Shown: one piece after another, positions 1-64,000 of the stretch | Numbering within the stretch: the stretch's first letter is position 1 | Layout: the number at the start of each line of letters is the position of its first letter | Virus record (IMG/VR): IMGVR_UViG_3300033075_001053 | Span: 1 to 64,000 of that record | DNA: 64,000 nucleotides | Source of the DNA: a virus | Taxonomy: Duplodnaviria > Caudoviricetes | Direction: 5' to 3' (one strand) | The notes under the pieces: model-generated | Database searches by the model: none | What the model was told of the DNA's origin: nothing | What the model saw: only the letters and a program-made list of their open reading frames with translations | Translations under genes and position numbers: made by a program

Positions 1-230
1 ATTTTTTGAATGAGAGAAGACAAGCAGTAATCGTTCCCAGCCAGAGCCGCTAAACTTGCTGCGTGAATGTCAACGTAAGATTTGCCAGACTCAAATTCAT
101 CTTTAGCCCTACGGACAATCGCTTTTGCATAACGCGAAGCCAATCGGTCGTCTTGTCTTGTCTTTGCGTCTGCATCAAGAATGTTTACAATGTCTTTACC
201 AATCTCAACTTGCAATTCATCGTTTTTCAT
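1..230 (-). CDS. hypothetical protein, truncated by window edge (MKNDELQVEIGKDIVNILDAD...)
   Basis: Manually translated; ATG at 230 preceded by GGAG; open to position 3; not in ORF track. Confidence 0.6.
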   Translation of the reverse strand, partial: MKNDELQVEIGKDIVNILDADAKTRQDDRLASRYAKAIVRRAKDEFESGKSYVDIHAASLAALAGNDYCLSSLIQK

Positions 231-555
231 AATAATACTCCATTGTGTTAGCCCCTAAATAGGTTCTATGTGTCGCGCTTAAAGCGCCTACGTTAGATTG
301 TCAAGGATCAGAGCCGAAACCCCAGCTAAGTGCTCTATTTGAGCACTATCATTGCTGGGGCTATGTTATCGGTGTATGTGAAGTTAGGCGTGTTAGTGTG
401 CAATCCTGACTAATACCATGCAAAATTTCTCTAATCTTTGCACGACCCAACGAGTGCGAGGATTTTCGCAGGACTAATACAGATTGTGTATTGTCGTAAT
501 TGCCCTATGCCTATACTATGTAAAAACGTTACTGTCAGCTCGACAATGAAGAATA

Positions 556-685
556 GAGAATGAGCCGAAACGAGAGAAGTATAGTGGAGAATGAAGTAAA
601 CATGGGGGGAAGTACAGTTGAGAATGAGCCGTAATAGGGGGGAAGTATAGTTGAGAGGGAAGCAAACATGGGGGGAATTGGTGTT
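556..685. repeat. four imperfect tandem repeats of 31-33 bp (GAGAATGA...GGGGGGAAGTA.AGTT)
   Basis: Units start at 556, 587, 620 and 653; units 1/3 and 2/4 resemble each other. Confidence 0.85.
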
Positions 686-917
686 ACTTGGCGAATCTCA
701 ACTGATCGCCGTAAATCGTTGAAACTTATGAACTTGCGTGGTTTAGCCACAATGCAAATACCATTGTAGCAACTATCAAAACGTGAACACAAGCCCAGCA
801 ATTACAACGAATTGCGTCAGGCAATTTACACGTTGCCGAAGCCCAGCCATGCGGCGGCACGACCCCACCCCCGCATCACACGGCGACCTACGCGAAACCA
901 TAATATATCCCCTTCCA

Positions 918-1000
918 CTACTATGGGCAAATTCCCACGAGTTTCCTACTATGTCCAAATTCCCACGAGTCCCCTACTAATAGCCTTTTCACGAGCTTCC
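918..1000. repeat. three tandem 27-28 bp repeats (CTACTATG..CAAATTCCCACGAG)
   Basis: Units at 918-945, 946-973 and 974-1000; CACGAG core in all three. Confidence 0.85.
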
Positions 1001-1240
1001 ACTGATGGTCCCCCTACCAAAAGTAGGTACCAGAAGTAGGTGTTGTACCTATGAAAGGGCAAACCCCGGGAAAATCGCTATTAGCGCTTCAAATTCGCAC
1101 ATTTGCCTTCCAAAAAAAATCTGTGGGGTAAACCCCGTGAGTCCCCTGCGAAATTTGAAAAATTTGGGGGTATAATTTCTGATGAGCTTCGAGGTAAAAG
1201 CTGCGAAATTTGAGCGCTGATAGCGTTTTTACGGGGGTTC

Positions 1241-1681
1241 TTACAACTGTTTTTTGTAGTTGTGGGAGTCTTCTAAAAGGAAGCGTTTTTCTTCTGGTGA
1301 GAGCTCGGTCATTTTGATCGACAGGCCGTTTCTATGCAGGACGTTGTAGCGGTATTCGGGCTTTATGTGTTTGAGGGCGGCGGCGGTCATTATAGTAGCC
1401 ATGGAAAGGACGTCGATGGAGCGAAGGTGATGTTGTTTTGCCAGCTCGTCTGCCAGAAGGATAACGTCCAGGTGTAGGGGGATGTAGGATTTTTTTGGGT
1501 GTGGGGAGTAGGGGACGATATCGATGTCCTCGGGCGAGAAGATGGAAAGGGAGTAGCTGACGGCGTCCGAGAAGGAGAACTCGACGCGGTAGTAGCGGAA
1601 CCACCAAAGTCTTATGTATTGGGCGGCTTTCTTGGCCGGCAGCGAAATTGGCTTATTATGGTAGAATTTGTTCACGCGCAA
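1241..1681 (-). CDS. hypothetical protein, possible small DNA-binding regulator
   Basis: 146-aa ORF with TTG start, divergent from the + strand operon; no firm motif. Confidence 0.5.
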   Translation of the reverse strand: MRVNKFYHNKPISLPAKKAAQYIRLWWFRYYRVEFSFSDAVSYSLSIFSPEDIDIVPYSPHPKKSYIPLHLDVILLADELAKQHHLRSIDVLSMATIMTAAALKHIKPEYRYNVLHRNGLSIKMTELSPEEKRFLLEDSHNYKKQL

Positions 1682-1688
1682 ATATAAA

Positions 1689-1696
1689 TATTTTTG
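1689..1696 (+). promoter_or_regulatory. TATTTTTG, matches Bacteroidota-type -7 promoter element TAnnTTTG
   Basis: Intergenic, upstream of the + operon; the same octamer is intergenic at 39646 and 50507. Confidence 0.4.
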
Positions 1697-1775
1697 AGGA
1701 AGCTAAAAAATAATTTGCATACGTTATATTATTGTTGTAGATTTGTACGTGAGATTGATCCGCGCAAAAATCGGC

Positions 1776-1865
1776 ATGACGCAATTTATCGAAGCTTTCC
1801 GTAAGGGTCTGTTTCAGGAAGTAGTCGAATTTAAAAGACTCAGCGCTGTAAAAGATGAGACTTAA
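1776..1865 (+). CDS. micro-ORF, 29 aa (MTQFIEAFRKGLFQEVVEFKRLSAVKDET)
   Basis: Manual translation; overlaps next ORF start. Confidence 0.45.
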   Translation: MTQFIEAFRKGLFQEVVEFKRLSAVKDET

Positions 1866-1986
1866 AAAGCACGAGCAAGCGTGGATGATCTTCGAAATCT
1901 TTAAGGATTTGGATTTGTTCAACGACATTAAAGGAGTCTTGTTTGACAAAAATGCGATTGACCTCGACGAAGGGTTCCGTCTATAA
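1855..1986 (+). CDS. micro-ORF A, 43 aa (MRLKKHEQAWMIFEIFKDLDLF...)
   Basis: Manual translation; resembles ORFs B and C. Confidence 0.6.
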   Translation: MRLKKHEQAWMIFEIFKDLDLFNDIKGVLFDKNAIDLDEGFRL

Positions 1987-2065
1987 GATTTTTCATCTTT
2001 TTACTGATCTTGACATTTTGACCCGCGACCCGATGTTCGCACTTACGCAAAGCTGGGAACGATGA
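1952..2065 (+). CDS. micro-ORF B, 37 aa (MRLTSTKGSVYKIFHLFTDLDIL...)
   Basis: Manual translation; ATGA overlap with ORF C. Confidence 0.6.
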   Translation: MRLTSTKGSVYKIFHLFTDLDILTRDPMFALTQSWER

Positions 2066-2187
2066 GACTGCAAGAAAGGATTCGTAGGCTTGACCTTCGT
2101 AAGACGTTTGGTGAGTTTGACCTATTCCAACGTTTAGATTTTGGGTTTGACCTTGATATTCATCCGATTGAAACACTACCTAAATAA
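2062..2187 (+). CDS. micro-ORF C, 41 aa (MRLQERIRRLDLRKTFGEFDLF...)
   Basis: Manual translation; ATGA-coupled to ORF B. Confidence 0.6.
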   Translation: MRLQERIRRLDLRKTFGEFDLFQRLDFGFDLDIHPIETLPK

Positions 2188-2272
2188 CTTCGCAACTGCA
2201 GCCGTGCCCAATCTTGCTTCGGGTCTCGGCCTTCGAACAACAGAATTCTATCACAATACATTTCATTTTGCC

Positions 2273-2365
2273 ATGGACGACATTTCAGACTACATCACGA
2301 GCAGAAAGCCAAAAGATCCACCGAACGACCCTAAGGAGAAGTTTGGCGAGGATTTGGAGGACTAA
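2273..2365 (+). CDS. micro-ORF, 30 aa, acidic and Pro-rich
   Basis: ATG at 2273; TAATG coupling to next gene. Confidence 0.5.
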   Translation: MDDISDYITSRKPKDPPNDPKEKFGEDLED

Positions 2366-2589
2366 TGAAGATATCAAAGTTTGTGGCCGAGGTCGAGTAC
2401 TTTGAGCGTTGTTGCAAAGGAAAGAAAGAGGAAGAACATCCTTATCTCTTCAAGCGCCTGGCCCTTGCTCGCGGCGCCCTATTAAAGGAACTGGATCGGC
2501 TGCAGGCCGAGTACGGTCCTTCGTGGGATCAGTTTGTCAAACACAAGAAATTAGAGAATGCTCGAACGCTCACCGGATCCTCCAATTGA
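2365..2589 (+). CDS. hypothetical protein
   Basis: 74-aa ORF in coupled operon. Confidence 0.65.
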   Translation: MKISKFVAEVEYFERCCKGKKEEEHPYLFKRLALARGALLKELDRLQAEYGPSWDQFVKHKKLENARTLTGSSN

Positions 2590-2773
2590 AATCCCATGGA
2601 CAAGGGAGAACTTCCCTCTGGGGTTCATGAACATCGGGGATAGGTTCATCGTGCAGCCTAAAAAACTCCCGACTCTGTACCGCGTCCTAAGGATTATTCA
2701 CAAGGAAACTTTGCGTCACTATGTTGTTTTTACCTCCCGCGCCGGGGAGAAAATCTGTATGAGGGCAGAATGA
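2558..2773 (+). CDS. hypothetical protein
   Basis: 71-aa ORF; ATGA overlap with nuclease. Confidence 0.65.
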   Translation: MLERSPDPPIEIPWTRENFPLGFMNIGDRFIVQPKKLPTLYRVLRIIHKETLRHYVVFTSRAGEKICMRAE

Positions 2774-3594
2774 TCGTCAATATTCCTATAGAAGTCCCGG
2801 AGATCCGGCAGATAACTTATGAGGACGGCCAAAGATTCTACTGCGACCGCCAGATGAACTTCTACCCTTCGTGGACTACCTTTCTGGGAGCCGCCCTCCC
2901 GACAGATAAGTACTTGAAGAAGTGGCTCAAGAACAATACGGCGGAGTACATCGAAGATGTTCTTGATAGTACCAGCTTTTATGGTACCTGTTATCACGTT
3001 CTTGTAGAGTACTTCGACGAGAACGGGTTTATCCTGACCGAGACGGCCAAAAGAATGCTCTCGCAGAAGTTTAACGAAGACGAGAAGTTTGACCTTATCT
3101 GTAAGCACCTGGCCTCATGGGTGAAGTTCCGTCGCGAGCGGGACGTGACCGTCCTGGCCTCTGAAGTTCCTCTGGTCTCGAAGAAGTATAATCTGGCCGG
3201 GACTATCGATAAGGTAGTGGAAATGAAGTTCGGCACAAAAAAAGTCCGTGCCGTCATTGATATCAAGTCCGGAGAAAATTCTTATTTGCAGCACGCCCTT
3301 CAGGTCCACGGATACATGAGAATGTGGAACGAGTGTTACCCGGATTACCCTGTGACCCACTGTTTTAACTTCCATCCTAAGGATTGGAGAACGGAGCCGA
3401 CCTACGAGCTTATTAACCAGACCACTCACGAAGGAGCTGAAGACCTGGAAGATTACATTGCTATCTACTCGAGAAAGAAAGTCCGCCCCCGCGGTAAGGT
3501 CATGTGGGCCTCGAAGATTTCCTTGAATGACGACCTTGCGAATCTAACCCGGTACGTTGAGCCGGAAGTTTTTTACCAATCTTTATTCGAATGA
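2770..3594 (+). CDS. PD-(D/E)XK exonuclease (phage recombination nuclease)
   Basis: LAGTID...VIDIKSG catalytic motifs followed by LQ.H.Y. Confidence 0.85.
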   Translation: MIVNIPIEVPEIRQITYEDGQRFYCDRQMNFYPSWTTFLGAALPTDKYLKKWLKNNTAEYIEDVLDSTSFYGTCYHVLVEYFDENGFILTETAKRMLSQKFNEDEKFDLICKHLASWVKFRRERDVTVLASEVPLVSKKYNLAGTIDKVVEMKFGTKKVRAVIDIKSGENSYLQHALQVHGYMRMWNECYPDYPVTHCFNFHPKDWRTEPTYELINQTTHEGAEDLEDYIAIYSRKKVRPRGKVMWASKISLNDDLANLTRYVEPEVFYQSLFE

Positions 3595-3758
3595 ACTACC
3601 ACTATTACAAGTCGAAGTCCGAGTGGCGATTCCAGATCGTCTCCAAAGGACGGATTGTAGCTTGGGGCGAAGGGTATAAATCCAAAAGAGGAGCCCTTGT
3701 CATGCTGAAACATTTGATTGGGATCAAGAAAATCATTGAAGGGAAATACAGGAAATGA
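3591..3758 (+). CDS. DUF1508/YegP-like small protein, 55 aa
   Basis: Manual translation YYKSKSEWRFQIVSKGRIVAWGEGYKSKRGA fits the WRF..GEGY.SK pattern; ATGA overlaps at both ends. Confidence 0.7.
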   Translation: MNYHYYKSKSEWRFQIVSKGRIVAWGEGYKSKRGALVMLKHLIGIKKIIEGKYRK

Positions 3759-4036
3759 AACTAATCTTCATTTATCCGAATGCTTTCGCCGATGATATGT
3801 CGGCGGAAAAACTACAAGGGATTATTGATTCCGGTAAGACCACTGTTCTTTCTACGGTTAACCCTGATGTGGCGAAGTACATCACTACCATAGATGTGCC
3901 ATCGCTCAAAGCCGAGTGGGACAAGCCCGGGGTGATTATCCCCTTTGCACAACCGACTGAATACGCAAAATACATATTGGGGTTCTTGATTCTTAACGCA
4001 ATCAGTACTCTTATTCTTTTACTTAAATCACTCTAA
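3755..4036 (+). CDS. hypothetical protein
   Basis: 93-aa ORF with hydrophobic C-terminus. Confidence 0.6.
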   Translation: MKLIFIYPNAFADDMSAEKLQGIIDSGKTTVLSTVNPDVAKYITTIDVPSLKAEWDKPGVIIPFAQPTEYAKYILGFLILNAISTLILLLKSL

Positions 4037-4040
4037 ATAT

Positions 4041-4688
4041 ATGGGCGCTCACATCAGAGAACAGGTCTCTAAGAAATGGTACGCACCTCGCGTTGTCGAG
4101 GTCGGCAATAAAGTCTTCGGCAAATTCCGAACAGGTAAAAAGGACAATTATGAATACTTTGACGTCCTCGATGGGGCGCTCAGAGAAATTGTTCTTGAAA
4201 TTGGGGAGTTCGACGGCGAGCCAACAAGAAGTTACAATTTTATTCTTGTTGATGAAGACGGCTCTCAATCAATTCTTCAGTCTTCTGAGCAGTCGGCCTT
4301 TGCTCAAAGTATGCTCAGCAAACTGGCCTCACTTGAGTTAATTGATACAGTCTCTATCAGCGCCTACGTCTATCAGATCAATGATAAAAACATCGTTCTG
4401 CCGAGTATCAGAGTGGGCGGAGAGAAGATCAAACCCTACTACAGAAGCATTCGAAGAGACGACGATCCTGATGACGCTCTCTACCTCCCCGAGACACATG
4501 AGATCATGGTTAACAATAAGAAAGTGACTGACAAAACCGAACGGTTGAGATTCCTGGAAGACCTTCACCACGCTCTTAACGCTCGGATGGTGAATAATCC
4601 GGCTAACTGGAGGATCGACGACCAGGAACCAGTCCACGAAAAGCCAAAAGAAAAACCAACAGAGGAGTTTGACGATGTCCCATTCTGA
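4041..4688 (+). CDS. probable single-stranded DNA-binding protein
   Basis: Beta-rich body and acidic tail ending EEFDDVPF; lies near the nuclease. Confidence 0.65.
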   Translation: MGAHIREQVSKKWYAPRVVEVGNKVFGKFRTGKKDNYEYFDVLDGALREIVLEIGEFDGEPTRSYNFILVDEDGSQSILQSSEQSAFAQSMLSKLASLELIDTVSISAYVYQINDKNIVLPSIRVGGEKIKPYYRSIRRDDDPDDALYLPETHEIMVNNKKVTDKTERLRFLEDLHHALNARMVNNPANWRIDDQEPVHEKPKEKPTEEFDDVPF

Positions 4689-5763
4689 GGTAGTTGAAGT
4701 AGTTCAAACCGAACTCGAGGAAGTCATTCAAAACGAAGCTCTTGAGGCCTCGACCAGAAATGATCTCATGACAAACTTCTTCCCGTTCTGGCAGCAGTTT
4801 GACGCGATGAGAGAGAAGGCCGCGTCTCTTGTTGTGACCTCGCCCGAGGACAAGGCCATCATGCGCGAGGCCGATGAAACCCGTCTGGTCTTGAAGAAGA
4901 TCCGAACCACGGTCGAGAAGCGCCGAAAGGAATTAAAGGCCGACTCTCTGGCTAAAGGTCGGGCGATTGACTCGGTGGCTAAGTTAATCACCGAGAAGAT
5001 CGAGCCCTTAGAGGAGCACTGCCGCCAGCAGGCTGAGTGGATTGTAATCTACGAAGCCAAGCGAAAGGAGGAGCTTACCGCAGCAAGATCTCAAGAACTC
5101 TCCCCGTACGCCCGAGTCGAACTTTACGACCTTGGGAATATGGAAGAAGAGGAATTCCAAGAGATCTTGTCAGCGGCCAAAGACGCTCACACACTGAGAC
5201 TTCAACGGGAAGAAGAAGCCCGATTGGCTGAGGAGCGGCGAAAGGCTGAGGCTGAGGCCGAACGCCAAAGACTCTTAGAGGAGGCCAAGAAGAACCGAGA
5301 AGAAAATGAACAACTGGCCGCCGAGTTAAAGAAGCAAAAGGAAGCCGAGGCCAAGGCGTTAAAAGAAGCCGAGGAAGAGAAGAAGCGACTGGCCGCTAAA
5401 GTTGAGGCCGAGCGAAGGGCAGCAGAAGCCGAACGTCAAAGGATCATCCAAGAGGCTGAAGCCGAGAAGTTAATGGCTGCCGCCGAAGCCCGCAAAGCAG
5501 AGGAGGTCCGCCGAAAGACTGAAGAAGCTCTTGCCAAAGCTGAGGCCGAGCGCGAAAGATTACTCTCGGAGAAGTTGGTCAAAGAAGAGGTCATCAAGAA
5601 TCAGGGTGAAGCAGCTATGTTTCTTGACATCGCTGATACCTTGGACCGAATGACCGGTCTCTACGCACCGGAAAAGTATAAAGCTTTCTGGGAGATCGTC
5701 CGAGGGTTACTATCAAAAACCAGTAAATACATCAGAGATAACGTTGGGAAGATTCAAGCGTAA
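4669..5763 (+). CDS. coiled-coil phage protein
   Basis: 364 aa with long E/A/K/R heptad region. Confidence 0.75.
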   Translation: MTMSHSEVVEVVQTELEEVIQNEALEASTRNDLMTNFFPFWQQFDAMREKAASLVVTSPEDKAIMREADETRLVLKKIRTTVEKRRKELKADSLAKGRAIDSVAKLITEKIEPLEEHCRQQAEWIVIYEAKRKEELTAARSQELSPYARVELYDLGNMEEEEFQEILSAAKDAHTLRLQREEEARLAEERRKAEAEAERQRLLEEAKKNREENEQLAAELKKQKEAEAKALKEAEEEKKRLAAKVEAERRAAEAERQRIIQEAEAEKLMAAAEARKAEEVRRKTEEALAKAEAERERLLSEKLVKEEVIKNQGEAAMFLDIADTLDRMTGLYAPEKYKAFWEIVRGLLSKTSKYIRDNVGKIQA

Positions 5764-6013
5764 ATACAAGTGGACCGAGCGCCAGGAACATTTTCTGATA
5801 CTTGAGAGAATGCGCGAAATCGATGAGCAGATGAGGGCAGCTCATTTGTATGGCAAGAAAATTCGTGGCCGGTTTACAACAATGATTACTCCACTCGAGT
5901 ATGTTGATATGTTAATTCGTAATTCTAATCGCGTCGATCACGATGACCTGTTCCGGGAAGGCAGTCGTGAAGGTGCTTTGGACGTGGATGAGGGTACGAC
6001 CAGCCCCTCTTAA
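5744..6013 (+). CDS. hypothetical protein
   Basis: 89-aa ORF. Confidence 0.6.
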   Translation: MGRFKRKYKWTERQEHFLILERMREIDEQMRAAHLYGKKIRGRFTTMITPLEYVDMLIRNSNRVDHDDLFREGSREGALDVDEGTTSPS

Positions 6014-6035
6014 TTATTCACTATAACAAACAGTT

Positions 6036-6389
6036 ATGAGCAAAACAAAAGTTGGTCCAAGAGAAGAGAAAGCTCCAGAAGTTGTTATCCATACGTTTTC
6101 CGGGCAAGGATACGATTGGGCCATTAATCGCCTGAAGATGGGCAAGCTTGTCTCGCGAGCAGGCTGGAACGGTAGCGGAATGTTTGTGATGATGAACCAA
6201 GGGAAAGAGGTTTATATCGATGAGGTCTATAATCCCGCGCTGAAGAAGTGGATGGACAATAATTGCGTCTCGCCAATAACCTTTCGTCCGTCCCTTTCTT
6301 TGAAGACTGCTCAAGGGGATATTGCTCCGGGGTGGTCGGCATCACATTCAGATATGCTTGCTGAAGATTGGTTTGAGGTGGAGCCATGA
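6036..6389 (+). CDS. DUF2829 / Tad2-like protein (candidate Thoeris anti-defence sponge)
   Basis: WAI..LK.GK.V.R.GWNG.GMFV at the N-terminus and GWSASHSDMLAEDW at the C-terminus. Confidence 0.8.
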   Translation: MSKTKVGPREEKAPEVVIHTFSGQGYDWAINRLKMGKLVSRAGWNGSGMFVMMNQGKEVYIDEVYNPALKKWMDNNCVSPITFRPSLSLKTAQGDIAPGWSASHSDMLAEDWFEVEP

Positions 6390-6559
6390 AAGTATTACTC
6401 AAAGAATTTGAACTACTTGATATGAAGGAAATCGAATCGTGGCTTCAACATGGACCGGAGTCGGTTCCTGTACAGCGCGAGGGATTTAACTGGTTTGTGC
6501 CCTGTATGATCCTTGCCGCCGGCCATGTGATTATTATTCTTATCAAGATACTGACATGA
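6386..6559 (+). CDS. hypothetical protein, 57 aa, hydrophobic C-terminus
   Basis: Manual translation; ATGA overlaps at both ends. Confidence 0.55.
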   Translation: MKVLLKEFELLDMKEIESWLQHGPESVPVQREGFNWFVPCMILAAGHVIIILIKILT

Positions 6560-6672
6560 GACTCGTAGACTGCAACATCAAAATAGGTTGTCTGCTTGTA
6601 AAAAAGTTTAGGATAACCTACGACATGTACCGTTTCACAAATGATTATTTCAAATTATTCCCTAAGTCATGA
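6556..6672 (+). CDS. hypothetical protein, 38 aa
   Basis: Manual translation; ATGA overlaps at both ends. Confidence 0.5.
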   Translation: MRLVDCNIKIGCLLVKKFRITYDMYRFTNDYFKLFPKS

Positions 6673-6959
6673 TTAAACCATTATTCGATAAAGTCATCAT
6701 TAAGTTAGATCCAGCAGAGGAGAAGGTCGGGAGTGTGTTTGTGGTCGGCGGTCTCGAGAAACGCTACAAGACCGGCATTGTAAAAGCCTCTGGCGGTCTG
6801 TGCTACAATGATAACGGGAAGGAATTCCCTTCTGAGGTTAACGTAGGCGACCGCGTCTTCATGGGCGAGTTCGCCGGGTTTGATATTGTTATTGACGGAG
6901 AGACATTCCTGATGTGCAGGGAGTCTGAGATCATTGCTAAAATTACGGAGGAAGTATGA
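6669..6959 (+). CDS. groES: co-chaperonin GroES (Cpn10)
   Basis: IKPLFDKVII...VNVGDRVF.GEFAG..I.IDGE.FL..RESEIIA signature. Confidence 0.92.
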   Translation: MIKPLFDKVIIKLDPAEEKVGSVFVVGGLEKRYKTGIVKASGGLCYNDNGKEFPSEVNVGDRVFMGEFAGFDIVIDGETFLMCRESEIIAKITEEV

Positions 6960-7294
6960 TTGGAAGAGAAGAGGTTGTCGTTCGTCGGAGCTTTACGCCC
7001 GAGGAACGTATAGTCATCGCTCAGGATATTTCTGATGCGAGTGTTAAGCTTGACGACTTGGAGGAACGCTATCGTGAGGTTAGAGCGGAGTGGACCGACA
7101 AGATTAAATCGGTCAAGGCTTCGATTAAGAAGTCGGTGGTGGATCTTCGCAAGGGTTACACAGAAGAATCGATCATCTGCGACATGATCCCCAACCTTGA
7201 CGCTGGGGTCATGGAGCTTTATGATGACAAGGTTACTCTTGTTTCTACCCGCCGACTCCTGCCGCACGAAAGACAAGAGGTGATCAATGGATAA
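6956..7294 (+). CDS. hypothetical protein
   Basis: 112-aa coupled ORF. Confidence 0.7.
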   Translation: MIGREEVVVRRSFTPEERIVIAQDISDASVKLDDLEERYREVRAEWTDKIKSVKASIKKSVVDLRKGYTEESIICDMIPNLDAGVMELYDDKVTLVSTRRLLPHERQEVING

Positions 7295-7976
7295 GATTAC
7301 CGTTGAAAAGCCTGGCGTGTACACCTTCCAGGAATTACCGAGGCCGGTGGATCGGACCCGTCTTTCTGAAACCACGAACATCCGCGGTCCGTTTGCCTAC
7401 TACCAAAAAACTAAATCAGATCGTGGCCGAAAGATTTTCAAGGTCACACGTAGTGAAGGCAAGGTCGTTTATATGGCCGACGAGTTTGACCCGTACGCAG
7501 CAATTATTATTGGCAAGGTTCAGATCAGCAATATTCTTGCTGAAATCGGTCTTAATGCGGCAGCGGTACCGGCAGATGTGGTTGTGTCTCGGCTCAAGAA
7601 GTTTCCGCAAATCTTTGAAGATCGCGCCGACTACATTGCGGTCCTTACTTCTTTCAAACGCTTTTTCGCAAAAGTATTGAGTGACTCAACTCAGGATAGA
7701 TCTCGGGAGAATCGTGGCATTACCAGCAAAAGTTCTTCGACGGACGTGACCACAGATCTTATCTCAAATTTCAATATCTGGGTTCGTCTCTTCCCCGGTG
7801 AGCCAAAGACCATTATCCCGGTTGATGTTGAACTTGTCCCGAACAATGGGTCGGTGTTTATCGCTCTTTCTTGTGACGCGTTGCCGTCGATTATCGAAGA
7901 TGCCATTGATGATATTTTGAGTCCGCTACTGGCCGAAGTCGTCGAAGATGGACAGGCTATCATTTTAGAAGCATGA
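7287..7976 (+). CDS. hypothetical phage protein
   Basis: 229-aa coupled ORF. Confidence 0.75.
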   Translation: MDKITVEKPGVYTFQELPRPVDRTRLSETTNIRGPFAYYQKTKSDRGRKIFKVTRSEGKVVYMADEFDPYAAIIIGKVQISNILAEIGLNAAAVPADVVVSRLKKFPQIFEDRADYIAVLTSFKRFFAKVLSDSTQDRSRENRGITSKSSSTDVTTDLISNFNIWVRLFPGEPKTIIPVDVELVPNNGSVFIALSCDALPSIIEDAIDDILSPLLAEVVEDGQAIILEA

Positions 7977-8446
7977 TCGTTAGCGCAGTCATAGTACGAG
8001 GAAAGATCGTATGGGACAACCCCGACGAATACTTCCTTATGGCTAAGACCTTTGAGGGAAAGAAGGTCCAGGTTGAGATTCGCAAAGCGAAACGACGTCG
8101 GTCTATCCCTCAGAACAACTACTATTGGGGGGTCGTTCTTCAACTCCTCGGAGCTGATTTAGGATATTCCTCAGAGGAGGCTCACGAGGCTATGGTCAGA
8201 ATGTTCCTCGAAGTACCAAATGATGATCTTGAAATACCGTCGACATTTCGAAAGACATCTGATTTGTCGACGGTAGAGTTCGAAGAGTACTTGGAGAAAA
8301 TCCGCCGATGGGCTGCAGAATTTAGAGGATTGTTTATACCTGACCCGCAGCAAACTTTTTTTGATTACAGGCATCCAAAACTCAGACGTTGGATGCCGCA
8401 AAGCTACCAGACATTACTACAGCAGTATAAAGACTCGATCACATGA
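7973..8446 (+). CDS. NinB/DUF1367-like recombination protein
   Basis: RS.PQN.YYWG...H..M...FL...TS.LS..EF.EYLE.I..WA motif. Confidence 0.7.
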   Translation: MIVSAVIVRGKIVWDNPDEYFLMAKTFEGKKVQVEIRKAKRRRSIPQNNYYWGVVLQLLGADLGYSSEEAHEAMVRMFLEVPNDDLEIPSTFRKTSDLSTVEFEEYLEKIRRWAAEFRGLFIPDPQQTFFDYRHPKLRRWMPQSYQTLLQQYKDSIT

Positions 8447-9585
8447 AGATACTCGTTCACGCTGATTTCGCCACTACTACTGGTTTTGCAACTGTCGCAC
8501 AGAACGTTGTAAAGCAGCTCGCCAAAGACCAGCACGATTTTGATATCGTGGCGATCAACTACTTCGGTCAGCCTACTCATTGGCAGAAGTACTTTCCAAA
8601 AATCCGTCTCTTCCCCGCCGATAGGAATAAGGACGTCTTCGGGCGTGGTCAGGTGGTCTCTCTTCTTCGCAATACTGCCTATGATTACATTTGGCAAGTT
8701 CAAGACACGTTTGTCATTGAGCCTATAGCAAATGAAATCTTGCACAACAAGCATCAGACCAAGTGGATCTTCTACTATCCTATTGATGCCACGCCGAAGC
8801 CGGGCTGGATCAAGGCTGTTACTAAGTCCGACATCCCTGTGGCCTATACTCAGTACGGATACGACGAAAGCGTTAAGATCGCACCAGAGCTCGCCAATTC
8901 ACTCAGAATCATTCCTCACGGAACCGACGTATCGGTATTTCAACCTCTTCTCGATGACGTCAAACAAAAGTTTCGTGAGGAGTATTTTGGGCCTCACGCA
9001 AAGAAGTTCATTCTTACCAACGTCAATCGCAATCAACCTCGAAAAGACATCCCTCGAAGTCTGCAGCTCATTAAGAAAGTTCGTGAAAAAATGCCCGAAG
9101 CCATACTGTACCTGCATTGCCGGGTTCAGGATATGGGCGGGAACATTCATGAGTTTGCAAAAGCCTTGGATCTTGTCTACGAAAGAGACTATCTGATCCC
9201 GCAGAATCTTCGAGAGCAAACTTTCTCTCCGGCTGAACTCAACAAAGTCTATAATATTTCCGACCGACTGGTGACTACAGCCAACGGGGAAGGATGGGGG
9301 CTTTCCATTACCGAAGCCATGGCCGCAAAGCTTCCGGTGATCGCCCCGGATCATACTTCTTTTCATGACATTCTTGCCGATGGCAGAGGGGTTCTCATTC
9401 CCTGTGATGATGTTATTTTCATGTCAAATGACAATGAACGCCCGAGGGTGAGAACCAATATCGATTTGATGGCCGAAGCCATTTGGGAGAAGCGAACTGG
9501 TGATGTAGAAAAAGCCTATCAGCACGTACAGGATAATTGGACATGGGAAAAGATCGGCGAGCAGTGGCGCGCACTCGTAAAGTAA
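8443..9585 (+). CDS. glycosyltransferase family 4 (GT-B fold)
   Basis: TGF..V N-terminus, RNQPRKD, EGWGLSITEAMAAKLPVI motif. Confidence 0.9.
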   Translation: MKILVHADFATTTGFATVAQNVVKQLAKDQHDFDIVAINYFGQPTHWQKYFPKIRLFPADRNKDVFGRGQVVSLLRNTAYDYIWQVQDTFVIEPIANEILHNKHQTKWIFYYPIDATPKPGWIKAVTKSDIPVAYTQYGYDESVKIAPELANSLRIIPHGTDVSVFQPLLDDVKQKFREEYFGPHAKKFILTNVNRNQPRKDIPRSLQLIKKVREKMPEAILYLHCRVQDMGGNIHEFAKALDLVYERDYLIPQNLREQTFSPAELNKVYNISDRLVTTANGEGWGLSITEAMAAKLPVIAPDHTSFHDILADGRGVLIPCDDVIFMSNDNERPRVRTNIDLMAEAIWEKRTGDVEKAYQHVQDNWTWEKIGEQWRALVK

Positions 9586-9941
9586 AGAAACCACTTCAGA
9601 GGACTCAAGATGTTTTCAATGCGTGGATTCGAAAGCGTGATGCAATGCAAGGATGTATTTCGTGCGGAGGACCTGTGCAACATGCGGGACACTACTTCGC
9701 CGCTGGAAGCTACCCAGCGCTTAGATTCAATGAGACCAACGTCAATGGACAATGTCTCCGGTGCAACAACTTCCTACACGGGAATCTTATCAACTATCGC
9801 AAAGGGCTTGTTCGCAAGTACGGAGAGAAGAAGGTTTTGGAGTTAGAGATCTTGGCCGAAGTAAAGCGCCCGCACAAGTGGAAAGAGTTTGATCTGCAAA
9901 TAATCCGGGAGCAGTACAATGACAACAAAAGAGATTTATGA
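9537..9941 (+). CDS. NinG-like recombination nuclease
   Basis: FN.WIR.RD...CISCG...HAGHY...LRFNE.N.NGQC..CN; start codon uncertain. Confidence 0.88.
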   Translation: MDMGKDRRAVARTRKVKKPLQRTQDVFNAWIRKRDAMQGCISCGGPVQHAGHYFAAGSYPALRFNETNVNGQCLRCNNFLHGNLINYRKGLVRKYGEKKVLELEILAEVKRPHKWKEFDLQIIREQYNDNKRDL

Positions 9942-10296
9942 CAGGATAGACGAGCTTGAAAAGGTTCGCGCCTGGGAGCATGGTCACGAAATTACCGACG
10001 AGATTCTTCGACTGTATCGGTTGATTCGCAACGGTCCAAGTCCGATCATAGCCGATCTTGCCGGTGATGGAGCTCCGGACACCAGTGATGCCGAGGCCTT
10101 GTATGCCGAGGCCGAGAAAGACCAAGTGGAGCGAGAGTATATGAATACAGTTATGGTCTCAGGTACTCTCTACGGTATGAGTCCGACGAGAGAAAGTCCG
10201 CGCCCGCGTCACGAAGAACCATATAGATCGAGCGATGATAACACTCCTCTTGCAATAGCTATAGGTACGTCACTATTCATTAACAACATACTATGA
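9919..10296 (+). CDS. hypothetical protein
   Basis: 125-aa ORF. Confidence 0.6.
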   Translation: MTTKEIYDRIDELEKVRAWEHGHEITDEILRLYRLIRNGPSPIIADLAGDGAPDTSDAEALYAEAEKDQVEREYMNTVMVSGTLYGMSPTRESPRPRHEEPYRSSDDNTPLAIAIGTSLFINNIL

Positions 10297-10312
10297 TAAT
10301 CACAATAGAAAT

Positions 10313-10669
10313 ATGCTTGACGGATTCGAAGAATACACCGAAGACCTCACCCTCGACGAAAAAATCCTCGCTCAAAGCTTTGTTGAAGGATTTAAGAAAT
10401 ACGTCGGGAGAGCTAATTCCGTTACGAACAGACAAATTAGAGAAAGGCTTGCCGAAAAAGGAGTCAAAATCTCAGACCCCAAAATTCGAAAGCTCGTCTC
10501 ATACATCCGACTTAATTATCTCCCGCACCTCTGCGCCAGTTCGAAAGGCTACTACCTCGCCGCAACGAAAGAAGAGCTCAAAGCCTACCTCAAATCGTCG
10601 TGGCAAAGAATAAGTCAACAACATGCAGCGTATGAAGCCGGGTTTAATTATATGGAGAAGATGCAATGA
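10313..10669 (+). CDS. winged helix-turn-helix protein
   Basis: TNRQIRERL...SDPKIRKLVSYIR...ASSKGYYLA pattern. Confidence 0.65.
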   Translation: MLDGFEEYTEDLTLDEKILAQSFVEGFKKYVGRANSVTNRQIRERLAEKGVKISDPKIRKLVSYIRLNYLPHLCASSKGYYLAATKEELKAYLKSSWQRISQQHAAYEAGFNYMEKMQ

Positions 10670-11067
10670 ATATTCCTGATGATAAGTTGCCGATGATTGC
10701 CTACGATCTCAACGTAGAAGTGGATTTCTTGATAGGAGTTCTTCGTGAGCACTGTCAAACTGTAGTGAAGAAGGATTTTAAGAATGAGGCCTTTGAACAA
10801 TTCTGGGCGATCTACCGTCGCAAGGGCAACAAGAAACAAGCCCGGGCGCAGTGGATGAAGATGACCCACTCGGACATGGAGAAGGCCCTGGCTCACGCCC
10901 AGAGGTACGTCAGTTCAAGAGAGTGGAAGTTTCAAAAAGATGCAGAACGTTATCTAAAGCACGAGGTATATAATGACGTCATTGGAGAAGTACAATCCGC
11001 AGCCACTTCAAGAGAGCGATTCATTGGTTCTCTCGAAGCTCCAGTCTATTCCGGTAGTCGAGCTTAA
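10666..11067 (+). CDS. phage replication-organiser-like protein
   Basis: FEQFW.IY.RK..KK.A...W.K...ERYL domain typical of phage replication initiators. Confidence 0.6.
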   Translation: MNIPDDKLPMIAYDLNVEVDFLIGVLREHCQTVVKKDFKNEAFEQFWAIYRRKGNKKQARAQWMKMTHSDMEKALAHAQRYVSSREWKFQKDAERYLKHEVYNDVIGEVQSAATSRERFIGSLEAPVYSGSRA

Positions 11068-11437
11068 GGATGCGATGGTGATGGTGGCTGATGCCATTTA
11101 TGCAAAAACACAGGAAAATGTCTATGAGACTGAAAAGTATAAAGCCGTTATCAGCGCGATTGCACACGAGTGTGTACGTCAAGAGTTTACCCGACAAGAG
11201 TGTATGGAGGCTGCACATCGGTTTGTCTTTAGCACAAAGCAGTATGGGGGCAGGATCGAGCCGTCAGACTTTTTTACCGCTCCACCCGAACGTTTGTATG
11301 ATTACCAATGGTACTTAGACAAAGTTCACGAAGGGCATCGGCGGTTTCAGGTTTACAGTAATGGGAAGAAGGCGTATTACCGACTGGATGACGGTAAAGA
11401 ATACGACGTCCCAGGATTTACAATGAAGCGTATATGA
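10973..11437 (+). CDS. hypothetical protein (replication module)
   Basis: 154-aa ORF; start uncertain, overlaps upstream gene. Confidence 0.65.
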   Translation: MTSLEKYNPQPLQESDSLVLSKLQSIPVVELKDAMVMVADAIYAKTQENVYETEKYKAVISAIAHECVRQEFTRQECMEAAHRFVFSTKQYGGRIEPSDFFTAPPERLYDYQWYLDKVHEGHRRFQVYSNGKKAYYRLDDGKEYDVPGFTMKRI

Positions 11438-12300
11438 TACAGGATCTTATCGATGCGTGTGGCCCTGATGAGGATGGGCTTTTAATGTTGGTAGCAATCC
11501 TTCGTAGTAGTCATTGGGACCGAGATAAAATTGAGAGGTTGATTCCTGGAGTGGATGTTGACTCTTGTATTATCCGGCACCGCAGCCGCCGACAGGACGA
11601 GGGTTACAGGCACAGGTTTTACGAACTATGGAGAGGCAAGAGTATGTATATCGGTAGACCACGGGTAGAAATCAAGAGTCCCATGGCTGGTTATATTGAG
11701 GAGTGGAAGCACGAGTACCAATCGAGCGTTCTCGAAGGGCTTCGGAAGGCTCGGACAGAGCCATTCAAGACCCTGAATGTTCAGCAGATTGTTCAGCTCG
11801 CCACTTCAAGATCGCGGGTGACTCCTATTCCATGGATACGTCAGGCTCTTTGTTACTTTTTGGTTGTAAAGCAGAAGTGGAGCTACAGCAACGTAGCCAG
11901 ATTCATCGGTCTGGATCACACTACTGTCTTATACTCGGTCCGCTCACACCGACCGGAGATTGAAGATTTGTACGGGAAGTACTGTACATGGATAGCGAGT
12001 GTACTCGAAACGTGGCCCGAAGAATACTGGAGAGAACTGTATAGAGTCTATTGGGACGATACTGTTATAGTCAGCGAGCCGGTACGGGAATTGTTTCAGA
12101 TTGTGGCTGAGGCGAAGAATTACATAACCCCTGATGTCAGCGTAGCCAAAGAGCAGAAGCCGACATATTGGATTAAGGTTCCACAGGATGTGCTTGCTGG
12201 TGGGCTTCGAGCATCGATATCGACACGTCGGTATCAGGGGAATGTTTATGTATGGGGTGCGTATGCTTATCTCAAGAGGCTCGCGTGGATGACAGATTAA
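11434..12300 (+). CDS. protein with DnaA domain IV-like helix-turn-helix
   Basis: RQALCYFL...SYSNVARFIGLDHTTVLYS resembles DnaA RQIAMY...DHTTV; no AAA+ motifs. Confidence 0.65.
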   Translation: MIQDLIDACGPDEDGLLMLVAILRSSHWDRDKIERLIPGVDVDSCIIRHRSRRQDEGYRHRFYELWRGKSMYIGRPRVEIKSPMAGYIEEWKHEYQSSVLEGLRKARTEPFKTLNVQQIVQLATSRSRVTPIPWIRQALCYFLVVKQKWSYSNVARFIGLDHTTVLYSVRSHRPEIEDLYGKYCTWIASVLETWPEEYWRELYRVYWDDTVIVSEPVRELFQIVAEAKNYITPDVSVAKEQKPTYWIKVPQDVLAGGLRASISTRRYQGNVYVWGAYAYLKRLAWMTD

Positions 12301-13061
12301 TCATAGACGAGTTTGAGCTGATCCGCGATGAGCTTAGGTTGTACCTTGATCCGTCGACGCCGATCATCAAGAGATTTACCGCGGCCTATAACGCTGGGGC
12401 GAAGGTGGTTGATCTTATGAAGCGATACAACTACTCTTCTGTTGCTCGTATCGCTACAGCGCTGAAGGTTCCAGGAATCACTGCGGACATTCTTCGAAAG
12501 ATTCTCGACTTTTGTGAGAAGATTTCTCTGGACGTTTACCTGGACCGCGTTCACTCTGAGCAGCCAAAATCGATAGAAGAAATGTGGGCCTCAGAGAGGT
12601 ACCGGGTCAAGACTGATGAGACCTACAAGGACTCTCCGGCTGAAGTCAACATCAGAATTATCAACGAGTTGGCCAAAGGACTTGAGAAAATGAAGACGTA
12701 CGATTTCTCGCTGAAGGAGCTCAAGAAGATATCGGCCTATCTCACAGGTAAATTCCCGGCGATTACCCGTCAGAGTATGATCCGCGACCCATGGTTCTTT
12801 GCTATGCAGCCGTGTGTGGGCTGCGGCGAAGAGGTGGATATTGTGAAGTACCCTGATGGGTATGATGTTCTTGACTATCAGCTCGGGATTGTCGCGTTCC
12901 TGGTACCCATGTGCGAGACCTGCAAGAAGACAGGAAAGGTCGATCACACTCTGGCTCTGACTCTATACGCCCGGTACGCCAAACGGCTTGAGGAGGAGAT
13001 ACTGGACGCGCTCACTGACTTTGATTCAATGGAAGTAGATGATATAATTATAGGTGACTAA
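12252..13061 (+). CDS. hypothetical protein with CxxC...CxxC zinc-binding motif
   Basis: CVGC and CETC; true start may be the GTG near 12284. Confidence 0.7.
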   Translation: MGCVCLSQEARVDDRLIIDEFELIRDELRLYLDPSTPIIKRFTAAYNAGAKVVDLMKRYNYSSVARIATALKVPGITADILRKILDFCEKISLDVYLDRVHSEQPKSIEEMWASERYRVKTDETYKDSPAEVNIRIINELAKGLEKMKTYDFSLKELKKISAYLTGKFPAITRQSMIRDPWFFAMQPCVGCGEEVDIVKYPDGYDVLDYQLGIVAFLVPMCETCKKTGKVDHTLALTLYARYAKRLEEEILDALTDFDSMEVDDIIIGD

Positions 13062-13762
13062 TGACAGCCTCACATGCAGGAAACATAGGTGATATTATTT
13101 ATTCTTTGCCAACCTTTCGTGAGCTCGGAGGAGGAACTATTTCTCTTAGAGTGTCGCGTCTTTTGCCAAGAAAGTTTGCTGATGATCTTCGCCCGCTCTT
13201 GGAGTCACAGCCTTACGTCAAGCGAGTTATCGTGGACGAGAACGGCAACGTCCCAATTGATGTGGAGCTTGACGCCTTTCGGCGACGCGACATTCAGCTT
13301 GTAGGAGGACACATAGGGATGTGGTATAATCACACCTCCGGAGTCTTTCCGGATCTGTCTCAGAAGTGGATCTATGCCAACAAAAACACAAAGTTCTTCA
13401 ATGCGATTATCATCAATCGCACCAAGAGGTATCGTGAAGATACGATCAGCTATGAGTTACTGAACAAAGTCAACAGACCGAAATACTTTTGGGGTAATGA
13501 CGCAGAATATGAGCAGTTTTCGTACTACGTCCCATGTGAAAGACTTATTTTTGAGAATTACATGGAGCTTGCCGAGGCCATTGCTGGGTGTTACTGTTTC
13601 ATAGGGAATACGTCGTTTGCTTACTCTCTGGCTGAGGCGATGAAGGTCAAGCGCATAGTGGAGGTTCCGAGGTTCTCTCCTAACGCCTTTCCAATAGGAG
13701 CAAAAGGATATCAGTTTTCCTTTCAGGATATGTTCGACAAAATATTAGCTACGTATTTATGA
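13061..13762 (+). CDS. glycosyltransferase family 9-like protein
   Basis: N-terminal GNIGDII.SLP and C-terminal LAEAIAGC.CFIGN.SFAYSLAEA. Confidence 0.65.
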   Translation: MTASHAGNIGDIIYSLPTFRELGGGTISLRVSRLLPRKFADDLRPLLESQPYVKRVIVDENGNVPIDVELDAFRRRDIQLVGGHIGMWYNHTSGVFPDLSQKWIYANKNTKFFNAIIINRTKRYREDTISYELLNKVNRPKYFWGNDAEYEQFSYYVPCERLIFENYMELAEAIAGCYCFIGNTSFAYSLAEAMKVKRIVEVPRFSPNAFPIGAKGYQFSFQDMFDKILATYL

Positions 13763-14022
13763 GCAAGTGGGAAGACGATCTAATGGAATTTATGACCAAC
13801 AGGGTGTTTGCACATAATCCAAAGCCGAAGCCCCCGGTGTATGCAGGAGGGAAGCTTTTACAAGAGATTGCAAAAGTCAATCCCAACCTTGCTCGTGATA
13901 TTGCAAAAGAAATCCTTGCCGGTAGAACTATGACCGACGAGGAGGGTGTCAATTTTTCACAACAATACATGGAGAAAGCTATGAAGAAAAAAGGCAAGGG
14001 CGGCACCAAGAAGGGTTGCTAA
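13759..14022 (+). CDS. hypothetical protein
   Basis: 87-aa coupled ORF. Confidence 0.6.
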   Translation: MSKWEDDLMEFMTNRVFAHNPKPKPPVYAGGKLLQEIAKVNPNLARDIAKEILAGRTMTDEEGVNFSQQYMEKAMKKKGKGGTKKGC

Positions 14023-14088
14023 CCTTAAAACGGGGGCCGTTTCAAGCTGTTACTTTCCGGCCCCTATTTATTCATTAATGGAGGTATT

Positions 14089-14268
14089 ATGGACGAAAAC
14101 ATTTTTCCAGTTGAAGGTGATCCAATACTCAACGCTTATCGTGTTGTAGCGCAGGATAGAATTTTCCGAATGGAACAGTTCAACATTGAAGTTAAAGCCC
14201 TGATGGAGAAGTGGGGCATGGAGCAGACTGACCGCGGTATCGTGGTAAAGGATCCTGTTACAAATTGA
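14089..14268 (+). CDS. hypothetical protein, 59 aa
   Basis: Manual translation; GGAGG upstream of ATG. Confidence 0.65.
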   Translation: MDENIFPVEGDPILNAYRVVAQDRIFRMEQFNIEVKALMEKWGMEQTDRGIVVKDPVTN

Positions 14269-14273
14269 TTCCC

Positions 14274-14339
14274 GTTCGGCGAGCTACTTCTTCCGTGTCA
14301 ATTCCCTGGCCCGCAATCCCCCCGGCTCGCCGAACTTTT
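14274..14339. terminator. long-loop inverted repeat at convergent operon junction, probable terminator
   Basis: GTTCGGCGAGC (14274-84) pairs with GCTCGCCGAAC (14325-35), 40-nt loop, followed by TTTT. Confidence 0.55.
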
Positions 14340-16359
14340 ATGCTGCAGTAGTCCATTCTAAATAACTACCTGCATGGACAGTAGTGTTTGTTCCGTTGCT
14401 TGTGGCTTGAGCCCATTGGAAGCCAAACGTAGCGGCATTCGAGCCGTTCTGCCAACTTATTTCAAACTCCACCCATCCACCAGTTGTTCCTGTTCCGGCA
14501 GCCAGTGTTGTAGATCCGGTAATTGCAGCCTCAGACGTAGTAATCAGAGTAGTAAGGTTCGTAGGGTCAATGTGCTTACGAACAATGCGAACCTTAGTAG
14601 GGCTCGATGGTCCAGTTAGTGCATACTTAAAGTCACCAGAAGCACCAGTAGTAAAGAACACTCGAATACGAACGATATAGTTCGTGTTTGCTGCCATCGA
14701 AAACGCGAGTGTATTGTCAGTAAACAACGTGTTGTTGTTCGTGACATTTTGATCGGCAGTCTTGACAACAACATTCCACCCCTTGCCATACAGACCATCC
14801 CCCTTCCAAACCTTTGTGTTGTCATTGGGGGCTTTGACCATAAACCCGTGCTTGGTAATCGACACGTCATTTGTGGCGTTGTCGGCCAGTGTCATCTTGG
14901 CTTCTGTGACCGCTCCATTGGCTATAGTGGCCGCGAAGCTTCCTGTTCCCGTTCCTGTTACGTCGCCTGTAAGCGTAATGGTTTGATCGCCTGTATTGGT
15001 ACCGGCGACTGTAGCCGCGGAAGAAACGGTAAGATTCCCCGATAGGGCAATAGTTCTATCGGCGTCAGCGATCTGGATTTTTAGCGTTCGATTGCCGGTC
15101 AGAGTGTTATCATTCTGAATTGTCAAAAGCTTGGTCGCTGTGTCTTGAAGTTTAAACCCTGTGGCCGTTGCCTTGAGTGTCGTCAGAACGCTGGTTATCG
15201 AAGTAATATCCCCGTTGGCTCCCGAGGCGGCTCCGCCTAAGCTCGCAAGAGTAATGGTGACGTCAGAACTTAAGGCGTTCCCATTGACCGTTCTGGTGTT
15301 TGGGACGACATTGGCTGCGACTGCGTACGAAGATAGATCTTGGTCCCCGGTGTTAGTCCCGGCGACAGTGGCCGCGGAGGAGACAGTGAGATCTCCGGAA
15401 AGATTAACGGTTCGACTTGCGTCGTTAACCAGAACGTTGAGGATCCTACCTGCCGTTAGTGTCTCGTTAGGTTTAATCGTGAGAGCATTAGAGTCTCCTC
15501 CCTTAACCACGAGTCCTGTCTGATTCAACAGTACAGAAGTAATGTCTGTGTTTGCTCCCGAGGCTGCTCCTCCCAGAGATGCGAGGGTAATCGTGACATT
15601 CGACGACAGAGCATTACCATTGACTGTACGAGTATTGGGGACGACATTGGCAGTAAGGGCGTACGAGGATAAGTCCTGATCGCCCGTATTTGTTCCGGCG
15701 ACAGTGGCCGCCGAGGATACAGTGAGATTCCCACCAAGGTCAATAGTTCTACTTGCGTCATTGACGATAAAGTTCAAGACTCGGCCAGCCGTCAGCGTTT
15801 CATTCGGTTTTATCGTCAGTGCGTTGGCGTCCCCGCCCTTGACTACAAGGCCGGATTGGTTAAGGAGAACAGAGGTAAGATCTGTGTTGGCTCCCGACGC
15901 TGCCCCTCCCAGAGAGGCAAGAGTAATGGTGACGTTAGAGCTTAGTGCATTGCCATTAACCGTCCGAGTATTCGGCACGACGTTAGCAGTAAGAGCGTAG
16001 CCGGAAAGATCTTGATCCCCCGTATTAACCCCGGAAGTATTCCCGATCACTACAAGTTGAGCGTCGGTGACGTATCGTTTGTCGGCGGAGCTGGCAATAT
16101 CTGCCGTGGTCGCAAGCATCCCTGAGATGACCAACCCGTAATCGTCAACCAGAAATTTTGTGTACGTCCCAGAAATTGTCGGACGATTCATTCGCACTAT
16201 CCCATAGTGCTTTACGTAATCCACCGCCTCGTAGCCATCGGCTACAAGATTTACTGGTACATAATAATCCTGCCCGCTATCAACGTCTTGAACGCGATAG
16301 GTATGTGGTCCGCCTTCTGACGAAAGGTCGATTTCTTCTATGTAATCAAAGGTGTACAT
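14338..16359 (-). CDS. tail fibre-like protein with three 112-119 aa repeats
   Basis: Repeated GTNTGDQ, VPNTRTVNG.ALSS and GAN.DITS motifs; G/T/A/S-rich. Confidence 0.8.
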   Translation of the reverse strand: MYTFDYIEEIDLSSEGGPHTYRVQDVDSGQDYYVPVNLVADGYEAVDYVKHYGIVRMNRPTISGTYTKFLVDDYGLVISGMLATTADIASSADKRYVTDAQLVVIGNTSGVNTGDQDLSGYALTANVVPNTRTVNGNALSSNVTITLASLGGAASGANTDLTSVLLNQSGLVVKGGDANALTIKPNETLTAGRVLNFIVNDASRTIDLGGNLTVSSAATVAGTNTGDQDLSSYALTANVVPNTRTVNGNALSSNVTITLASLGGAASGANTDITSVLLNQTGLVVKGGDSNALTIKPNETLTAGRILNVLVNDASRTVNLSGDLTVSSAATVAGTNTGDQDLSSYAVAANVVPNTRTVNGNALSSDVTITLASLGGAASGANGDITSITSVLTTLKATATGFKLQDTATKLLTIQNDNTLTGNRTLKIQIADADRTIALSGNLTVSSAATVAGTNTGDQTITLTGDVTGTGTGSFAATIANGAVTEAKMTLADNATNDVSITKHGFMVKAPNDNTKVWKGDGLYGKGWNVVVKTADQNVTNNNTLFTDNTLAFSMAANTNYIVRIRVFFTTGASGDFKYALTGPSSPTKVRIVRKHIDPTNLTTLITTSEAAITGSTTLAAGTGTTGGWVEFEISWQNGSNAATFGFQWAQATSNGTNTTVHAGSYLEWTTAA

Positions 16360-19300
16360 TATGTTTGGTCGTATGATATTGGAAGCGTCGGGTGGGTTCC
16401 TGCAGATCCCTTGACTCCAACTTTAGTTACGCTAACTGATCCTTCTTTGATCTTGATGTATCGGTCTGATCCGGTTTCGTGACGGAAGCGAATGTTGAGC
16501 TTATCTACTCCACTTGTGAGTTTGATAATATCTGTGCCGGTAATAAAGAACTTGGACCCCGATTCAGGAACTTCGGTGGCGCTTATGACGCCGTTATTCA
16601 GAAGTGCCTGGCGTTCGGTTGCTGCAAGCTCAAGATCGGTATTAACATTTAAGGTTCGGTAGTGTGTGTCTCCAATAAACAGCGCAATCTGTGGATACCA
16701 CACATCGGCTGCAAGTGTATTGCTTGTTGGGTAGCGCCCAAGTCCAAACATCCGAACAGATACAGAGAGAATTATGTCTTCTGTTTCGTCGTGCATGACA
16801 TACCACGGAGGGTCGGTAGCCTCTGTCTCGTCAGCGAAGACCCACCCCGCATCGTCATTGATATTCTGAACATGGTAGTACAACTTCTCCCAGGTTCCGG
16901 TAGCTATAGTTTTGTCGGTCGACCGCGCCCCGGATATTGTGAAGAAGTTTGAATCCCAAGAAGTATTCCAGTTGTAATTGACCAGAGATATCTTGCTGGT
17001 GTGAGCTGTGGCCGTGTCGTGAATGGCAACGATGCCAAACTGATTGTCGACAAACTCCAAGTCAGTGACTTCGGGTTGGTCCAACCCCATCGCCGTTACG
17101 GTCAATGTTGTGCCGGAAATCATCAGTAAGTCATTGACGCCGACGTAGGTACGAACAGAGCCAATTCCAGAAAGCGTTCGAAGGCCAAATGTATAAGGGT
17201 CGCTATAGGTTCCCGACCCTGTCATGATCTTGTAGATCGGGGTTCCGGATCCAAGATTATCAATGTCGTAATAAATCTCGGTACCGGAGGCGAACAGCTC
17301 AATCTCATCGGCATGAATGGTCATTCCAAGACCTGTGCCGGCGATGATTGATTTGAAGTTGACTTGGTATGGAGAGGCCAGCGTTCCTGCGCCTGTGGTG
17401 TTTTTATAGACTGCTCCACCGGTGCCAACGCTATTAAACTCCCACATACGGTTATTGTAGATTTCAATGTCATCGGCGCTAACATTGAAAGCAATTCCGC
17501 TTCCTGGGATCAAGGATTTGAGATGAGCAACAAACGGATCGGCCTCTGTTCCCGTCCCTGTGGTGTCGCGCCATATTCCTGACCCGGTACCCACGTTGTC
17601 GACCTCAAAGTAATTCGATCCTGAGACGAGGATTGTGTCCGATACGGTAGAGACAGAGATCCCTCCAGTCCCACTTATTCGTTTGATGTTGAAAGTAAAC
17701 GGGTCACCAACTGATCCATCCCCTGATGTATCACGGTAAATATCCTCTCCGGTTCCAACGCCACTTGCGGCGTAGTAGAGAGTAAGCCCGGTTCCTGAGA
17801 CAATGATTTCGTTATCGTCTTCTGAGGCATAGATTGAGATTCCTCCAGCTCCGGTGAAGGATCTAAAGTTGAGATAAGAATTGGTTCCGTCATACGCAAT
17901 CTTTCCTTGATAAACTCCCATGCCACCGCCGACATTGGCTCCGAGCACAGAGACGTTGAGCATATACGCCCCACCCGAGCAAGCAAGAAGTCCGAGATCA
18001 TTTGATACTCCAAAGTTCCTGAACGCGAACAGAGAATTTGTGCCACTCGCTTCGGTCTTCCAATACCAGTTATAGGGGGTGTCCAGAGCCACGCAATAAC
18101 CAGAAGCAACAGCCTCATACCCAGAGGCCGAGATCATGATCTCATCAGCAAGGTCGTCGACTATAATACCGGGCCCGGCTAATATAGTTTTGAGATGGAA
18201 AGTATTATTGACGCCTGACACAGTCGTGTCTCTCCATACATGACCGCTGCCCACGCCGACGTTATCCATATCATAGGTACTTCCTTCTCCGGCTGTTCCT
18301 GAGATCGTCAGGAAGTTTGTCCCTGATATTACGGTGATGGTTCCAGCCCCTACCAGACCTTTGAAGAACAGAGTAACGTCGCCGTTAGATGAGGTCTTGT
18401 GGTCGTAGACCGGAGTTCCGCCAAGGTTACTTCCGGTAACAGTATGATGGAAGGTGATGTGGTAGTCGTCCTGCTGAACGAATAGGTCTCCGGTTACAGA
18501 AAGTGTCTTGAGTTGGACAACGTGATCGCTTGCGTTGATCGATCCGATTCGCCCTTGCCAATCGTCCGCCCCAACGCCGATAAACGTCACCCATTCTCCA
18601 ACTACGTACCCCGCTCCGCCGTCGGCAATAATGGCTGTTGGTAGTCCGCCAGCAATGGTAACCACCACCGTCATGTCGGCGCCGCTGCCACCGGTTGTTG
18701 TACAGTAGTAAGTTCCGTCTGCATCGGCTGTCCCTGGGGTGACAATATCGAAGGTTAAAGCTACGCCGCCGGTTCTTGTGTTGAGGTAGACTTCGCCCGT
18801 ATCACCGCCGATGTTCCTGAAGGTGTACTCTGTCGGAACGAATTCCGTTCCAGAAACAATAATATTATCCCCGTCCTCGTAGACCGTGACATTTCCAACC
18901 CCGGAGATTGTCCGCAGATTGAAAACGAATGGATCTGAGATCGTTCCTGATCCTGTAATGTCACGATAAACTCTGGATGCTCCACCAACATTCTCCATGT
19001 CGTAGTAGAGCTGAGGCCAGAGATTGTTGATGATGATTTCTTCGTCTGTGTCTGAGTACAGAACCTCTATTCCACTACCGGCAACAATCGTTCTAAAGTG
19101 AAGGACAGATCCACTATAGGTTTTGTGTGAGTACCACTCAAGACCGGAGCCAAGATTATCCGCTTCAATATCAACGTCAAGGATGTAGGCTCCGCCAGCG
19201 CATTCGCTAATAGTAAGATCGTGGGCGCCTCTGAAGTTTCTAAAGACAAACGACTTTGTATGAGTCCCGCTATTGGTTACGGTCTGCCAGTAGAAGTTAT

Positions 19301-22300
19301 AGGGAGTTGAGACCGAGGCACAGACCCCGGATGCGATGGCCTCGTAATTCCAGGCATCGGAGTCAATACGAATTTCATCAGCAAGATCAGTGACAATAAT
19401 CCCGCTACCGGCCAGAATTGTCTTAAGATGGAACGTGCTGGTAAGCCCGGATGTGGTATTTCTCCATACATGACCCTCGCCTGTTCCGACGTTATCCATG
19501 TCGTAGAGGTGATCATTGTCCGTTCCGGAGACCATGATAAGATCCCCGTCTTCATAGACGACGACACTCCCTATACCGGATATGGTTCTGAGATGGAAGA
19601 CGTACGGATCCCCGACGTCGCCTGTGCCCGTGGTGTTTTTGTAAACCCTGGACGCCCCGCCAACATTGTCCTCGTCATAGTACAGAGCGGGCATTCCGGA
19701 GATCAGAATCTCATTATCGGTTGCTGAGTAATAAGTTCTGACCGTTCCAATTCCAGATACGGTTCTGAAGTTGAAGACTTCAGGATCCGACCCGGTTGTA
19801 TTCTTGTACCAATTAAGACCGGAACCGACATTGCTCACATCGTAGGTGTGATCAGTTCCACTAATCGTCACCTCATCGGTCCCGGTTGTGATAGTCACAC
19901 TTCCGGCTTGCTTTAATGTTCTGAAGTAGAACATATTTGGAGCACCGGAGACGAGGGTTTGGTAAACCTCTCCTTCGCCCGATCCTACGTTATCGGCGTC
20001 ATACACCATTCCGGATGCAGGGACAAGGATCCCCTCTGTCCCCGAAATAAGGATTCTGTCGCCATCGTAGAACAGGTGAACCGATCCGGTCCCAGAAAGA
20101 GTTCTGAGGTTGAATTCTTCGGGGCTGGTTCCAGTAGTATCCCGGTATACCTCGTAGGCTCCGCCGACGTTATTGACGGTGTAGGTGTGATCTGTCCCAC
20201 TAACGATCAACGTGTTGTCGGAGAGACTTACATTGACCGACCCTACTCCGCTGATGCTATGCAGATTTTCTGTATGACTACTACCGGCGTCCGTGGTATC
20301 TCGCCAAACTGGATAACCGTGCCCAACGTTGGCCACGTAGTACAGATCATTGGTATCGGTGCCCGAGACAATTAGGGTATTGTCACTGATCGATACAGTT
20401 GTCGACCCAACCCCCGATATAGTCCTGAGATTAAAGGTGTGTGCGCTTCCTGCATCCGTGGTGTCCTTCCACACCCCGAAGCCGTGACCGATGTTCGACA
20501 CACTATAGGTGTCATTTGTGTCGGTGTACACCGTCCCGGAGATAATAATCTCATCCCCGCCCGGTGAGTACTGAACACTGACCGATCCTACTCCAGATAC
20601 GGTTCTGAAGCGCAAGGTTTCGGCAACGTTGTCTTTGTACCACTCGAGGCCCGACCCTACATTTTCGCCGACAAACTGCGTCCCGCTGATGTAAATCTCA
20701 TTGCCAGATGTTGTAACGTAGACGTAGTCGCCCTGCTTAATGGTTCTGAGGTTGACGATGTTTGGCGACCCAGACGTGGTGCTCTCCCACACTTGACCTT
20801 CTCCGGAGCCGATGTTCACGAAGTCGTAAAAAGCTCCGTCTCCGCCACCGCTGGCTGTTGAGGAAATGCGAATATCATCACCAAGATCCTCAACGAGAAT
20901 GTTGCTGCCGGCCAGAATGCCTTTAAGATTGAAGGTAAATGGTCCACTGCCAGTCGTGTCCCTATACACTCCTATTCCTGATCCAACGTTGTCGGTCTCG
21001 TATATGGCCCCACCGGTACCCGAAATCGTAACGATGTCTCCATCGAGTCCTACGACCACACTCCCTACTCCGCTGATCGTTCGAAGGTGAAGCGTGGTGT
21101 CTCCTCCAACTCCGGAAGTGGTGTTTCTCCAGATAAGGCCAACGGCGTCGCCAACGTTATCAGCGCTGACAATAGGATTGTAGAAGCTTATGGTAATGTA
21201 GTCTTCATCTTCCGAAAGGAAGAGATCACCTTCAACCTGTAACCGCCGGAACCAGTATACACCTCCCGAATAGGTTTTATACACCTCTCCCACGTTAACC
21301 CCGGAGGCCCCGAGGTTATCAAGCGTAAAGCAGTCTCGATTGATCTCAAACCAGACTTTTGCTGCGTAGGTTCGAGGATCTATCCCATCCGGATAGAGCA
21401 GGTTTGGCACGGGGTCATCAACGGAAACGTGCGGGATGATACAGTCCGATTCCTTGAAGAAGATTCTTGTGGTGTGAGGCGACGAGTGGACAGTTTCATC
21501 CGGGTCGTAGAGCTGCAGAACAGGAGTAACCCGGTGACGTATGAAGACCGTTTCTGTCCCACTGACGTAAGGATATTCGTTTGTAGTGAGCCACGTCGCG
21601 TTTGCCTTCTTGATGATCGGCGTGACCCACGCAGTCGGAAGATCATGGTGGGTGCCCGAGACGTTTGGCCACACGCCTTCAAAGTTGTACGAGTCTCCGA
21701 AGAAGTACAAAAGAGAAGTGTCGTCATCAACAATGTAGCCAGGATCGCCATTGAACTGTGGAGCGTCCGTTCCTCCATTGATCCACTTGTATCCTACATA
21801 CAGACGATTGTTCGTGAGGCCCTTGATGCTGATCCGATCAGTAGACTCATTGGCAATTTCCCAATCTATACCATGTGTTCCCGATGCGGTGGTGTCGATA
21901 AAGTCAAGAAGCTTTACCGTGTCGTAGGCCGTCGGGCGGGCCGGAACGGACACTCCATTCTCTTGGACGGTCAGCGGAGCAAACGCCTCTACGTTGGCTT
22001 TGATCCCGTCGCGAGTGACGCGCCAGGTAACGTAGTCGTTGTCGACGAAATTGAGCTTTAGCGTTGGATGAACGATCTGAACGTTGTTGTGCAGGGTAGC
22101 CAGATACTCAAACTTCGGAGGGAGTTTGTCTGGTTGTCTCTTAACAACTGTTTCAGTAGTGGGGGCCTCGGGGGCTTTTGCTGGTTCCTGATCTGCCTTT
22201 TTTGCAAGCTGATCGGACAGTGCGTTAAACGCAATTTCTATACGACGATGCTCATCGTCATGCTTGGCCGTGCCACGCTTTGTGTCATTCTCGGGTATGG

Positions 22301-22361
22301 CAGATAGCGCGAGCTTTTTTCCAAACTCAGGCTTCTTGCCAAATGGGTGTTGCTTGGCCAT
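16359..22361 (-). CDS. 2000-aa repeat-built tail/virion fibre protein
   Basis: About 24 copies of a 50-60 aa N[VIL]GxG..V[YW]...F.[LF]RT[IL]SG.G...I.[IV]SG repeat plus a C-terminal domain. Confidence 0.8.
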   Translation of the reverse strand: MAKQHPFGKKPEFGKKLALSAIPENDTKRGTAKHDDEHRRIEIAFNALSDQLAKKADQEPAKAPEAPTTETVVKRQPDKLPPKFEYLATLHNNVQIVHPTLKLNFVDNDYVTWRVTRDGIKANVEAFAPLTVQENGVSVPARPTAYDTVKLLDFIDTTASGTHGIDWEIANESTDRISIKGLTNNRLYVGYKWINGGTDAPQFNGDPGYIVDDDTSLLYFFGDSYNFEGVWPNVSGTHHDLPTAWVTPIIKKANATWLTTNEYPYVSGTETVFIRHRVTPVLQLYDPDETVHSSPHTTRIFFKESDCIIPHVSVDDPVPNLLYPDGIDPRTYAAKVWFEINRDCFTLDNLGASGVNVGEVYKTYSGGVYWFRRLQVEGDLFLSEDEDYITISFYNPIVSADNVGDAVGLIWRNTTSGVGGDTTLHLRTISGVGSVVVGLDGDIVTISGTGGAIYETDNVGSGIGVYRDTTGSGPFTFNLKGILAGSNILVEDLGDDIRISSTASGGGDGAFYDFVNIGSGEGQVWESTTSGSPNIVNLRTIKQGDYVYVTTSGNEIYISGTQFVGENVGSGLEWYKDNVAETLRFRTVSGVGSVSVQYSPGGDEIIISGTVYTDTNDTYSVSNIGHGFGVWKDTTDAGSAHTFNLRTISGVGSTTVSISDNTLIVSGTDTNDLYYVANVGHGYPVWRDTTDAGSSHTENLHSISGVGSVNVSLSDNTLIVSGTDHTYTVNNVGGAYEVYRDTTGTSPEEFNLRTLSGTGSVHLFYDGDRILISGTEGILVPASGMVYDADNVGSGEGEVYQTLVSGAPNMFYFRTLKQAGSVTITTGTDEVTISGTDHTYDVSNVGSGLNWYKNTTGSDPEVFNFRTVSGIGTVRTYYSATDNEILISGMPALYYDEDNVGGASRVYKNTTGTGDVGDPYVFHLRTISGIGSVVVYEDGDLIMVSGTDNDHLYDMDNVGTGEGHVWRNTTSGLTSTFHLKTILAGSGIIVTDLADEIRIDSDAWNYEAIASGVCASVSTPYNFYWQTVTNSGTHTKSFVFRNFRGAHDLTISECAGGAYILDVDIEADNLGSGLEWYSHKTYSGSVLHFRTIVAGSGIEVLYSDTDEEIIINNLWPQLYYDMENVGGASRVYRDITGSGTISDPFVFNLRTISGVGNVTVYEDGDNIIVSGTEFVPTEYTFRNIGGDTGEVYLNTRTGGVALTFDIVTPGTADADGTYYCTTTGGSGADMTVVVTIAGGLPTAIIADGGAGYVVGEWVTFIGVGADDWQGRIGSINASDHVVQLKTLSVTGDLFVQQDDYHITFHHTVTGSNLGGTPVYDHKTSSNGDVTLFFKGLVGAGTITVISGTNFLTISGTAGEGSTYDMDNVGVGSGHVWRDTTVSGVNNTFHLKTILAGPGIIVDDLADEIMISASGYEAVASGYCVALDTPYNWYWKTEASGTNSLFAFRNFGVSNDLGLLACSGGAYMLNVSVLGANVGGGMGVYQGKIAYDGTNSYLNFRSFTGAGGISIYASEDDNEIIVSGTGLTLYYAASGVGTGEDIYRDTSGDGSVGDPFTFNIKRISGTGGISVSTVSDTILVSGSNYFEVDNVGTGSGIWRDTTGTGTEADPFVAHLKSLIPGSGIAFNVSADDIEIYNNRMWEFNSVGTGGAVYKNTTGAGTLASPYQVNFKSIIAGTGLGMTIHADEIELFASGTEIYYDIDNLGSGTPIYKIMTGSGTYSDPYTFGLRTLSGIGSVRTYVGVNDLLMISGTTLTVTAMGLDQPEVTDLEFVDNQFGIVAIHDTATAHTSKISLVNYNWNTSWDSNFFTISGARSTDKTIATGTWEKLYYHVQNINDDAGWVFADETEATDPPWYVMHDETEDIILSVSVRMFGLGRYPTSNTLAADVWYPQIALFIGDTHYRTLNVNTDLELAATERQALLNNGVISATEVPESGSKFFITGTDIIKLTSGVDKLNIRFRHETGSDRYIKIKEGSVSVTKVGVKGSAGTHPTLPISYDQT

Positions 22362-22374
22362 CGCATTGGGTTAC

Positions 22375-22776
22375 TTACTTTCCTTGAGGATCTTCGTTAA
22401 GGTATTTGCCGAAGGAGTTTCGGAAGGGATTGCCACTGGTCCCTCCTCCCTGAACGTTGGCTTTTGTTGATACTTGGGCGCCTTGCGGCATAGTGCTTGG
22501 CAGATAGCCGCCAACTCTTTCCTGATTCCCTTTGTACACGTTACTGACCTCATTGATGTTCTTGTGTCTCCAATCGGTATTGAGTGGATCAAAAGTTCGA
22601 GGATTGAGGCCAAGGTTGAGCATTTGATTCTGATAGAAGTTCTGCTGCGCTGCCAACAGCATATTGTTGGTGTTGCGAGAGCTTTGGATTAAAGCCTCCA
22701 TCAGTCCGTTATGCGCGTTGCGAGCGTCTTGTCCGGCTTCACTAAAGCCAAGGAGTACAGGGTTTGAGTATTCCAT
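22375..22776 (-). CDS. hypothetical virion/ejection-associated protein
   Basis: 133 aa, N/Q/G-rich; TAATG coupling to the upstream gene. Confidence 0.65.
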   Translation of the reverse strand: MEYSNPVLLGFSEAGQDARNAHNGLMEALIQSSRNTNNMLLAAQQNFYQNQMLNLGLNPRTFDPLNTDWRHKNINEVSNVYKGNQERVGGYLPSTMPQGAQVSTKANVQGGGTSGNPFRNSFGKYLNEDPQGK

Positions 22777-23627
22777 TATCCTTCCTTACGTGTACCGTAT
22801 AACATTTTTGCTATGTCGAATTGTTGATTCATCAGACCTTGAGCCTGACCAAATGCCTGATTGTTCCATGGACTCGCTTGCATCTGACGGCCTTCGTATC
22901 CGAGGCCAGCGGCGAATCCTGCCAGTGGGTTGGTGGCCGACTTACCTTGTGACCCGGCAACCATCGTCCCTGGGATCGAGTTCACCATTGCGTTGCCAAG
23001 CCCTGAACTTTGGGCTTCGAATGGCTTGACAAAGAGATTGTACTGAGTGGCCAGATCTTGATTGCGACCCTGCTCGGCTTGGGACATAATTCCGGCAGCT
23101 TGACCAGCGGCTTGTCCGGCAAAAGCATTTTGTTGTACCGCTTGTTGTCCGATGTTCGAAGAGTTCAGCGCCCCCATCTTATTGGCTACAGCCATCATTA
23201 CTGCCGGGCTCGCTCCTTGCTTCTTGAGCTCATCAAGCATGGCCGAAGTCTGTGTGTTTGTGGATCTCTCGGCTGTCCGGGCTGCCGAATCCATGTTCCC
23301 TTGTGCTGCCCCCATGACGTTCTGAGCGATCATATTCTGATTGTTGTACGCCAGACGTCCTTCAGCCGAAGGGCCGAAGTTATTGTACTTCTGCATGTAG
23401 GTCTTGTTGACGGCGGCGCCCTTAAACCCAGCAGCGTTAAACATGTTGGCGTTCGCAAATTTGTCGGCGTCCTGCAAGAACCCCGATCCGGCCTCGCGGG
23501 TTTGACTGGACGTGGCGTCAGTCAGAAGCTTAAGGCCCATCGACCCAACGATCCCACCGATCCCGCCAAAAGCCATACCACCTAATCCGGAGAGTATTCC
23601 TTCGAGACTGAATGGTCCATCTGCCAT
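22776..23627 (-). CDS. probable DNA pilot / ejection protein
   Basis: Gly-rich hydrophobic N-terminus (LSGLGGMAFGGIGGIVG); A/Q/G/M/N-rich, no Cys. Confidence 0.55.
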   Translation of the reverse strand: MADGPFSLEGILSGLGGMAFGGIGGIVGSMGLKLLTDATSSQTREAGSGFLQDADKFANANMFNAAGFKGAAVNKTYMQKYNNFGPSAEGRLAYNNQNMIAQNVMGAAQGNMDSAARTAERSTNTQTSAMLDELKKQGASPAVMMAVANKMGALNSSNIGQQAVQQNAFAGQAAGQAAGIMSQAEQGRNQDLATQYNLFVKPFEAQSSGLGNAMVNSIPGTMVAGSQGKSATNPLAGFAAGLGYEGRQMQASPWNNQAFGQAQGLMNQQFDIAKMLYGTRKEG

Positions 23628-23713
23628 AGTGGTAATAAGTTGTCGTTGTAACTCAATTGGTTCGTGCTAATTTAGCAAAGTTGCAATGAACTTCTATAAG
23701 TCGTTGAAAAACA

Positions 23714-23917
23714 ATGTCCCATAAAGATAAGATTGCGCCGGAAGTCGTTACAGAACTCACAAAATTGATGGCTGAGAAGTGTGACGGATTCCAATGGGCG
23801 TTCGTTGTTCTCGATAAAGAGTCACCATTGATAAGCTGTAGGGCGACTATCTCAGGTTTATTCACAATGTCGGGAATTCTTCATGAAGAAGGACTCTATT
23901 ACGCCAAGAAAAACTAA
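23714..23917 (+). CDS. hypothetical protein
   Basis: 67-aa ORF at the head of the late operon. Confidence 0.55.
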   Translation: MSHKDKIAPEVVTELTKLMAEKCDGFQWAFVVLDKESPLISCRATISGLFTMSGILHEEGLYYAKKN

Positions 23918-24275
23918 TAGTCCGATGACGCGGACCGAGCAGAACATTGTTATCTCTGCCCCTCTCGGATTGCCAGAAAATGACGAGGTTGGTCGTATTA
24001 AGAGAAGCGTACAAACGCTTGATACTTATGCGGTTATTGCTCTCGATTCGTTGACGGAGATTACGCAAAACCGAGAAGTGGACGAAGAAGGGAAGCCCCT
24101 TGTGCGGCCAGAGGTTCGTGTCAATGCAGCCAAAGGAATTCTCACCGCCGGCTCGGAGTACGTCGCTCGCAGGTTCAAGATGTTAGACGTAGTTCAAAGG
24201 GAAGAAACGAAAGAGGTTATGACCTTCGATGAATCGAATCGTATCGCCGTTTATGATCAGGAGGCCGACGAGTGA
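23883..24275 (+). CDS. probable terminase small subunit
   Basis: Immediately upstream of TerL; VRVNAAKGIL helical motif. Confidence 0.65.
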   Translation: MKKDSITPRKTNSPMTRTEQNIVISAPLGLPENDEVGRIKRSVQTLDTYAVIALDSLTEITQNREVDEEGKPLVRPEVRVNAAKGILTAGSEYVARRFKMLDVVQREETKEVMTFDESNRIAVYDQEADE

Positions 24276-25732
24276 AATTCGAAGATTACTTCACGTTCCA
24301 GCCAAAGCAATACGAGTGCTTTCAATGGATTAACAGAAAGAGCTACATCTACTACGGTGGTGCCCGTGGTGGAGGTAAGACCTACGCTGCCATTGGGATT
24401 GCCATGGCTGTTGCTTTGCAGTTCCCTGGAATTCAGATTGTAATTCTTCGTAAGTCGTTGGAAGAGCTCAAGCAGTACATCATCAAGAAGTTCAAAGCTA
24501 CCTTCCCACAAGGTCCGCTCTACCGATACAAGGCCTCTGAGAAGACCGTGTATGTATACAATGGATCGCAGATTGCCTTTCGTCCGATGAGAGATATTAA
24601 TGATGCAGAGAAAGAGCAGGGGGTGGGGCGTCACATGTACATCATTGATGAGGCAAATCTTATCAACGAAGACATCCTGATCATGCTTCGTGGATCGCTT
24701 CGAAACGGTGAAATCAAAGGGTGGAAGACTTGTACTCTATACACCGGGAACCCTGGCGGGGTCTCTGATTTGTGGTTTAAGGATCGATTCATTTATCCTC
24801 GTCACGAGAAATGGCTTCCGGAGGAGTTGGATGAAGCAGATGAATACGTCTTTATCCAAGCCTACTTGAAGCACAATCAGATTCTTCTTGATAATGATAA
24901 AAACTACATCAAGAAACTGATGAGCCAGCCCGAGCACCGACGCAAAGCGTGGCTCGATGGTGACTGGAATACATTTGCCGGACAGTTTTTTGAGTCGTGG
25001 AACGAAGAGCGGCACGTCGTCCCAGACTTTGATCCTCCGCCTGAATGGGCGCGCTGGCGATCTGTCGACTTGGGAAAAGGGACGCACCCGTCGGTCTGTC
25101 TATGGTTCGCACAGGATCCGCAGACGGGGATTGTGTATTGCTACCGAGAGGAATCAAACTTTGAAACACCAGCGGAATTTGCTCACGCAATTAATCGCAG
25201 GTCATTTGAAGGAGAGAGCTTTATTGCTACGTTCGCCGATCCTAATATCTGGGCGGAGAATAATGTTGTTTATGATAACGAACAATACTTCCGGCAGAAC
25301 AATATCTTTCTGACTAAAAGCAGCAACAAAAGAAGCGTTGGGTGGGCTTCGTTAAAGCAGTGGCTTAATTGGAAAAAAGATGTGGCCACGAATAAAATTG
25401 TCGAGCCATATCTAAAGGTATGTAAAGGTTGTACTGGAGTAATTGAGACAATGCCAATTCTTCAGTACGCAGGACAGAACAAAGAAGATTGCAACACGAA
25501 TCAGCTTGACGATTACGCCGATACACTCAGATACTTTGTCATGGGCATTCAGTATGGGTGGGTGTACAATGGTAGAGGAATGACAATAGCAGAATTTAAC
25601 GAAGCCGAGCGCCGCGCAAAGCTGGAGCAGCAGGATCTTGTTGTGCTTTCTACCGAGAGAGTCGAAGACTACTACGAAGAAGAAGTCATGAGCGATTTTA
25701 ATTATGCCGATTTTGGATTAGATAATTATTGA
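24272..25732 (+). CDS. terL: terminase large subunit
   Basis: Walker A YGGARGGGKT, Walker B IIDEA, TGNPGG, nuclease motifs VDLG and DDYADTLRY. Confidence 0.95.
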   Translation: MKFEDYFTFQPKQYECFQWINRKSYIYYGGARGGGKTYAAIGIAMAVALQFPGIQIVILRKSLEELKQYIIKKFKATFPQGPLYRYKASEKTVYVYNGSQIAFRPMRDINDAEKEQGVGRHMYIIDEANLINEDILIMLRGSLRNGEIKGWKTCTLYTGNPGGVSDLWFKDRFIYPRHEKWLPEELDEADEYVFIQAYLKHNQILLDNDKNYIKKLMSQPEHRRKAWLDGDWNTFAGQFFESWNEERHVVPDFDPPPEWARWRSVDLGKGTHPSVCLWFAQDPQTGIVYCYREESNFETPAEFAHAINRRSFEGESFIATFADPNIWAENNVVYDNEQYFRQNNIFLTKSSNKRSVGWASLKQWLNWKKDVATNKIVEPYLKVCKGCTGVIETMPILQYAGQNKEDCNTNQLDDYADTLRYFVMGIQYGWVYNGRGMTIAEFNEAERRAKLEQQDLVVLSTERVEDYYEEEVMSDFNYADFGLDNY

Positions 25733-25739
25733 GGTTGTT

Positions 25740-27698
25740 ATGAACAACATTGAGTTTGATATATCAACGCCTAAGTATGCAACTGAGTCAAAGCGGCTGG
25801 ATGCCAGAGTTTCCAGTCGTGTCTTGCGTGACCTCGATACGGTCTACCCGCACTTCGAACAACTGTGGCGACGTGCCAGACGCAACGTTCGCTATGTGGC
25901 CAATGACCAGTGGGATGAGGTAGAAAAGGCTGCACTGCGACGTCAGCGACGGTACCCGTTTGTGTGGAATAAAATCAAACCCATTGTTGACTCTCTTTGT
26001 GGGACTCAGGTGCAGACCCGAATGGATGTCCACGTACTACCGGTTGAAATGGGAGATGAAAAGGACGCTGCGCTTCTCAACCGATTGGTTAAGTGGGCAG
26101 AGCAGATTAATAATTTGCCCGACATTGAAGCTCAGGTATTTGAAAATGGAGTTATTCAAGGGCTTGGTGTTACTCAGGTTCGTTGGGTGTTTGAGGACTT
26201 TGAATCCGGATATCCAAAGATTGAGCGCCTTCCAATGAATCAGTTTGTGTGGGACCTTAACGCCACGCAAATGAGTCTGGAGGACGCCCGTTGGCAAGCG
26301 AGAATAATTCCAATGATGCGTCTTGATGCGATTGAGTTGTTGCCTCAGTATAAGAATATCATTAACGAATCTCCACTGGTGGGAGAGCGATATGGTATTT
26401 GGGAGAATCTGACGAAAGCTCAGAGAGATATGAATACTACTCAGCACCGAGACTTTGATCGTAATCTGATCTTTCTGACAGAGCATTACGAGAAGAAGAG
26501 AGTGGTGAAGTATTTGGTCGTCGACACACTCAATGACAGCCAGGATGTGTTTGAAGCAAAGCTTGATGCCGAAGCGTTCTTAGAAGGATTGTTGGCCGTT
26601 CATACAAACAACGGCGATCCGCTGACCGACACCGAAGGCAATGAGACGGTTTTCATGCAGCCACTACAACAGGATGTTTTTGTTCAAACGATTCTTGTCG
26701 GCAACGACGCCGTTCAGCAGGTCACGACAGATCTTCCGTGCTTTCCGTACCAACCCTTCTTCTCTAACTTTATCGATGGGGAGTGCTGGGCGTATGTCGA
26801 TGGAATGATTTCTCCGCAGAAGTTCTTAAACAGAATGATCTCAGAGCAAGACAACCTTATCGCTCGTGGCAACAAGCAACTTATGACGGTGATTGAAGGT
26901 CTGTTGCCAAAGGGATGGGACGCTGCCCGTGTGCAAAGAGAGCGCGGAGTTCCCGGAAAGGTCATCCCTATTCAGCGCGATGGAGCTATCAATGCAATTG
27001 ATCACAAGCCAATCCCCTTTGAGTACGGGCAACTGGCCGCCTCTACCGCGCAGCACATCTTGGAGATGGGTGGCGGGGCCAACATCATGGGACTTCAGGA
27101 GAACGCCGCCGAATCCGGAAAGACCGTCAAGGCTCGGCAGGCTGCCGCCGGTCTATCGCGGGTAAAACTTTTTGCCAACCTTCGTTCATGGAGAAAGCAA
27201 GTAACCGAGATGATGCTTTGGCAGATGAAGGAGTACTTGAACGACCGTCAGATTATCCGAGTAGTCGGGACGGATCAGGACGTGAACTACTACAAACTCA
27301 AGAAAGACGATCTGGACAGAATTAAGGATATGCGAACCGATATTTCCATTGAGCCAACGGTGGAGTCGGATATCGCCCGTGAGGAGACGTACAATCAAAT
27401 CCTCCAATTCCTGCAGACCGGCGCTGGCGCGGCTCTGGATCCAATGACGCAAACGATGTTACTCCTGGAGTCTAACCCGTCGATGCCGCGAGAGATCAAG
27501 AACAAAATCATTAGCATGAGTCAGCAATTCCAAGCATTCCAGCAATGGCAATCCGAGCAGTCTAAGATTCAGAAGAACGTTCAATCCGTCGAGCAGACGC
27601 TTGAGAAGAGTGGTATTAAAGGTATGATGGAAGGCGCCATTGCTCAGTATGTAGGGACAATGAATACGGTGGCCGAGCCACAAGAAGAACCTGTGTAA
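25740..27698 (+). CDS. portal protein (P22-like)
   Basis: Follows TerL; DQW..E.K..L....R.PF..NKIKP.VD...G pattern; 652 aa. Confidence 0.9.
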   Translation: MNNIEFDISTPKYATESKRLDARVSSRVLRDLDTVYPHFEQLWRRARRNVRYVANDQWDEVEKAALRRQRRYPFVWNKIKPIVDSLCGTQVQTRMDVHVLPVEMGDEKDAALLNRLVKWAEQINNLPDIEAQVFENGVIQGLGVTQVRWVFEDFESGYPKIERLPMNQFVWDLNATQMSLEDARWQARIIPMMRLDAIELLPQYKNIINESPLVGERYGIWENLTKAQRDMNTTQHRDFDRNLIFLTEHYEKKRVVKYLVVDTLNDSQDVFEAKLDAEAFLEGLLAVHTNNGDPLTDTEGNETVFMQPLQQDVFVQTILVGNDAVQQVTTDLPCFPYQPFFSNFIDGECWAYVDGMISPQKFLNRMISEQDNLIARGNKQLMTVIEGLLPKGWDAARVQRERGVPGKVIPIQRDGAINAIDHKPIPFEYGQLAASTAQHILEMGGGANIMGLQENAAESGKTVKARQAAAGLSRVKLFANLRSWRKQVTEMMLWQMKEYLNDRQIIRVVGTDQDVNYYKLKKDDLDRIKDMRTDISIEPTVESDIAREETYNQILQFLQTGAGAALDPMTQTMLLLESNPSMPREIKNKIISMSQQFQAFQQWQSEQSKIQKNVQSVEQTLEKSGIKGMMEGAIAQYVGTMNTVAEPQEEPV

Positions 27699-27765
27699 AA
27701 TTTTTTGTTATACATCCTTAGTGTTTTCAATAATTTGCATCTAACACTTAACAAGGGAACCATTT

Positions 27766-28677
27766 ATGAGTGACACAACACTTCCGCCGGTCGAGGATCT
27801 TGTAGCAGATCCCGGGTTGCCGGTAGAAATACCAACGGATACTGTTGACGATCAACAAGATCCGCCGATTGAGCCAGTAGCCGATCCGGTTGAAGATGCT
27901 TTTATCGTCGATTACCAAGGCCGTGAGGTCGAAGTATCAGTAAACGATCTGCCTGAGCTCATCGCCTTGCGCGAGAACCGGGCGGCAGAATTGGCTTCTC
28001 TGGAAGCCGAACGTAATGAAGTGCTGAAATACAAAGACTTGCTGAATTTCATTAACAACGACGACTTTGCCCAACGGGTACTCAGTTATCGAATGGACCA
28101 AGGCAACGACCCAAGAAAGATTGCGGAGTTTTTGTATAACCACTACACCAAAGAACCTGAAATGGACCCGAACGAACTTCCAGAAGTCCGCGAAGTAAAG
28201 ACGCAACTTTCTCAGCTCGAGAAGAAACTGCAGGCGCAAGAACAGGCCTCAGCGATTCAGGCGATGACCAACGAAAACTCACGAGTGATCAACGAAGCTT
28301 GGAATGGCCTCGGTCTGGCAGCGAAAGAAGGCGACTATCCGAAGGTTGTGGAGGCCATCAACGCCGTTGGTTCAAGACTCTACAATGTTCCGAACTTCAA
28401 CATTGCTTCTGTCAGACTAAACAAGGATATGGTCGAGGCGATTCTGGAGCGAGCACAAAAGGCTTACCCGGGTCTGATTCAGACCGCCAATCCGAGTCAA
28501 GTCAAGAACAACGCGGTTCCTGGCGTTCGCCGGGTTCTCAAGCAAAAGTCACCGGTTCAACAACTCCCCGGCTCTGCTGGTGGAGGAGCCAACAGGGTCG
28601 CACCTGCTGATAATACGCCCGTAGAAGCGTATTCACCGCGGGCAGCCCGAGAGAAGTACGCAAAAATCTTTGGATGA
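27766..28677 (+). CDS. capsid scaffolding protein
   Basis: Between portal and MCP; acidic Pro-rich N-terminus, coiled coil, basic C-terminus. Confidence 0.75.
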   Translation: MSDTTLPPVEDLVADPGLPVEIPTDTVDDQQDPPIEPVADPVEDAFIVDYQGREVEVSVNDLPELIALRENRAAELASLEAERNEVLKYKDLLNFINNDDFAQRVLSYRMDQGNDPRKIAEFLYNHYTKEPEMDPNELPEVREVKTQLSQLEKKLQAQEQASAIQAMTNENSRVINEAWNGLGLAAKEGDYPKVVEAINAVGSRLYNVPNFNIASVRLNKDMVEAILERAQKAYPGLIQTANPSQVKNNAVPGVRRVLKQKSPVQQLPGSAGGGANRVAPADNTPVEAYSPRAAREKYAKIFG

Positions 28678-28741
28678 TCTACTTGTAGCGGGTTAGAGAA
28701 AGAATCCAAACTCCATGTAATAAACTTTTGAGGATATTCCT

Positions 28742-30043
28742 ATGCCAAGTACAGGATCAACCACCAGATTAGGGACGCGGACAACGCAGAACCATAATCC
28801 GCAAGATCTACTTCCGGATGTCGACGAAATGCTTCGTCGCGTAGATCCTACTTTGCTGCAGTTTACGACTCTGCTCGACAAAATGCCGAAAGGCAAAAAG
28901 CCCCGCACGAATCGTATCGACTGTCGCGAGTACCGTCCCTTCGACTACCTCGACCAGATTACTGGTATGACGGTAGGCATTAGTGGTAACAATGAAACCC
29001 GCTATGCGAACATTACCGTCGCGCAGCGCTCGCTCATCGCGACCACTCCAACCGACATGATTTACCAACCGGGCGACCGTCTCGTTATTGTCGAGACCGG
29101 CCAGGTTGTTGAAGTCATGGCGACTCCGACTGAGAACATCAGCGGCCTTCCTTCCTTCTCTGCCGCCCTTGTTGGCAACGGCACCCAGCTCCCGAACCCG
29201 GGGCACATCATTGTTCGCAACATCCAGCCTGTTGCAATTATCGATCTTTCCAGCGCTCTTCCATGCTTCTTGAAGTTCATGGGTCACGGCTTCTATGAAG
29301 GTCAGCCGATGGAGTCAAAGTCATGGATGCGCGATCCTGTGTACAATTACAACTGGCTCGGCAACACCGAAAAGGTTATTGAGTACACGGAGGAAGAGAC
29401 AGATCTGATCATGACCCGCGGGTCAATCAGAGACATTGACTTCCAGAAGGAAGAATCCTATCAGGAAATCAAGACCGACGTTGAACTCATGCACATGGAC
29501 GGCAAGGGTGCTTTTGATGCGGTTGTTCGCAACAAGCCCAAGCTGCACATGCGCGGACTTCTGGACTTTGTAAACACGAACCAAATGGTTTACAATCCTC
29601 TGGCAGCCAACCTCAACTTCGAGCAATTGATTCGTACGTGGATGACCAACCAACTTTTCCGCTACTGTCCCGATGGTATGCGTAAGCTGGTTCTGGTCGG
29701 CGAACGTCTTTCTGATGCGTTTATGCAAGTGTTTGATGTCTATCGCCGCAAGGATATTTCCGGTGGACAGCAAGCGAATCTTGCGGGTGTGAGCTTTACG
29801 TCGTATGAATTTAACGGTCGCGTGATCGACCTTCTGACATATCGTCACTTCCGGATTGAAACCCCTCAGGCATGGTGGGCACTTGGCGTCAATCTGCCAC
29901 AGATTGAAGCTCGTCCGCACACCGAGTATCGCTTCCGCGATGCGACGCTTGCTGATCAACGTATCATCAAGCACGTCATCGAGTGGAAGGGTTCAATGGC
30001 TGTTCACCTGGAAGAAACACACGCATTACTTCGTACTGCATAA
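28742..30043 (+). CDS. major capsid protein (HK97 fold, SU10/DUF5309-like)
   Basis: Position; EIKTDVELMHMDG...MRGLLDFVNT and VIEWKGSMAVHLEETHALL motifs. Confidence 0.85.
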   Translation: MPSTGSTTRLGTRTTQNHNPQDLLPDVDEMLRRVDPTLLQFTTLLDKMPKGKKPRTNRIDCREYRPFDYLDQITGMTVGISGNNETRYANITVAQRSLIATTPTDMIYQPGDRLVIVETGQVVEVMATPTENISGLPSFSAALVGNGTQLPNPGHIIVRNIQPVAIIDLSSALPCFLKFMGHGFYEGQPMESKSWMRDPVYNYNWLGNTEKVIEYTEEETDLIMTRGSIRDIDFQKEESYQEIKTDVELMHMDGKGAFDAVVRNKPKLHMRGLLDFVNTNQMVYNPLAANLNFEQLIRTWMTNQLFRYCPDGMRKLVLVGERLSDAFMQVFDVYRRKDISGGQQANLAGVSFTSYEFNGRVIDLLTYRHFRIETPQAWWALGVNLPQIEARPHTEYRFRDATLADQRIIKHVIEWKGSMAVHLEETHALLRTA

Positions 30044-30057
30044 CAAGGAGAACATTC

Positions 30058-30609
30058 ATGAGATACATTAGTAAAAATCAAGACTTCACACTCTTGTTCG
30101 ACACCGGGGATGTTACGCCTCCGGTTAACGATCCGCAACCAAAGGCGGCATATAAGTTCTTCCGAGGAGAGCTTATTGTCGGCGACCCAACCACAGACGG
30201 CGGTAACGACGAGATCGATTTTGACGCGCTCATGACGATCATCCCGACCGCTTCTGGTAACGACAGTAAGGGTCTGAACTCTTACTTCTGGGAAGCCCCG
30301 TACTTGGATGAGAACGGAACTCTCGAAGTTGGCAAGTACTACAAGGTTATTCTTGCTCCAGTTACCTACGACAGCAATGAGCTGGAGGAGCACGATGTAT
30401 TCCTTTGCGTATCCGGCACGACCAGCTTTACCGGTAGCGGTACGGTTGCTCTCGAGCTCGATCCGGTGTACTGGCCAACCATAGAGTTGAACCAACGTGC
30501 CAATGCTTACCGTCTGGCCAATCTTTCGTCGGCTCAAGACGAGGCATCATGGAACGACAAGACCTGGCAACAGGACCTCCCGTCGGATCCATACGGCTGG
30601 ACTCGATAA
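30058..30609 (+). CDS. probable capsid accessory protein
   Basis: ATG at 30058 with AAGGAG RBS directly after the MCP gene. Confidence 0.6.
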   Translation: MRYISKNQDFTLLFDTGDVTPPVNDPQPKAAYKFFRGELIVGDPTTDGGNDEIDFDALMTIIPTASGNDSKGLNSYFWEAPYLDENGTLEVGKYYKVILAPVTYDSNELEEHDVFLCVSGTTSFTGSGTVALELDPVYWPTIELNQRANAYRLANLSSAQDEASWNDKTWQQDLPSDPYGWTR

Positions 30610-30620
30610 CATATACCAAC

Positions 30621-30665
30621 GGGCCGGGTTCGCTTTTCCCAGATCCCCGGCCCTGAGGTTTTATT
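30621..30665 (+). terminator. GC-rich hairpin, possible terminator
   Basis: GGGCCGGG/CCCGGCCC stem, 17-nt loop, T-rich tail. Confidence 0.45.
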
Positions 30666-30685
30666 CATAACCATAGGAACCAGTT

Positions 30686-31282
30686 ATGCCTCCACGTAAA
30701 AAGTCGGTAGCTGAACAAATGCTTCAGCCAGATCCGGTGCTCCTCAATCCTGAGCACTATGACGACGCCCTAACCTATACTTCCGAAAAGTCCGTTGTTG
30801 CAAAAGAGGCGGTCGCAACTGCGGAGTATTCGAATCTGATTGAGAAGGGCGACAAGATTTTGACAGAGTCGGTGTTGGACGCCGATGATGATGCAGCCAA
30901 GCTGTATGAGCTTGAAGAAAAGATGCGAGCATCTGATCGCTCGGTTACGTTTGTCTCGGCCAACCGCGGTCTTCACGTAATGGCAGAGATCATACGCCGC
31001 AATCACAGAAACGAAGTTGTGCGTGTCAGTAAGGTCATTGAGTTCAGAGGTGGTCTTGCCACAATTACTGATCCCTATGAAATTACTGCGATGCGAAAGC
31101 ACAAGTCATTTGGTGGTGATGGTTCGAAAGACCCTGATGTATCTCCCAACGGGGGAGAGCCGCTGTTCTGGGAGAATGCTTTCCCGAAGTGGAAGGCAGA
31201 GATGATCAAGCAGCACGAGGCTCAACTTCGATCAACCCGATGGGAGCCGCCGGAATACGATAGTATTTCAGCTACGGTGTAG
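30686..31282 (+). CDS. hypothetical protein (head module)
   Basis: 198-aa ORF. Confidence 0.7.
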   Translation: MPPRKKSVAEQMLQPDPVLLNPEHYDDALTYTSEKSVVAKEAVATAEYSNLIEKGDKILTESVLDADDDAAKLYELEEKMRASDRSVTFVSANRGLHVMAEIIRRNHRNEVVRVSKVIEFRGGLATITDPYEITAMRKHKSFGGDGSKDPDVSPNGGEPLFWENAFPKWKAEMIKQHEAQLRSTRWEPPEYDSISATV

Positions 31283-31304
31283 TGTTGCAGTACTCTGTAA
31301 CAAT

Positions 31305-31333
31305 AAGGGCTGCTAAAAGGTGGCCTTTTTTAT
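31305..31333 (+). terminator. rho-independent terminator
   Basis: AGGGCTGC/GTGGCCTT stem with G-U pairs followed by a T-run. Confidence 0.65.
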
Positions 31334-31351
31334 TATAGAAAAGGAGGAGGC

Positions 31352-31618
31352 ATGTCGGAGCTTATTACGCCATTGGCGCAATACGGAGCACTTGGGATAC
31401 TGTCTGGGATACTGGTGTTCTTTTTGATTAAGATTGACAAGAATCACCGTGAGGACAGAAAAGAAGCGATGTTGATGGTGCAAAAGCAATATGAAAAGAT
31501 GAACGAGAATCAAGAGTCACACCACAAGTTGCTCAAAGAAATGGATGAACGGCGCCATAAAGAAACGCTGGATTTGACGGAGGTGCTGTCAGACATTAAA
31601 CACTTGATACGACAATGA
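31352..31618 (+). CDS. holin-like membrane protein
   Basis: Single N-terminal TM (QYGALGILSGILVFFLI) plus coiled coil; AGGAGG RBS. Confidence 0.6.
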   Translation: MSELITPLAQYGALGILSGILVFFLIKIDKNHREDRKEAMLMVQKQYEKMNENQESHHKLLKEMDERRHKETLDLTEVLSDIKHLIRQ

Positions 31619-31899
31619 GCTATGTTTTTGCAATTGGTATTTACGGCGTGTTGTTCGTCTGTTCGTGTTTTTTGACTTATGGGTTTTGGAAGTCAAAGAA
31701 CGGTCATTTGCGGAAGCTTTTGATTGCGCTCTTTGCTTCAACGGCTTGGCGATGCTTTGTAGAGTTCACTCAGTACTTCTGGCTTATGCAGGGCCGTCAA
31801 CTCTTGGACTGGAATACGCACAGAATTCTTGCGAATGTTCCGCTTGTAGTTACCATGTTCATTTTTTTAGTCTACGTATTGGAGAGAGACAATGAATGA
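31615..31899 (+). CDS. membrane protein (about 3 TM), lysis cassette
   Basis: Three hydrophobic segments. Confidence 0.6.
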   Translation: MSYVFAIGIYGVLFVCSCFLTYGFWKSKNGHLRKLLIALFASTAWRCFVEFTQYFWLMQGRQLLDWNTHRILANVPLVVTMFIFLVYVLERDNE

Positions 31900-32212
31900 A
31901 ACAGACTTCGAGTACGGGCATCATGTTCTCATTAATGTGGTTTTGTCGTTTCTTGCAGTGGTTGTGGTGGATATGAACCATTGGATCAACTATCAGTTTG
32001 TGTCGATCATGTGGTTCATCCCGTCATTTGGGATGACGATGCTTTGGTATGTAGACAAATACATTCTTAAAAGCTCAAACACCTATGTTGAAATCGTTGT
32101 CAACAGGAATGTGGCCTATGCTATCTGGATGCTTTGCTTCACGCTTCTTATTGTCATTGGGGTTGCTGCTGCTTTCATGCTCTATTTCAGCCTCAAGACA
32201 GGAAGTGCCTAA
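31892..32212 (+). CDS. membrane protein (about 3 TM), holin candidate
   Basis: Three hydrophobic segments; directly upstream of the endolysin. Confidence 0.6.
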   Translation: MNETDFEYGHHVLINVVLSFLAVVVVDMNHWINYQFVSIMWFIPSFGMTMLWYVDKYILKSSNTYVEIVVNRNVAYAIWMLCFTLLIVIGVAAAFMLYFSLKTGSA

Positions 32213-32684
32213 GCACTTGTGGATCATGCGTGGATGGGTTGGCTTGCGGGAGCACGGGCAGAACAGAGGCTACCCATTCGACGAATCCAATAAGTTCGTC
32301 GGCAACCCTCCGGGGGCGCCGTGCTGCGCTTCCGTTGGATCGAGAGCTTTGTACCTCGGCGGGCGGTTAAAGCCGAAGTCGGGACTGGCTCGGAACATGC
32401 GGACGCAGGAAACTTTTTCAGCATGGGATGTCATCAATGGGCGCAAGGAAATTTATGAGGGTGACGGACTTATCTGGCAGAAGGGCAAAACAGTTTTTGG
32501 GCACTTTGGATTCGCCGATGAACATTGGAAGAGATTTTCCGGGCGGACGGTTGAGGCCAATACTTCATCTGGAACAAGAGGCAGTCAATCGAATGGAGAT
32601 GGAATTTATCGTAGGACGAGAGCGATTTCCCCTACGGCGTATTTCAGAATTGTAGCGGTAACGCCACTGCATGAAAAACATTAA
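32205..32684 (+). CDS. endolysin, CHAP-like peptidoglycan hydrolase
   Basis: VGLREHGQNRG, PCCAS (catalytic Cys), GHFG (His), TVEANTS; GTG start at 32205 chosen. Confidence 0.75.
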   Translation: MPKHLWIMRGWVGLREHGQNRGYPFDESNKFVGNPPGAPCCASVGSRALYLGGRLKPKSGLARNMRTQETFSAWDVINGRKEIYEGDGLIWQKGKTVFGHFGFADEHWKRFSGRTVEANTSSGTRGSQSNGDGIYRRTRAISPTAYFRIVAVTPLHEKH

Positions 32685-32982
32685 TCGAGATACCGCCCTT
32701 CTAATAGTCGTTGCAATGGCGTTTACCTTTGCTATGTCGTCATGGTTGCAGAACTGCAAGCAAGACGAGATGGGAGTTGAGCTGGCAATGCTGCAAAGAT
32801 CCATTGAGATTCGTGACAGCGTTCACGCGGAGAACCGTCGGCAGGATTCGATCTTGATTGACTCTATCAAGAACATCAAAGCGGCGGCGACCTACTACCG
32901 CGAGAAGCAACGTCATCCGAAAGTTGACTCAGTAAGAAGTGGTGCAAAGAAGATTCTCATTGATATGTTTATCCCGCAATGA
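32671..32982 (+). CDS. spanin-like protein (N-terminal TM, coiled coil)
   Basis: Follows the endolysin; single TM then helical domain. Confidence 0.55.
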   Translation: MKNINRDTALLIVVAMAFTFAMSSWLQNCKQDEMGVELAMLQRSIEIRDSVHAENRRQDSILIDSIKNIKAAATYYREKQRHPKVDSVRSGAKKILIDMFIPQ

Positions 32983-33329
32983 AGTATCTGGTTATCATAT
33001 TGGCTCTGTCCTTCTCTGCACTGGCGCAGGATACGTGCTTTACCAAAGCGCAGCTTGACGCAATCGCAACCGGGGCGCTGGCTCTTAAGTGGAAGTATAC
33101 CTACTGTGACTCGGCCAGCGTGAAGGACAGTATCACAATTGCTCTGCAGGACTCGTTGCTCAAAAAGCGACTTGATGACATTAAACTTCTCGAGCAACAA
33201 AGGGTGGATGAGGCCAAAGCTCATGCCATCATTGTCAAGAAGTTAGAGGCGCAGCGTAGTACGTTCTGGGATAAGCTCCTATATGCCTTGGCCGGATTCG
33301 GTGCAGGGTATATTATTATTCACAAATAG
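32979..33329 (+). CDS. spanin-like protein (signal peptide, C-terminal TM)
   Basis: MKYLVIILALSFSALAQ signal; C-terminal hydrophobic helix. Confidence 0.55.
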   Translation: MKYLVIILALSFSALAQDTCFTKAQLDAIATGALALKWKYTYCDSASVKDSITIALQDSLLKKRLDDIKLLEQQRVDEAKAHAIIVKKLEAQRSTFWDKLLYALAGFGAGYIIIHK

Positions 33330-33337
33330 GGAGAGTT

Positions 33338-33886
33338 ATGAAGTATTTGGCCATGCTATTGTGTTGTGTTACACTTAGCGCACAAGGAAAGGCTATTACC
33401 GAGCTTGGGATTACCTTTCCAATTAAAAGCAGCGTGATCAAGAACTACGTTTCGACTAACGGGGTCAGCGCACTTCCACTGACCTCAGGATATTCGAGTG
33501 GAGTGGAGATTGGCCGGCACGGCGTCATCTCAAATCAGGCGACGGTTGGTGTCTTGGCCAATGCCAATATGTTCCTTGCCTCTGACTCTACGTGGATGAA
33601 TCAGATATATCAATTGGATGTCTTCTTGACCGGTAGACTGTACTTCGATGAATCCTGGAGGGGAGGCGTTTACGCAGAACTTGGCGCAGGCCCGGAGTTT
33701 TCTGCAGCGAAATTCAAAGGTGCTCCACTTGTGTATCAGATCAACATTGGAGCCCGGTTTGGTGTAGGATATAATTACAAATTCACAGATGATGTAACAA
33801 TAGGAATCGCGCTTGTGGCCGCCCCATCTCTGACCATGTCTGATTTCATGGATGGAGTGAAGGTGAGAGCAAGTATGCTTTGGTAG
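33338..33886 (+). CDS. outer-membrane beta-barrel protein (about 8 strands)
   Basis: Signal peptide, alternating amphipathic strands (GVYAELGAG, RFGVGYNY), terminal Trp. Confidence 0.7.
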   Translation: MKYLAMLLCCVTLSAQGKAITELGITFPIKSSVIKNYVSTNGVSALPLTSGYSSGVEIGRHGVISNQATVGVLANANMFLASDSTWMNQIYQLDVFLTGRLYFDESWRGGVYAELGAGPEFSAAKFKGAPLVYQINIGARFGVGYNYKFTDDVTIGIALVAAPSLTMSDFMDGVKVRASMLW

Positions 33887-33954
33887 TCATACCCGCTACA
33901 AGGTATGGTCCGCCGCACTGAGCATGGTTCCTGTAAGGTGCGGCAATTTTTACA

Positions 33955-34350
33955 ATGAAACACTTCAACGCCACAGCCGACACAACAATAAGCACTGGAT
34001 CCGGTGTTCTACTTGGCCGTCGCTGGGCGCCCCCCGGATACATTATTCCTACCGCTGCCGGGGTTGTCAATGATGATTACACAGAAATCCGAATCGAGTC
34101 CGAAAACGGTCTTGATTGGGAGGTGACGGAGACCAGTATTACAGTCTCCGGTAGCGACGTGTACTACAATCGTGATGGTGATTTCATTACCTCTTCGACC
34201 GGTGATCGGATTAACTTTCGAGCGGGGACGAAGAAGATCATTTTTACTATCAGTGAGAAGTGGCTGAACAAGCCCGATTGGGATGATATCCTTCTTGATT
34301 CGAACGGAAACATTCTGATTGACTCTAACGAACTAATCCTTACCCGGTAA
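33955..34350 (+). CDS. tail-associated adaptor protein
   Basis: Beta-rich 131 aa with acidic C-terminal ILLDSNGNILID peptide. Confidence 0.55.
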   Translation: MKHFNATADTTISTGSGVLLGRRWAPPGYIIPTAAGVVNDDYTEIRIESENGLDWEVTETSITVSGSDVYYNRDGDFITSSTGDRINFRAGTKKIIFTISEKWLNKPDWDDILLDSNGNILIDSNELILTR

Positions 34351-36254
34351 TGCTACACGTTGTCTTTGAAACTGACGCCCCAACCACTGCCCCGACCGAG
34401 ATCGGGCAGCACTGGTTTGATGTAACAAACAAGAAGTCGTACATATCCGTTGGGACGGACGACGTGGACGACTGGAAGGAAACGACAAGCTCCGGAATTA
34501 CCGGATCCGAATATACTGGCAGCAATCTTGGTTCAGGTGTGGCCGTGTTCGCACAGTTAGATGGGACAGACTTTCAGTTTAGAACCATTGAGGCCGGGCC
34601 GAATATTGGAATTGAAGTTGTTGGCGACACGATTCTTATTTCTGGGACGGCGTCGGTTTCTGGAACGGTCTCTGGGACAGGGTCGGACGTAGGAGCGCTT
34701 GGAGTATTTGGTAACAACCCCTCATCAGAAGTCACAGCAGAGGGATGGGTAAAGGCAGACGGCAGCACGGTTGATGGGTCTCTATATCCCGATGCCGTTC
34801 GGCGCAGAGTTCTGACGATGTTAGACAGCGGAAGATGGGCGGCTAATCTTGCGACGACGACGTATGACTTGAATCGAGATAGATTTATTGCGTGCGATTA
34901 TCAAGAGAAGTTAGCTTATAGTGATGATCGCGGTCAGACATGGACTCTGCTTAATGAAGGTACTGTATACCTAAACGGGTTTAAGGTTATTGTTCTTCCG
35001 AATGGAGATTACCTTGCGGTTGGCTTCTCGGTTGAAGGTGACGGGAGATGCGCTATGTACTCTCTCGACGGAGGGGATAGCTGGTCGGAATGTGCGGCCT
35101 TTGATCCCACGGTTTATTTCCTTTCTTACCCTTCAAGTCATGTTATTATTGGTGACCAGCTTCTTGTTTGTGGTGTAGAGGGTAATATGGCCCGTGTTTT
35201 TTATTATGATATATCCGGGGGAGACTATACTGGAGCATGGACAAGTATAGCTTTGCCTGACTTCCCAAATGCACTTGCCGGACAGGCCAATGTTATTTTA
35301 TACGATGTTACTCATGCCAGGCTCATGGCTATAGGTCGAACCAACAGGAATTCTGGGGCATATTGGACCGCGCCAATCTCCGATATTACGGCATGGACAG
35401 CAGGCGACGATCCGTTAATTCAAGGAACTCCAGCAACTATTACGGTAAGTTGTACTGATAATTTTGTAGATGGAGAATCAATACAACTTTGGAATCCTCT
35501 TACGTTTATGGATTCACCGTCGGATCCGTTCCATGTTCAAATAGGAGCAACGCTCGAGGATACGCTAAATAATCTTGCCGCAATGATTCAAGACGGGATA
35601 CTATATGACAGTGGATTTTATACATCAACACACGACGCGACTTCAATAACGCTTGAGACGTGGAACGCCAGTTATGCTGAATCATATACAGGCATTACGG
35701 TCAATGCTGCAAACGCTACGGCAGGTCCAACTGTTGGTGGATCGGGTCCTTATGAGTTATATGATGCAGTATTTGACTTGAACCAGGGAGCAATTGTTAT
35801 TACAAATCTTAGATACAATCAAGCTCAAGATCGTAATTGGCTTGTAGTATATTATTCTACAGGATCAAGCTTTTCCTCTGTAGAAACACCGCAACTGATA
35901 GATGAGAATTATAGAGACAATGGCTTCTGGCTGGTTGATGGAAGATATTACTTTCGACTTAGAGACAATTCTGATTTGTTCCTAAAATTGACAAGTACAA
36001 CTTTTGGGAATTTTGATAACTGGACCGTTCATGATTTTGACTTTTTTAGTTATGCAGACCCAGATGCCGTTGACTCAGCTTATCCCATATCGCTCATGAA
36101 CACAGGATTAGAAAAGTATTTTTACGCATCTTATGGTAAGGGATTTGTTGCCGAGGATCTAACAGGATCATTCGAAGTGTTGCCTCATATTGGAGTGCCA
36201 GCAACGTATGGAGTCCCTAATATGGGCGGTAATTTTTACATTAAACTACTCTAA
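34350..36254 (+). CDS. receptor-binding protein with BNR/Asp-box repeats
   Basis: YSDDRGQTW and YSLDGGDSW Asp-boxes; shared N-terminal anchor motif. Confidence 0.75.
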   Translation: MLHVVFETDAPTTAPTEIGQHWFDVTNKKSYISVGTDDVDDWKETTSSGITGSEYTGSNLGSGVAVFAQLDGTDFQFRTIEAGPNIGIEVVGDTILISGTASVSGTVSGTGSDVGALGVFGNNPSSEVTAEGWVKADGSTVDGSLYPDAVRRRVLTMLDSGRWAANLATTTYDLNRDRFIACDYQEKLAYSDDRGQTWTLLNEGTVYLNGFKVIVLPNGDYLAVGFSVEGDGRCAMYSLDGGDSWSECAAFDPTVYFLSYPSSHVIIGDQLLVCGVEGNMARVFYYDISGGDYTGAWTSIALPDFPNALAGQANVILYDVTHARLMAIGRTNRNSGAYWTAPISDITAWTAGDDPLIQGTPATITVSCTDNFVDGESIQLWNPLTFMDSPSDPFHVQIGATLEDTLNNLAAMIQDGILYDSGFYTSTHDATSITLETWNASYAESYTGITVNAANATAGPTVGGSGPYELYDAVFDLNQGAIVITNLRYNQAQDRNWLVVYYSTGSSFSSVETPQLIDENYRDNGFWLVDGRYYFRLRDNSDLFLKLTSTTFGNFDNWTVHDFDFFSYADPDAVDSAYPISLMNTGLEKYFYASYGKGFVAEDLTGSFEVLPHIGVPATYGVPNMGGNFYIKLL

Positions 36255-36505
36255 TGGTACACGTCAAATACGCAACAGCACCGCCGACAACGGCTCCTCT
36301 TAGAGCTGGTCAGCACTACATTGATACAGTCAATAAAGTCAACTATCTCTCAATCGGAACATCTTCGGTTGATGATTGGGTTGAAGTCGGGTCAAGTTCG
36401 ATCTCAAATATGTCTGAGATCAAAGCAGCAGTTATTAATAGTATTCTTACCGACGGGACGGACGTCTTGGTCGGAGAGGATGGAAATGTAATCTACGAGG
36501 ACTAA
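36254..36505 (+). CDS. small tail adaptor consisting mostly of the shared anchor domain
   Basis: N-terminus homologous to those at 34350 and 36507. Confidence 0.75.
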   Translation: MVHVKYATAPPTTAPLRAGQHYIDTVNKVNYLSIGTSSVDDWVEVGSSSISNMSEIKAAVINSILTDGTDVLVGEDGNVIYED

Positions 36506-36506
36506 C

Positions 36507-38528
36507 ATGGCACAGCATACCTTTTCGGCATCTGGCGTTCCGAGTTCGGCGCCGTCAAAAGTAAATCAGCACTACTGTAACCTGACAACGGGCGACCTGT
36601 ATATTTCCAAAGGAACGTCCAGCGTGGACGATTGGGTGTTGCTTGGCGAAAGCGTTCCGGGCTCCGGGCTTGCTATAGTCCAGCAGACGAACGCCGACTG
36701 GCAGTCGGATATGACAGTGTACGATCTTGGTACACTTATGGTCGATACCGACAATCCTACGGCGCTGAAGTTCGCCGATGGAGTGATGGTTTACACAGAT
36801 ATCACTTTTATCAATCACCCGTTTAACCAGATACCCGGTGGGATTGCTGGAGACTTTTACGATTATCCTGCGAACGATCAGATTCACATTCGCCTTCGTT
36901 CGGATACGGCGGCAAATTGGACGTCAGAGAATCCAACTCTGATGTTGGGAGAGGTTGGGGTTGAGACTGATACTTTGAAGGCAAAGTTCGGCGATGATAC
37001 TACTCCGTGGAACTCTCTTGGCTATTGGTATGATCCAACGGTAACGGCAAGCGGGGCGCTTTTAGCCGCAAACAATCTTTCTGACCTTGATGACCCGGCC
37101 ACGGCCAGAACAAACCTTGGTCTCGGTGATGTGGCTGAGATTAACAGAGGTGGGTCGAGCACGAGTCTTTACCTGCGCCAGGATGGTACGTGGTTCACTC
37201 CGGCCACTGATGTCGGAGGAGTGGCGTGGGGAGCGATCAGCGGAACGATTGGTGATCAGACGGATCTTATTGCGGCAATTGCAGCCGCCGGTACAAACCC
37301 AGCGAAGTACTTTTTGATGAGTGCTTATGCTACCAGCGGTACCGGTACTCAAGGAGACCCGTACACTGGTTGGGAATCAGTTATCGACAATACTACCTCA
37401 GGCAACTACAACCATTATCACTTCGATGAAGGAATGTGGTTCCGCACCGATGTAGGCATCGAGCTCGGTCAGACAACCCGTGGTGTTCACATTAGCGGTC
37501 GTGGAAGAATTGTGTACGAAGGCGTGTCAAATGTGCCGGTGCTATCCTTCCACAATGTAGGCGGATCAACGGACGCCGATTGGTCAGAGTTCAACATCAT
37601 CGAACAGGTAATCCTTGACGGTGGTGATAACGCAAGTCACGGATTCTACGCTACGCAATTCCACAGAAACCTCCTTCGCGATGTAGTTGTCGTCAATGCA
37701 CCGATTGGGTTCTATACAAGTTGGGCTGTGTGTGCCTATCACATTGGCCCGGCGTGTTCGCACGGATACGAAGTATCAAGTCGTCAGGATATTGTCACGG
37801 GTATGTACCTTGATGGAGCATCAAACTCGGCGGTAATCATCAATCCGTTTATGGAGTCAACGACCGGTACTGCAATTTCTATTAACAATACCAATAATAT
37901 TTCCATTATTGGCGGAAGTTTAGAAAATGGGAATGTTGGGTTGGCCACTTCAAACTCCAAGTGGATTACCTTGATGAATCAAGACGACGAGGTAAATGGT
38001 GGGGGCGATGTTCAGGTTGGCGGCAGTTGTGATTATATTGTAATTCAGAATTGTCAACTCCAGGACGGCGTCCGGTTCCAGAGTGGTAGCAACAATAAGA
38101 TTGTTGATAGCAATATATGGGGCACACTTACGATTGACAGTGGGGTTACGGTGGTCAGTGATAACTCGGTTATTGCGACACTTTCAAACTCTGGTACATT
38201 TATTGACCGCGATCAAGGAAATATCCGAATTAATACCCAGACCTCGGACTATACACTTGTCGCTGCCGATGCCGGAAAGATGGTGTTGATTTCATCAAGT
38301 TCCCCACATGCGCTTACTGTTCCTCCGAATTCATCTGTCGCCTTCTTAATTGGAACTGCGATAGACGTAGCTCAAACCGGGACCGGAGCAGTGACCTTAA
38401 CGCCGGGGTCAGGGGTTACGATTAATTCAGCCTCAGGGAATCTTGTTACCAATGGTCAGTATACTGCTTGCACGCTCTACAAAACTGGAACAAATACATG
38501 GCTTGCGGTAGGAAACTTAACAACCTAA
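36507..38528 (+). CDS. tailspike with Mtd-like N-terminal repeats and beta-helix (depolymerase-like) domain
   Basis: RSDTAANWTSENPTL.LGE.G.ETDT.K.KFGD motif; N/I/G-rich parallel beta-helix region. Confidence 0.8.
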   Translation: MAQHTFSASGVPSSAPSKVNQHYCNLTTGDLYISKGTSSVDDWVLLGESVPGSGLAIVQQTNADWQSDMTVYDLGTLMVDTDNPTALKFADGVMVYTDITFINHPFNQIPGGIAGDFYDYPANDQIHIRLRSDTAANWTSENPTLMLGEVGVETDTLKAKFGDDTTPWNSLGYWYDPTVTASGALLAANNLSDLDDPATARTNLGLGDVAEINRGGSSTSLYLRQDGTWFTPATDVGGVAWGAISGTIGDQTDLIAAIAAAGTNPAKYFLMSAYATSGTGTQGDPYTGWESVIDNTTSGNYNHYHFDEGMWFRTDVGIELGQTTRGVHISGRGRIVYEGVSNVPVLSFHNVGGSTDADWSEFNIIEQVILDGGDNASHGFYATQFHRNLLRDVVVVNAPIGFYTSWAVCAYHIGPACSHGYEVSSRQDIVTGMYLDGASNSAVIINPFMESTTGTAISINNTNNISIIGGSLENGNVGLATSNSKWITLMNQDDEVNGGGDVQVGGSCDYIVIQNCQLQDGVRFQSGSNNKIVDSNIWGTLTIDSGVTVVSDNSVIATLSNSGTFIDRDQGNIRINTQTSDYTLVAADAGKMVLISSSSPHALTVPPNSSVAFLIGTAIDVAQTGTGAVTLTPGSGVTINSASGNLVTNGQYTACTLYKTGTNTWLAVGNLTT

Positions 38529-38532
38529 GATT

Positions 38533-39387
38533 ATGTTTAGATCAGGAATTATATCAAGTACTGGAGTTGCTGGATCGAGTGGTGGAGGTGGGTCGGATGC
38601 TGATGCTGACGCATTTCTGGCGGCAGCAGGGATTTCCGACGCAACAATCTCCGGAGCAATAACACAGTTTTGTTTAGATCTGAAATCTGCAAGTATTTGG
38701 ACTAAGTTTGTTGCAGTGTATCCGTTTGTCGGAGGAACATCATCGACCCATAAGTACAATCTAAAAGATCCAAACGACACCGATGGTGCCTATCGTCTTA
38801 CGTTCGGTGGCGGTTGGACGCACGACAGTACGGGCGTCACTCCCAATGGTACGACCGGATACGCTGATACTCATATCAACGCTTCGACAGATCTTGACTT
38901 TCACGACGTGAGTCTTTCGGTGTACTTTGGCAGCGATACTGGTCCAGGGAATAAGTGCTGGTCTGGTATTCACGATCATGGCTTGGGTGACCCAGGTTGG
39001 CAACACATGGGCCATGTTGATTACTTTGGCGGAAGTAAGTACTTGGCCGATACTGGCGACTTTGGTTCTGCTCGACTATATGCTGATTTGACCGGTGGCA
39101 CATGTGATGAACAAATGCTTACGACAAGCAAGATCGGTACCGGGGCGAGCAACCACAAGCTCTATCAGGAAGGTGTCGAAATTGGAAGTATTAGCTCTGA
39201 TTCTGGCTCATTTCCGAATGATACTGTATACATCGGCTGCACTCACACAGTAGGAGCCGGGACCGAAGCAGGAACATTCGATGACAACCAGTACAAGTTC
39301 ATTGCATTTGGATTGGGATTAAACGGGACAGAGGCGGGTGCACTAAGTACTGCGGTTCATGCGCTTCAGTCGACTTTAGGAAGGTAG
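38533..39387 (+). CDS. lectin/concanavalin-like virion protein
   Basis: IWTKF.AVYPFVGG...NLKDP...RLTF.GGWTH...NGTTGYADT pattern seen in phage tail proteins. Confidence 0.55.
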   Translation: MFRSGIISSTGVAGSSGGGGSDADADAFLAAAGISDATISGAITQFCLDLKSASIWTKFVAVYPFVGGTSSTHKYNLKDPNDTDGAYRLTFGGGWTHDSTGVTPNGTTGYADTHINASTDLDFHDVSLSVYFGSDTGPGNKCWSGIHDHGLGDPGWQHMGHVDYFGGSKYLADTGDFGSARLYADLTGGTCDEQMLTTSKIGTGASNHKLYQEGVEIGSISSDSGSFPNDTVYIGCTHTVGAGTEAGTFDDNQYKFIAFGLGLNGTEAGALSTAVHALQSTLGR

Positions 39388-39389
39388 TA

Positions 39390-39635
39390 ATGCTCGGTCA
39401 TCACGGCATAGCAGTAGCAGGCATCACGAATTATCCTCTTGGCCCAACCGGAGGACGGCTTCCGGGGCTTCGCTATAAGACTCGGGAGAAGATGATTCTC
39501 TCGGTGGCTGCAGAGCGCCGCCGGGTTCAGTTCGTGACGCGTGAGAAGCAGAAGGCAGAGGCCGCCACGGAGAGAAGAAAGGTCCGCTATAAGACACGGG
39601 AGAAACGTGTTTCATACAGGGCTAATGTACGATAA
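39390..39635 (+). CDS. small Arg-rich protein with three xTREK repeats
   Basis: RYKTREK, QFVTREK, RYKTREK. Confidence 0.6.
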   Translation: MLGHHGIAVAGITNYPLGPTGGRLPGLRYKTREKMILSVAAERRRVQFVTREKQKAEAATERRKVRYKTREKRVSYRANVR

Positions 39636-39657
39636 CTTCTTGATGTATTTTTGAGAC

Positions 39658-40038
39658 ATGAGAGAATTAGACGACTATCCAATGCGCGAGGTGATTCGCG
39701 GAGACAGACTTGAAATCAATCTTCAGGTTGTGAAAGTCGTTGATTATGAAGAGGTTGTGCCGGACATTACAAACTACACCTTCATCTTCTCAATCAAAGA
39801 AACCATTGAAGATTCGATGTACATTTACCGGGACGTCTATGATGGTCTGGTGGTGGGAGGGATAACCCTTACGGATCCAACAAACGGGTGGATGAGAATT
39901 GTTGTTGAGGGTGGGTTAACGACATCCTGGGATCTCAAGGATTACGTCGCCGACGTGCAAATGCTTGATGATCAAGGGGATGGGCCGTACACAGTCAGAA
40001 AAGAAATCATTAGAGTCAAATCAGATATAACGAGGTAG
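39658..40038 (+). CDS. BppU N-terminal-like (Ig-fold) tail adaptor
   Basis: RGD.LEINL...DITNYT..FSIK...DPTNG.....Y.ADVQ pattern. Confidence 0.6.
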   Translation: MRELDDYPMREVIRGDRLEINLQVVKVVDYEEVVPDITNYTFIFSIKETIEDSMYIYRDVYDGLVVGGITLTDPTNGWMRIVVEGGLTTSWDLKDYVADVQMLDDQGDGPYTVRKEIIRVKSDITR

Positions 40039-40040
40039 CC

Positions 40041-40364
40041 ATGAACGAACTATTTTCTCCGCCGACCGCGGTACCCGACGACTTCACCTTGGGCGTGTCC
40101 AAGAAGAAGGACAAGAATAGCATTATGGATCGCAAGGCGTTTCGTCTTGGCGTTCAGACGGCTATCAACGCACAGACTCAGCAAAGTTTGAATCAACAAC
40201 AGTCCCAACTCCAGAACGCAACCATGCAGTTTCTTCAGATCCAGGCTCAAGCGGCCTTGGGTCAACAGGCTCTTGCTAATCAGCACATGCAGCAGAGCCA
40301 GGGCGGCGGACCTCAGGAGATGGTACATTATCACACAGCCTTGCCTAACCAGATGCCTCAGTGA
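40041..40364 (+). CDS. Gln-rich hypothetical protein
   Basis: 107 aa with Q-rich C-terminal half. Confidence 0.65.
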   Translation: MNELFSPPTAVPDDFTLGVSKKKDKNSIMDRKAFRLGVQTAINAQTQQSLNQQQSQLQNATMQFLQIQAQAALGQQALANQHMQQSQGGGPQEMVHYHTALPNQMPQ

Positions 40365-40993
40365 CCACTTATCAAATGATAGATCGGTTGAGGGACATGC
40401 TCGACGATCCAAAAGGTGGGCCAAGGAAAGTCGGTGAAAGTTACTCAGACCTTGAAATAATCAGCCAGCTCGACATTTCGACTCTGGATGTGACCCGTTT
40501 TTTCTATGAGAACCGGGCGATCTTTCGTTTGCAGCGCCTTGTCAAGGTCGAACAACTACAGATCTTAGGCGATCCCTATACCTATTCCAACTTCACAGAC
40601 GGGCTCTTTGTACTTCGGTGTACCTTTGGCCGTGTTCCGGCGCGGATTTATACCGGAGGACTCGGGGATATCTTTGAAGCGCCGGATCATTACGCGGTGA
40701 TGGTCGAAGGGTCAGACCTGGTTTTTGTTGGCGGACTCAATCTTGATGCGTGGTTTTGGTACATCAAAAAGCCAAGATTGTGGGGAGGAAACTTTTCTCT
40801 GGATCACACAGACTTCGAGCGGTCGGTCTATAACGCTATTGCTTATCACGCCGCCGGAACGCTGGCCATTAAGAACGAAGGAACAGAAGACGCAAGAACA
40901 GCCAATCGATACTTGTCCTACTACGGGCAACTTATCGGCAAGCTCGCGGAGGCCTCGTCTATGCAAATCATTATGGACGAGGTGGTGATGTGA
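40361..40993 (+). CDS. head-tail adaptor / tail ring-like protein 1
   Basis: MT.YQMIDRLRDMLDD helical start and FERSVYNAIAYHAA C-terminal helix. Confidence 0.65.
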   Translation: MTTYQMIDRLRDMLDDPKGGPRKVGESYSDLEIISQLDISTLDVTRFFYENRAIFRLQRLVKVEQLQILGDPYTYSNFTDGLFVLRCTFGRVPARIYTGGLGDIFEAPDHYAVMVEGSDLVFVGGLNLDAWFWYIKKPRLWGGNFSLDHTDFERSVYNAIAYHAAGTLAIKNEGTEDARTANRYLSYYGQLIGKLAEASSMQIIMDEVVM

Positions 40994-41613
40994 CCGTACG
41001 GCAAGCAGTCAATATCGTTCGAACAATGCTCGACCAAAGCGGGGAGGAGTTTTACCCAATTGTGGAAATCCTCATTGCGCTTGAAGACGCTCAGATCGAG
41101 AAGGCGCGGGAGTATTATCGCAGTGGTCGGCGGGAGTACATTCAAAGTCTCTATGTCGGAGAGTCAATGGTAAACGGCGGGCTCACGGCCAGAGGTGACG
41201 TAAGTCATGTTTTGACCTATGACCCAATGTTTTTCGAGGCGTGTTTTGTTCGGATGTATCCGGATGAATCTTCCGCTCGAAGATTTGCTATCTACATGGA
41301 CCCGGCCAGATATGCTGAGTATCAGTTTTCGAACCAGGGTGTAGATGGAATTCGAACAGGGAAGCTACAGTATACTTTTGCCGGTAATGTCCTTCGTCAT
41401 AACGGTGCGGACGACGGCGCAGGGGTTTACGCAGCCAGAGCGGTGTATTACCGCGAGCCTACGATCCCCTCGATCTCAACGGCATTCTTGCTACCGGACT
41501 ATACCCATGGCGATATCGTGGACCGGGCGGCCAAAATGCTCAATGAGAAGAACCCAATTAACGATCATGAAGCAGTAGGTTTAACAAGTGACATTATTCA
41601 AAGGAAACAGTAA
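40990..41613 (+). CDS. head-tail adaptor / tail ring-like protein 2
   Basis: MTVRQAVNIVRTMLDQ start and LPDYTHGDIVDRAA C-terminal motif. Confidence 0.7.
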   Translation: MTVRQAVNIVRTMLDQSGEEFYPIVEILIALEDAQIEKAREYYRSGRREYIQSLYVGESMVNGGLTARGDVSHVLTYDPMFFEACFVRMYPDESSARRFAIYMDPARYAEYQFSNQGVDGIRTGKLQYTFAGNVLRHNGADDGAGVYAARAVYYREPTIPSISTAFLLPDYTHGDIVDRAAKMLNEKNPINDHEAVGLTSDIIQRKQ

Positions 41614-41684
41614 TGGCAGGAAGCACAACAAGACTCGGCGTGAGAACAACACAAACTCACAATCCTCAGGATCTTAAACGGTGA
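41613..41684 (+). CDS. 23-aa peptide matching the MCP N-terminus (MAGSTTRLGVRTTQTHNPQDLKR)
   Basis: Manual translation; TAATG coupling; 17/19 identity to MCP residues 5-23 with mostly synonymous codon differences. Confidence 0.8.
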   Translation: MAGSTTRLGVRTTQTHNPQDLKR

Positions 41685-41698
41685 GAGAACATTCCTCC

Positions 41699-42463
41699 AT
41701 GTTGGTTCGTGAGGTGATTGATATCATCCAGGATCAGCTTTCTTTGTACGAAGACCGAACAAAGGTCGACGGCAAAACAATCTGGCGCTTTCTTAACAAC
41801 GCCAGAAGGGAGGTGTTTTCTCGAATGATACCAGTGAAGGAGCAGGGATTTACCAAGGTGGTTCAGCTTGGACACGGTAGTCCATTGCCGGCGGATTACT
41901 CGCGAACAATTCGCGTGTATGCTACAACTTCAGTAGGAATAGTCGAGTGCCGGCAGGCTGATCCTCGTGAGTGGTGGGACGTTACCAACCCGACCCGACA
42001 AAAGACCTTTACCTCTGGTAATGCCAGAAGCCCGGTGTATTGTCTGTGGGGAGAGATCTTAACGGGCGGGCGGGTGAGTCGGCTGGATAATACCTTAGGG
42101 ATATTGCCACTAACACTCACTGACCCGAATCGTGACAAGGTGTTTTTCTACATTTCTCCATCGGTCTCTGCGACTATGGAGTACAATGGGAATTATGGCG
42201 ACCTTCCGGTGGACGTCAATGGGAATCCTGATCTTGGAGTATCGATACAAGTTCCCTATGAGTATGAGGAGCTGGTTCTACTTCTAACCAAGTGGAGATG
42301 CTTTCTCAAGATCATGGATAAGTCTAAGTGGATTTCACTTAATCAAACAATGATGAGCGAGGAACAGAGACTACGAAAAGCCTTTATTGCCCGGGAGCAG
42401 ACCAAGAGTCAAGAGTTGTTGACCTTGATTGCCCCGCAACCATCAGTAACCCCTGATCTATAA
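41699..42463 (+). CDS. head-tail adaptor / tail ring-like protein 3
   Basis: MLVREVIDIIQDQL start; FLNNARREV; LP.DYSRTIRV; VPYEYEELVLL. Confidence 0.7.
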   Translation: MLVREVIDIIQDQLSLYEDRTKVDGKTIWRFLNNARREVFSRMIPVKEQGFTKVVQLGHGSPLPADYSRTIRVYATTSVGIVECRQADPREWWDVTNPTRQKTFTSGNARSPVYCLWGEILTGGRVSRLDNTLGILPLTLTDPNRDKVFFYISPSVSATMEYNGNYGDLPVDVNGNPDLGVSIQVPYEYEELVLLLTKWRCFLKIMDKSKWISLNQTMMSEEQRLRKAFIAREQTKSQELLTLIAPQPSVTPDL

Positions 42464-43302
42464 TGCCGCATACTTGCAAGACATACATGGAAGAGGCGAT
42501 GCTGAGGCTTAACCGGTACGAAGTTCAGGCCGAGCTCGACGACGGTTCAGCAGAGATGCTGGTCAATCTTGCGCGCCGGGATGTGCAACTGGCCACGATA
42601 GGTCTGTTCCCCGAACGCTACGCAGGCATTCACCGTCTTGACTTGGAGAACAATTTTCTCACAAGTGAGCTGCAGGAGTTCCGTCAAGTGATTACCAGAG
42701 GAGGCCTCCCGGATACTATTCGCTGGTATGGTTATCAACTCCCGGACGACTTCATTGAAGAGGTGGCTGTTTACGTAAAGTCAGAGGCCAATGGAGATTG
42801 GTGGCGAGCCCGAAAGACCACAAAGCAAGAGATGTGGGCGGTCTCTCGTAGCTCAACGCTGGCTCCGACAGTAAGAGAGCCAATGTATTTCGTGGAGAAA
42901 GACACTGATTCTGATGCTTATCGAATTGCCTGTAGTCACGGAGGAACGCCGATCATTGCTTCTGAGTGGATTGAGGTTTGGTACAAGAAAGCCCTGCGCT
43001 GGCTTCAGATGTTCAACAGCGACTACCAAGGGAATCCTGATGAGTCGGACATTGAGGTGGCGATGAATTATGAGTTCGAGGAATGGGTGGTCTACCGGCT
43101 TATGATCCGGGTTCTGGAGAAGCTTAATTGGGCAGACCAAAACATCAAACAAATCATTGATTTGGATATTCAGCGAATTGTATCTTTATCGAGTTCAAAC
43201 TTTAGTACAAGTATCGACGAAGTTGGGATATTGGTGCCGAGCAAGAGACAGACCTGGCCGGTCCCAACGTACGAAGTACCACATGAGGCTCCGCAACAAT
43301 GA
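42463..43302 (+). CDS. head-tail adaptor / tail ring-like protein 4
   Basis: LVNLARRDVQ, YQLPDDFIEE, MNYEFEEWVVYR motifs. Confidence 0.7.
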   Translation: MPHTCKTYMEEAMLRLNRYEVQAELDDGSAEMLVNLARRDVQLATIGLFPERYAGIHRLDLENNFLTSELQEFRQVITRGGLPDTIRWYGYQLPDDFIEEVAVYVKSEANGDWWRARKTTKQEMWAVSRSSTLAPTVREPMYFVEKDTDSDAYRIACSHGGTPIIASEWIEVWYKKALRWLQMFNSDYQGNPDESDIEVAMNYEFEEWVVYRLMIRVLEKLNWADQNIKQIIDLDIQRIVSLSSSNFSTSIDEVGILVPSKRQTWPVPTYEVPHEAPQQ

Positions 43303-44054
43303 CAACCTGGCACGAATACTACGACGACTTCGAGCAGAAGATCCGGCTCTACCAACAGCGACTTCCAATGACGGAAGTTTCTTTCATGCGTCTGGCCTCA
43401 GAAGCACTGCAGGCCGCAGAGCGTCGGACGGTTGTTGTCGATAACACTAAGACGATTTCCGGTACGGACGGGATTACCTTTGACCTTACGACAGCGGGTG
43501 AAGGGTATGATGTGCTGATTCTTCAAAAAGTTATCGATCCCTATGGTGCAGAGATAGTGCCTCAGTCTGTCAGTCAGAAGCAAGACAGCATGGAACTGGC
43601 ATACTATGGGCTTAACGAACCTCCGCACCGATTCTCTCGCGGGAAAGTAGGGACCACGATTGGCACTACGTCTGGGTACGAACACCGAATCTACGATTCG
43701 AATGGTTCGCAGATCAGAGTCTATCCGGCGCTCAGACCCAGTGATGTTCTAACGATACAGTACTTTGTTGAGATCCACAAGTTCTCCGCAAACTCCCCGC
43801 AGTGGGCGGCGTTCTTTCCGCTTAACACCGCCTTCGGTACGGCCTTCGAGCTGGCTCCGCCACTGGAATGGCAGCAACTCGACGACTGCATGATGGCTTA
43901 TTGTGTGATGGAGTACCTGATTAATATCGGTAATCCGAATTTTGTTGTTTGGCAGCAACGCTACGAACAGGCTTTGCAGACAGTGAAAGACAATCAGCAG
44001 ACATTCTTCACAGAGGGCGCGACCCCGTATACAACTACGCCTCATGGCTTCTAA
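43299..44054 (+). CDS. head-tail adaptor / tail ring-like protein 5
   Basis: IRVYPA...LTIQYF...LDDCMMAYCV...W.Q.YEQAL pattern. Confidence 0.65.
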   Translation: MTTWHEYYDDFEQKIRLYQQRLPMTEVSFMRLASEALQAAERRTVVVDNTKTISGTDGITFDLTTAGEGYDVLILQKVIDPYGAEIVPQSVSQKQDSMELAYYGLNEPPHRFSRGKVGTTIGTTSGYEHRIYDSNGSQIRVYPALRPSDVLTIQYFVEIHKFSANSPQWAAFFPLNTAFGTAFELAPPLEWQQLDDCMMAYCVMEYLINIGNPNFVVWQQRYEQALQTVKDNQQTFFTEGATPYTTTPHGF

Positions 44055-47000
44055 CAAACAGGTCATATTTCCCAACCTGGGACTTGCGATGAATCCTCAG
44101 CCTGATGCCATTCAGGATGGACAGGCCTCTGATATGTTGAACCTGCGCTTTAACAAGCTCGGGTATATGGTCAACCGCAATGGAGTGAAGGCATTTGACT
44201 TTGTGGAAGAAGTGATCCCGGTTGCCTCGTCTCTTACAGAAAAGACACACGGGGCTATGCAGGTCGGTGAGTTTATTCTGTCTCATAAGGTGATTGATTA
44301 CGTGACTTTTACCTGGGCGCATGATCTTTCGGACAATCAACTTCGTGCTGGTGCGGTTCGAATTGAAGATCACGATGAGACGGCAGAAATCTCCTATCCG
44401 GAATTCGACAGATTTATGGTCTTTGCTCTTCGCAACGAAGGCAATCTGATGAATCTGTATCTCGTTCCCTTGGTTCCGTTCGAGCCGGGGAATTATTTAT
44501 CGAATCAGAAGTCAGACATACGAGTTTCGATCTATGCCAACAACAATGACATTGCATTCTTCTGTGCTCCTGAAACGCCGGAAGGTAACGCTAAAGGTCC
44601 CATGCTCGCTCCGTCGCGCAGACTCAGTCGCAGCATTGACGGAAGTTGGATTGACGAGAACGGTACGATAGATGATCTTAATTGGATTGATCACTACATT
44701 GATTTCATTCAGTACAACAAGTCCTTTATCATCTGCGACCGGACTAACGGTGATATGATCATTCGCGACCGGTGGGATGACACGGAAACAGGAAATGAAA
44801 AGACTCACGACCTGCGACTTCAAGAAAACACAAAGGCATTCTTTGATATTGACTGTGTTCGTTTCGACCCACGAGTGGGGGAGGGAGAACAGAACGCTTC
44901 AGGAGTAGAACACGGAATGGCTTTGTATCACTTCTACCTCAAGCGCAAGCGAGCTCTGACGACCGTTGATAATGTTACCGATGGATTTATTAATCAGAGC
45001 GGAGACAAGCCGTCGTTTACAGAGGTTGACGACGGGACGGACAAGTACTTTGATATCGGGACAGAAATGACCCAACGTCTGCATAGATCAAATGCGTTTG
45101 CTCGTGGGTTTACGTCTGATGTGAAAAACAATGACGGCAATCATTTTGATGGACTGTTCAAAGCTTTACTTGTCAACAAGCAAAAAGACTATGTATTCTC
45201 AAGCTACAAAGAAGAAACTGAAATAGACAGTCTTTTAGATGCTGCAACTCTTTACAACCCAGAGAATCCTCGCAAGTTCGACGAGAACGGAGCCGAGATA
45301 ATTAATATTGCTTCTGATGTTTATATCTGGAATGATTTAAGACTGACGTATTATCCGTGCTCCGGCAAAGACGAGGGCGAAATCTATCTTCGAGACTACG
45401 ACAGAGAGTTCAGTAAGAAGGTTCCAATCAACCCGAGAATTGTAAAGCTCAAAACCAGACTCGGCATAGAACAGACCATTCCTCTTGGTGTGTGGGGCTA
45501 CCGGTTTGTGTGGGATATGGGCAACGGAGAGTACTCGGCTCCGTCGACCGTCATGCAGATCCCCGATAAACTGTGGTCTGCAATTCCTGATGATGAAATT
45601 TTAGATTACGGTGACGAGTATCATCGTTACTACACCTACTCTGGAACCGGAGGGGAGAGCGGCTGGGAGGAAAGATCCTCTGCCGATGGGAATTGGAGCC
45701 CGGGGATTTCCAATTTGACTGCCAATGCTATCTATACGGCAGCCTACAACAAGATCCGCCAGAAGCTTTACAATCAGCCGTTTGGCTACTCTACCAATAC
45801 AGCGATTGAGCAAACCCTAATTACGGTTTATCATCATTCTGATGAGTTAATACTTGATGGGGTAATTGCCGAGAGTGCGTATCTGTCAATGGAGTGTGAT
45901 GAAGATAATTGGAAGCTCAATAAAGTATCAATCGATTGGACTTTCCAACACAAACTTGCCATTCCGTTGGTTACACAAGATGGTTCGGACTATACACTAA
46001 ATCCAATATTTAATGCACGACAGAGCCTAACTTTCGATAGCAATGGGTTTATGCGGCGGTCTCTTAGTCCACAAGACACAATTGATTTTGAAATAATCCT
46101 GCCGGGCGACAGTATGAATTTCGGCCCAGGGATGGGAGATGTTGGGTATGACCTTCTTACGGGATATTGCGAGGTTCAAAGTACAAATGTTTGGTCTGAT
46201 ACTCCGTTCGGAGATGATGGCGAGTCTTTGTGGATGGATCCAGAAGGGATTCGCAGTCATGAGCCCGAGCGCACACGGCACCTTCAGGCTATTTCTCTGC
46301 AAAGCAACTTCTACTTTAATCTTGTTAGGAACAAAAGCACAGACTTCAATGGCAACAGTGCTATAGAACAGCCAACTATCTGCCGTTTTGTGAAAGAGCA
46401 AGACAAACGATTGTCATGGACAAAGATCGATGCCGATCCAGATGTGGTGTCAAGACTGATTAATACCGGAGTTGCAGAGTTTATCCTTGCTCAGAATGGC
46501 GATAAGGGTGTTTTAGCTAATGAGGTATGGTGGAGAGATTTGGTAGCGGGAGTAAGTCAAAGACAATATCGGGACCTATTGCAGTACGGATATGATCGTG
46601 AGTGGTCATTGACCGGAACGAATGATGGCGCTTTGGACCGCGGGCAAATTGTGAATATTACCAGCGGATCATACAAGCCTCATACTGCAGGAGTTCTTTG
46701 TTTGTACGACAGTTTTATCCAGCGGTTTTTCAAAAGAGATACCGGAAGCTTTACAGCCGACTATAACATGCGGGCTGGAAACGCATACACAATCAATGTT
46801 GAGCACATTCCTCAGCCGCCTCCCGATCCTCCTAAACACCCGGAGGATCCTACGATTGACAACCTTACGGTTGCCATGTATTTGCCGGGCGAACGCCTGA
46901 TGATCCCTGAACAGCTCACGGCGTACTTCCCGTCGTCGCACTTGTTCAACGCTCCGAAGGCATACTTCAAAATTGACGGGAAGGACATTCCTTCTCGCGC

Positions 47001-49617
47001 TAAACGGCTCTTGATCTACCGTACGCTTTGTTCGCACGACAATCAGTGGCAGCCGGATAGTTTTGGGTACGTTGACGCGGTCGCAGTCAATCGCGAGGAG
47101 ACGTTAGACTTTGTTGCTTCTGGTATTCCGTCAAAGGTATCGGTTCTGAAGACCAATGTTGCTGAGGATCTGACGTACTTTGATGAGAAGAAAGATACAG
47201 ATCTTGACTTCACCAAGAACCCTAATGATCACGATGGTTTAATTCACCCATTGCAAAGCCGGTTCGGACTCCCGCTGAACGAGCGGATGTACTACGCGCA
47301 CTTCAAGGAGACCTATCAACCCTACTCTCCGAGAGCGTTTGTTGTCAATGACTATCAGGACAACACAGCAGGGTCGGGTACGCTACAGCCGTCTTCTCCG
47401 GCGACCTCTCTTCACCCGCAATCACTCATTCCTATGCCAATGGAGATTGTGGTCAATGTTCAAAGTGGAACATTCGTAGAAGGAGAAACGATTACTGGAG
47501 CTACGAGTGGGGCCACGGCTACCATTTGGAAGATCTACGGCAATTTGTTTCAACTCAAGGATATTGTTGGAGCCTTTAAGGACGATGGGTCGGTCGAAGT
47601 CATCAACGGCGGGACATCTGGAGCTCAAGGGTGGATTGCCAACACTGACCAAACTCTAAGTGGGTTCAAGTACTACTATCACCGCTGGCCTCAGCTTTCC
47701 TTCAACAGTGTTTGGAGGGAGCTTAAAGCTCATGATACGGAAGACAATCGTAAGGCCGGGTACTCCCCGATGTTCCAAGGGAAGATTTTCCAGTACTTTG
47801 TTGTATTCAAGGACAAGATCGGAGAATTCTCTGCGATTAAGGGGGACAACGACGATCCTCTTACCGCCTCTCCTCTTCTTGGTTATCCTGATTACGAAGG
47901 ACAGGTGCCAACGCATTTCATTCAAGCGGACTTTTCTGCCGTGACCTCTGGTACTTTAGGAGCTGTGGCGTTTTGTTTAACCGGATATCCGTATCAGGAC
48001 ATTTACGAAGAGTGTGAAATCTACCGCTCGGATGTAACTAATGGCCCTGGGACAAACAAGTACTACAAGATCGGTCACATCAAAGCCAGCGACGAAGGGA
48101 TTTTCATCGACACCGGAATACCAAATGGTTTACCGTGGGACAAGTATGATCCTGATCTTGCAAACTATCCTATTAGTCCGCCGATGATAGAGGACTACCG
48201 TGACTCTGTCAGATGGAGCGAGGTTTATAGTCCGTCGGAAATCAAACTTGAATCCGTGGAATCTTTTCTTATCGGTAACGGAGACGGGATTACCGGTATT
48301 GCTCCGATTGATGGCTCTCTTCTGATCTTCAAGGAACGGTCGGTAATTCGCGCTATGACCGGTGGAGGGGTGGATATCACCCGCCGGGATATCATATCGA
48401 ATCAGTATGGATGTATCGCGCCGGAGACCATTGTCCCCTACAACGAGCACGTCTACTTTCTCTCGTGGTTTGGTCTGATGAGATACAACAACAATGAGAT
48501 TGTCAAAGCCGATGGAGCCTTCTCCTACGAGCTTGACCGGCGTCTGAGAAACCAGATCGACGGTATCCGCGACCCGGCTATTCGAGACGCTTCGTGTACC
48601 CTTAACCCGGTGTACAAGGAATTGTATCTCAATATCCCTACTGCTCCCGATCCTACGTATGATGTAGAGAACAAGGGAACGAAAGGACATATCTACGTCA
48701 TCAATCTTGAAACGAATCTTGTAACAAAGTTTGGCTATGAAACAGGAGACACAGACCGGCCTCGTACCGGGAATCCGGAGTATTGGTCGGAAGGACCGAT
48801 CCCGAGATATCAAGCCGGCGAAACAGTTGACCCTACGACTGGAACGTGGCCTCGCTCCCAGGGACGTTTATATTACGCAAACTCATACGGACAGCTCTGG
48901 AGTGCAGATATTCTTCCGCGCAATCAAAAGTCTCTTATTTGGATTACCGATCTCATTTTTCAAACGGGTGGTCCGGGTCTTCAAGTCGGAGAAATTGTAG
49001 ACGGGCTTGTTTCTGCAGCCGTCGGGAAAGTTTATGATGTAACAGGCAATGACATTGACGGATACAAGGTTCACGTTCTGATTCTCAACAAGAAGTTCAA
49101 CACTACAGGCGTGGAAAGACTTCGCGGACGTACGACTCAGGCAGAAGTTGATGTCAACTTTCTTGGCGATATCGATTACACCGAAGGAACTTCAAGCTAT
49201 GTATACCTGGAGGCTCCGACTGATCTGGAGACTGACGACTACCAACCTGGAATTGATATTGATGGGACTCCAATGCCGGGACCGTTGCTGGTGCGGGGGC
49301 TTATCCAAACGTGGTTTAGAACCAAAGCCTTTAACATGGGTGATCCTTCACAACTCAAACGAGTGTGGAAGGTTTATGCTGAGGTGGTGGCCGGGAAGAA
49401 CATTCGCATCACCATGGAGGCTGATAACAGTGAGTATGACAATGATCAAAGAAGCGGTGGTGGCTTTGGAGATGTTGGTAAGTTGGAGTTTGTTCCGCCG
49501 TTCAAGGAGGGCGTAGATCGTGGCGAAAGGATTACTTTTGAAGTTGCTTCTCGTGGCATCACTGAGATCCAGAACATGTCGTTCATTTGGAAAACACCTA
49601 ATCCGTATTACAGATAA
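44044..49617 (+). CDS. large tail stabilisation / nozzle (P22 gp10-like or muzzle-like) protein
   Basis: N-terminal LGL...PD.I.DG.A.DMLNLRF; propeller-type GDGITGI...LLIFKERS...YGCIAPETI...VYFLS.FGL. Confidence 0.75.
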   Translation: MASNKQVIFPNLGLAMNPQPDAIQDGQASDMLNLRFNKLGYMVNRNGVKAFDFVEEVIPVASSLTEKTHGAMQVGEFILSHKVIDYVTFTWAHDLSDNQLRAGAVRIEDHDETAEISYPEFDRFMVFALRNEGNLMNLYLVPLVPFEPGNYLSNQKSDIRVSIYANNNDIAFFCAPETPEGNAKGPMLAPSRRLSRSIDGSWIDENGTIDDLNWIDHYIDFIQYNKSFIICDRTNGDMIIRDRWDDTETGNEKTHDLRLQENTKAFFDIDCVRFDPRVGEGEQNASGVEHGMALYHFYLKRKRALTTVDNVTDGFINQSGDKPSFTEVDDGTDKYFDIGTEMTQRLHRSNAFARGFTSDVKNNDGNHFDGLFKALLVNKQKDYVFSSYKEETEIDSLLDAATLYNPENPRKFDENGAEIINIASDVYIWNDLRLTYYPCSGKDEGEIYLRDYDREFSKKVPINPRIVKLKTRLGIEQTIPLGVWGYRFVWDMGNGEYSAPSTVMQIPDKLWSAIPDDEILDYGDEYHRYYTYSGTGGESGWEERSSADGNWSPGISNLTANAIYTAAYNKIRQKLYNQPFGYSTNTAIEQTLITVYHHSDELILDGVIAESAYLSMECDEDNWKLNKVSIDWTFQHKLAIPLVTQDGSDYTLNPIFNARQSLTFDSNGFMRRSLSPQDTIDFEIILPGDSMNFGPGMGDVGYDLLTGYCEVQSTNVWSDTPFGDDGESLWMDPEGIRSHEPERTRHLQAISLQSNFYFNLVRNKSTDFNGNSAIEQPTICRFVKEQDKRLSWTKIDADPDVVSRLINTGVAEFILAQNGDKGVLANEVWWRDLVAGVSQRQYRDLLQYGYDREWSLTGTNDGALDRGQIVNITSGSYKPHTAGVLCLYDSFIQRFFKRDTGSFTADYNMRAGNAYTINVEHIPQPPPDPPKHPEDPTIDNLTVAMYLPGERLMIPEQLTAYFPSSHLFNAPKAYFKIDGKDIPSRAKRLLIYRTLCSHDNQWQPDSFGYVDAVAVNREETLDFVASGIPSKVSVLKTNVAEDLTYFDEKKDTDLDFTKNPNDHDGLIHPLQSRFGLPLNERMYYAHFKETYQPYSPRAFVVNDYQDNTAGSGTLQPSSPATSLHPQSLIPMPMEIVVNVQSGTFVEGETITGATSGATATIWKIYGNLFQLKDIVGAFKDDGSVEVINGGTSGAQGWIANTDQTLSGFKYYYHRWPQLSFNSVWRELKAHDTEDNRKAGYSPMFQGKIFQYFVVFKDKIGEFSAIKGDNDDPLTASPLLGYPDYEGQVPTHFIQADFSAVTSGTLGAVAFCLTGYPYQDIYEECEIYRSDVTNGPGTNKYYKIGHIKASDEGIFIDTGIPNGLPWDKYDPDLANYPISPPMIEDYRDSVRWSEVYSPSEIKLESVESFLIGNGDGITGIAPIDGSLLIFKERSVIRAMTGGGVDITRRDIISNQYGCIAPETIVPYNEHVYFLSWFGLMRYNNNEIVKADGAFSYELDRRLRNQIDGIRDPAIRDASCTLNPVYKELYLNIPTAPDPTYDVENKGTKGHIYVINLETNLVTKFGYETGDTDRPRTGNPEYWSEGPIPRYQAGETVDPTTGTWPRSQGRLYYANSYGQLWSADILPRNQKSLIWITDLIFQTGGPGLQVGEIVDGLVSAAVGKVYDVTGNDIDGYKVHVLILNKKFNTTGVERLRGRTTQAEVDVNFLGDIDYTEGTSSYVYLEAPTDLETDDYQPGIDIDGTPMPGPLLVRGLIQTWFRTKAFNMGDPSQLKRVWKVYAEVVAGKNIRITMEADNSEYDNDQRSGGGFGDVGKLEFVPPFKEGVDRGERITFEVASRGITEIQNMSFIWKTPNPYYR

Positions 49618-50165
49618 TGGCTGAAACCCAGAAACTAAAAGCAAGATGGCTTCGAGATGGCCTCTACGACCAGATCATCAAAGGGTACGGAATAGATATT
49701 GGCTGTGGCAGAATTGATGCTTTTGACGGGGCGGATCCGATTGCCCTGGAGAACTGTGTTCACCACGATAAGGATATTTGCGACGCGCACACGATGTCGG
49801 TCTTTGAGGACAATACCTTTGATTACGTATACGCAAGTCACGTCATCGAGCACCTGAAGGATCCACGCAAGGCGGTAAAGAATTGGGTTCGCATCTGCAA
49901 ACCAGGAGGGAAGATTATCATCTACGCTCCTCACAGAGATTTGTACGAAGGGAAGAAGACTCTTCCGAGTGTGTGGAATGCTGATCACAAATACTTCTTT
50001 CTCCCTGACAAGTCTGAGATGCCGTGCACGCTTTCGCTTGCCGACGTTCTGAAGGACTGCGGGGCTACAGTTGATTGGATCAAGGAGTGTAGTGAAGGCT
50101 GGTCTAAGGAAGAAGGACAACATGCAACAGGTGAATATTCAATCGAGGCTGTGCTAACGAAATGA
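49617..50165 (+). CDS. class I SAM-dependent methyltransferase
   Basis: IDIGCG motif I; FDYVYASHVIEHL; RICKPGG. Confidence 0.88.
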   Translation: MAETQKLKARWLRDGLYDQIIKGYGIDIGCGRIDAFDGADPIALENCVHHDKDICDAHTMSVFEDNTFDYVYASHVIEHLKDPRKAVKNWVRICKPGGKIIIYAPHRDLYEGKKTLPSVWNADHKYFFLPDKSEMPCTLSLADVLKDCGATVDWIKECSEGWSKEEGQHATGEYSIEAVLTK

Positions 50166-50500
50166 GACTATCCCCAGGAGACAGAATCGTACTTTATCTG
50201 GCAGACAAACCTTTAATAAGGGCGACGATTTTGCGTACCAACTATGAGTACGCCTATGCAAACGGGCTGCGGTTTGACTCTCAGATTCACGAGGGGGGGG
50301 TGCTTCGGATGCACAACAAGCCTGGACAAAACGAAACCATTCGTCGAAGCTGGAGGATTTACAAAGACAATCCCTCCTATCAGTGGCGAAAAGACGATGG
50401 GGTGGACACCATGGTAGCCTCACGCGAACAGTATGTCTCTGTCCTTAACGCAGTTATGGAGGAACGTCGTCAAAAACTCATGGACTCAGATCTCTTGTAA
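50162..50500 (+). CDS. hypothetical protein
   Basis: 112-aa coupled ORF. Confidence 0.65.
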   Translation: MRLSPGDRIVLYLADKPLIRATILRTNYEYAYANGLRFDSQIHEGGVLRMHNKPGQNETIRRSWRIYKDNPSYQWRKDDGVDTMVASREQYVSVLNAVMEERRQKLMDSDLL

Positions 50501-50536
50501 GCGACGTATTTTTGGTATAACTATTTGGGATATCCT

Positions 50537-52816
50537 ATGTTGCCAGAAGTAATGCCACCGCCAGAAAAGAAAACCCCGGTTGATCCACTCAACTTGTGGG
50601 CAGAGCACTATGATCAGAATCTTGCTCTGATGGATCAAAACAATCCCGACAAGAAGGTTCCGCAGTCAGCCAAACAAAATGTGCCCGATGGTACCAACAT
50701 GTCCGCTACAGAATGGAAACCGGAAGTTGCCCCGACCCCGGACGTTGTGTACGACCCGAAGACCAACCAAACATCGAAGCCGGCGGAAGTTACTCAAGCA
50801 CAAGGAAGTCTTCTCAAAAAGATTAACGACGGAGAGTACAAGACACCCTACGGATACACAATCTTTCGTAAAGCTGATGGGAATGTGTACTATAGAGATG
50901 ATAATGGAGAAGAATTTCGTCCTGGTGACACGCCGGAAAATGACGAGATTATTGCAGCTTTTGAAAAAGCCAATCCTCTAAAACCCCTGGCCGTTCCGAA
51001 AGGCCGGGACGGGGCACTATACACTCCGGTTAAAATCGGCGATAAAGAACAGCACTTACGTTACAGTGATGGGAATCTTATTTCCTACGACCCCGCCAGA
51101 GGGCCTGTTGTGCTGAACGGATCTTCTATTATGTCCGCCGATCCTAAGATCAAAGAGATGTACGCCGCTGGTCTTAAAGAAGACGATAAGAAATATGGGT
51201 ATGAGGGGACTAATTGGGAGGACTATACAGCAGATCACGTTGACTGGACGAAGTATCAGACCAACCCTGATTATGCAAAGAAACTCATTGGGCAGACATT
51301 AGGCAACCCGATGACTTGGGAAGAGAATTATAATGCGATGGTCGATCACGTCTATGAAAATGTCTTCAAGCCACAAGTAGACGAGCAGATTAAACTCAAT
51401 GAAAGACTGGTCGCTGAGGCCAATAATACCACTTCGGGAGTGCAGGACCCAAATCCTACTCCTGGGGTATTAAAATCCGGGCAGTCTATCAGCAACACAA
51501 CATCCGAGAAGGAAGCCAACACCTTACAGGAAAAGAAGCTCTCTTATTTTCAAGCTCGTCAGAATGCAGAGATGCAAGTAATGGCTGACTTTGCTGCGAA
51601 TAATATGGGCAAAGAGCAGCTCGGAGAAAAAGGAAAAGAAGTTGCTGCCGATGTTATGAAGAAGTGGAACACAGACACCTTTCTTAATACACTAAATGGT
51701 GTGGCCCAAAGCGACTTAAACCCACAAGAGAAAAAAGCTTTACTTAATCAGCTTAATCAGAAGTTCAAACCAAATGTAATTCGGCAAGAATTCATGATGA
51801 ACGGCGGGAAGTCGCCCGATCCGGAGGCGTGGAATAAGTTTGTAGACGACAAGCTCGGCCCGATTGCGAAATTAATGGGATATGACCCTGAAGATCTGCG
51901 GATGAAGGTAAGAGGAACTGATGTAGGATCCAGCGTTCCGGACGCCTTTGTGATGAACCGACATTTCTCGAACGAAGGCTACCGGTCGTTCTCCAACAGC
52001 AAACAGCTACAAAATGCGACGTCGAAAAATCCAGGTGTAGCGGGTGCGTGGAACGGCTACACCGGAACCCATGCTTTGCTTAAGACGGCGCTCGATGATA
52101 TCTCTACCGCAAGGGTCAATCCTCGCGAACAACAAGGTTTAATTATTGGTCTTCTTGGCCGAGTTACTGATAACAAGGTTGACCCCGTTATGGCTTCAAC
52201 GAAAATAGGAATGGCTATTCGTCAAAATTGGATGAGCCAACCGGAGGCCGAGCGTGAGCAGAGAGCAAAGACCATTATGACTAATGTTGCGATTAATGCG
52301 TACAATAGTGCAAAGAAGCTCATGGATGAAGGCAAGATGACCACGACCGAAGGACAGACGGTGATACAAGGAATGCTTGGTCCTGATTTCAAGCTTTCGA
52401 CCGCTGATCCCAAGAATGCAGCTATAATGCACAAGAACCCTGTAACCCAAGATTATGAGGTAGTAACCGCCGATCATCTTGGCCAAACGATTAACGATCT
52501 GTATCGAACAACCGCCAACGGATCACACAATACAGGAGCCGTAATTGCCAGAGCGGCCCAGATGTTCGCTAAGACAGGAGATATTGACGACGGCTTTATT
52601 CAAAGTGGTGGGCACTTGATTCTCAAACCACTTGCTGCGGAGTTCAAAGAGGTAGTTAAAAACACTCCGGAGATGAAACAAATCGGCAGCAAGATCAGCG
52701 CCGGAGCCTTGACCAATTACGGCGGCGATAGAGTTTTGCTCCAACAACAAGCCGAAGAGGCGGCGGCGCAGGCAGCTCTCGGACAGATGTCTAAAGTATC
52801 TATGGTTCGACCTTAA
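50537..52816 (+). CDS. probable internal virion / ejection protein
   Basis: About 760 aa, helical, no Cys; precedes the giant protein. Confidence 0.65.
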   Translation: MLPEVMPPPEKKTPVDPLNLWAEHYDQNLALMDQNNPDKKVPQSAKQNVPDGTNMSATEWKPEVAPTPDVVYDPKTNQTSKPAEVTQAQGSLLKKINDGEYKTPYGYTIFRKADGNVYYRDDNGEEFRPGDTPENDEIIAAFEKANPLKPLAVPKGRDGALYTPVKIGDKEQHLRYSDGNLISYDPARGPVVLNGSSIMSADPKIKEMYAAGLKEDDKKYGYEGTNWEDYTADHVDWTKYQTNPDYAKKLIGQTLGNPMTWEENYNAMVDHVYENVFKPQVDEQIKLNERLVAEANNTTSGVQDPNPTPGVLKSGQSISNTTSEKEANTLQEKKLSYFQARQNAEMQVMADFAANNMGKEQLGEKGKEVAADVMKKWNTDTFLNTLNGVAQSDLNPQEKKALLNQLNQKFKPNVIRQEFMMNGGKSPDPEAWNKFVDDKLGPIAKLMGYDPEDLRMKVRGTDVGSSVPDAFVMNRHFSNEGYRSFSNSKQLQNATSKNPGVAGAWNGYTGTHALLKTALDDISTARVNPREQQGLIIGLLGRVTDNKVDPVMASTKIGMAIRQNWMSQPEAEREQRAKTIMTNVAINAYNSAKKLMDEGKMTTTEGQTVIQGMLGPDFKLSTADPKNAAIMHKNPVTQDYEVVTADHLGQTINDLYRTTANGSHNTGAVIARAAQMFAKTGDIDDGFIQSGGHLILKPLAAEFKEVVKNTPEMKQIGSKISAGALTNYGGDRVLLQQQAEEAAAQAALGQMSKVSMVRP

Positions 52817-55800
52817 TGATAGGTGATTATCTCACAGCGGCGTTTCTTGAACAGGTCAAACCAGGTCTGTCCGGGTGGGATGTGCCTAAACAAACCGATG
52901 GTTTCGGTGGTTTCAACGTAAACTCAATTCTTGGCAATCAACAGGACGAGCAGAGAATCCTCGGTACACAGAAAAAGACCGACACTCTTGGCAATATTGG
53001 CTACGGACTTCTTGACGTTCCGCGTAAGGTCGCTGAAGTCGCTGCCGATATTCAGAAGATCCCTTACTTCGGACCGATAGCTTCAGTTCTTTTGGCCTCT
53101 ACAGGAGCGGCTGGCCTTACACAATCAGAGAGAGCCTCATCGTTAATCCGCCGCGCCCAGGACGAAGGTGGGGCAGACAGAAACTCTATTGCCTTTAAGG
53201 TTGGAGAGATGGCTGGTAACGCCACCCTCTTTGCTCTGACAGCCGGAGTGGGAGGCGCGATTGCGGGGTCGGCCTTAGCGGGATCGGCGGCAGCAGAAAC
53301 AATCGGAACAGCAGCTCTCGGGACAAGACTTGGGGGGTACCTCTTCGAAGGATTGGGCGGGGCCGAGTTGACGGCTCACGCTCTGGCCTCTGCAGGGGCA
53401 GGCATGGCCACTACTTCTCTTGGTAATTATGAGGCCGTGAAGTCAGGACAGATGGGACTCGGGGAATTCGCGGCTCAAGCTGCGCTTTCGGCTCCGTTTG
53501 CTATGGTTGGGAACGTCGGAGTAAAGGCTTTCAACGCCGGAGTGGGACTTGGCAATAGACTTGCTTTCATGGGCAAGAACGCTCTTGCAGGAAGTATCGC
53601 CGGTGCAGGCCAGGCGGCCTCAGCCACAGCTCTTTCGGACGTCATTCACGATCAGTCGTTCAGCAATGTTCCTGGTGCAGCGCTTGAAGGCGCGGTCTTT
53701 GGTGCGGCGGGCGGCGGGCTTCTCTCGGCCTTCGGTCGTCGTAATCCACTTCCGGACAAAATCCCTGATGCTGATATTACTCAAGAACCTCCGACAGGAA
53801 TTGCTCCGACTGAAGCTCCGACGCAGCCCAAGGCTCCACAAACGGTCGAGAAGACATTGACCCACGGGGAGGTTGCCGACAAGTTCAACAAGACCTATGA
53901 CATCCTCGGACAGATCGACAAGATGGAATCTGCACCGGAGGGTAATGGTCGGTCGGACAAATTTGTCAAGGGAGTCGAAGATGAGTATGGAGTAAAGAGA
54001 GCTCAAGACGAACCGATCAATGACTGGATGCAGCGTGTGGCCGATAAGTCGGCAGCAGAAGGGGAGACTCCTGAGCTGTTCGGAAGTCGTGTCATGGAGA
54101 TCGCTAAGGGTGTGGCTCCGGCTAAGGAAGCTCCTATTCCTACGGAAGAGCCGATCAAAGGCGAGCCGGTTCAAAAGCCAATTGAAGAGCCAGTTCCAGT
54201 CGAAGAACCTATTAAAGGCGAGCCGGTAAAGCCAGAAGAACCGATTGTCCCGCCGGAACAAATCAAGCCGGTCGAAGAACCAGTCAAGGCCGAGCCGAGA
54301 GATATTGCGGACGTTCTCACGGACATCACTAAAGACGTTGATGATTTAATGTACGGCGGTGGTAGAGAAGAGGTCAACAAGCTTCCAAGTGATCCGGACT
54401 TCATGAAGAAGATGGACGAGGCTCGTAGTATTCTCGATGCTATGCCTGATGGAGTTCGAAAGGAACACTACCGCAAGACGCTTGCTGACATTGAGGAATA
54501 TATTTCAAGACCTCCTAAACCAGTTCAAGAACCAAAGTCGTACGATCCAGAAGAACAGATCCGCAAGGAGCTTAACAATCCTGAGAAGCTAAACTTGCCC
54601 GAACATGAGTTTACCGGAACAAAGGATAACGCCGGCAATCATCACTATGATGATGTGTATGATTTGGCTAAAGACCTTGGTCTTACAGAGACCGGCTACG
54701 CTCCGCTATTCGAGTGGTTGAAAGGCAAGGAAGTAAGAGGAACCGTACTTGGCAAAGCCAAGGGCAGTGTTCGTGGTCAGTACATTATGGGGTGGACCGG
54801 AAGGTACGTGAAGGATCAATTGCCAAGAGGCAGTAATGGATATTTTGAACCCGAACCAAGTAGATCTATTTCTGTTGACAGAGCTACCCCGGCAAGTACT
54901 CTTGTTCATGAGGCCATTCACGCGATTATCGATTTATCAGGAGCAAAGCAAAAGTCAGAATTTCGCCACGAGCTCACCAGAGTCAGATCGGAAGTAACTG
55001 AGGCTATTACCAATAGTCTGAAAAAACTCAAAAATCTTCCAGAACATCCGATTATGGGTTTGGAAGAAGCCGCTCGTATTCGGGCCGAACTACACATGGA
55101 TCCGGAGCTGGCTGCCCATATCCGCGATCAGCTACACGCAAATCCGGAAGAGCTGGTGGCCTGGGTGTTCTCTAACAAAGAGTTTGCCCAATACTTAGAT
55201 ACTATTCCGTCGGACGTTCTTAATCCACAAGGAATGACCGAGACTTTGTGGGGCAGAATCAAGCGAGTCGTTCTTTCCTTCATCGGAAAGGAAACCGGAC
55301 TTAGCGGAACGAAGCTTGACGAGATTATGCTGATCATGGACAAATACGCTGGCATTGACAAAGGTGCCGAAGGTGAGCCATGGAAGTTTGCGACAGTTTC
55401 AGATATGTTAAAGGATTATGGAGTCACAGATGCAGGGACGCAGTACGCAGCAAAGTACAGAAAGAAAGGACCAGATGAAACAGCAGTTGAAGAATGGAAC
55501 AGAAAAGTTAGAGCTGGACAGGCTGACGATGAAGCAAATGCAGGCGGGACTACCGTACCGCCACGCCCGGAAGATAGCCCTGCAGCAGCTAAAACCATCG
55601 ATGAAATTGCCAAGCAGTACGGACTCACAAGAAAAGATGTTCGAGACTTTTTAGACTCGGAAGGGATTCCTTATCCAAAAAGAAAACTCGCCGAGCTTGA
55701 CCCGGAGACTATTGCTAAGATCGCCGACAGATTCGCCGGTAAGGAAAAGACTATTACCGATGATGACATTCTTCCGTACTACGAGGACTTTCAATCCAGA

Positions 55801-58800
55801 GTAGATGCTGGCGAGGACTACGATAAAGTCTTCTCTGAGATTAAAGGGAAGGTAAAGAAGGATCTTGGTGACAAGTACAGTGAGTTTTTTGCCGACAAAA
55901 TTAATCGCGATGCTCTTGGTATTGATACTTATGGCAATCACCCTGATCTTGGTGGCGGGGAGCCGGAGGAGTCTACTACAGAGGGAATTGCTACAGGTCC
56001 GACCGAGAAGCCAAAATACATTTCACAAGAGAGACCAAAAGAAAATCTCACCACTCGTGACCTACTTACAAAGGCAGCCAAAGGTGTGGCCGAGAGAACT
56101 GAGCTGGTCAAGAAGTTAGTAGACGTCCGCCAGACCCCTTATAATTCCGCAGAGTATAAGGCGAAAATCCTCGAGTTGCAGAAACACGCTTCTACACTGA
56201 AGGGCGAGGCCCGTGATGCGCTCAATCAAATTCTCGATGACAGAATACAGCGCGATTACATTGGCAATCTTGCCAACGGTCTAAGCGAGGCGGACATTCT
56301 ACGTGGTGTAGAAAAGGACTGGAGAAACGAAGCTCGAAGAATCAACCGGGAAACGGGAGCCCCTCCTGGATCCTTTGAACACGTTACCGAGCGAGCTCCG
56401 ATAAAGGGCGGTGCGCTTCGGGATCTTCCGGAGAACTGGGAGAAGATGAGCGCCGAGGAGTTAAGCGGAGTGATTGGAAAGACCAAGGAAGTAGCGGAGC
56501 TCATTAAAAAGACCGCCCCGAATCTTTACTCTGATGCCTTCCTCTTTGGTCCGATGAAGGAGATCTGGAAGAAGTATCCTCAGACTCGCATGATGATCGG
56601 ATCGGCGGCGGCGCGTCTTGGTACAGAGTTCATGGACGATGACGAGACGTACTTCGGACATAAAGGACGAGAGTGGAAGCGTCTGGCTGATATGGGCGTC
56701 TTAGCAGGAGCGGCCTTTGCCGGTGGAGTTTCAGCCTACAGCAAAATCGCAAAGTGGGCCAACCCCTATTCTCCTCTTGACGTCTTGACTGACGCCATTA
56801 AACCTAATTTCTGGAAGAAGGGTGGGGACACTAAAGCTTCTTCTGCGTTGCGGATTGCTGCGTACGTCAAGAAGGAAATGGAAGGCTTTGCCGGGACTGA
56901 CGCCGAACGTGAGGCTATGGCCGCAGCTCTTACCAAGAGAGCTCGTGAGATCATGAAGTCGGATAGGGTTTCAAAGGCCGGGGATCTGACCATTACCGAG
57001 GTAGAGAATCCCGATTTTGCAAAGTTCATGACCATCAGAGACAAGGTCGTCGACCCGACGTCACAGCGACTCAACGCCGACATGAAGGATGATTGGGACG
57101 CCGTTCACGGTAAGCTTGGAGGTCAACAGGTGGCCGCGATTAAAGACGGGCTTGAGAGATTCAATGCTCTTCAAAAGGGTGGGGCCACACAAGACGAGGC
57201 CAGAGCTACTGTATTAAAGGAGCTTGGAGCCAAGTGGGGCCCTGGAGTGACTCGAGAATTTACCAAGGCATCCAAAGGTGAGAAGTGGAACGTCGCCCCG
57301 AAGCCAGAGGATATGGAGCGGGTGGCTCTCACGGTTGCAAAGGTTCGCTCTGACCTGGATAAGATCAGAACCCAAGTCTCGAAAATGTACGAAGGGATGA
57401 AGAAGGACTTCATCATTGCCATGGATGACTACAACAAAACCGGTGTAGCAAATTCCATGGTCAAGAACATTGTCGACTTCATTAATCAAACGAAGCTTCA
57501 GGCAATGAAGGATGATCCAATCCTTTCACTCTTCCCTCAATTACACAAGAACGGCCCTATTTCACGAGAGGAATGGGAGCCGGTGTTTGATGCGTGGGCT
57601 TCCGATAATCTCCGTGAGCGGACGGCAGATTATGTTTCTCGCATTCGGAAGAACTACTTCGAGGATAGGCCGGATCTTTTTGACAAGTACAACGAAGTCA
57701 GAGACGCTATCAACTTTCAGTCTGAAAAGGGAATTCGTCTGGCTCAAGGGAAGATTATCGGGATGGAGAATCCTGATCCGAATCAAGTACCTGCGGCCTT
57801 TAACGAATTCTACCATACCTATTCCAAGAACAAGGCTGAGTATGATGATCTTGTCAAACAAGCCAAGGTCATGGATAAGAACAGCGATGAGTACCTGGCT
57901 GCCAAAGCTCAAATCAAAGTCATGGCTGCCTCACTTCGCACGATGGCCGGCAAGATCAAAGCCTACAGTAATCTTGACAACATCCGTCAAATGTCTCCGG
58001 AGATTCAGTATCTAAATACTGAACTCGGACACGGACGAGGAGAATTCGTAGTACGGTGGGGGAAGACCGATGAAGATCCAGGCTCAATGAAGAGATTCGA
58101 GTCGGCCCGCGCTCGGGCGTCGTGGCTGGCTTCGCCCGAAGGAGCTCAAGCCCGTGAGTGGCTGAAGGCAACAGGCACCACGCTTGACACCCCGGTACCC
58201 AAGAAGATGTCGGAGTACTGGAGAAGATCCGATGAGGACGTTGAGAACATTGTAAAGATGAGCGAGATGATCGCCGGGGGAGATATGCCGGTCGACGTCA
58301 AGCTTCAAACAATTATCGATGCAGTGAACTCTTCTCCTCGGACTGTCCGAGAAGCTTTCAAGGAATGGATGGCCCGCGCACAAGAGGTCAAAGACAGAAC
58401 AACCTTAATCCCACGAAACAAGGACAAGGTTTTAAGCGACATCAATGGAGTAGTGGCTGATGGTATTGCTATCTGGAATGGATACGGTCCGACCAAACAC
58501 TTCATGGGAAGAACCGGTGTTAAGGGATGGATGCCAAAGACCGGACAAGAAGCCTTAATGTTCCTGGATGAAACCCACGCTATGATGCAGCATGAGATAG
58601 CCGATGGGTACGGAAAGACTGCGCTGCAGAATTACTACGTTAAGGAACTTCGCCGAGTAAGAGAGCTTGGACTTCAGCCTGAGTATCAGAAATTCCTCGA
58701 GAGAAAGTTAGACATGACCGTCTCTCCGCGAAACATGGAGTCTTCCAATGCTTTAGGCTGGAAGGTGTCTAATTCTGTTCGAAGCTTTCTTTCCTCTACT

Positions 58801-60534
58801 TTGATGGGACTGCCGAACTTTACCGCTCCGGTGAAGAACCTAATCGAAGGTGGCGGGAACGCCTCGGCAGAGCTGGCCCGGCTTCAGTCAGAAATTAACG
58901 GAAGCTCCCCGACGTTTTGGTCGGCTCCGAATATCGTTGATAAGGTAATCAAGAGTCACATCAACAATTACAGTGGTGATCTTAAGACGGTCTTTGATAC
59001 CCTTTCGGGTCAGCACTTCTGGGACGCACAGTTTACCAAGCACACTACTCAAGGCAACAGAAGTGGTGAGCGGGCAATGAAGATTCTGGATAAGTCTTTG
59101 ATCCTTCAGTCGTGGGTCGAATCGAATAACCGTATGATGAGTGCTATGGCAGCCGCGGACGTGTGGCTCAAGGCTCACAAGGGTGATGTTGAGGGAGCTT
59201 TGCAAGTAGCCCGTCGGACCACAAGAAGAAGCCAAGGATACTTTACTTCTGATGCCATGCTCACGCCGGAGTATATCCTGAATTCTAATCCAGTGACGAG
59301 CATGCTCATGCCACTGTTCGCGGCAGCGGCCAGAGCTACGATGCACTACATGTCATTCCCGGTTGAGTTCTACCGCTCTCCCTCTGCCGCGGCCTTGCGT
59401 CCGATGATGTCAGCGGTGGCCACAATGGTGGCTTTAGGAGGCGCGGCCAATGTAGCTTTGACCGGCGACGCACTGAATCTTCTCAAAGGGGCTCAGCTAC
59501 TATCGGCGTGGGTTTCCGGGGAGGACCCCCAAGCGATCTTAAACGAATCTCCACAAGAAGACTGGAAGCGGACTGCCCAAGGGTGGGCTAAGTCACTCGG
59601 AGTCGGAGAGGAATTAGGGGGGCTAATCTACGACAACACCATGGATGGCCTGGTGTCAACGGCAACAGGAAAGAATCTGCAGCTCGGTAAGACCTTGACA
59701 GGAATGGTTCCTTCTGTTCTGGTGAACAGAATTTCCGACTACGCTCGGGGAGTGAAGGGAGACGCTACGACAGAAGAGAAAGTAATGCGGTGGGCTAATA
59801 TTCTGGGAGGTCCGGGTTGGCAGCGCTTCGCCCGTGTTACGATGGAACTTGATAAGGGTAGCTACGTTGATTCGAAAGGTGGGACACTTGACCGCCCGTA
59901 TTCTTCGGGTGACGCAATCATGGAGCTCTTACTTGGTCGGGACTTAAAAGATTTCAAAGCTTCGGAGAGAGACTACCAAAAAGGTGGGTATATGTACGGG
60001 CAGATGGACGTCAAGAAGTTCGTCAGCCGACTCGAAGGAATTCCTGGAATTAAACTCAACCCTCGCTTCAATGCGTACATGATAGGTGACGTAAAGGCCG
60101 CCAATGATTTTCGTTACTCAATGCTGCGCTCGGCTCCAGGGTATGCTGATCAAGCTGAGCACGACAAACAAAGAGTAGAAGAGTGGCTTGCTTCACCAAA
60201 TGGGCAGAAGTTTGTGGCCCTGCGGTCTAAGTCAATGGGTCCTGACGGACAACCATTGACTCAGTACGGCAAGGCTGGTGGTGGAGAGGAGAAGGTGAAG
60301 AAGGAGGCTCTTAGCTTAATCGACAAATACTACGCTGCGGTGACATTCCTTGATGCCAGCGATAACTTACGACGGGCGGGTTACAATGACATCCCTGGTG
60401 TTTTTCACGGCGCTTCTACTGCCGCTGAGGCGAAGCAGTTTGACCGGCAAATGATTCTTGGGAAGTGGATCGTGTCTCAACTTCGTTCTGAACAGAGCGA
60501 TGTGAAACATGGGCTGGATTACCTACCTCGGTAG
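52816..60534 (+). CDS. giant internal virion / ejection protein with zincin-like metallopeptidase motif
   Basis: 2572 aa; G/A-rich hydrophobic N-terminal region; P/E-rich linker; TLVHEAIHA...PEELVAW. Confidence 0.75.
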   Translation: MIGDYLTAAFLEQVKPGLSGWDVPKQTDGFGGFNVNSILGNQQDEQRILGTQKKTDTLGNIGYGLLDVPRKVAEVAADIQKIPYFGPIASVLLASTGAAGLTQSERASSLIRRAQDEGGADRNSIAFKVGEMAGNATLFALTAGVGGAIAGSALAGSAAAETIGTAALGTRLGGYLFEGLGGAELTAHALASAGAGMATTSLGNYEAVKSGQMGLGEFAAQAALSAPFAMVGNVGVKAFNAGVGLGNRLAFMGKNALAGSIAGAGQAASATALSDVIHDQSFSNVPGAALEGAVFGAAGGGLLSAFGRRNPLPDKIPDADITQEPPTGIAPTEAPTQPKAPQTVEKTLTHGEVADKFNKTYDILGQIDKMESAPEGNGRSDKFVKGVEDEYGVKRAQDEPINDWMQRVADKSAAEGETPELFGSRVMEIAKGVAPAKEAPIPTEEPIKGEPVQKPIEEPVPVEEPIKGEPVKPEEPIVPPEQIKPVEEPVKAEPRDIADVLTDITKDVDDLMYGGGREEVNKLPSDPDFMKKMDEARSILDAMPDGVRKEHYRKTLADIEEYISRPPKPVQEPKSYDPEEQIRKELNNPEKLNLPEHEFTGTKDNAGNHHYDDVYDLAKDLGLTETGYAPLFEWLKGKEVRGTVLGKAKGSVRGQYIMGWTGRYVKDQLPRGSNGYFEPEPSRSISVDRATPASTLVHEAIHAIIDLSGAKQKSEFRHELTRVRSEVTEAITNSLKKLKNLPEHPIMGLEEAARIRAELHMDPELAAHIRDQLHANPEELVAWVFSNKEFAQYLDTIPSDVLNPQGMTETLWGRIKRVVLSFIGKETGLSGTKLDEIMLIMDKYAGIDKGAEGEPWKFATVSDMLKDYGVTDAGTQYAAKYRKKGPDETAVEEWNRKVRAGQADDEANAGGTTVPPRPEDSPAAAKTIDEIAKQYGLTRKDVRDFLDSEGIPYPKRKLAELDPETIAKIADRFAGKEKTITDDDILPYYEDFQSRVDAGEDYDKVFSEIKGKVKKDLGDKYSEFFADKINRDALGIDTYGNHPDLGGGEPEESTTEGIATGPTEKPKYISQERPKENLTTRDLLTKAAKGVAERTELVKKLVDVRQTPYNSAEYKAKILELQKHASTLKGEARDALNQILDDRIQRDYIGNLANGLSEADILRGVEKDWRNEARRINRETGAPPGSFEHVTERAPIKGGALRDLPENWEKMSAEELSGVIGKTKEVAELIKKTAPNLYSDAFLFGPMKEIWKKYPQTRMMIGSAAARLGTEFMDDDETYFGHKGREWKRLADMGVLAGAAFAGGVSAYSKIAKWANPYSPLDVLTDAIKPNFWKKGGDTKASSALRIAAYVKKEMEGFAGTDAEREAMAAALTKRAREIMKSDRVSKAGDLTITEVENPDFAKFMTIRDKVVDPTSQRLNADMKDDWDAVHGKLGGQQVAAIKDGLERFNALQKGGATQDEARATVLKELGAKWGPGVTREFTKASKGEKWNVAPKPEDMERVALTVAKVRSDLDKIRTQVSKMYEGMKKDFIIAMDDYNKTGVANSMVKNIVDFINQTKLQAMKDDPILSLFPQLHKNGPISREEWEPVFDAWASDNLRERTADYVSRIRKNYFEDRPDLFDKYNEVRDAINFQSEKGIRLAQGKIIGMENPDPNQVPAAFNEFYHTYSKNKAEYDDLVKQAKVMDKNSDEYLAAKAQIKVMAASLRTMAGKIKAYSNLDNIRQMSPEIQYLNTELGHGRGEFVVRWGKTDEDPGSMKRFESARARASWLASPEGAQAREWLKATGTTLDTPVPKKMSEYWRRSDEDVENIVKMSEMIAGGDMPVDVKLQTIIDAVNSSPRTVREAFKEWMARAQEVKDRTTLIPRNKDKVLSDINGVVADGIAIWNGYGPTKHFMGRTGVKGWMPKTGQEALMFLDETHAMMQHEIADGYGKTALQNYYVKELRRVRELGLQPEYQKFLERKLDMTVSPRNMESSNALGWKVSNSVRSFLSSTLMGLPNFTAPVKNLIEGGGNASAELARLQSEINGSSPTFWSAPNIVDKVIKSHINNYSGDLKTVFDTLSGQHFWDAQFTKHTTQGNRSGERAMKILDKSLILQSWVESNNRMMSAMAAADVWLKAHKGDVEGALQVARRTTRRSQGYFTSDAMLTPEYILNSNPVTSMLMPLFAAAARATMHYMSFPVEFYRSPSAAALRPMMSAVATMVALGGAANVALTGDALNLLKGAQLLSAWVSGEDPQAILNESPQEDWKRTAQGWAKSLGVGEELGGLIYDNTMDGLVSTATGKNLQLGKTLTGMVPSVLVNRISDYARGVKGDATTEEKVMRWANILGGPGWQRFARVTMELDKGSYVDSKGGTLDRPYSSGDAIMELLLGRDLKDFKASERDYQKGGYMYGQMDVKKFVSRLEGIPGIKLNPRFNAYMIGDVKAANDFRYSMLRSAPGYADQAEHDKQRVEEWLASPNGQKFVALRSKSMGPDGQPLTQYGKAGGGEEKVKKEALSLIDKYYAAVTFLDASDNLRRAGYNDIPGVFHGASTAAEAKQFDRQMILGKWIVSQLRSEQSDVKHGLDYLPR

Positions 60535-61426
60535 ACCACGCGTCTGAAATGATTTTCTCTGTGTGATTGATAAGTTGTACGTACTTCTGACTCACGGCCA
60601 GTGAGGAGTGATCCAGAAGTGTGGCCACCGCTACAATAGACCCGGTGCGTTGAGCTACCCGTGTGGCGGCGGTGTGCCGGAACATGTGGGGGTGAACGCC
60701 ATAACGGTCATACAAAGAGTTAATCGCAAAGCGGGAGATCTTTACGTTGGGCTCACTATAGAAGAGTAGTTCTCCCACTCTATAGGGATAGTGGATGTAG
60801 GAGATGTAGCAATCATAAAACAATACTCCATGCGGAAGACAAACTGATTTCGGAATAAATTTTTGTACACGAACTTTCTGATTTTTTTGTCGGGTGAATT
60901 CAACCACAACAGCAGTCGGAGTTTCATATATGTCCTCCTCCTTGAGTGATAGAATTTGATCGAGTCGTCCTCCGGTGAGAAGCATAATAGCAGCAAGTAA
61001 GACATCTCGACGACGGATAAACTCTGCGTGTACCGGACCCCCTGATACGCGTCGAGTGCTAAGGCTGGTAAATATTCTCCCCAGAAGATCATCGTCGATG
61101 GATTTCTGAGAAAAATTCTGGACAGGCCGTCGATACTTCTTGACGATAGCCTCGGCCCGGCTGGTAGTAACCCCCATGAATTTAAAAATTCCCAAGCAAG
61201 AGTCCAGGACGGATCTCGTAGTTGAAATTTTTCGATGATTTCCCCTGGTCCATTGCACAATAATTTTGTCGAGGCCTTCAATCTCATCGTCATCTTTGAG
61301 TGGCTCCAGTAGTTCTTTGATAATAATGGTTGTGTATTCTATGTGCGCTTGGCTGTAGGGCTGCCCGTACTTATTAGGCTGAGACCAATACAGAGGGAGC
61401 TCGTTTAATAGTTCTCTTTTGGTCAT
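60416..61426 (-). CDS. tyrosine recombinase (integrase / Xer-like)
   Basis: Catalytic residues TGGR, HPHMFRH, LLDHSS...KY. Confidence 0.92.
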   Translation of the reverse strand: MTKRELLNELPLYWSQPNKYGQPYSQAHIEYTTIIIKELLEPLKDDDEIEGLDKIIVQWTRGNHRKISTTRSVLDSCLGIFKFMGVTTSRAEAIVKKYRRPVQNFSQKSIDDDLLGRIFTSLSTRRVSGGPVHAEFIRRRDVLLAAIMLLTGGRLDQILSLKEEDIYETPTAVVVEFTRQKNQKVRVQKFIPKSVCLPHGVLFYDCYISYIHYPYRVGELLFYSEPNVKISRFAINSLYDRYGVHPHMFRHTAATRVAQRTGSIVAVATLLDHSSLAVSQKYVQLINHTEKIISDAWSTEVGNPAHVSHRSVQNEVETRSTSQESFAGQTASPQRQ

Positions 61427-61605
61427 TGGTTTTCCCTGAATTCATTATGAGATAACGTCGTTTCAAAATATCCGCCGATGAACACGCCAGCTCTGTCTTC
61501 ACTCCACAGAGCGAAGCGCCTATCTCTCTGCCCATTTGCTGCAGGGTTGATATCCAGCAGAAGCCAGCAGGCAAATTGTGTTACTCTAAGGCGTTTCAGT
61601 CTCAT
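61423..61605 (-). CDS. hypothetical protein
   Basis: 60 aa; ATGA coupling to the recombinase. Confidence 0.55.
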   Translation of the reverse strand: MRLKRLRVTQFACWLLLDINPAANGQRDRRFALWSEDRAGVFIGGYFETTLSHNEFRENQ

Positions 61606-61753
61606 GTAACGTCTTCCCTATTAGGTTTCTTATGGAGCGTGCTACGAATCTTCGGTCACAACTTAACGCCATAGTATTTGGTACAGACTCAAGAGACATC
61701 AGTTTAACTACCAAATGAACCCAATCATTTCTTTCTAATTCATTCAGTCTCAT
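61586..61753 (-). CDS. hypothetical protein, 55 aa (MRLNELERNDWVHLVVKL...)
   Basis: Manual translation; fills the gap between coupled genes. Confidence 0.55.
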   Translation of the reverse strand: MRLNELERNDWVHLVVKLMSLESVPNTMALSCDRRFVARSIRNLIGKTLHETETP

Positions 61754-61934
61754 GTATGTTCCTAAAAATCTGCCCTCGTTCTGCGCTAAAGGATCCGAAT
61801 TCTTTAAGCTGCATCATCTTGATAGCGTACAGAAAATTAAACTTTTCGACTTGGAAATATGGCTCTGTTGGAGCGTCAAAAAATGCTTCAAGTTTTATCT
61901 TCTTGGGCGATGGTTCTAAATTAGTAAGCTTCAT
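61740..61934 (-). CDS. hypothetical protein
   Basis: 64-aa ORF with GAGGAAG upstream. Confidence 0.55.
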   Translation of the reverse strand: MKLTNLEPSPKKIKLEAFFDAPTEPYFQVEKFNFLYAIKMMQLKEFGSFSAERGQIFRNIHETE

Positions 61935-62122
61935 ACTTCCTCATGCAGAACGTGATAGCACAGTTCCAGCAGTAGATTGAGGTGGCCTTTCGATTCAATA
62001 CCGAAGAGTTCTGCAGGGTGCGTACCTTTCGCGAAGATAATAACGCGGTCGCCGTATAAGAATGGCCCCGATGTCAGGGGACGAGCTCTTTGTATGAACA
62101 TATCACGTTCTTTCAGTTTCAT
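61931..62122 (-). CDS. hypothetical protein, 63 aa (MKLKERDMF...)
   Basis: ATG at 62122 with GGAGG upstream; ATGA overlaps. Confidence 0.55.
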   Translation of the reverse strand: MKLKERDMFIQRARPLTSGPFLYGDRVIIFAKGTHPAELFGIESKGHLNLLLELCYHVLHEEV

Positions 62123-62283
62123 TGTCCCTCCTGTTCGATGTGCGCCGCAATCTCCTCGCCTACTACGAACATATCCCATATCATTGCATCGTAAACATAA
62201 GGCATCGGAATAGATTGAATGATGACCCCCGCACCTTGAATCACGGGTTGGTACTCGTTGTTTAGTATGGGGTTTAGACACAT
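62119..62283 (-). CDS. hypothetical protein, 54 aa (MCLNPILNNEY...)
   Basis: Manual translation; stop overlaps the next start. Confidence 0.45.
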   Translation of the reverse strand: MCLNPILNNEYQPVIQGAGVIIQSIPMPYVYDAMIWDMFVVGEEIAAHIEQEGQ

Positions 62284-62456
62284 GGATCCACAATCCTAAT
62301 CCGTGCAGCGTTCAGGCAGGGCATTACGATGGGATTCTCTGGTGGCCATGTCAACCCAACACAATAAACCGGATGGCTATTGAAAGGGGCGCTTTCCTTT
62401 ATGTGCTTTGTTAACTGCAATCTCATAGATTACCACCCATATAAAAATTGGATAGA

Positions 62457-62497
62457 GAAAAAAAAGGGCAAGAAGCATTTTGAGATACTTCTTGCCC
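62457..62497 (-). terminator. rho-independent terminator
   Basis: Perfect 10-bp stem GGGCAAGAAG/CTTCTTGCCC followed by a long U-run on the - strand. Confidence 0.8.
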
Positions 62498-62515
62498 GTT
62501 CGTGTGCGAAGGATA

Positions 62516-62842
62516 TTAATCTCCCGCTTTGCGAATTGCTTTGGCATACGGGTCGTACTCTTGTTGAATGATGACCCGGTAGTATCCTTCTTCTACCACA
62601 ATCTCATCGTGCTCGGCCTTTGTGTCGGTGCCAGTATTAACGTGACGAAGTGACGACCCTTTCGGGGCTTTCACGTAGAGAACCCCATCCTTATCCTCGA
62701 AGAGCTCTGCGTTGTCACTCATGACATGAGCGTGGTTCTGCGACTCTCCGACGGCCACGACGTTTGTGTCGAGCTTTTTAACTGCCAGTGGAAGCTCATC
62801 CACTCTTTCAAAGGCGACGTCGCCTTGACGGTACTGTACCAT
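62516..62842 (-). CDS. conserved small partner of DUF6745 proteins
   Basis: YRQGDV...GE..NHAH...H...EH..I...G.Y.V..Q.EYDP pattern. Confidence 0.75.
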   Translation of the reverse strand: MVQYRQGDVAFERVDELPLAVKKLDTNVVAVGESQNHAHVMSDNAELFEDKDGVLYVKAPKGSSLRHVNTGTDTKAEHDEIVVEEGYYRVIIQQEYDPYAKAIRKAGD

Positions 62843-63775
62843 TTAGGTCTCCTGTGTTGGTTGAAACTCAGCGGTTTGTTTTCCGAACGTCCATGCTTTA
62901 GCCTCCCATACATTCTTTCCGGGAGGAACGATCAGTAAGTATTCTCTCATTGAAGAGGGACACTTACAACTGTAAAAATAAATATGTTCTCCGGCCAAGG
63001 TGTCAACATCTTTTGTACGAAGAAGTTGCATAAGATTCCCTTGGTTGTCGGTGTCCTCGTCCACCGTTTCTGTGTCGAGGATCTTGAGTAATCGAGCAGC
63101 CCCGAGACGTTCCCTATAGGCTCGGCGAACTTCAACGTTTGTAAGGCCGACAAATTCCTCTCGGGTAATTGAATCAGGGGTCATGATCAGTTTCTTCGGG
63201 ACCTTAACCCCTCTCCAGTAATATCCTCCGGTGTTATCGTGAAAGGTAAGAGCCGGGCCGCTGTCCGAGTGAAGCCGGCGAACTCCGTTTAATTCGATCC
63301 AGTCTATGTGTTTGGGCATATCACAAACAATACAGAGGAAGTCGAACTGGAGTGTAGCAAAGATACCTTTCTGAATGAAGTCTTTGTACCGGTCGAACTT
63401 CTCGTTGTTGAGTTTCCCTATTTGTGTCTGGTGATCGTAGTAAGACACCCACCCGTAGTCGGCCACATCGATATACCACGCCCATACATGAGGTTCATAC
63501 TCGGCTTCCTGGGCCATGAGCACAAGAGCTTTTCTGTAGTACTCCTCTGGGTCGTGAGTAGCGATCTCCTGTTCTGAATCACAAATAGATTCCACAGCCA
63601 TAGCAATGTACTGACAATGCCGTGGGCTTATTCCGAAGAGAACAAGCGGCTTCGGAAGCTTGGAAAGCTCATACACCCATTCAACCCCCTGGCGGACCGC
63701 GTCCTTGTCTGTCCTGGTTTTACAGTCATAGACAAGATTGACGTACTTCTCGCGTACTTCATCGAGTGTTATCAT
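62843..63775 (-). CDS. DUF6745-domain protein
   Basis: RLHSDSGPALTF.D....YYWRGV.VP...N.EVRR...ERLG...CPSS.R.Y.L.VPP. Confidence 0.75.
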   Translation of the reverse strand: MITLDEVREKYVNLVYDCKTRTDKDAVRQGVEWVYELSKLPKPLVLFGISPRHCQYIAMAVESICDSEQEIATHDPEEYYRKALVLMAQEAEYEPHVWAWYIDVADYGWVSYYDHQTQIGKLNNEKFDRYKDFIQKGIFATLQFDFLCIVCDMPKHIDWIELNGVRRLHSDSGPALTFHDNTGGYYWRGVKVPKKLIMTPDSITREEFVGLTNVEVRRAYRERLGAARLLKILDTETVDEDTDNQGNLMQLLRTKDVDTLAGEHIYFYSCKCPSSMREYLLIVPPGKNVWEAKAWTFGKQTAEFQPTQET

Positions 63776-63993
63776 TTGAATAGTAGAATAATCATAGTAA
63801 CAAAAAGGCCAGCCACGACAATGATTGGCACCAACTTAAAATCAGTGCTGAGCAGCTTTTCGAATCCATCTATAAGAGCAGCCCTTTCCCGTCGGCGGTA
63901 CTCCTGCATGGCAATGTGCCTATCCCGCCACTTTTCGTGCAGCTCTTGAGTAGCGTCCTGGTACCCGTCAAACGTGAGCTTTTCCATCGGCAA
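63772..63993 (-). CDS. hypothetical protein with C-terminal TM
   Basis: 73-aa ORF. Confidence 0.55.
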   Translation of the reverse strand: MPMEKLTFDGYQDATQELHEKWRDRHIAMQEYRRRERAALIDGFEKLLSTDFKLVPIIVVAGLFVTMIILLFK

Positions 63994-64000
63994 ATATACA

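Follow-up and report, generated by a model that had tools for sequence, protein, structure and literature searches.

The question raised by this locus is whether three very short, overlapping ORFs, here designated A, B and C and located at the head of a phage early operon, encode a family of related peptides and, if so, what such peptides might do. The DNA analysed, termed the window, is a stretch of 64,000 nt that constitutes the first part of a 75,496 bp virus contig estimated to be 97% complete. The two ends of this contig (positions 74530-75444 of the genome and 4-534 of the window) adjoin in one contig of a relative (L002:1-1384) and, as that contig spans the end junction, the 75.5 kb record appears to be circularly closed or permuted and so effectively a closed genome, though it is labelled linear. 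The micro-ORF cluster heads a plus-strand operon that extends to ~13.8 kb and also encodes a PD-(D/E)XK-type exonuclease (PHROG 298, E=3e-26), a Tad2-like protein, GroES, NinB/Orf, a glycosyltransferase, NinG/Rap and a replication-initiator-like protein. A DNA polymerase was not found in this early operon, nor was a sliding-clamp gene of the phage's own found in the 75.5 kb genome. The nearest cultured relatives of the exonuclease, with ~30% identity, are from Bacteroidota phages. Host searches with the glycosyltransferase and GroES returned nothing, or generic GroES matches of 35-43% in Clostridia MAGs, and Pfam searches with the fibre and lysis proteins revealed no host-specific domain.

Promoter-like sites and the array of micro-ORFs

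The earlier note described A, B and C as among the first ORFs behind a promoter-like TAnnTTTG motif, and this arrangement is readily apparent, with two tandem matches to TTTG-N18-22-TAnnTTTG located upstream. There are two such matches in the 64 kb window, versus 0.64 expected. The first, P1 (1667-1696, plus strand), reads TTTG-N18-TATTTTTG, conforms to the Bacteroidota-type -33/-7 pattern and is nearly invariant in the relative. The second, P2 (1714-1745, plus strand), reads TTTG-N20-TAGATTTG, with TAGATTTG at 1738-1745 and TTTG positioned 20 nt upstream, and is 100% identical in the relative. As pattern matches, these sites place a putative Bacteroidota-type sigma promoter upstream of the first gene. 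The first possible start codon, GTG 1749, is 3 nt past the P2 motif and is an ATG, 4 nt past the motif, in the relative; this short distance suggests a leaderless or near-leaderless transcript, from which the first ORF may be read. On the minus strand, a third full TTTG...TAnnTTTG match is present at 63969-63998, followed, after 3 nt, by the ATG of the gene at 63987, and TATATTTG (1675-1686) is located 3 nt before GTG 1675 of a divergent 146-aa gene, a codon that is ATG in the relative. With the motifs in these positions, several early genes may be leaderless. SD-like 4-mers occur upstream of 42 of the 103 genome ORFs, which is odd beside the Bacteroidota-type promoters and the affinity of the exonuclease; so many SD-like sites fit a Bacteroidota host poorly.

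The divergent gene (1241-1681, minus strand), which encodes 144 aa in the relative, shares its promoter region with the micro-ORF cluster. It has no match in Pfam or PHROGs and is a candidate regulator. A gene-poor stretch of ~1 kb (240-1240) separates the two divergent early arms and is just 74-81% identical to the corresponding DNA of the relative. It contains repeats with units of 33 nt (GAAGTATAGTTGAGAATGAAGTAAACATGGGGG, 3 copies), 28 nt (2.4 copies) and 13 nt (2 copies), at positions 556-677, 914-979 and 1015-1041. The stretch looks iteron-like and may be an origin or a packaging site.

The plus strand is tiled by ORFs from 1749 to 2365. O0 (1749-1865) encodes 38 aa when read from GTG 1749, beginning V/M-R-L-I-R-A-K, or 29 aa when read from ATG 1776 (1776-1865), and terminates 8 nt past the ATG of A. 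The 43-aa product of A (1855-1986) carries IFEIFKDLDLF. B (1943-2065), which carries KIFHLFTDLDIL, encodes 40 aa if TTG 1943 is the start, or 37 aa if it is ATG 1952, and is read in the +1 frame over the 3′-end of A, with which it overlaps by 44 nt or 35 nt, respectively. A Shine-Dalgarno-like AAGGAG (1931-1936) precedes TTG 1943 by 6 nt and ATG 1952 by 15 nt, and its GGAGT core is kept in the relative despite changed flanking codons. As AAGGAG is conserved 6 nt before TTG 1943, this TTG is the likelier start of B, and the MRL of B may then be internal. C (2062-2187) encodes 41 aa, with a body at ~2070-2181. D (2168-2365) is a frame-2 ORF, open from 2138, with TTG 2168, GTG 2204 and ATG 2273 as possible starts. 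E (2365-2589), a conserved gene of 74 aa, bounds the variable cluster and has an SD sequence (GGAGG) within the last codons of D. All of these ORFs are on the plus strand. The stop codon of B and the start codon of C overlap in ATGA, and such stop/start overlaps link O0 to A and B to C. The coordinates, peptide strings, MRL starts and acidic-hydrophobic motif that the earlier note reported for A, B and C were all recovered as given. The MRL start is common to the three, but that of B may be internal, and M-[KR]-L starts are common among the genes of this phage: its ORFs often have K or R in second place, and KL and RL rank with the most common combinations of second and third residues.

The codon score of A is typical of coding windows and those of B and C are low; low scores were also obtained for the well-conserved small gene F and for the divergent 146-aa gene. 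Long ORFs antisense to the cluster have non-coding codon scores and are interrupted in the relative, unlike A and B, which stay open there. A structured RNA or riboswitch was considered and rejected, as there is no Rfam match over the cluster and its RNA folds less stably than shuffled sequences do (z=+2.4), with a folding energy worse than that of 99 of 100 shuffles. Also rejected was the use of another genetic code or read-through; the long genes are open under table 11, and translation of B past its TGA yields nothing recognisable.

Similarity among A, B and C

Local BLOSUM62 scores, calculated with the initiator Met removed, were compared with those of composition-preserving shuffles. This gave p=0.001 for A-B, 0.13 for A-C and 0.21 for B-C, with 0.002 for the sum of pairs. 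In a register test, the N-terminal 23 residues were compared with a null that comprised all 434 ATG ORFs of at least 30 aa in the genome (93,961 pairs); A-B ranks approximately 10th of these pairs, A-C falls within the top 0.03% and B-C lies at the 10% level. When the genome was searched with tblastn, A and B were mutual best non-self matches, yet with E values of ~0.7-1, and B matches the A sequence of the relative with E=0.07. When the 75.5 kb genome is read in all six frames, the pattern F.[DE][LF]D[LI][FL] has matches solely in A, B and C, a uniqueness that adds nothing and is not an independent test, since the pattern was derived from A, B and C themselves. Taken together, the sequence comparisons support a relatedness of A and B beyond chance.

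The likeness of C to A and B consists of the MRL plus one F...DLF match, and this F...DLF is one of three internal (L/F)D(L/I) repeats, so that C had three chances to match. In a tandem array of paralogues, every pair would be expected to exceed composition-matched chance and every member to be conserved in relatives. Only A-B does the former and C is missing in the only relative. The related trio proposed in the earlier note is thereby reduced to a pair, with the resemblance of A to B upheld and that of C to either one within the range of the shuffles.

As read from the sequence, five of the eight residues shared by A and B use different codons; the differing A/B codons are AGA/CGA, CTT/TTG, ATC/ATT, TTC/TTT, TTG/CTT and GAT/GAC. 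The DNA identity of the A, B and C units is not above that of codon-shuffled versions, with the exception of ATGAGACT, which is common to A and C. With the shared residues mostly in different codons, A and B would be old paralogues, or the result of convergence on a peptide pattern, rather than a recent DNA repeat. Of these, old paralogy is probable.

It could be argued that A, B and C are simply untranslated and unrelated short frames in an AT-rich leader, with their MRL the product of the general M-[KR]-L preference. The frequency of K and R as second residues and of KL and RL pairs in phage ORFs is consistent with this, as are BLAST E values of at least 0.07 for all comparisons among A, B and C and an enrichment of ATGAGACT that, at 9 copies versus 2.35 expected, is unexceptional among 8-mers. 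Such an origin would, however, leave two immediate neighbours with the shuffle p value and the rank among 93,961 pairs noted above for A-B, a plus strand tiled by ORFs from 1749 to 2365 with A and B open in the relative, and a conserved SD sequence before B, and we consider it improbable.

The 3.8-fold enrichment of ATGAGACT involves nine sites, eight of which open ORFs of at least 38 codons. They include sites in the minus-strand segment 61423-61753 and at 11124, 50162 and 6556. The idea that ATGAGACT is a special start or recombination module was dropped, as ~40 other 8-mers are equally or more enriched. Overlapping small ORFs at 61753 and 61605 (minus strand) have TACATGAGACTGAA in common, and two adjacent small ORFs in the other early arm begin with an identical ATGAGACTGAA, a start of the M-[KR]-L type. 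Beyond the window, on the minus strand at genome positions 70221-70849, there are adjacent small genes of 62 and 147 aa that begin MKTYKPFAVWMMSS and MKTYKLPCTWQMSG, respectively. This gene pair has the second-highest N-terminal similarity among all ORF pairs of the genome and, judged by that similarity, is another tandem pair of early paralogues, located in the other early arm.

Comparison with a close relative and the origin of C

A k-mer protein search of 5.8 billion clusters identified one close homologue of the exonuclease, with 90% aa identity. It belongs to a relative that is present on contigs from runs SRR27448536-51, which are mutually identical across this region and have an overall DNA identity of 86% with the window. 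Megablast and tblastn searches of phage records, locus searches of viral and metagenome contigs, searches with exact and degenerate DNA patterns and k-mer searches with the exonuclease, E and the 70-aa ORF described below found no further relatives.

O0 and A are a single 70-aa ORF in the relative, within which the internal M-R-L-K-K-H-E-Q is retained. The fusion arises from a 25-nt indel and a replaced segment in the C-terminal part of O0; the N-terminal 24 aa of O0 are homologous to the start of the 70-aa ORF (z=5.8; E=0.015). With this arrangement, A might usually be one domain within a longer protein. A is 79% identical to its counterpart at the aa level, with DLDLF unchanged. B is intact in the relative, with differences at 3 aa positions, and there is one change in the 44-nt A/B overlap. 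Exceptional conservation of this overlap was considered and rejected, as 7% of all 44-nt segments are just as conserved. Islands of conservation shared by the two phages tend to coincide with gene junctions; 1942-1989 is such an island. E is called in all contigs of the relative. The conservation anticipated in the earlier note is therefore seen for A and B, both kept in the one relative, and fails for C, which is missing there, so that the three ORFs are not conserved as a unit. The two phages also fail to align over a second segment (3760-3938), located inside a 93-aa gene (3755-4036); its counterpart in the relative is ~67 nt, with two small genes of 54 and 56 aa.

Nei-Gojobori counts for the window versus the relative gave pN/pS values of 0.48 for A (6 synonymous and 13 non-synonymous changes) and 0.28 for B (4 and 4), compared with 0.06 for E (18 and 4), 0.07 for F (22 and 5) and 0.12 for the exonuclease (95 and 43). 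The values for A and B are 4-8 times those of the neighbouring genes and, with a single relative, rest on 8-19 substitutions. Among the stop-free frames of their own segments, with all six frames considered, the A and B frames have the lowest pN/pS. The excess of synonymous change in A and in B is not significant (binomial p ~0.08-0.11 each). These counts hint at weak purifying selection on A and B, and it is probable that A and B are genes.

The body of C is missing from all nine contigs of the relative. Three imperfect copies of a 27-30-nt unit make up this body; their TTGACCT cores are at 2090, 2117 and 2147, and they yield RLDLR, EFDLF and GFDLD. No source copy of C was found elsewhere in the genome. 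In the relative, the ATGAGACT start runs directly into D to give a 61-aa protein; in the window, the same ATGAGACT is used by C. D is homologous to the 61-aa gene from residue 3 on (z=34 for the full-length comparison and p=0.0006 for the divergent N-terminal portion), and there are three synonymous changes in D upstream of ATG 2273. Because the frame-2 sequence after C continues the 61-aa gene of the relative, the C body would be an insertion of ~112 nt between the start codon and the body of D. Alternatively, the difference is a deletion in the relative, the direction being one that an outgroup is needed to polarise. The best reading of these sequences is that C is a lineage-specific insertion, born from repeats, and not a third old paralogue. 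The candidacy of C as the N-terminal half of the 61-aa gene, based on an FG...IHP match, is not supported (p=0.05 for the protein; p=0.15 for a shared 9-mer in the DNA).

The repeats in C also raise the possibility of an element that acts as DNA. There are seven copies of TTGAC(C/A) on the plus strand between 1943 and 2152, and these might be protein-binding sites, operators or iterons adjacent to the early promoter, with the likeness of the ORFs a by-product of xTT-GAC-CTx being translated as hydrophobic-Asp-Leu. Five are TTGACC, all within 195 nt on one strand, versus ~0.08 expected from the density across the window, and four copies have the longer context G.G.TTGACCT in common. The spacing is, however, irregular (60, 72, 27 and 30 nt), and a search of other regulatory regions did not find the extended motif. 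Of the five TTGACC, three are in the C insertion, and just one TTGACCT is present in this region of the relative. Each motif keeps to the codon phase of its own ORF, and the DLDLF of A is encoded by GATTTGGATTTGTTC, without any TTGAC. A DNA element is, on this evidence, very unlikely to be the explanation.

A further account reverses the direction of change. If the 70-aa gene, the overlapping B and the 61-aa gene of the relative are ancestral, then insertions of 25 nt and ~112 nt have split long genes in the window, and O0, A and C are fragments that are partly or wholly non-functional. Both differences are in the same direction, with the longer ORFs in the relative, and D in the window has lost its ATG; C is repeat-derived with a low codon score, and the constraint on A at the aa level is relaxed. 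Decay of this kind nevertheless sits uneasily with the retention by A, in both phages, of its own ATG-AGA/G-CTT start, which overlaps the stop of O0 in a coupling arrangement, and with a frame of A that has more synonymous change than any other. It also leaves the A-B similarity unexplained, and the direction of the indels is not polarisable without an outgroup. We regard decay as rather unlikely, and favour the reading of A and B as old duplicates and of C as a recent insertion.

Possible functions of the micro-genes

No match to a Pfam-A or PHROGs profile with an E value below 0.1 was obtained with O0, A, B, C or D. Similarly, tblastn searches of 50,697 phage records identified no homologue, k-mer protein searches and degenerate DNA patterns identified none beyond the one relative, and the ESM Atlas provided no usable match. 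A profile search, suggested in the earlier note as a route to further family members, was undertaken with an HMMER profile of A, B and C, exhaustively over 1.84 billion representatives, and returned A itself and P0007 alone. The latter is a 143-aa translation of a simple repeat, and was judged spurious from its sequence. As there is no homologue elsewhere, any function assigned to A and B is pure inference.

The function suggested originally, as a possibility, was that A, B and C are diversified short-linear-motif peptides directed at the host DnaN (beta clamp); they would dock in its hydrophobic cleft through a QL[SD]LF-like sequence and so block or redirect host replication. Small early polypeptides of the Staphylococcus phages Twort and G1 reportedly bind the sliding clamp and stop host replication, a finding attributed to Belley et al. 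2006. These are, likewise, small orphan early phage proteins, theirs aimed at a host replication hub, but they are from phages of a different host group and have no sequence relation to the ORFs described here, based on tblastn against the 50,697 phage records.

When scored against the clamp-binding consensus QL[SD]LF (PMC9690074, PMC12867686), DLDLF of A matches at 4 of 5 positions, EFDLF of C at 3 of 5 and DLDIL of B, which is DLDVL in the relative, at 2 of 5. The defining Gln is missing from A, B and C, and so none of the three conforms to the consensus. The A sequence is unchanged in the relative, and.L[SD]LF has one occurrence in the rest of the phage proteome (23,636 residues). A motif without Gln has a precedent in Mor of phage Mu, which depends on a motif that keeps only the DLF of the consensus (PMC12867686), and the clamp idea is therefore not absurd. 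MuC, also of phage Mu, uses QHDLF and QPDLF (PMC12867686), and the toxin SocB binds the clamp via the usual motif (PMC9690074). The early operon is lambdoid in appearance, with NinB, NinG and a replication initiator, and a phage for which neither its own clamp nor a polymerase was found cannot avoid engaging the replisome of its host; one that relies on that replisome would, however, gain little by blocking the clamp. The motif of A is internal (residues 18-22 of 43), not at a free terminus, and follows a predicted helix, which ends just before DLDLF in an AF2 model of the 70-aa form of the relative that has a mean pLDDT of 50 and is unreliable, too much so for a search by fold. C, moreover, is dispensable in the relative. 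Docking of A, B and C in the clamp gains no support from the comparisons made here, and we consider it very unlikely.

The precedents themselves correspond only in part. Mor and MuC are phage proteins with a degenerate [D/E]-L-F motif, as here, and their overexpression is toxic through DnaN (PMC12867686). They are, however, folded DNA-binding proteins of ~130-140 aa with a terminal motif that usually has Gln, whereas the peptides in question are of 37-43 aa, with an internal motif, without Gln and without sequence similarity to Mor or MuC, and any binding by them would be putative. SocB of Caulobacter, also a small protein, blocks replication by using the usual motif to fill the cleft of the clamp (PMC9690074), but it is a component of a chromosomal toxin-antitoxin system and not a phage early gene, and has no similarity to these ORFs. 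In an extended form of the clamp idea, A, B and C would be a phage-private family of hub-binding peptides, in which D-L-D-[LIV]-[FL] is a Gln-less clamp-binding motif, or an SSB-tail-like mimic, that seizes the host replisome in the first minutes of infection, C being newly born and the copies having arisen by local duplication behind a reusable ATGAGACT start module. The likelihood of this would also seem to be very small.

The interpretation that we prefer, with our confidence in it evenly poised, is that the locus is a fast-evolving cluster of translationally coupled accessory micro-genes that heads the phage early operon, with A and B old duplicates and C a recent insertion. O0, A, B, C and D would be very short coupled ORFs transcribed from one or two strong promoters, with a transcript that may be leaderless. 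A and B would be real, weakly constrained micro-genes that were duplicated anciently, each product combining a basic N-terminus with a hydrophobic IF..F stretch and an acidic D-L-D-[LIV]-[FL] turn. C would have grown by local duplication of a unit of ~27-30 nt directly after the start codon of D and have taken over that codon. O0 and A, and likewise C and D, would fuse or split between close relatives. The A and B peptides would presumably be made first after infection and be dispensable accessory factors, for host takeover or counter-defence, that may clamp their hydrophobic-acidic face onto a host or phage protein.

Orphan micro-genes with early functions in host takeover head the early operons of phages, for example the class I small genes of T7 and the early ORFans of T4. 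Like these, the members of the present cluster are very small, translationally coupled and first behind putative early promoters, and they turn over quickly between close relatives and have no homologues. No member of the T7 and T4 sets is similar to them in sequence, and a parallel in function would be putative.

Orphan early micro-genes of phages are already a familiar kind, and one more set would not surprise a phage biologist; the A/B family is one found in two close genomes. If A and B are translated, they would add one more case of orphan micro-genes that front a phage early operon, the usual place of host-takeover and counter-defence factors, and the same operon has a Tad2-like gene. 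The comparison with the single relative reveals, at base-pair resolution, how such a cluster changes, with small indels that fuse and split neighbouring ORFs. C would illustrate how, downstream of a start codon already in place, short tandem repeats can give rise to a new ORF that displaces the start of the next gene.

Follow-up and report, generated by a model that had tools for sequence, protein, structure and literature searches.

The genome and its head and neck genes

The window analyzed here comprises 64,000 nucleotides (positions 1 to 64,000 of the IMG/VR record IMGVR_UViG_3300033075_001053) of an uncultured podophage whose whole genome measures 75.5 kb and is 97% complete. A megablast of the region 28000–44100 against 50,697 phage genomes gave no nucleotide match. 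The phage encodes a P22-type portal, an SU10-type major capsid protein (MCP) and several giant proteins, and a gene in the scaffold position sits between those of the portal and the MCP. The MCP was assigned to the Pfam family SU10_MCP (33.6 bits versus a cutoff of 24.1) and has few relatives, one at 99% and seven at 56–63% identity. Its N-terminus, MPSTGSTTRLGTRTTQNHNPQDLL, is the most conserved region of the protein over eight orthologs (56–100% identity), and an invariant acidic patch, L-P-D-V-D-E, occupies residues 24–29. A structure model of the MCP, made from an alignment of eight sequences (pLDDT 48.6), was too poor for placing the socket of the N-terminal arm, and a sequence search of the PDB with the same protein returned a single weak match, the VP1 capsid. 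Elsewhere in the window, a protein of 673 amino acids (36507–38528) carries a Mtd_N domain (major tropism determinant N-terminal, E 2.8e-9) and is probably a receptor-binding protein.

Between two genes of the neck and tail region we have found a micro-gene of 23 codons, the product of which, MAGSTTRLGVRTTQTHNPQDLKR, reproduces almost exactly residues 5–23 of the MCP of the same phage (Table 1). The hidden ORF had been reported in a first-pass annotation of this DNA, together with its TAATG coupling to the upstream gene, and it reads as described there; it was left uncalled in all three database versions of the locus.

Table 1. Features of the micro-gene locus and of the MCP gene, in window positions.
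Feature	Position	Strand	Basis or remark
MCP gene, SU10_MCP family; source or model of the arm	28742–30043	+	Pfam
MCP codons 5–23, the copied N-arm tip	28754–28810	+	11 positions invariant in 8 MCP orthologs
GAGAACATTC, leader/RBS of the next gene downstream of the MCP	30048–30057	+	Directly after the MCP stop
Upstream adaptor-like ("ring") gene, 207 aa; stop overlaps the micro-gene start	40990–41613	+	Ortholog P0014 grouping
Shine-Dalgarno-like AAGGA, 7 nt of spacer, then the stop/start overlap TAATG	41601–41615	+	Matches the adaptor initiation region in L010 (TAAGGAGCAGTAATGGCAG)
Micro-gene, 23 codons: M-A, copy of MCP residues 5–23, K-R-stop	41613–41684	+	ATG to TGA; intact in L009 and L024
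Arm core GSTTRLGVRTTQTHNPQDL, 19 codons; agrees with the MCP arm at 17/19 residues	41619–41675	+	Versus MCP residues 5–23
SU10/T7-type head-to-tail adaptor gene; probable start GTG 41681, alternative ATG 41699	41681–42463	+	Pfam PF24175, Foldseek, ortholog alignment
GAGAACATTC, exact twin of the post-MCP leader	41685–41694	+	Directly after the micro-gene stop

The gene located downstream of the micro-gene is an adaptor by several lines of evidence. It scored 28.5 bits with PF24175 (SU10_adaptor), above the cutoff of 27, and the best Foldseek match of its AlphaFold model (six sequences, pLDDT 68) was the SU10 tail adaptor 7z47_B, followed by Vibrio phage VP1, Pa223 and the ring proteins of phicrAss001 (probability 1.0, with a TM of about 0.3 over an extended fold). 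By language-model features (0.97), the ortholog P0014 of the upstream gene falls among SU10_adaptor clusters; BLASTP found no similarity between the upstream gene and the adaptor, the kinship coming from those features of the ortholog only. Both flanking genes are thus adaptor-like, and the micro-gene lies between two members of a tandem adaptor/ring set. The first-pass annotation had called these neighbors ring-like genes, and their fold can be refined to that of the SU10/T7-type adaptors. Five tandem genes coding for 207–279 amino acids extend over 40361–44054, with an adaptor signal detected by Pfam in two of them (that at 43299–44054 scored 26.7 bits for SU10_adaptor, just under the cutoff) and by language-model features in the ortholog of a third. 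This arrangement suggests a stacked, multi-ring tail barrel outside Crassvirales, resembling the stacked paralogous ring/adaptor proteins of phicrAss001 (PMC10172136).

The whole region 40041–50500 is an unbroken chain of coupled genes (three GTGA, three TAATG and two ATGA junctions and one overlap of 11 nt) that links the adaptor/ring genes and a protein of 1857 amino acids. In the relatives L004 (9297–10004) and L003, at 35% identity, the upstream ring gene has a C-terminus 28 residues longer (...KQVLRQQYKKDIENRPTTELE). These added residues bear no relation to the arm peptide, which means that no copy of the arm is fused there.

A copy conserved as peptide

The 17/19 identity given in the first-pass annotation, with different codons at 12 of the 17 identical residues, was obtained again when recomputed and is beyond chance. 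At the DNA level 37 of 57 nucleotides coincide between the arm core and the MCP gene. By codons, five are the same, 12 differ synonymously and two are replacements, and 13 of the 20 nucleotide differences fall at third positions. The codon usage of the phage structural genes alone predicts the same codon at 5.4 of the identical residues, against the five observed, so the DNA similarity does not go beyond what the peptide dictates; synonymous sites are saturated between both copies. Regarding residues, the peptide of the window retains all of the 11 core positions that are invariant in the eight MCP orthologs, and both replacements lie on columns that vary among MCPs. It has the lineage-specific G-S-T-T and His of its own MCP plus a Thr found in other MCPs, a pattern that fits an old duplication inside this lineage.

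The match is unique within the genome. A tblastn of the MCP against the whole 75.5 kb found the micro-gene as the only second place (E 1.4e-5), and a six-frame search of the window gave no other copy of the arm. When 889 small ORFs were compared with 50 large ORFs by blastp(-short), the pair formed by micro-gene and MCP had an E value of 2e-13 and all the other matches were at 6e-5 or worse. The saturated synonymous sites, together with the dN/dS between carriers (below), support an arm copy that is a separate small ORF, conserved as peptide rather than as DNA.

Anatomy of the junction

The micro-gene has its own Shine-Dalgarno box and start codon and overlaps both neighbors: the stop of the upstream gene overlaps its ATG in TAATG (41611–41615), and its TGA overlaps GTG 41681 in GTGA, junction types that are the same ones used throughout 40041–50500. 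The adaptor most likely restarts at this GTG rather than only at ATG 41699, judging from the alignment of the GTG-started protein (260 aa) end to end with five orthologs (M-x-x-x-S-S-M/L, with M1, S5 and S6 invariant). The two preceding genes likewise appear to start with GTG in GTGA overlaps (40361 and 40990). The ATG at 41699, which had been proposed as the start of this gene, is a possible alternative, but the GTG provides an N-terminus of ortholog length.

In the relatives nothing separates the upstream gene from the adaptor. The junction of L010 (...TAAGGAGCAGTAATGGCAGTT...) encodes MAVNYSSMTVRE, while L003–L008 and L025 have ATGA overlaps and encode MIL(Y/P)SSMTV, as do L012 and L013. 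The initiation region of L010, TAAGGAGCAGTAATGGCAG, corresponds to AAAGGAAACAGTAATGGCAG in the window, which shares the Shine-Dalgarno box and TAATGGCAG with L010 and then runs into the arm. By this comparison the micro-gene sits at what appears to be the ancestral start site of the adaptor, using the Shine-Dalgarno box and TAATG that relatives use for the adaptor itself. Its product looks like the original Met-Ala of the adaptor followed by MCP residues 5–23, and we infer that a net insertion of about 65 nt shifted the rest of the adaptor out of frame. The joins resemble microhomology, as the ATGGCAG of the adaptor and the ...ACAG|GA of the MCP share CAG|GA and a CATTC is common near the 3' side.

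A likeness between the leader of the gene at 30058 and that of the gene at 41699 had also been pointed out earlier, and it is real: the window contains just two exact instances of the 10-mer GAGAACATTC, both directly behind the stop of an ORF bearing the arm, and both carrier lineages retain it (see below). This suggests that the pasted piece may be an internally deleted copy of the MCP gene, while part of the 10-mer (CATTC) may represent ancestral adaptor codons. The 10/10 match sits oddly beside saturated synonymous sites.

At the level of RNA, AUGG(C)AGGAA (41613–41623) can pair with UUCCUCCAU before ATG 41699 (41690–41700) through 9 bp with one bulge, looping the micro-gene, a pairing that is not statistically supported. 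We discarded an RNA element in place of a gene: the fold of 41590–41780 falls short of significance (z = −1.84; 9 of the 200 shuffled sequences folded as well), and in L009 the 9 bp that would join the start of the ORF to the leader with CCUCC are reduced by one, without compensation. A search for internal promoters or terminators gave nothing above the shuffled expectation. An alternative genetic code was rejected as well, since many genes of the cluster end in TGA and readthrough does not reach the adaptor frame.

Carriers and relatives

Two further assemblies carry the micro-gene, the Logan assemblies L009 (SRR27448546) and L024 (SRR27448536), which together with the window make three independent assemblies of two lineages. 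The micro-gene is absent at the junction in L012 and L013, with MCPs at 59% identity, and in L010, L003–L008 and L025, with adaptors at 33–41% identity and read at the adaptor junction only. Within the loci of the relatives, other copies of the motif were sought and none appeared outside the starts of the MCPs.

Wider searches gave a similar picture. Protein-pattern scans of viral contigs with adaptor and MCP yielded no further carriers, and the degenerate DNA pattern of R-L-G-x-R-T-x-Q-x-x-N-P-Q-D had no hits in viral contigs and one, an ordinary MCP, in metagenome contigs. A phmmer search with MCP residues 1–55 against 1.84 billion representatives gave one more MCP and a spurious TPR protein, and no free or fused copy; no protein of 30–237 amino acids shared words with MCP residues 1–40. 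As to conservation in relatives, a point raised in the first-pass annotation, the micro-gene is kept in two lineages and is without counterpart in the more distant relatives named above. That these relatives assemble without it counts against reading it as a free arm.

Selection between the two lineages

We compared the window with the lineage of L009 and L024, a test that involves seven substitutions and two lineages. The start, stop and length of the micro-gene are unchanged. There are five synonymous and two non-synonymous changes (T13S and L21R), with a dN/dS of 0.106 and a binomial p of 0.012 against neutrality, and in simulations seven random substitutions left an intact ORF with two residue changes or fewer in 1–2% of the cases. 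Meanwhile, the neighboring genes have diverged considerably, with nucleotide identities and dS of 93% and 0.39 for the MCP, 89% and 0.56 for the adaptor and 83.5% and 1.7 for the 3' end of the upstream gene. With dS values of 0.39–1.7 around it, the micro-gene has had time to decay. Its constraint is nonetheless the weakest in the cluster, where the dN/dS of the neighbors ranges between 0.009 and 0.04.

The value of this test is that its result does not depend on where the copy came from, whereas the synonymous saturation against the MCP could have arisen inside a donor MCP gene. The claim made in the first-pass annotation, that selection acted on the peptide and that no recent DNA duplication was involved, agrees with both results, i.e., the saturation and the dN/dS of about 0.1 between carriers. 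T13S hits a position invariant in MCPs, and the MCP arm of L009 and L024 is unchanged, so that neither T13S nor L21R is mirrored there; the copy hence does not strictly track the MCP. The data point to purifying selection on the micro-gene as a peptide-coding gene, a signal that is real but thin.

A possible role at the portal vertex

In HK97-fold shells the N-arm of the capsid protein makes contacts between subunits and between capsomers. The anatomy of the micro-gene, its coupling signals, its conservation and the selection on the peptide are established, and from them we infer translation, a binding partner and a location in the virion as follows. Codons 5–23 of the MCP would have been pasted into codon 2/3 of the adaptor gene, perhaps carrying on the 3' side the 3' leader of the MCP gene. 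The pasted piece would have taken over the Shine-Dalgarno box, ATG and Ala codon of the adaptor as its own start, and would end in the TGA that overlaps the GTG restart of the adaptor. Ribosomes would go from the ring gene through TAATG to the peptide of 23 residues, and from there through GTGA to the adaptor, releasing free peptide in amounts near those of the adaptor. The peptide would then fill, in trans, a site normally held by the tip of the MCP arm. The likeliest place would be the portal vertex, where, for lack of a penton, the neighboring hexamers have five vacant arm sockets and a 5-fold shell needs sealing against the 12-fold stack of portal and adaptor. The position of the micro-gene, among adaptor/ring genes of the portal-proximal tail, counts in favor of this place. 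Against the model, a free peptide of 22–23 residues may be unstable.

Of the explanations considered, we rate as the most likely, while holding it only tentatively, that this is a real, lineage-specific and translationally coupled micro-gene whose product is a free peptide imitating the tip of the MCP N-arm, perhaps as a filler of the portal vertex. A bolder version, which we regard as doubtful, is that the peptide is a virion component, with 5, 10 or 12 N-arm tips plugging the sockets vacated by the penton and reconciling the 5-fold shell with the 12-fold stack, and that along with the unrelated genes of the T4 61.1 type it represents a recurrent, independently evolved and hitherto undescribed class of phage head proteins.

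Comparison with known systems

The first-pass annotation stated that no gene of this type had been described. This holds for the literature searched, in which we found no description of a free copy of an MCP arm and no phage reported to encode the arm separately. There is, however, an unstudied analogue in T4, gene 61.1, for which the literature search found just two mentions in passing and no study of function. Residues 2–38 of gp61.1 (54 aa, annotated as hypothetical) are 46% identical to residues 57–93 of gp23 (E 6e-9), i.e., like the micro-gene it is a small free-standing ORF that copies an N-terminal segment of the MCP of its own phage. The micro-gene had no PHROG hit at E values up to 1, PHROG 1823–2086 of the T4 type included, and the MCP families differ, that of this phage being SU10_MCP; its product has 23 residues versus 50–85 in the T4 type. 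The copy begins at residue 3 of the peptide, without a leader or a copied protease site in front of it, and corresponds to the extreme N-terminus of an MCP for which proteolytic processing is not evident. While gp61.1 ends in a basic, lysine-rich tail (KKKKEESKEKEE), the micro-gene ends in K-R-stop, and while gene 61.1 adjoins the primase, the micro-gene is found inside the neck/adaptor operon of a podovirus. Given that there is no detectable sequence relationship, that the length is less than half, that leader and basic tail are missing and that the site is a neck operon, we consider the micro-gene an independent instance of the T4 61.1 design and not a member of the family.

Other comparable cases are found among proteins of the portal vertex. 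The PVP of P74-26 is specific to this vertex and its N-arm adds a strand to the P-domain sheet of the MCP (PMC12407722), and gp57 (PVA) of phicrAss001 replaces an auxiliary protein occluded by the portal (PMC10172136). Both are small proteins that bind only around the portal aperture and substitute contacts lost with the penton or its accessory protein. They are, however, folded proteins unrelated to the MCP, whereas here we would have a bare copy of 19 residues of the MCP arm that may sit at the portal vertex. That phages do make up for the missing penton with such proteins favors the filler model, in which an arm tip supplied in trans from a gene next to the adaptor would be a simple variation.

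Alternative explanations

The micro-gene could be a neutral remnant, left when illegitimate recombination dropped an MCP fragment (from this phage or a diverged relative) into the 5' end of the adaptor gene, with a functionless peptide that persists only by preserving coupling. The microhomology-like joins and the absence of the micro-gene in all the more distant relatives would agree with this, a diverged donor would explain the many synonymous and few replacement differences by selection acting on that other MCP, and the constraint between lineages is the weakest in the cluster. Nevertheless, start, stop and frame have been kept since the lineages split, over neighbors with dS of about 0.4–1.7 and with the excess of synonymous changes (p ~0.01) described above, and the copy in the window retains every residue invariant in MCPs. 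We consider this origin without function unlikely. Somewhat less probable still is that the free peptide acts away from the capsid sockets, rivaling the MCP arm in binding the scaffolding protein or the portal during assembly (in the timing or release of the scaffold), or serving as a decoy for a host factor or defense sensor that recognizes the MCP N-terminus. In P22-like phages the N-arm of the HK97-fold coat is a short linear motif on which another assembly protein docks, the scaffold hook, through Asp14, Glu15 and Glu18 (PMC12005531). The portal of the phage studied here is also of the P22 type, there is a gene in the scaffold position, and conservation within the MCP is highest in the arm, as expected of a motif with several partners. 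But the copy stops short of L-P-D-V-D-E, which directly follows the copied segment in the MCP and is the best analogue of the P22 contact residues, and since it ends just before this patch the role of scaffold competitor is mildly disfavored. Besides, expression at adaptor level would be sub-stoichiometric to hundreds of copies of MCP and scaffold, and nothing in the window indicates a defense context.

The remaining explanations concern the adaptor. In one, which we find improbable, the micro-gene is a coupling or leader ORF the translation of which, with termination at GTGA, sets the expression of the adaptor, the peptide being a by-product or a nascent chain acting in cis. It is true that the only good Shine-Dalgarno box and ATG before the adaptor belong to the micro-gene, that the two candidate starts of the adaptor (GTG 41681, or ATG 41699 behind a leader containing CCUCC) have weak signals of their own, and that the Q-D codons CAG GAT supply an AGGA (41668–41671) 9 nt 5' of the GTG. 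A pure device of this kind, however, would keep neither 17 of 19 residues of a specific MCP motif nor a dN/dS of about 0.1 with third positions changing freely, and relatives couple the two genes directly. The other is a fusion by −1 (or +2) recoding, by which some adaptor subunits would be tagged with a capsid-binding N-terminus. Such programmed frameshift fusions exist in phage structural genes, e.g., T7 10A/10B and lambda G/GT, which share with our case the presence of two overlapping frames in a late structural operon. In favor of a fusion, the micro-gene begins at the ancestral start of the adaptor, whose frame lies at −1 with respect to the micro-gene and stays open from 41678 onward; 41681–41698 is, in addition, homologous to coding sequence in the orthologs. 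The −1 shift suggested in the first-pass annotation is nevertheless not supported: because of a TAA at 41675–41677 the −1 frame opens only 3 nt ahead of the stop, leaving AAA-CGG as the only place that could slip, and there no X XXY YYZ heptamer is present and both tRNAs would re-pair poorly. Nor does the local fold reach significance as a stimulatory structure (the z value is given above), and in these respects the case differs from those of T7 and lambda. The same annotation had suggested that a missing A might hide a fusion of the arm to the next ring protein. This error is excluded because the window, L009 and L024 share the frame break, with the same frame layout and an identical AAACGGTGAGAGAACATTCCTCCATG. 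No adaptor homolog was found with an N-terminal arm, and we regard a fusion as very improbable.

What the micro-gene may mean

Returning to the free mimic of the MCP arm, the closest kinds would be the portal-vertex auxiliary factors or the micro-proteins that mimic a motif. If the peptide is made and used, this phage solves a local problem of assembly by re-encoding an interaction motif of 19 residues of its MCP as a separate micro-gene. It would then be a new type among the few known capsid factors specific to the portal vertex, and an independent second example beside T4 gene 61.1, one that can be tested genetically. The precise takeover of the adaptor start site illustrates cleanly, in nature, how an operon with coupled translation can take in a new gene. 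Standard gene callers miss a gene of 23 codons, and the case argues for screening phage genomes for ORFs below 30 codons that copy the termini of structural proteins.
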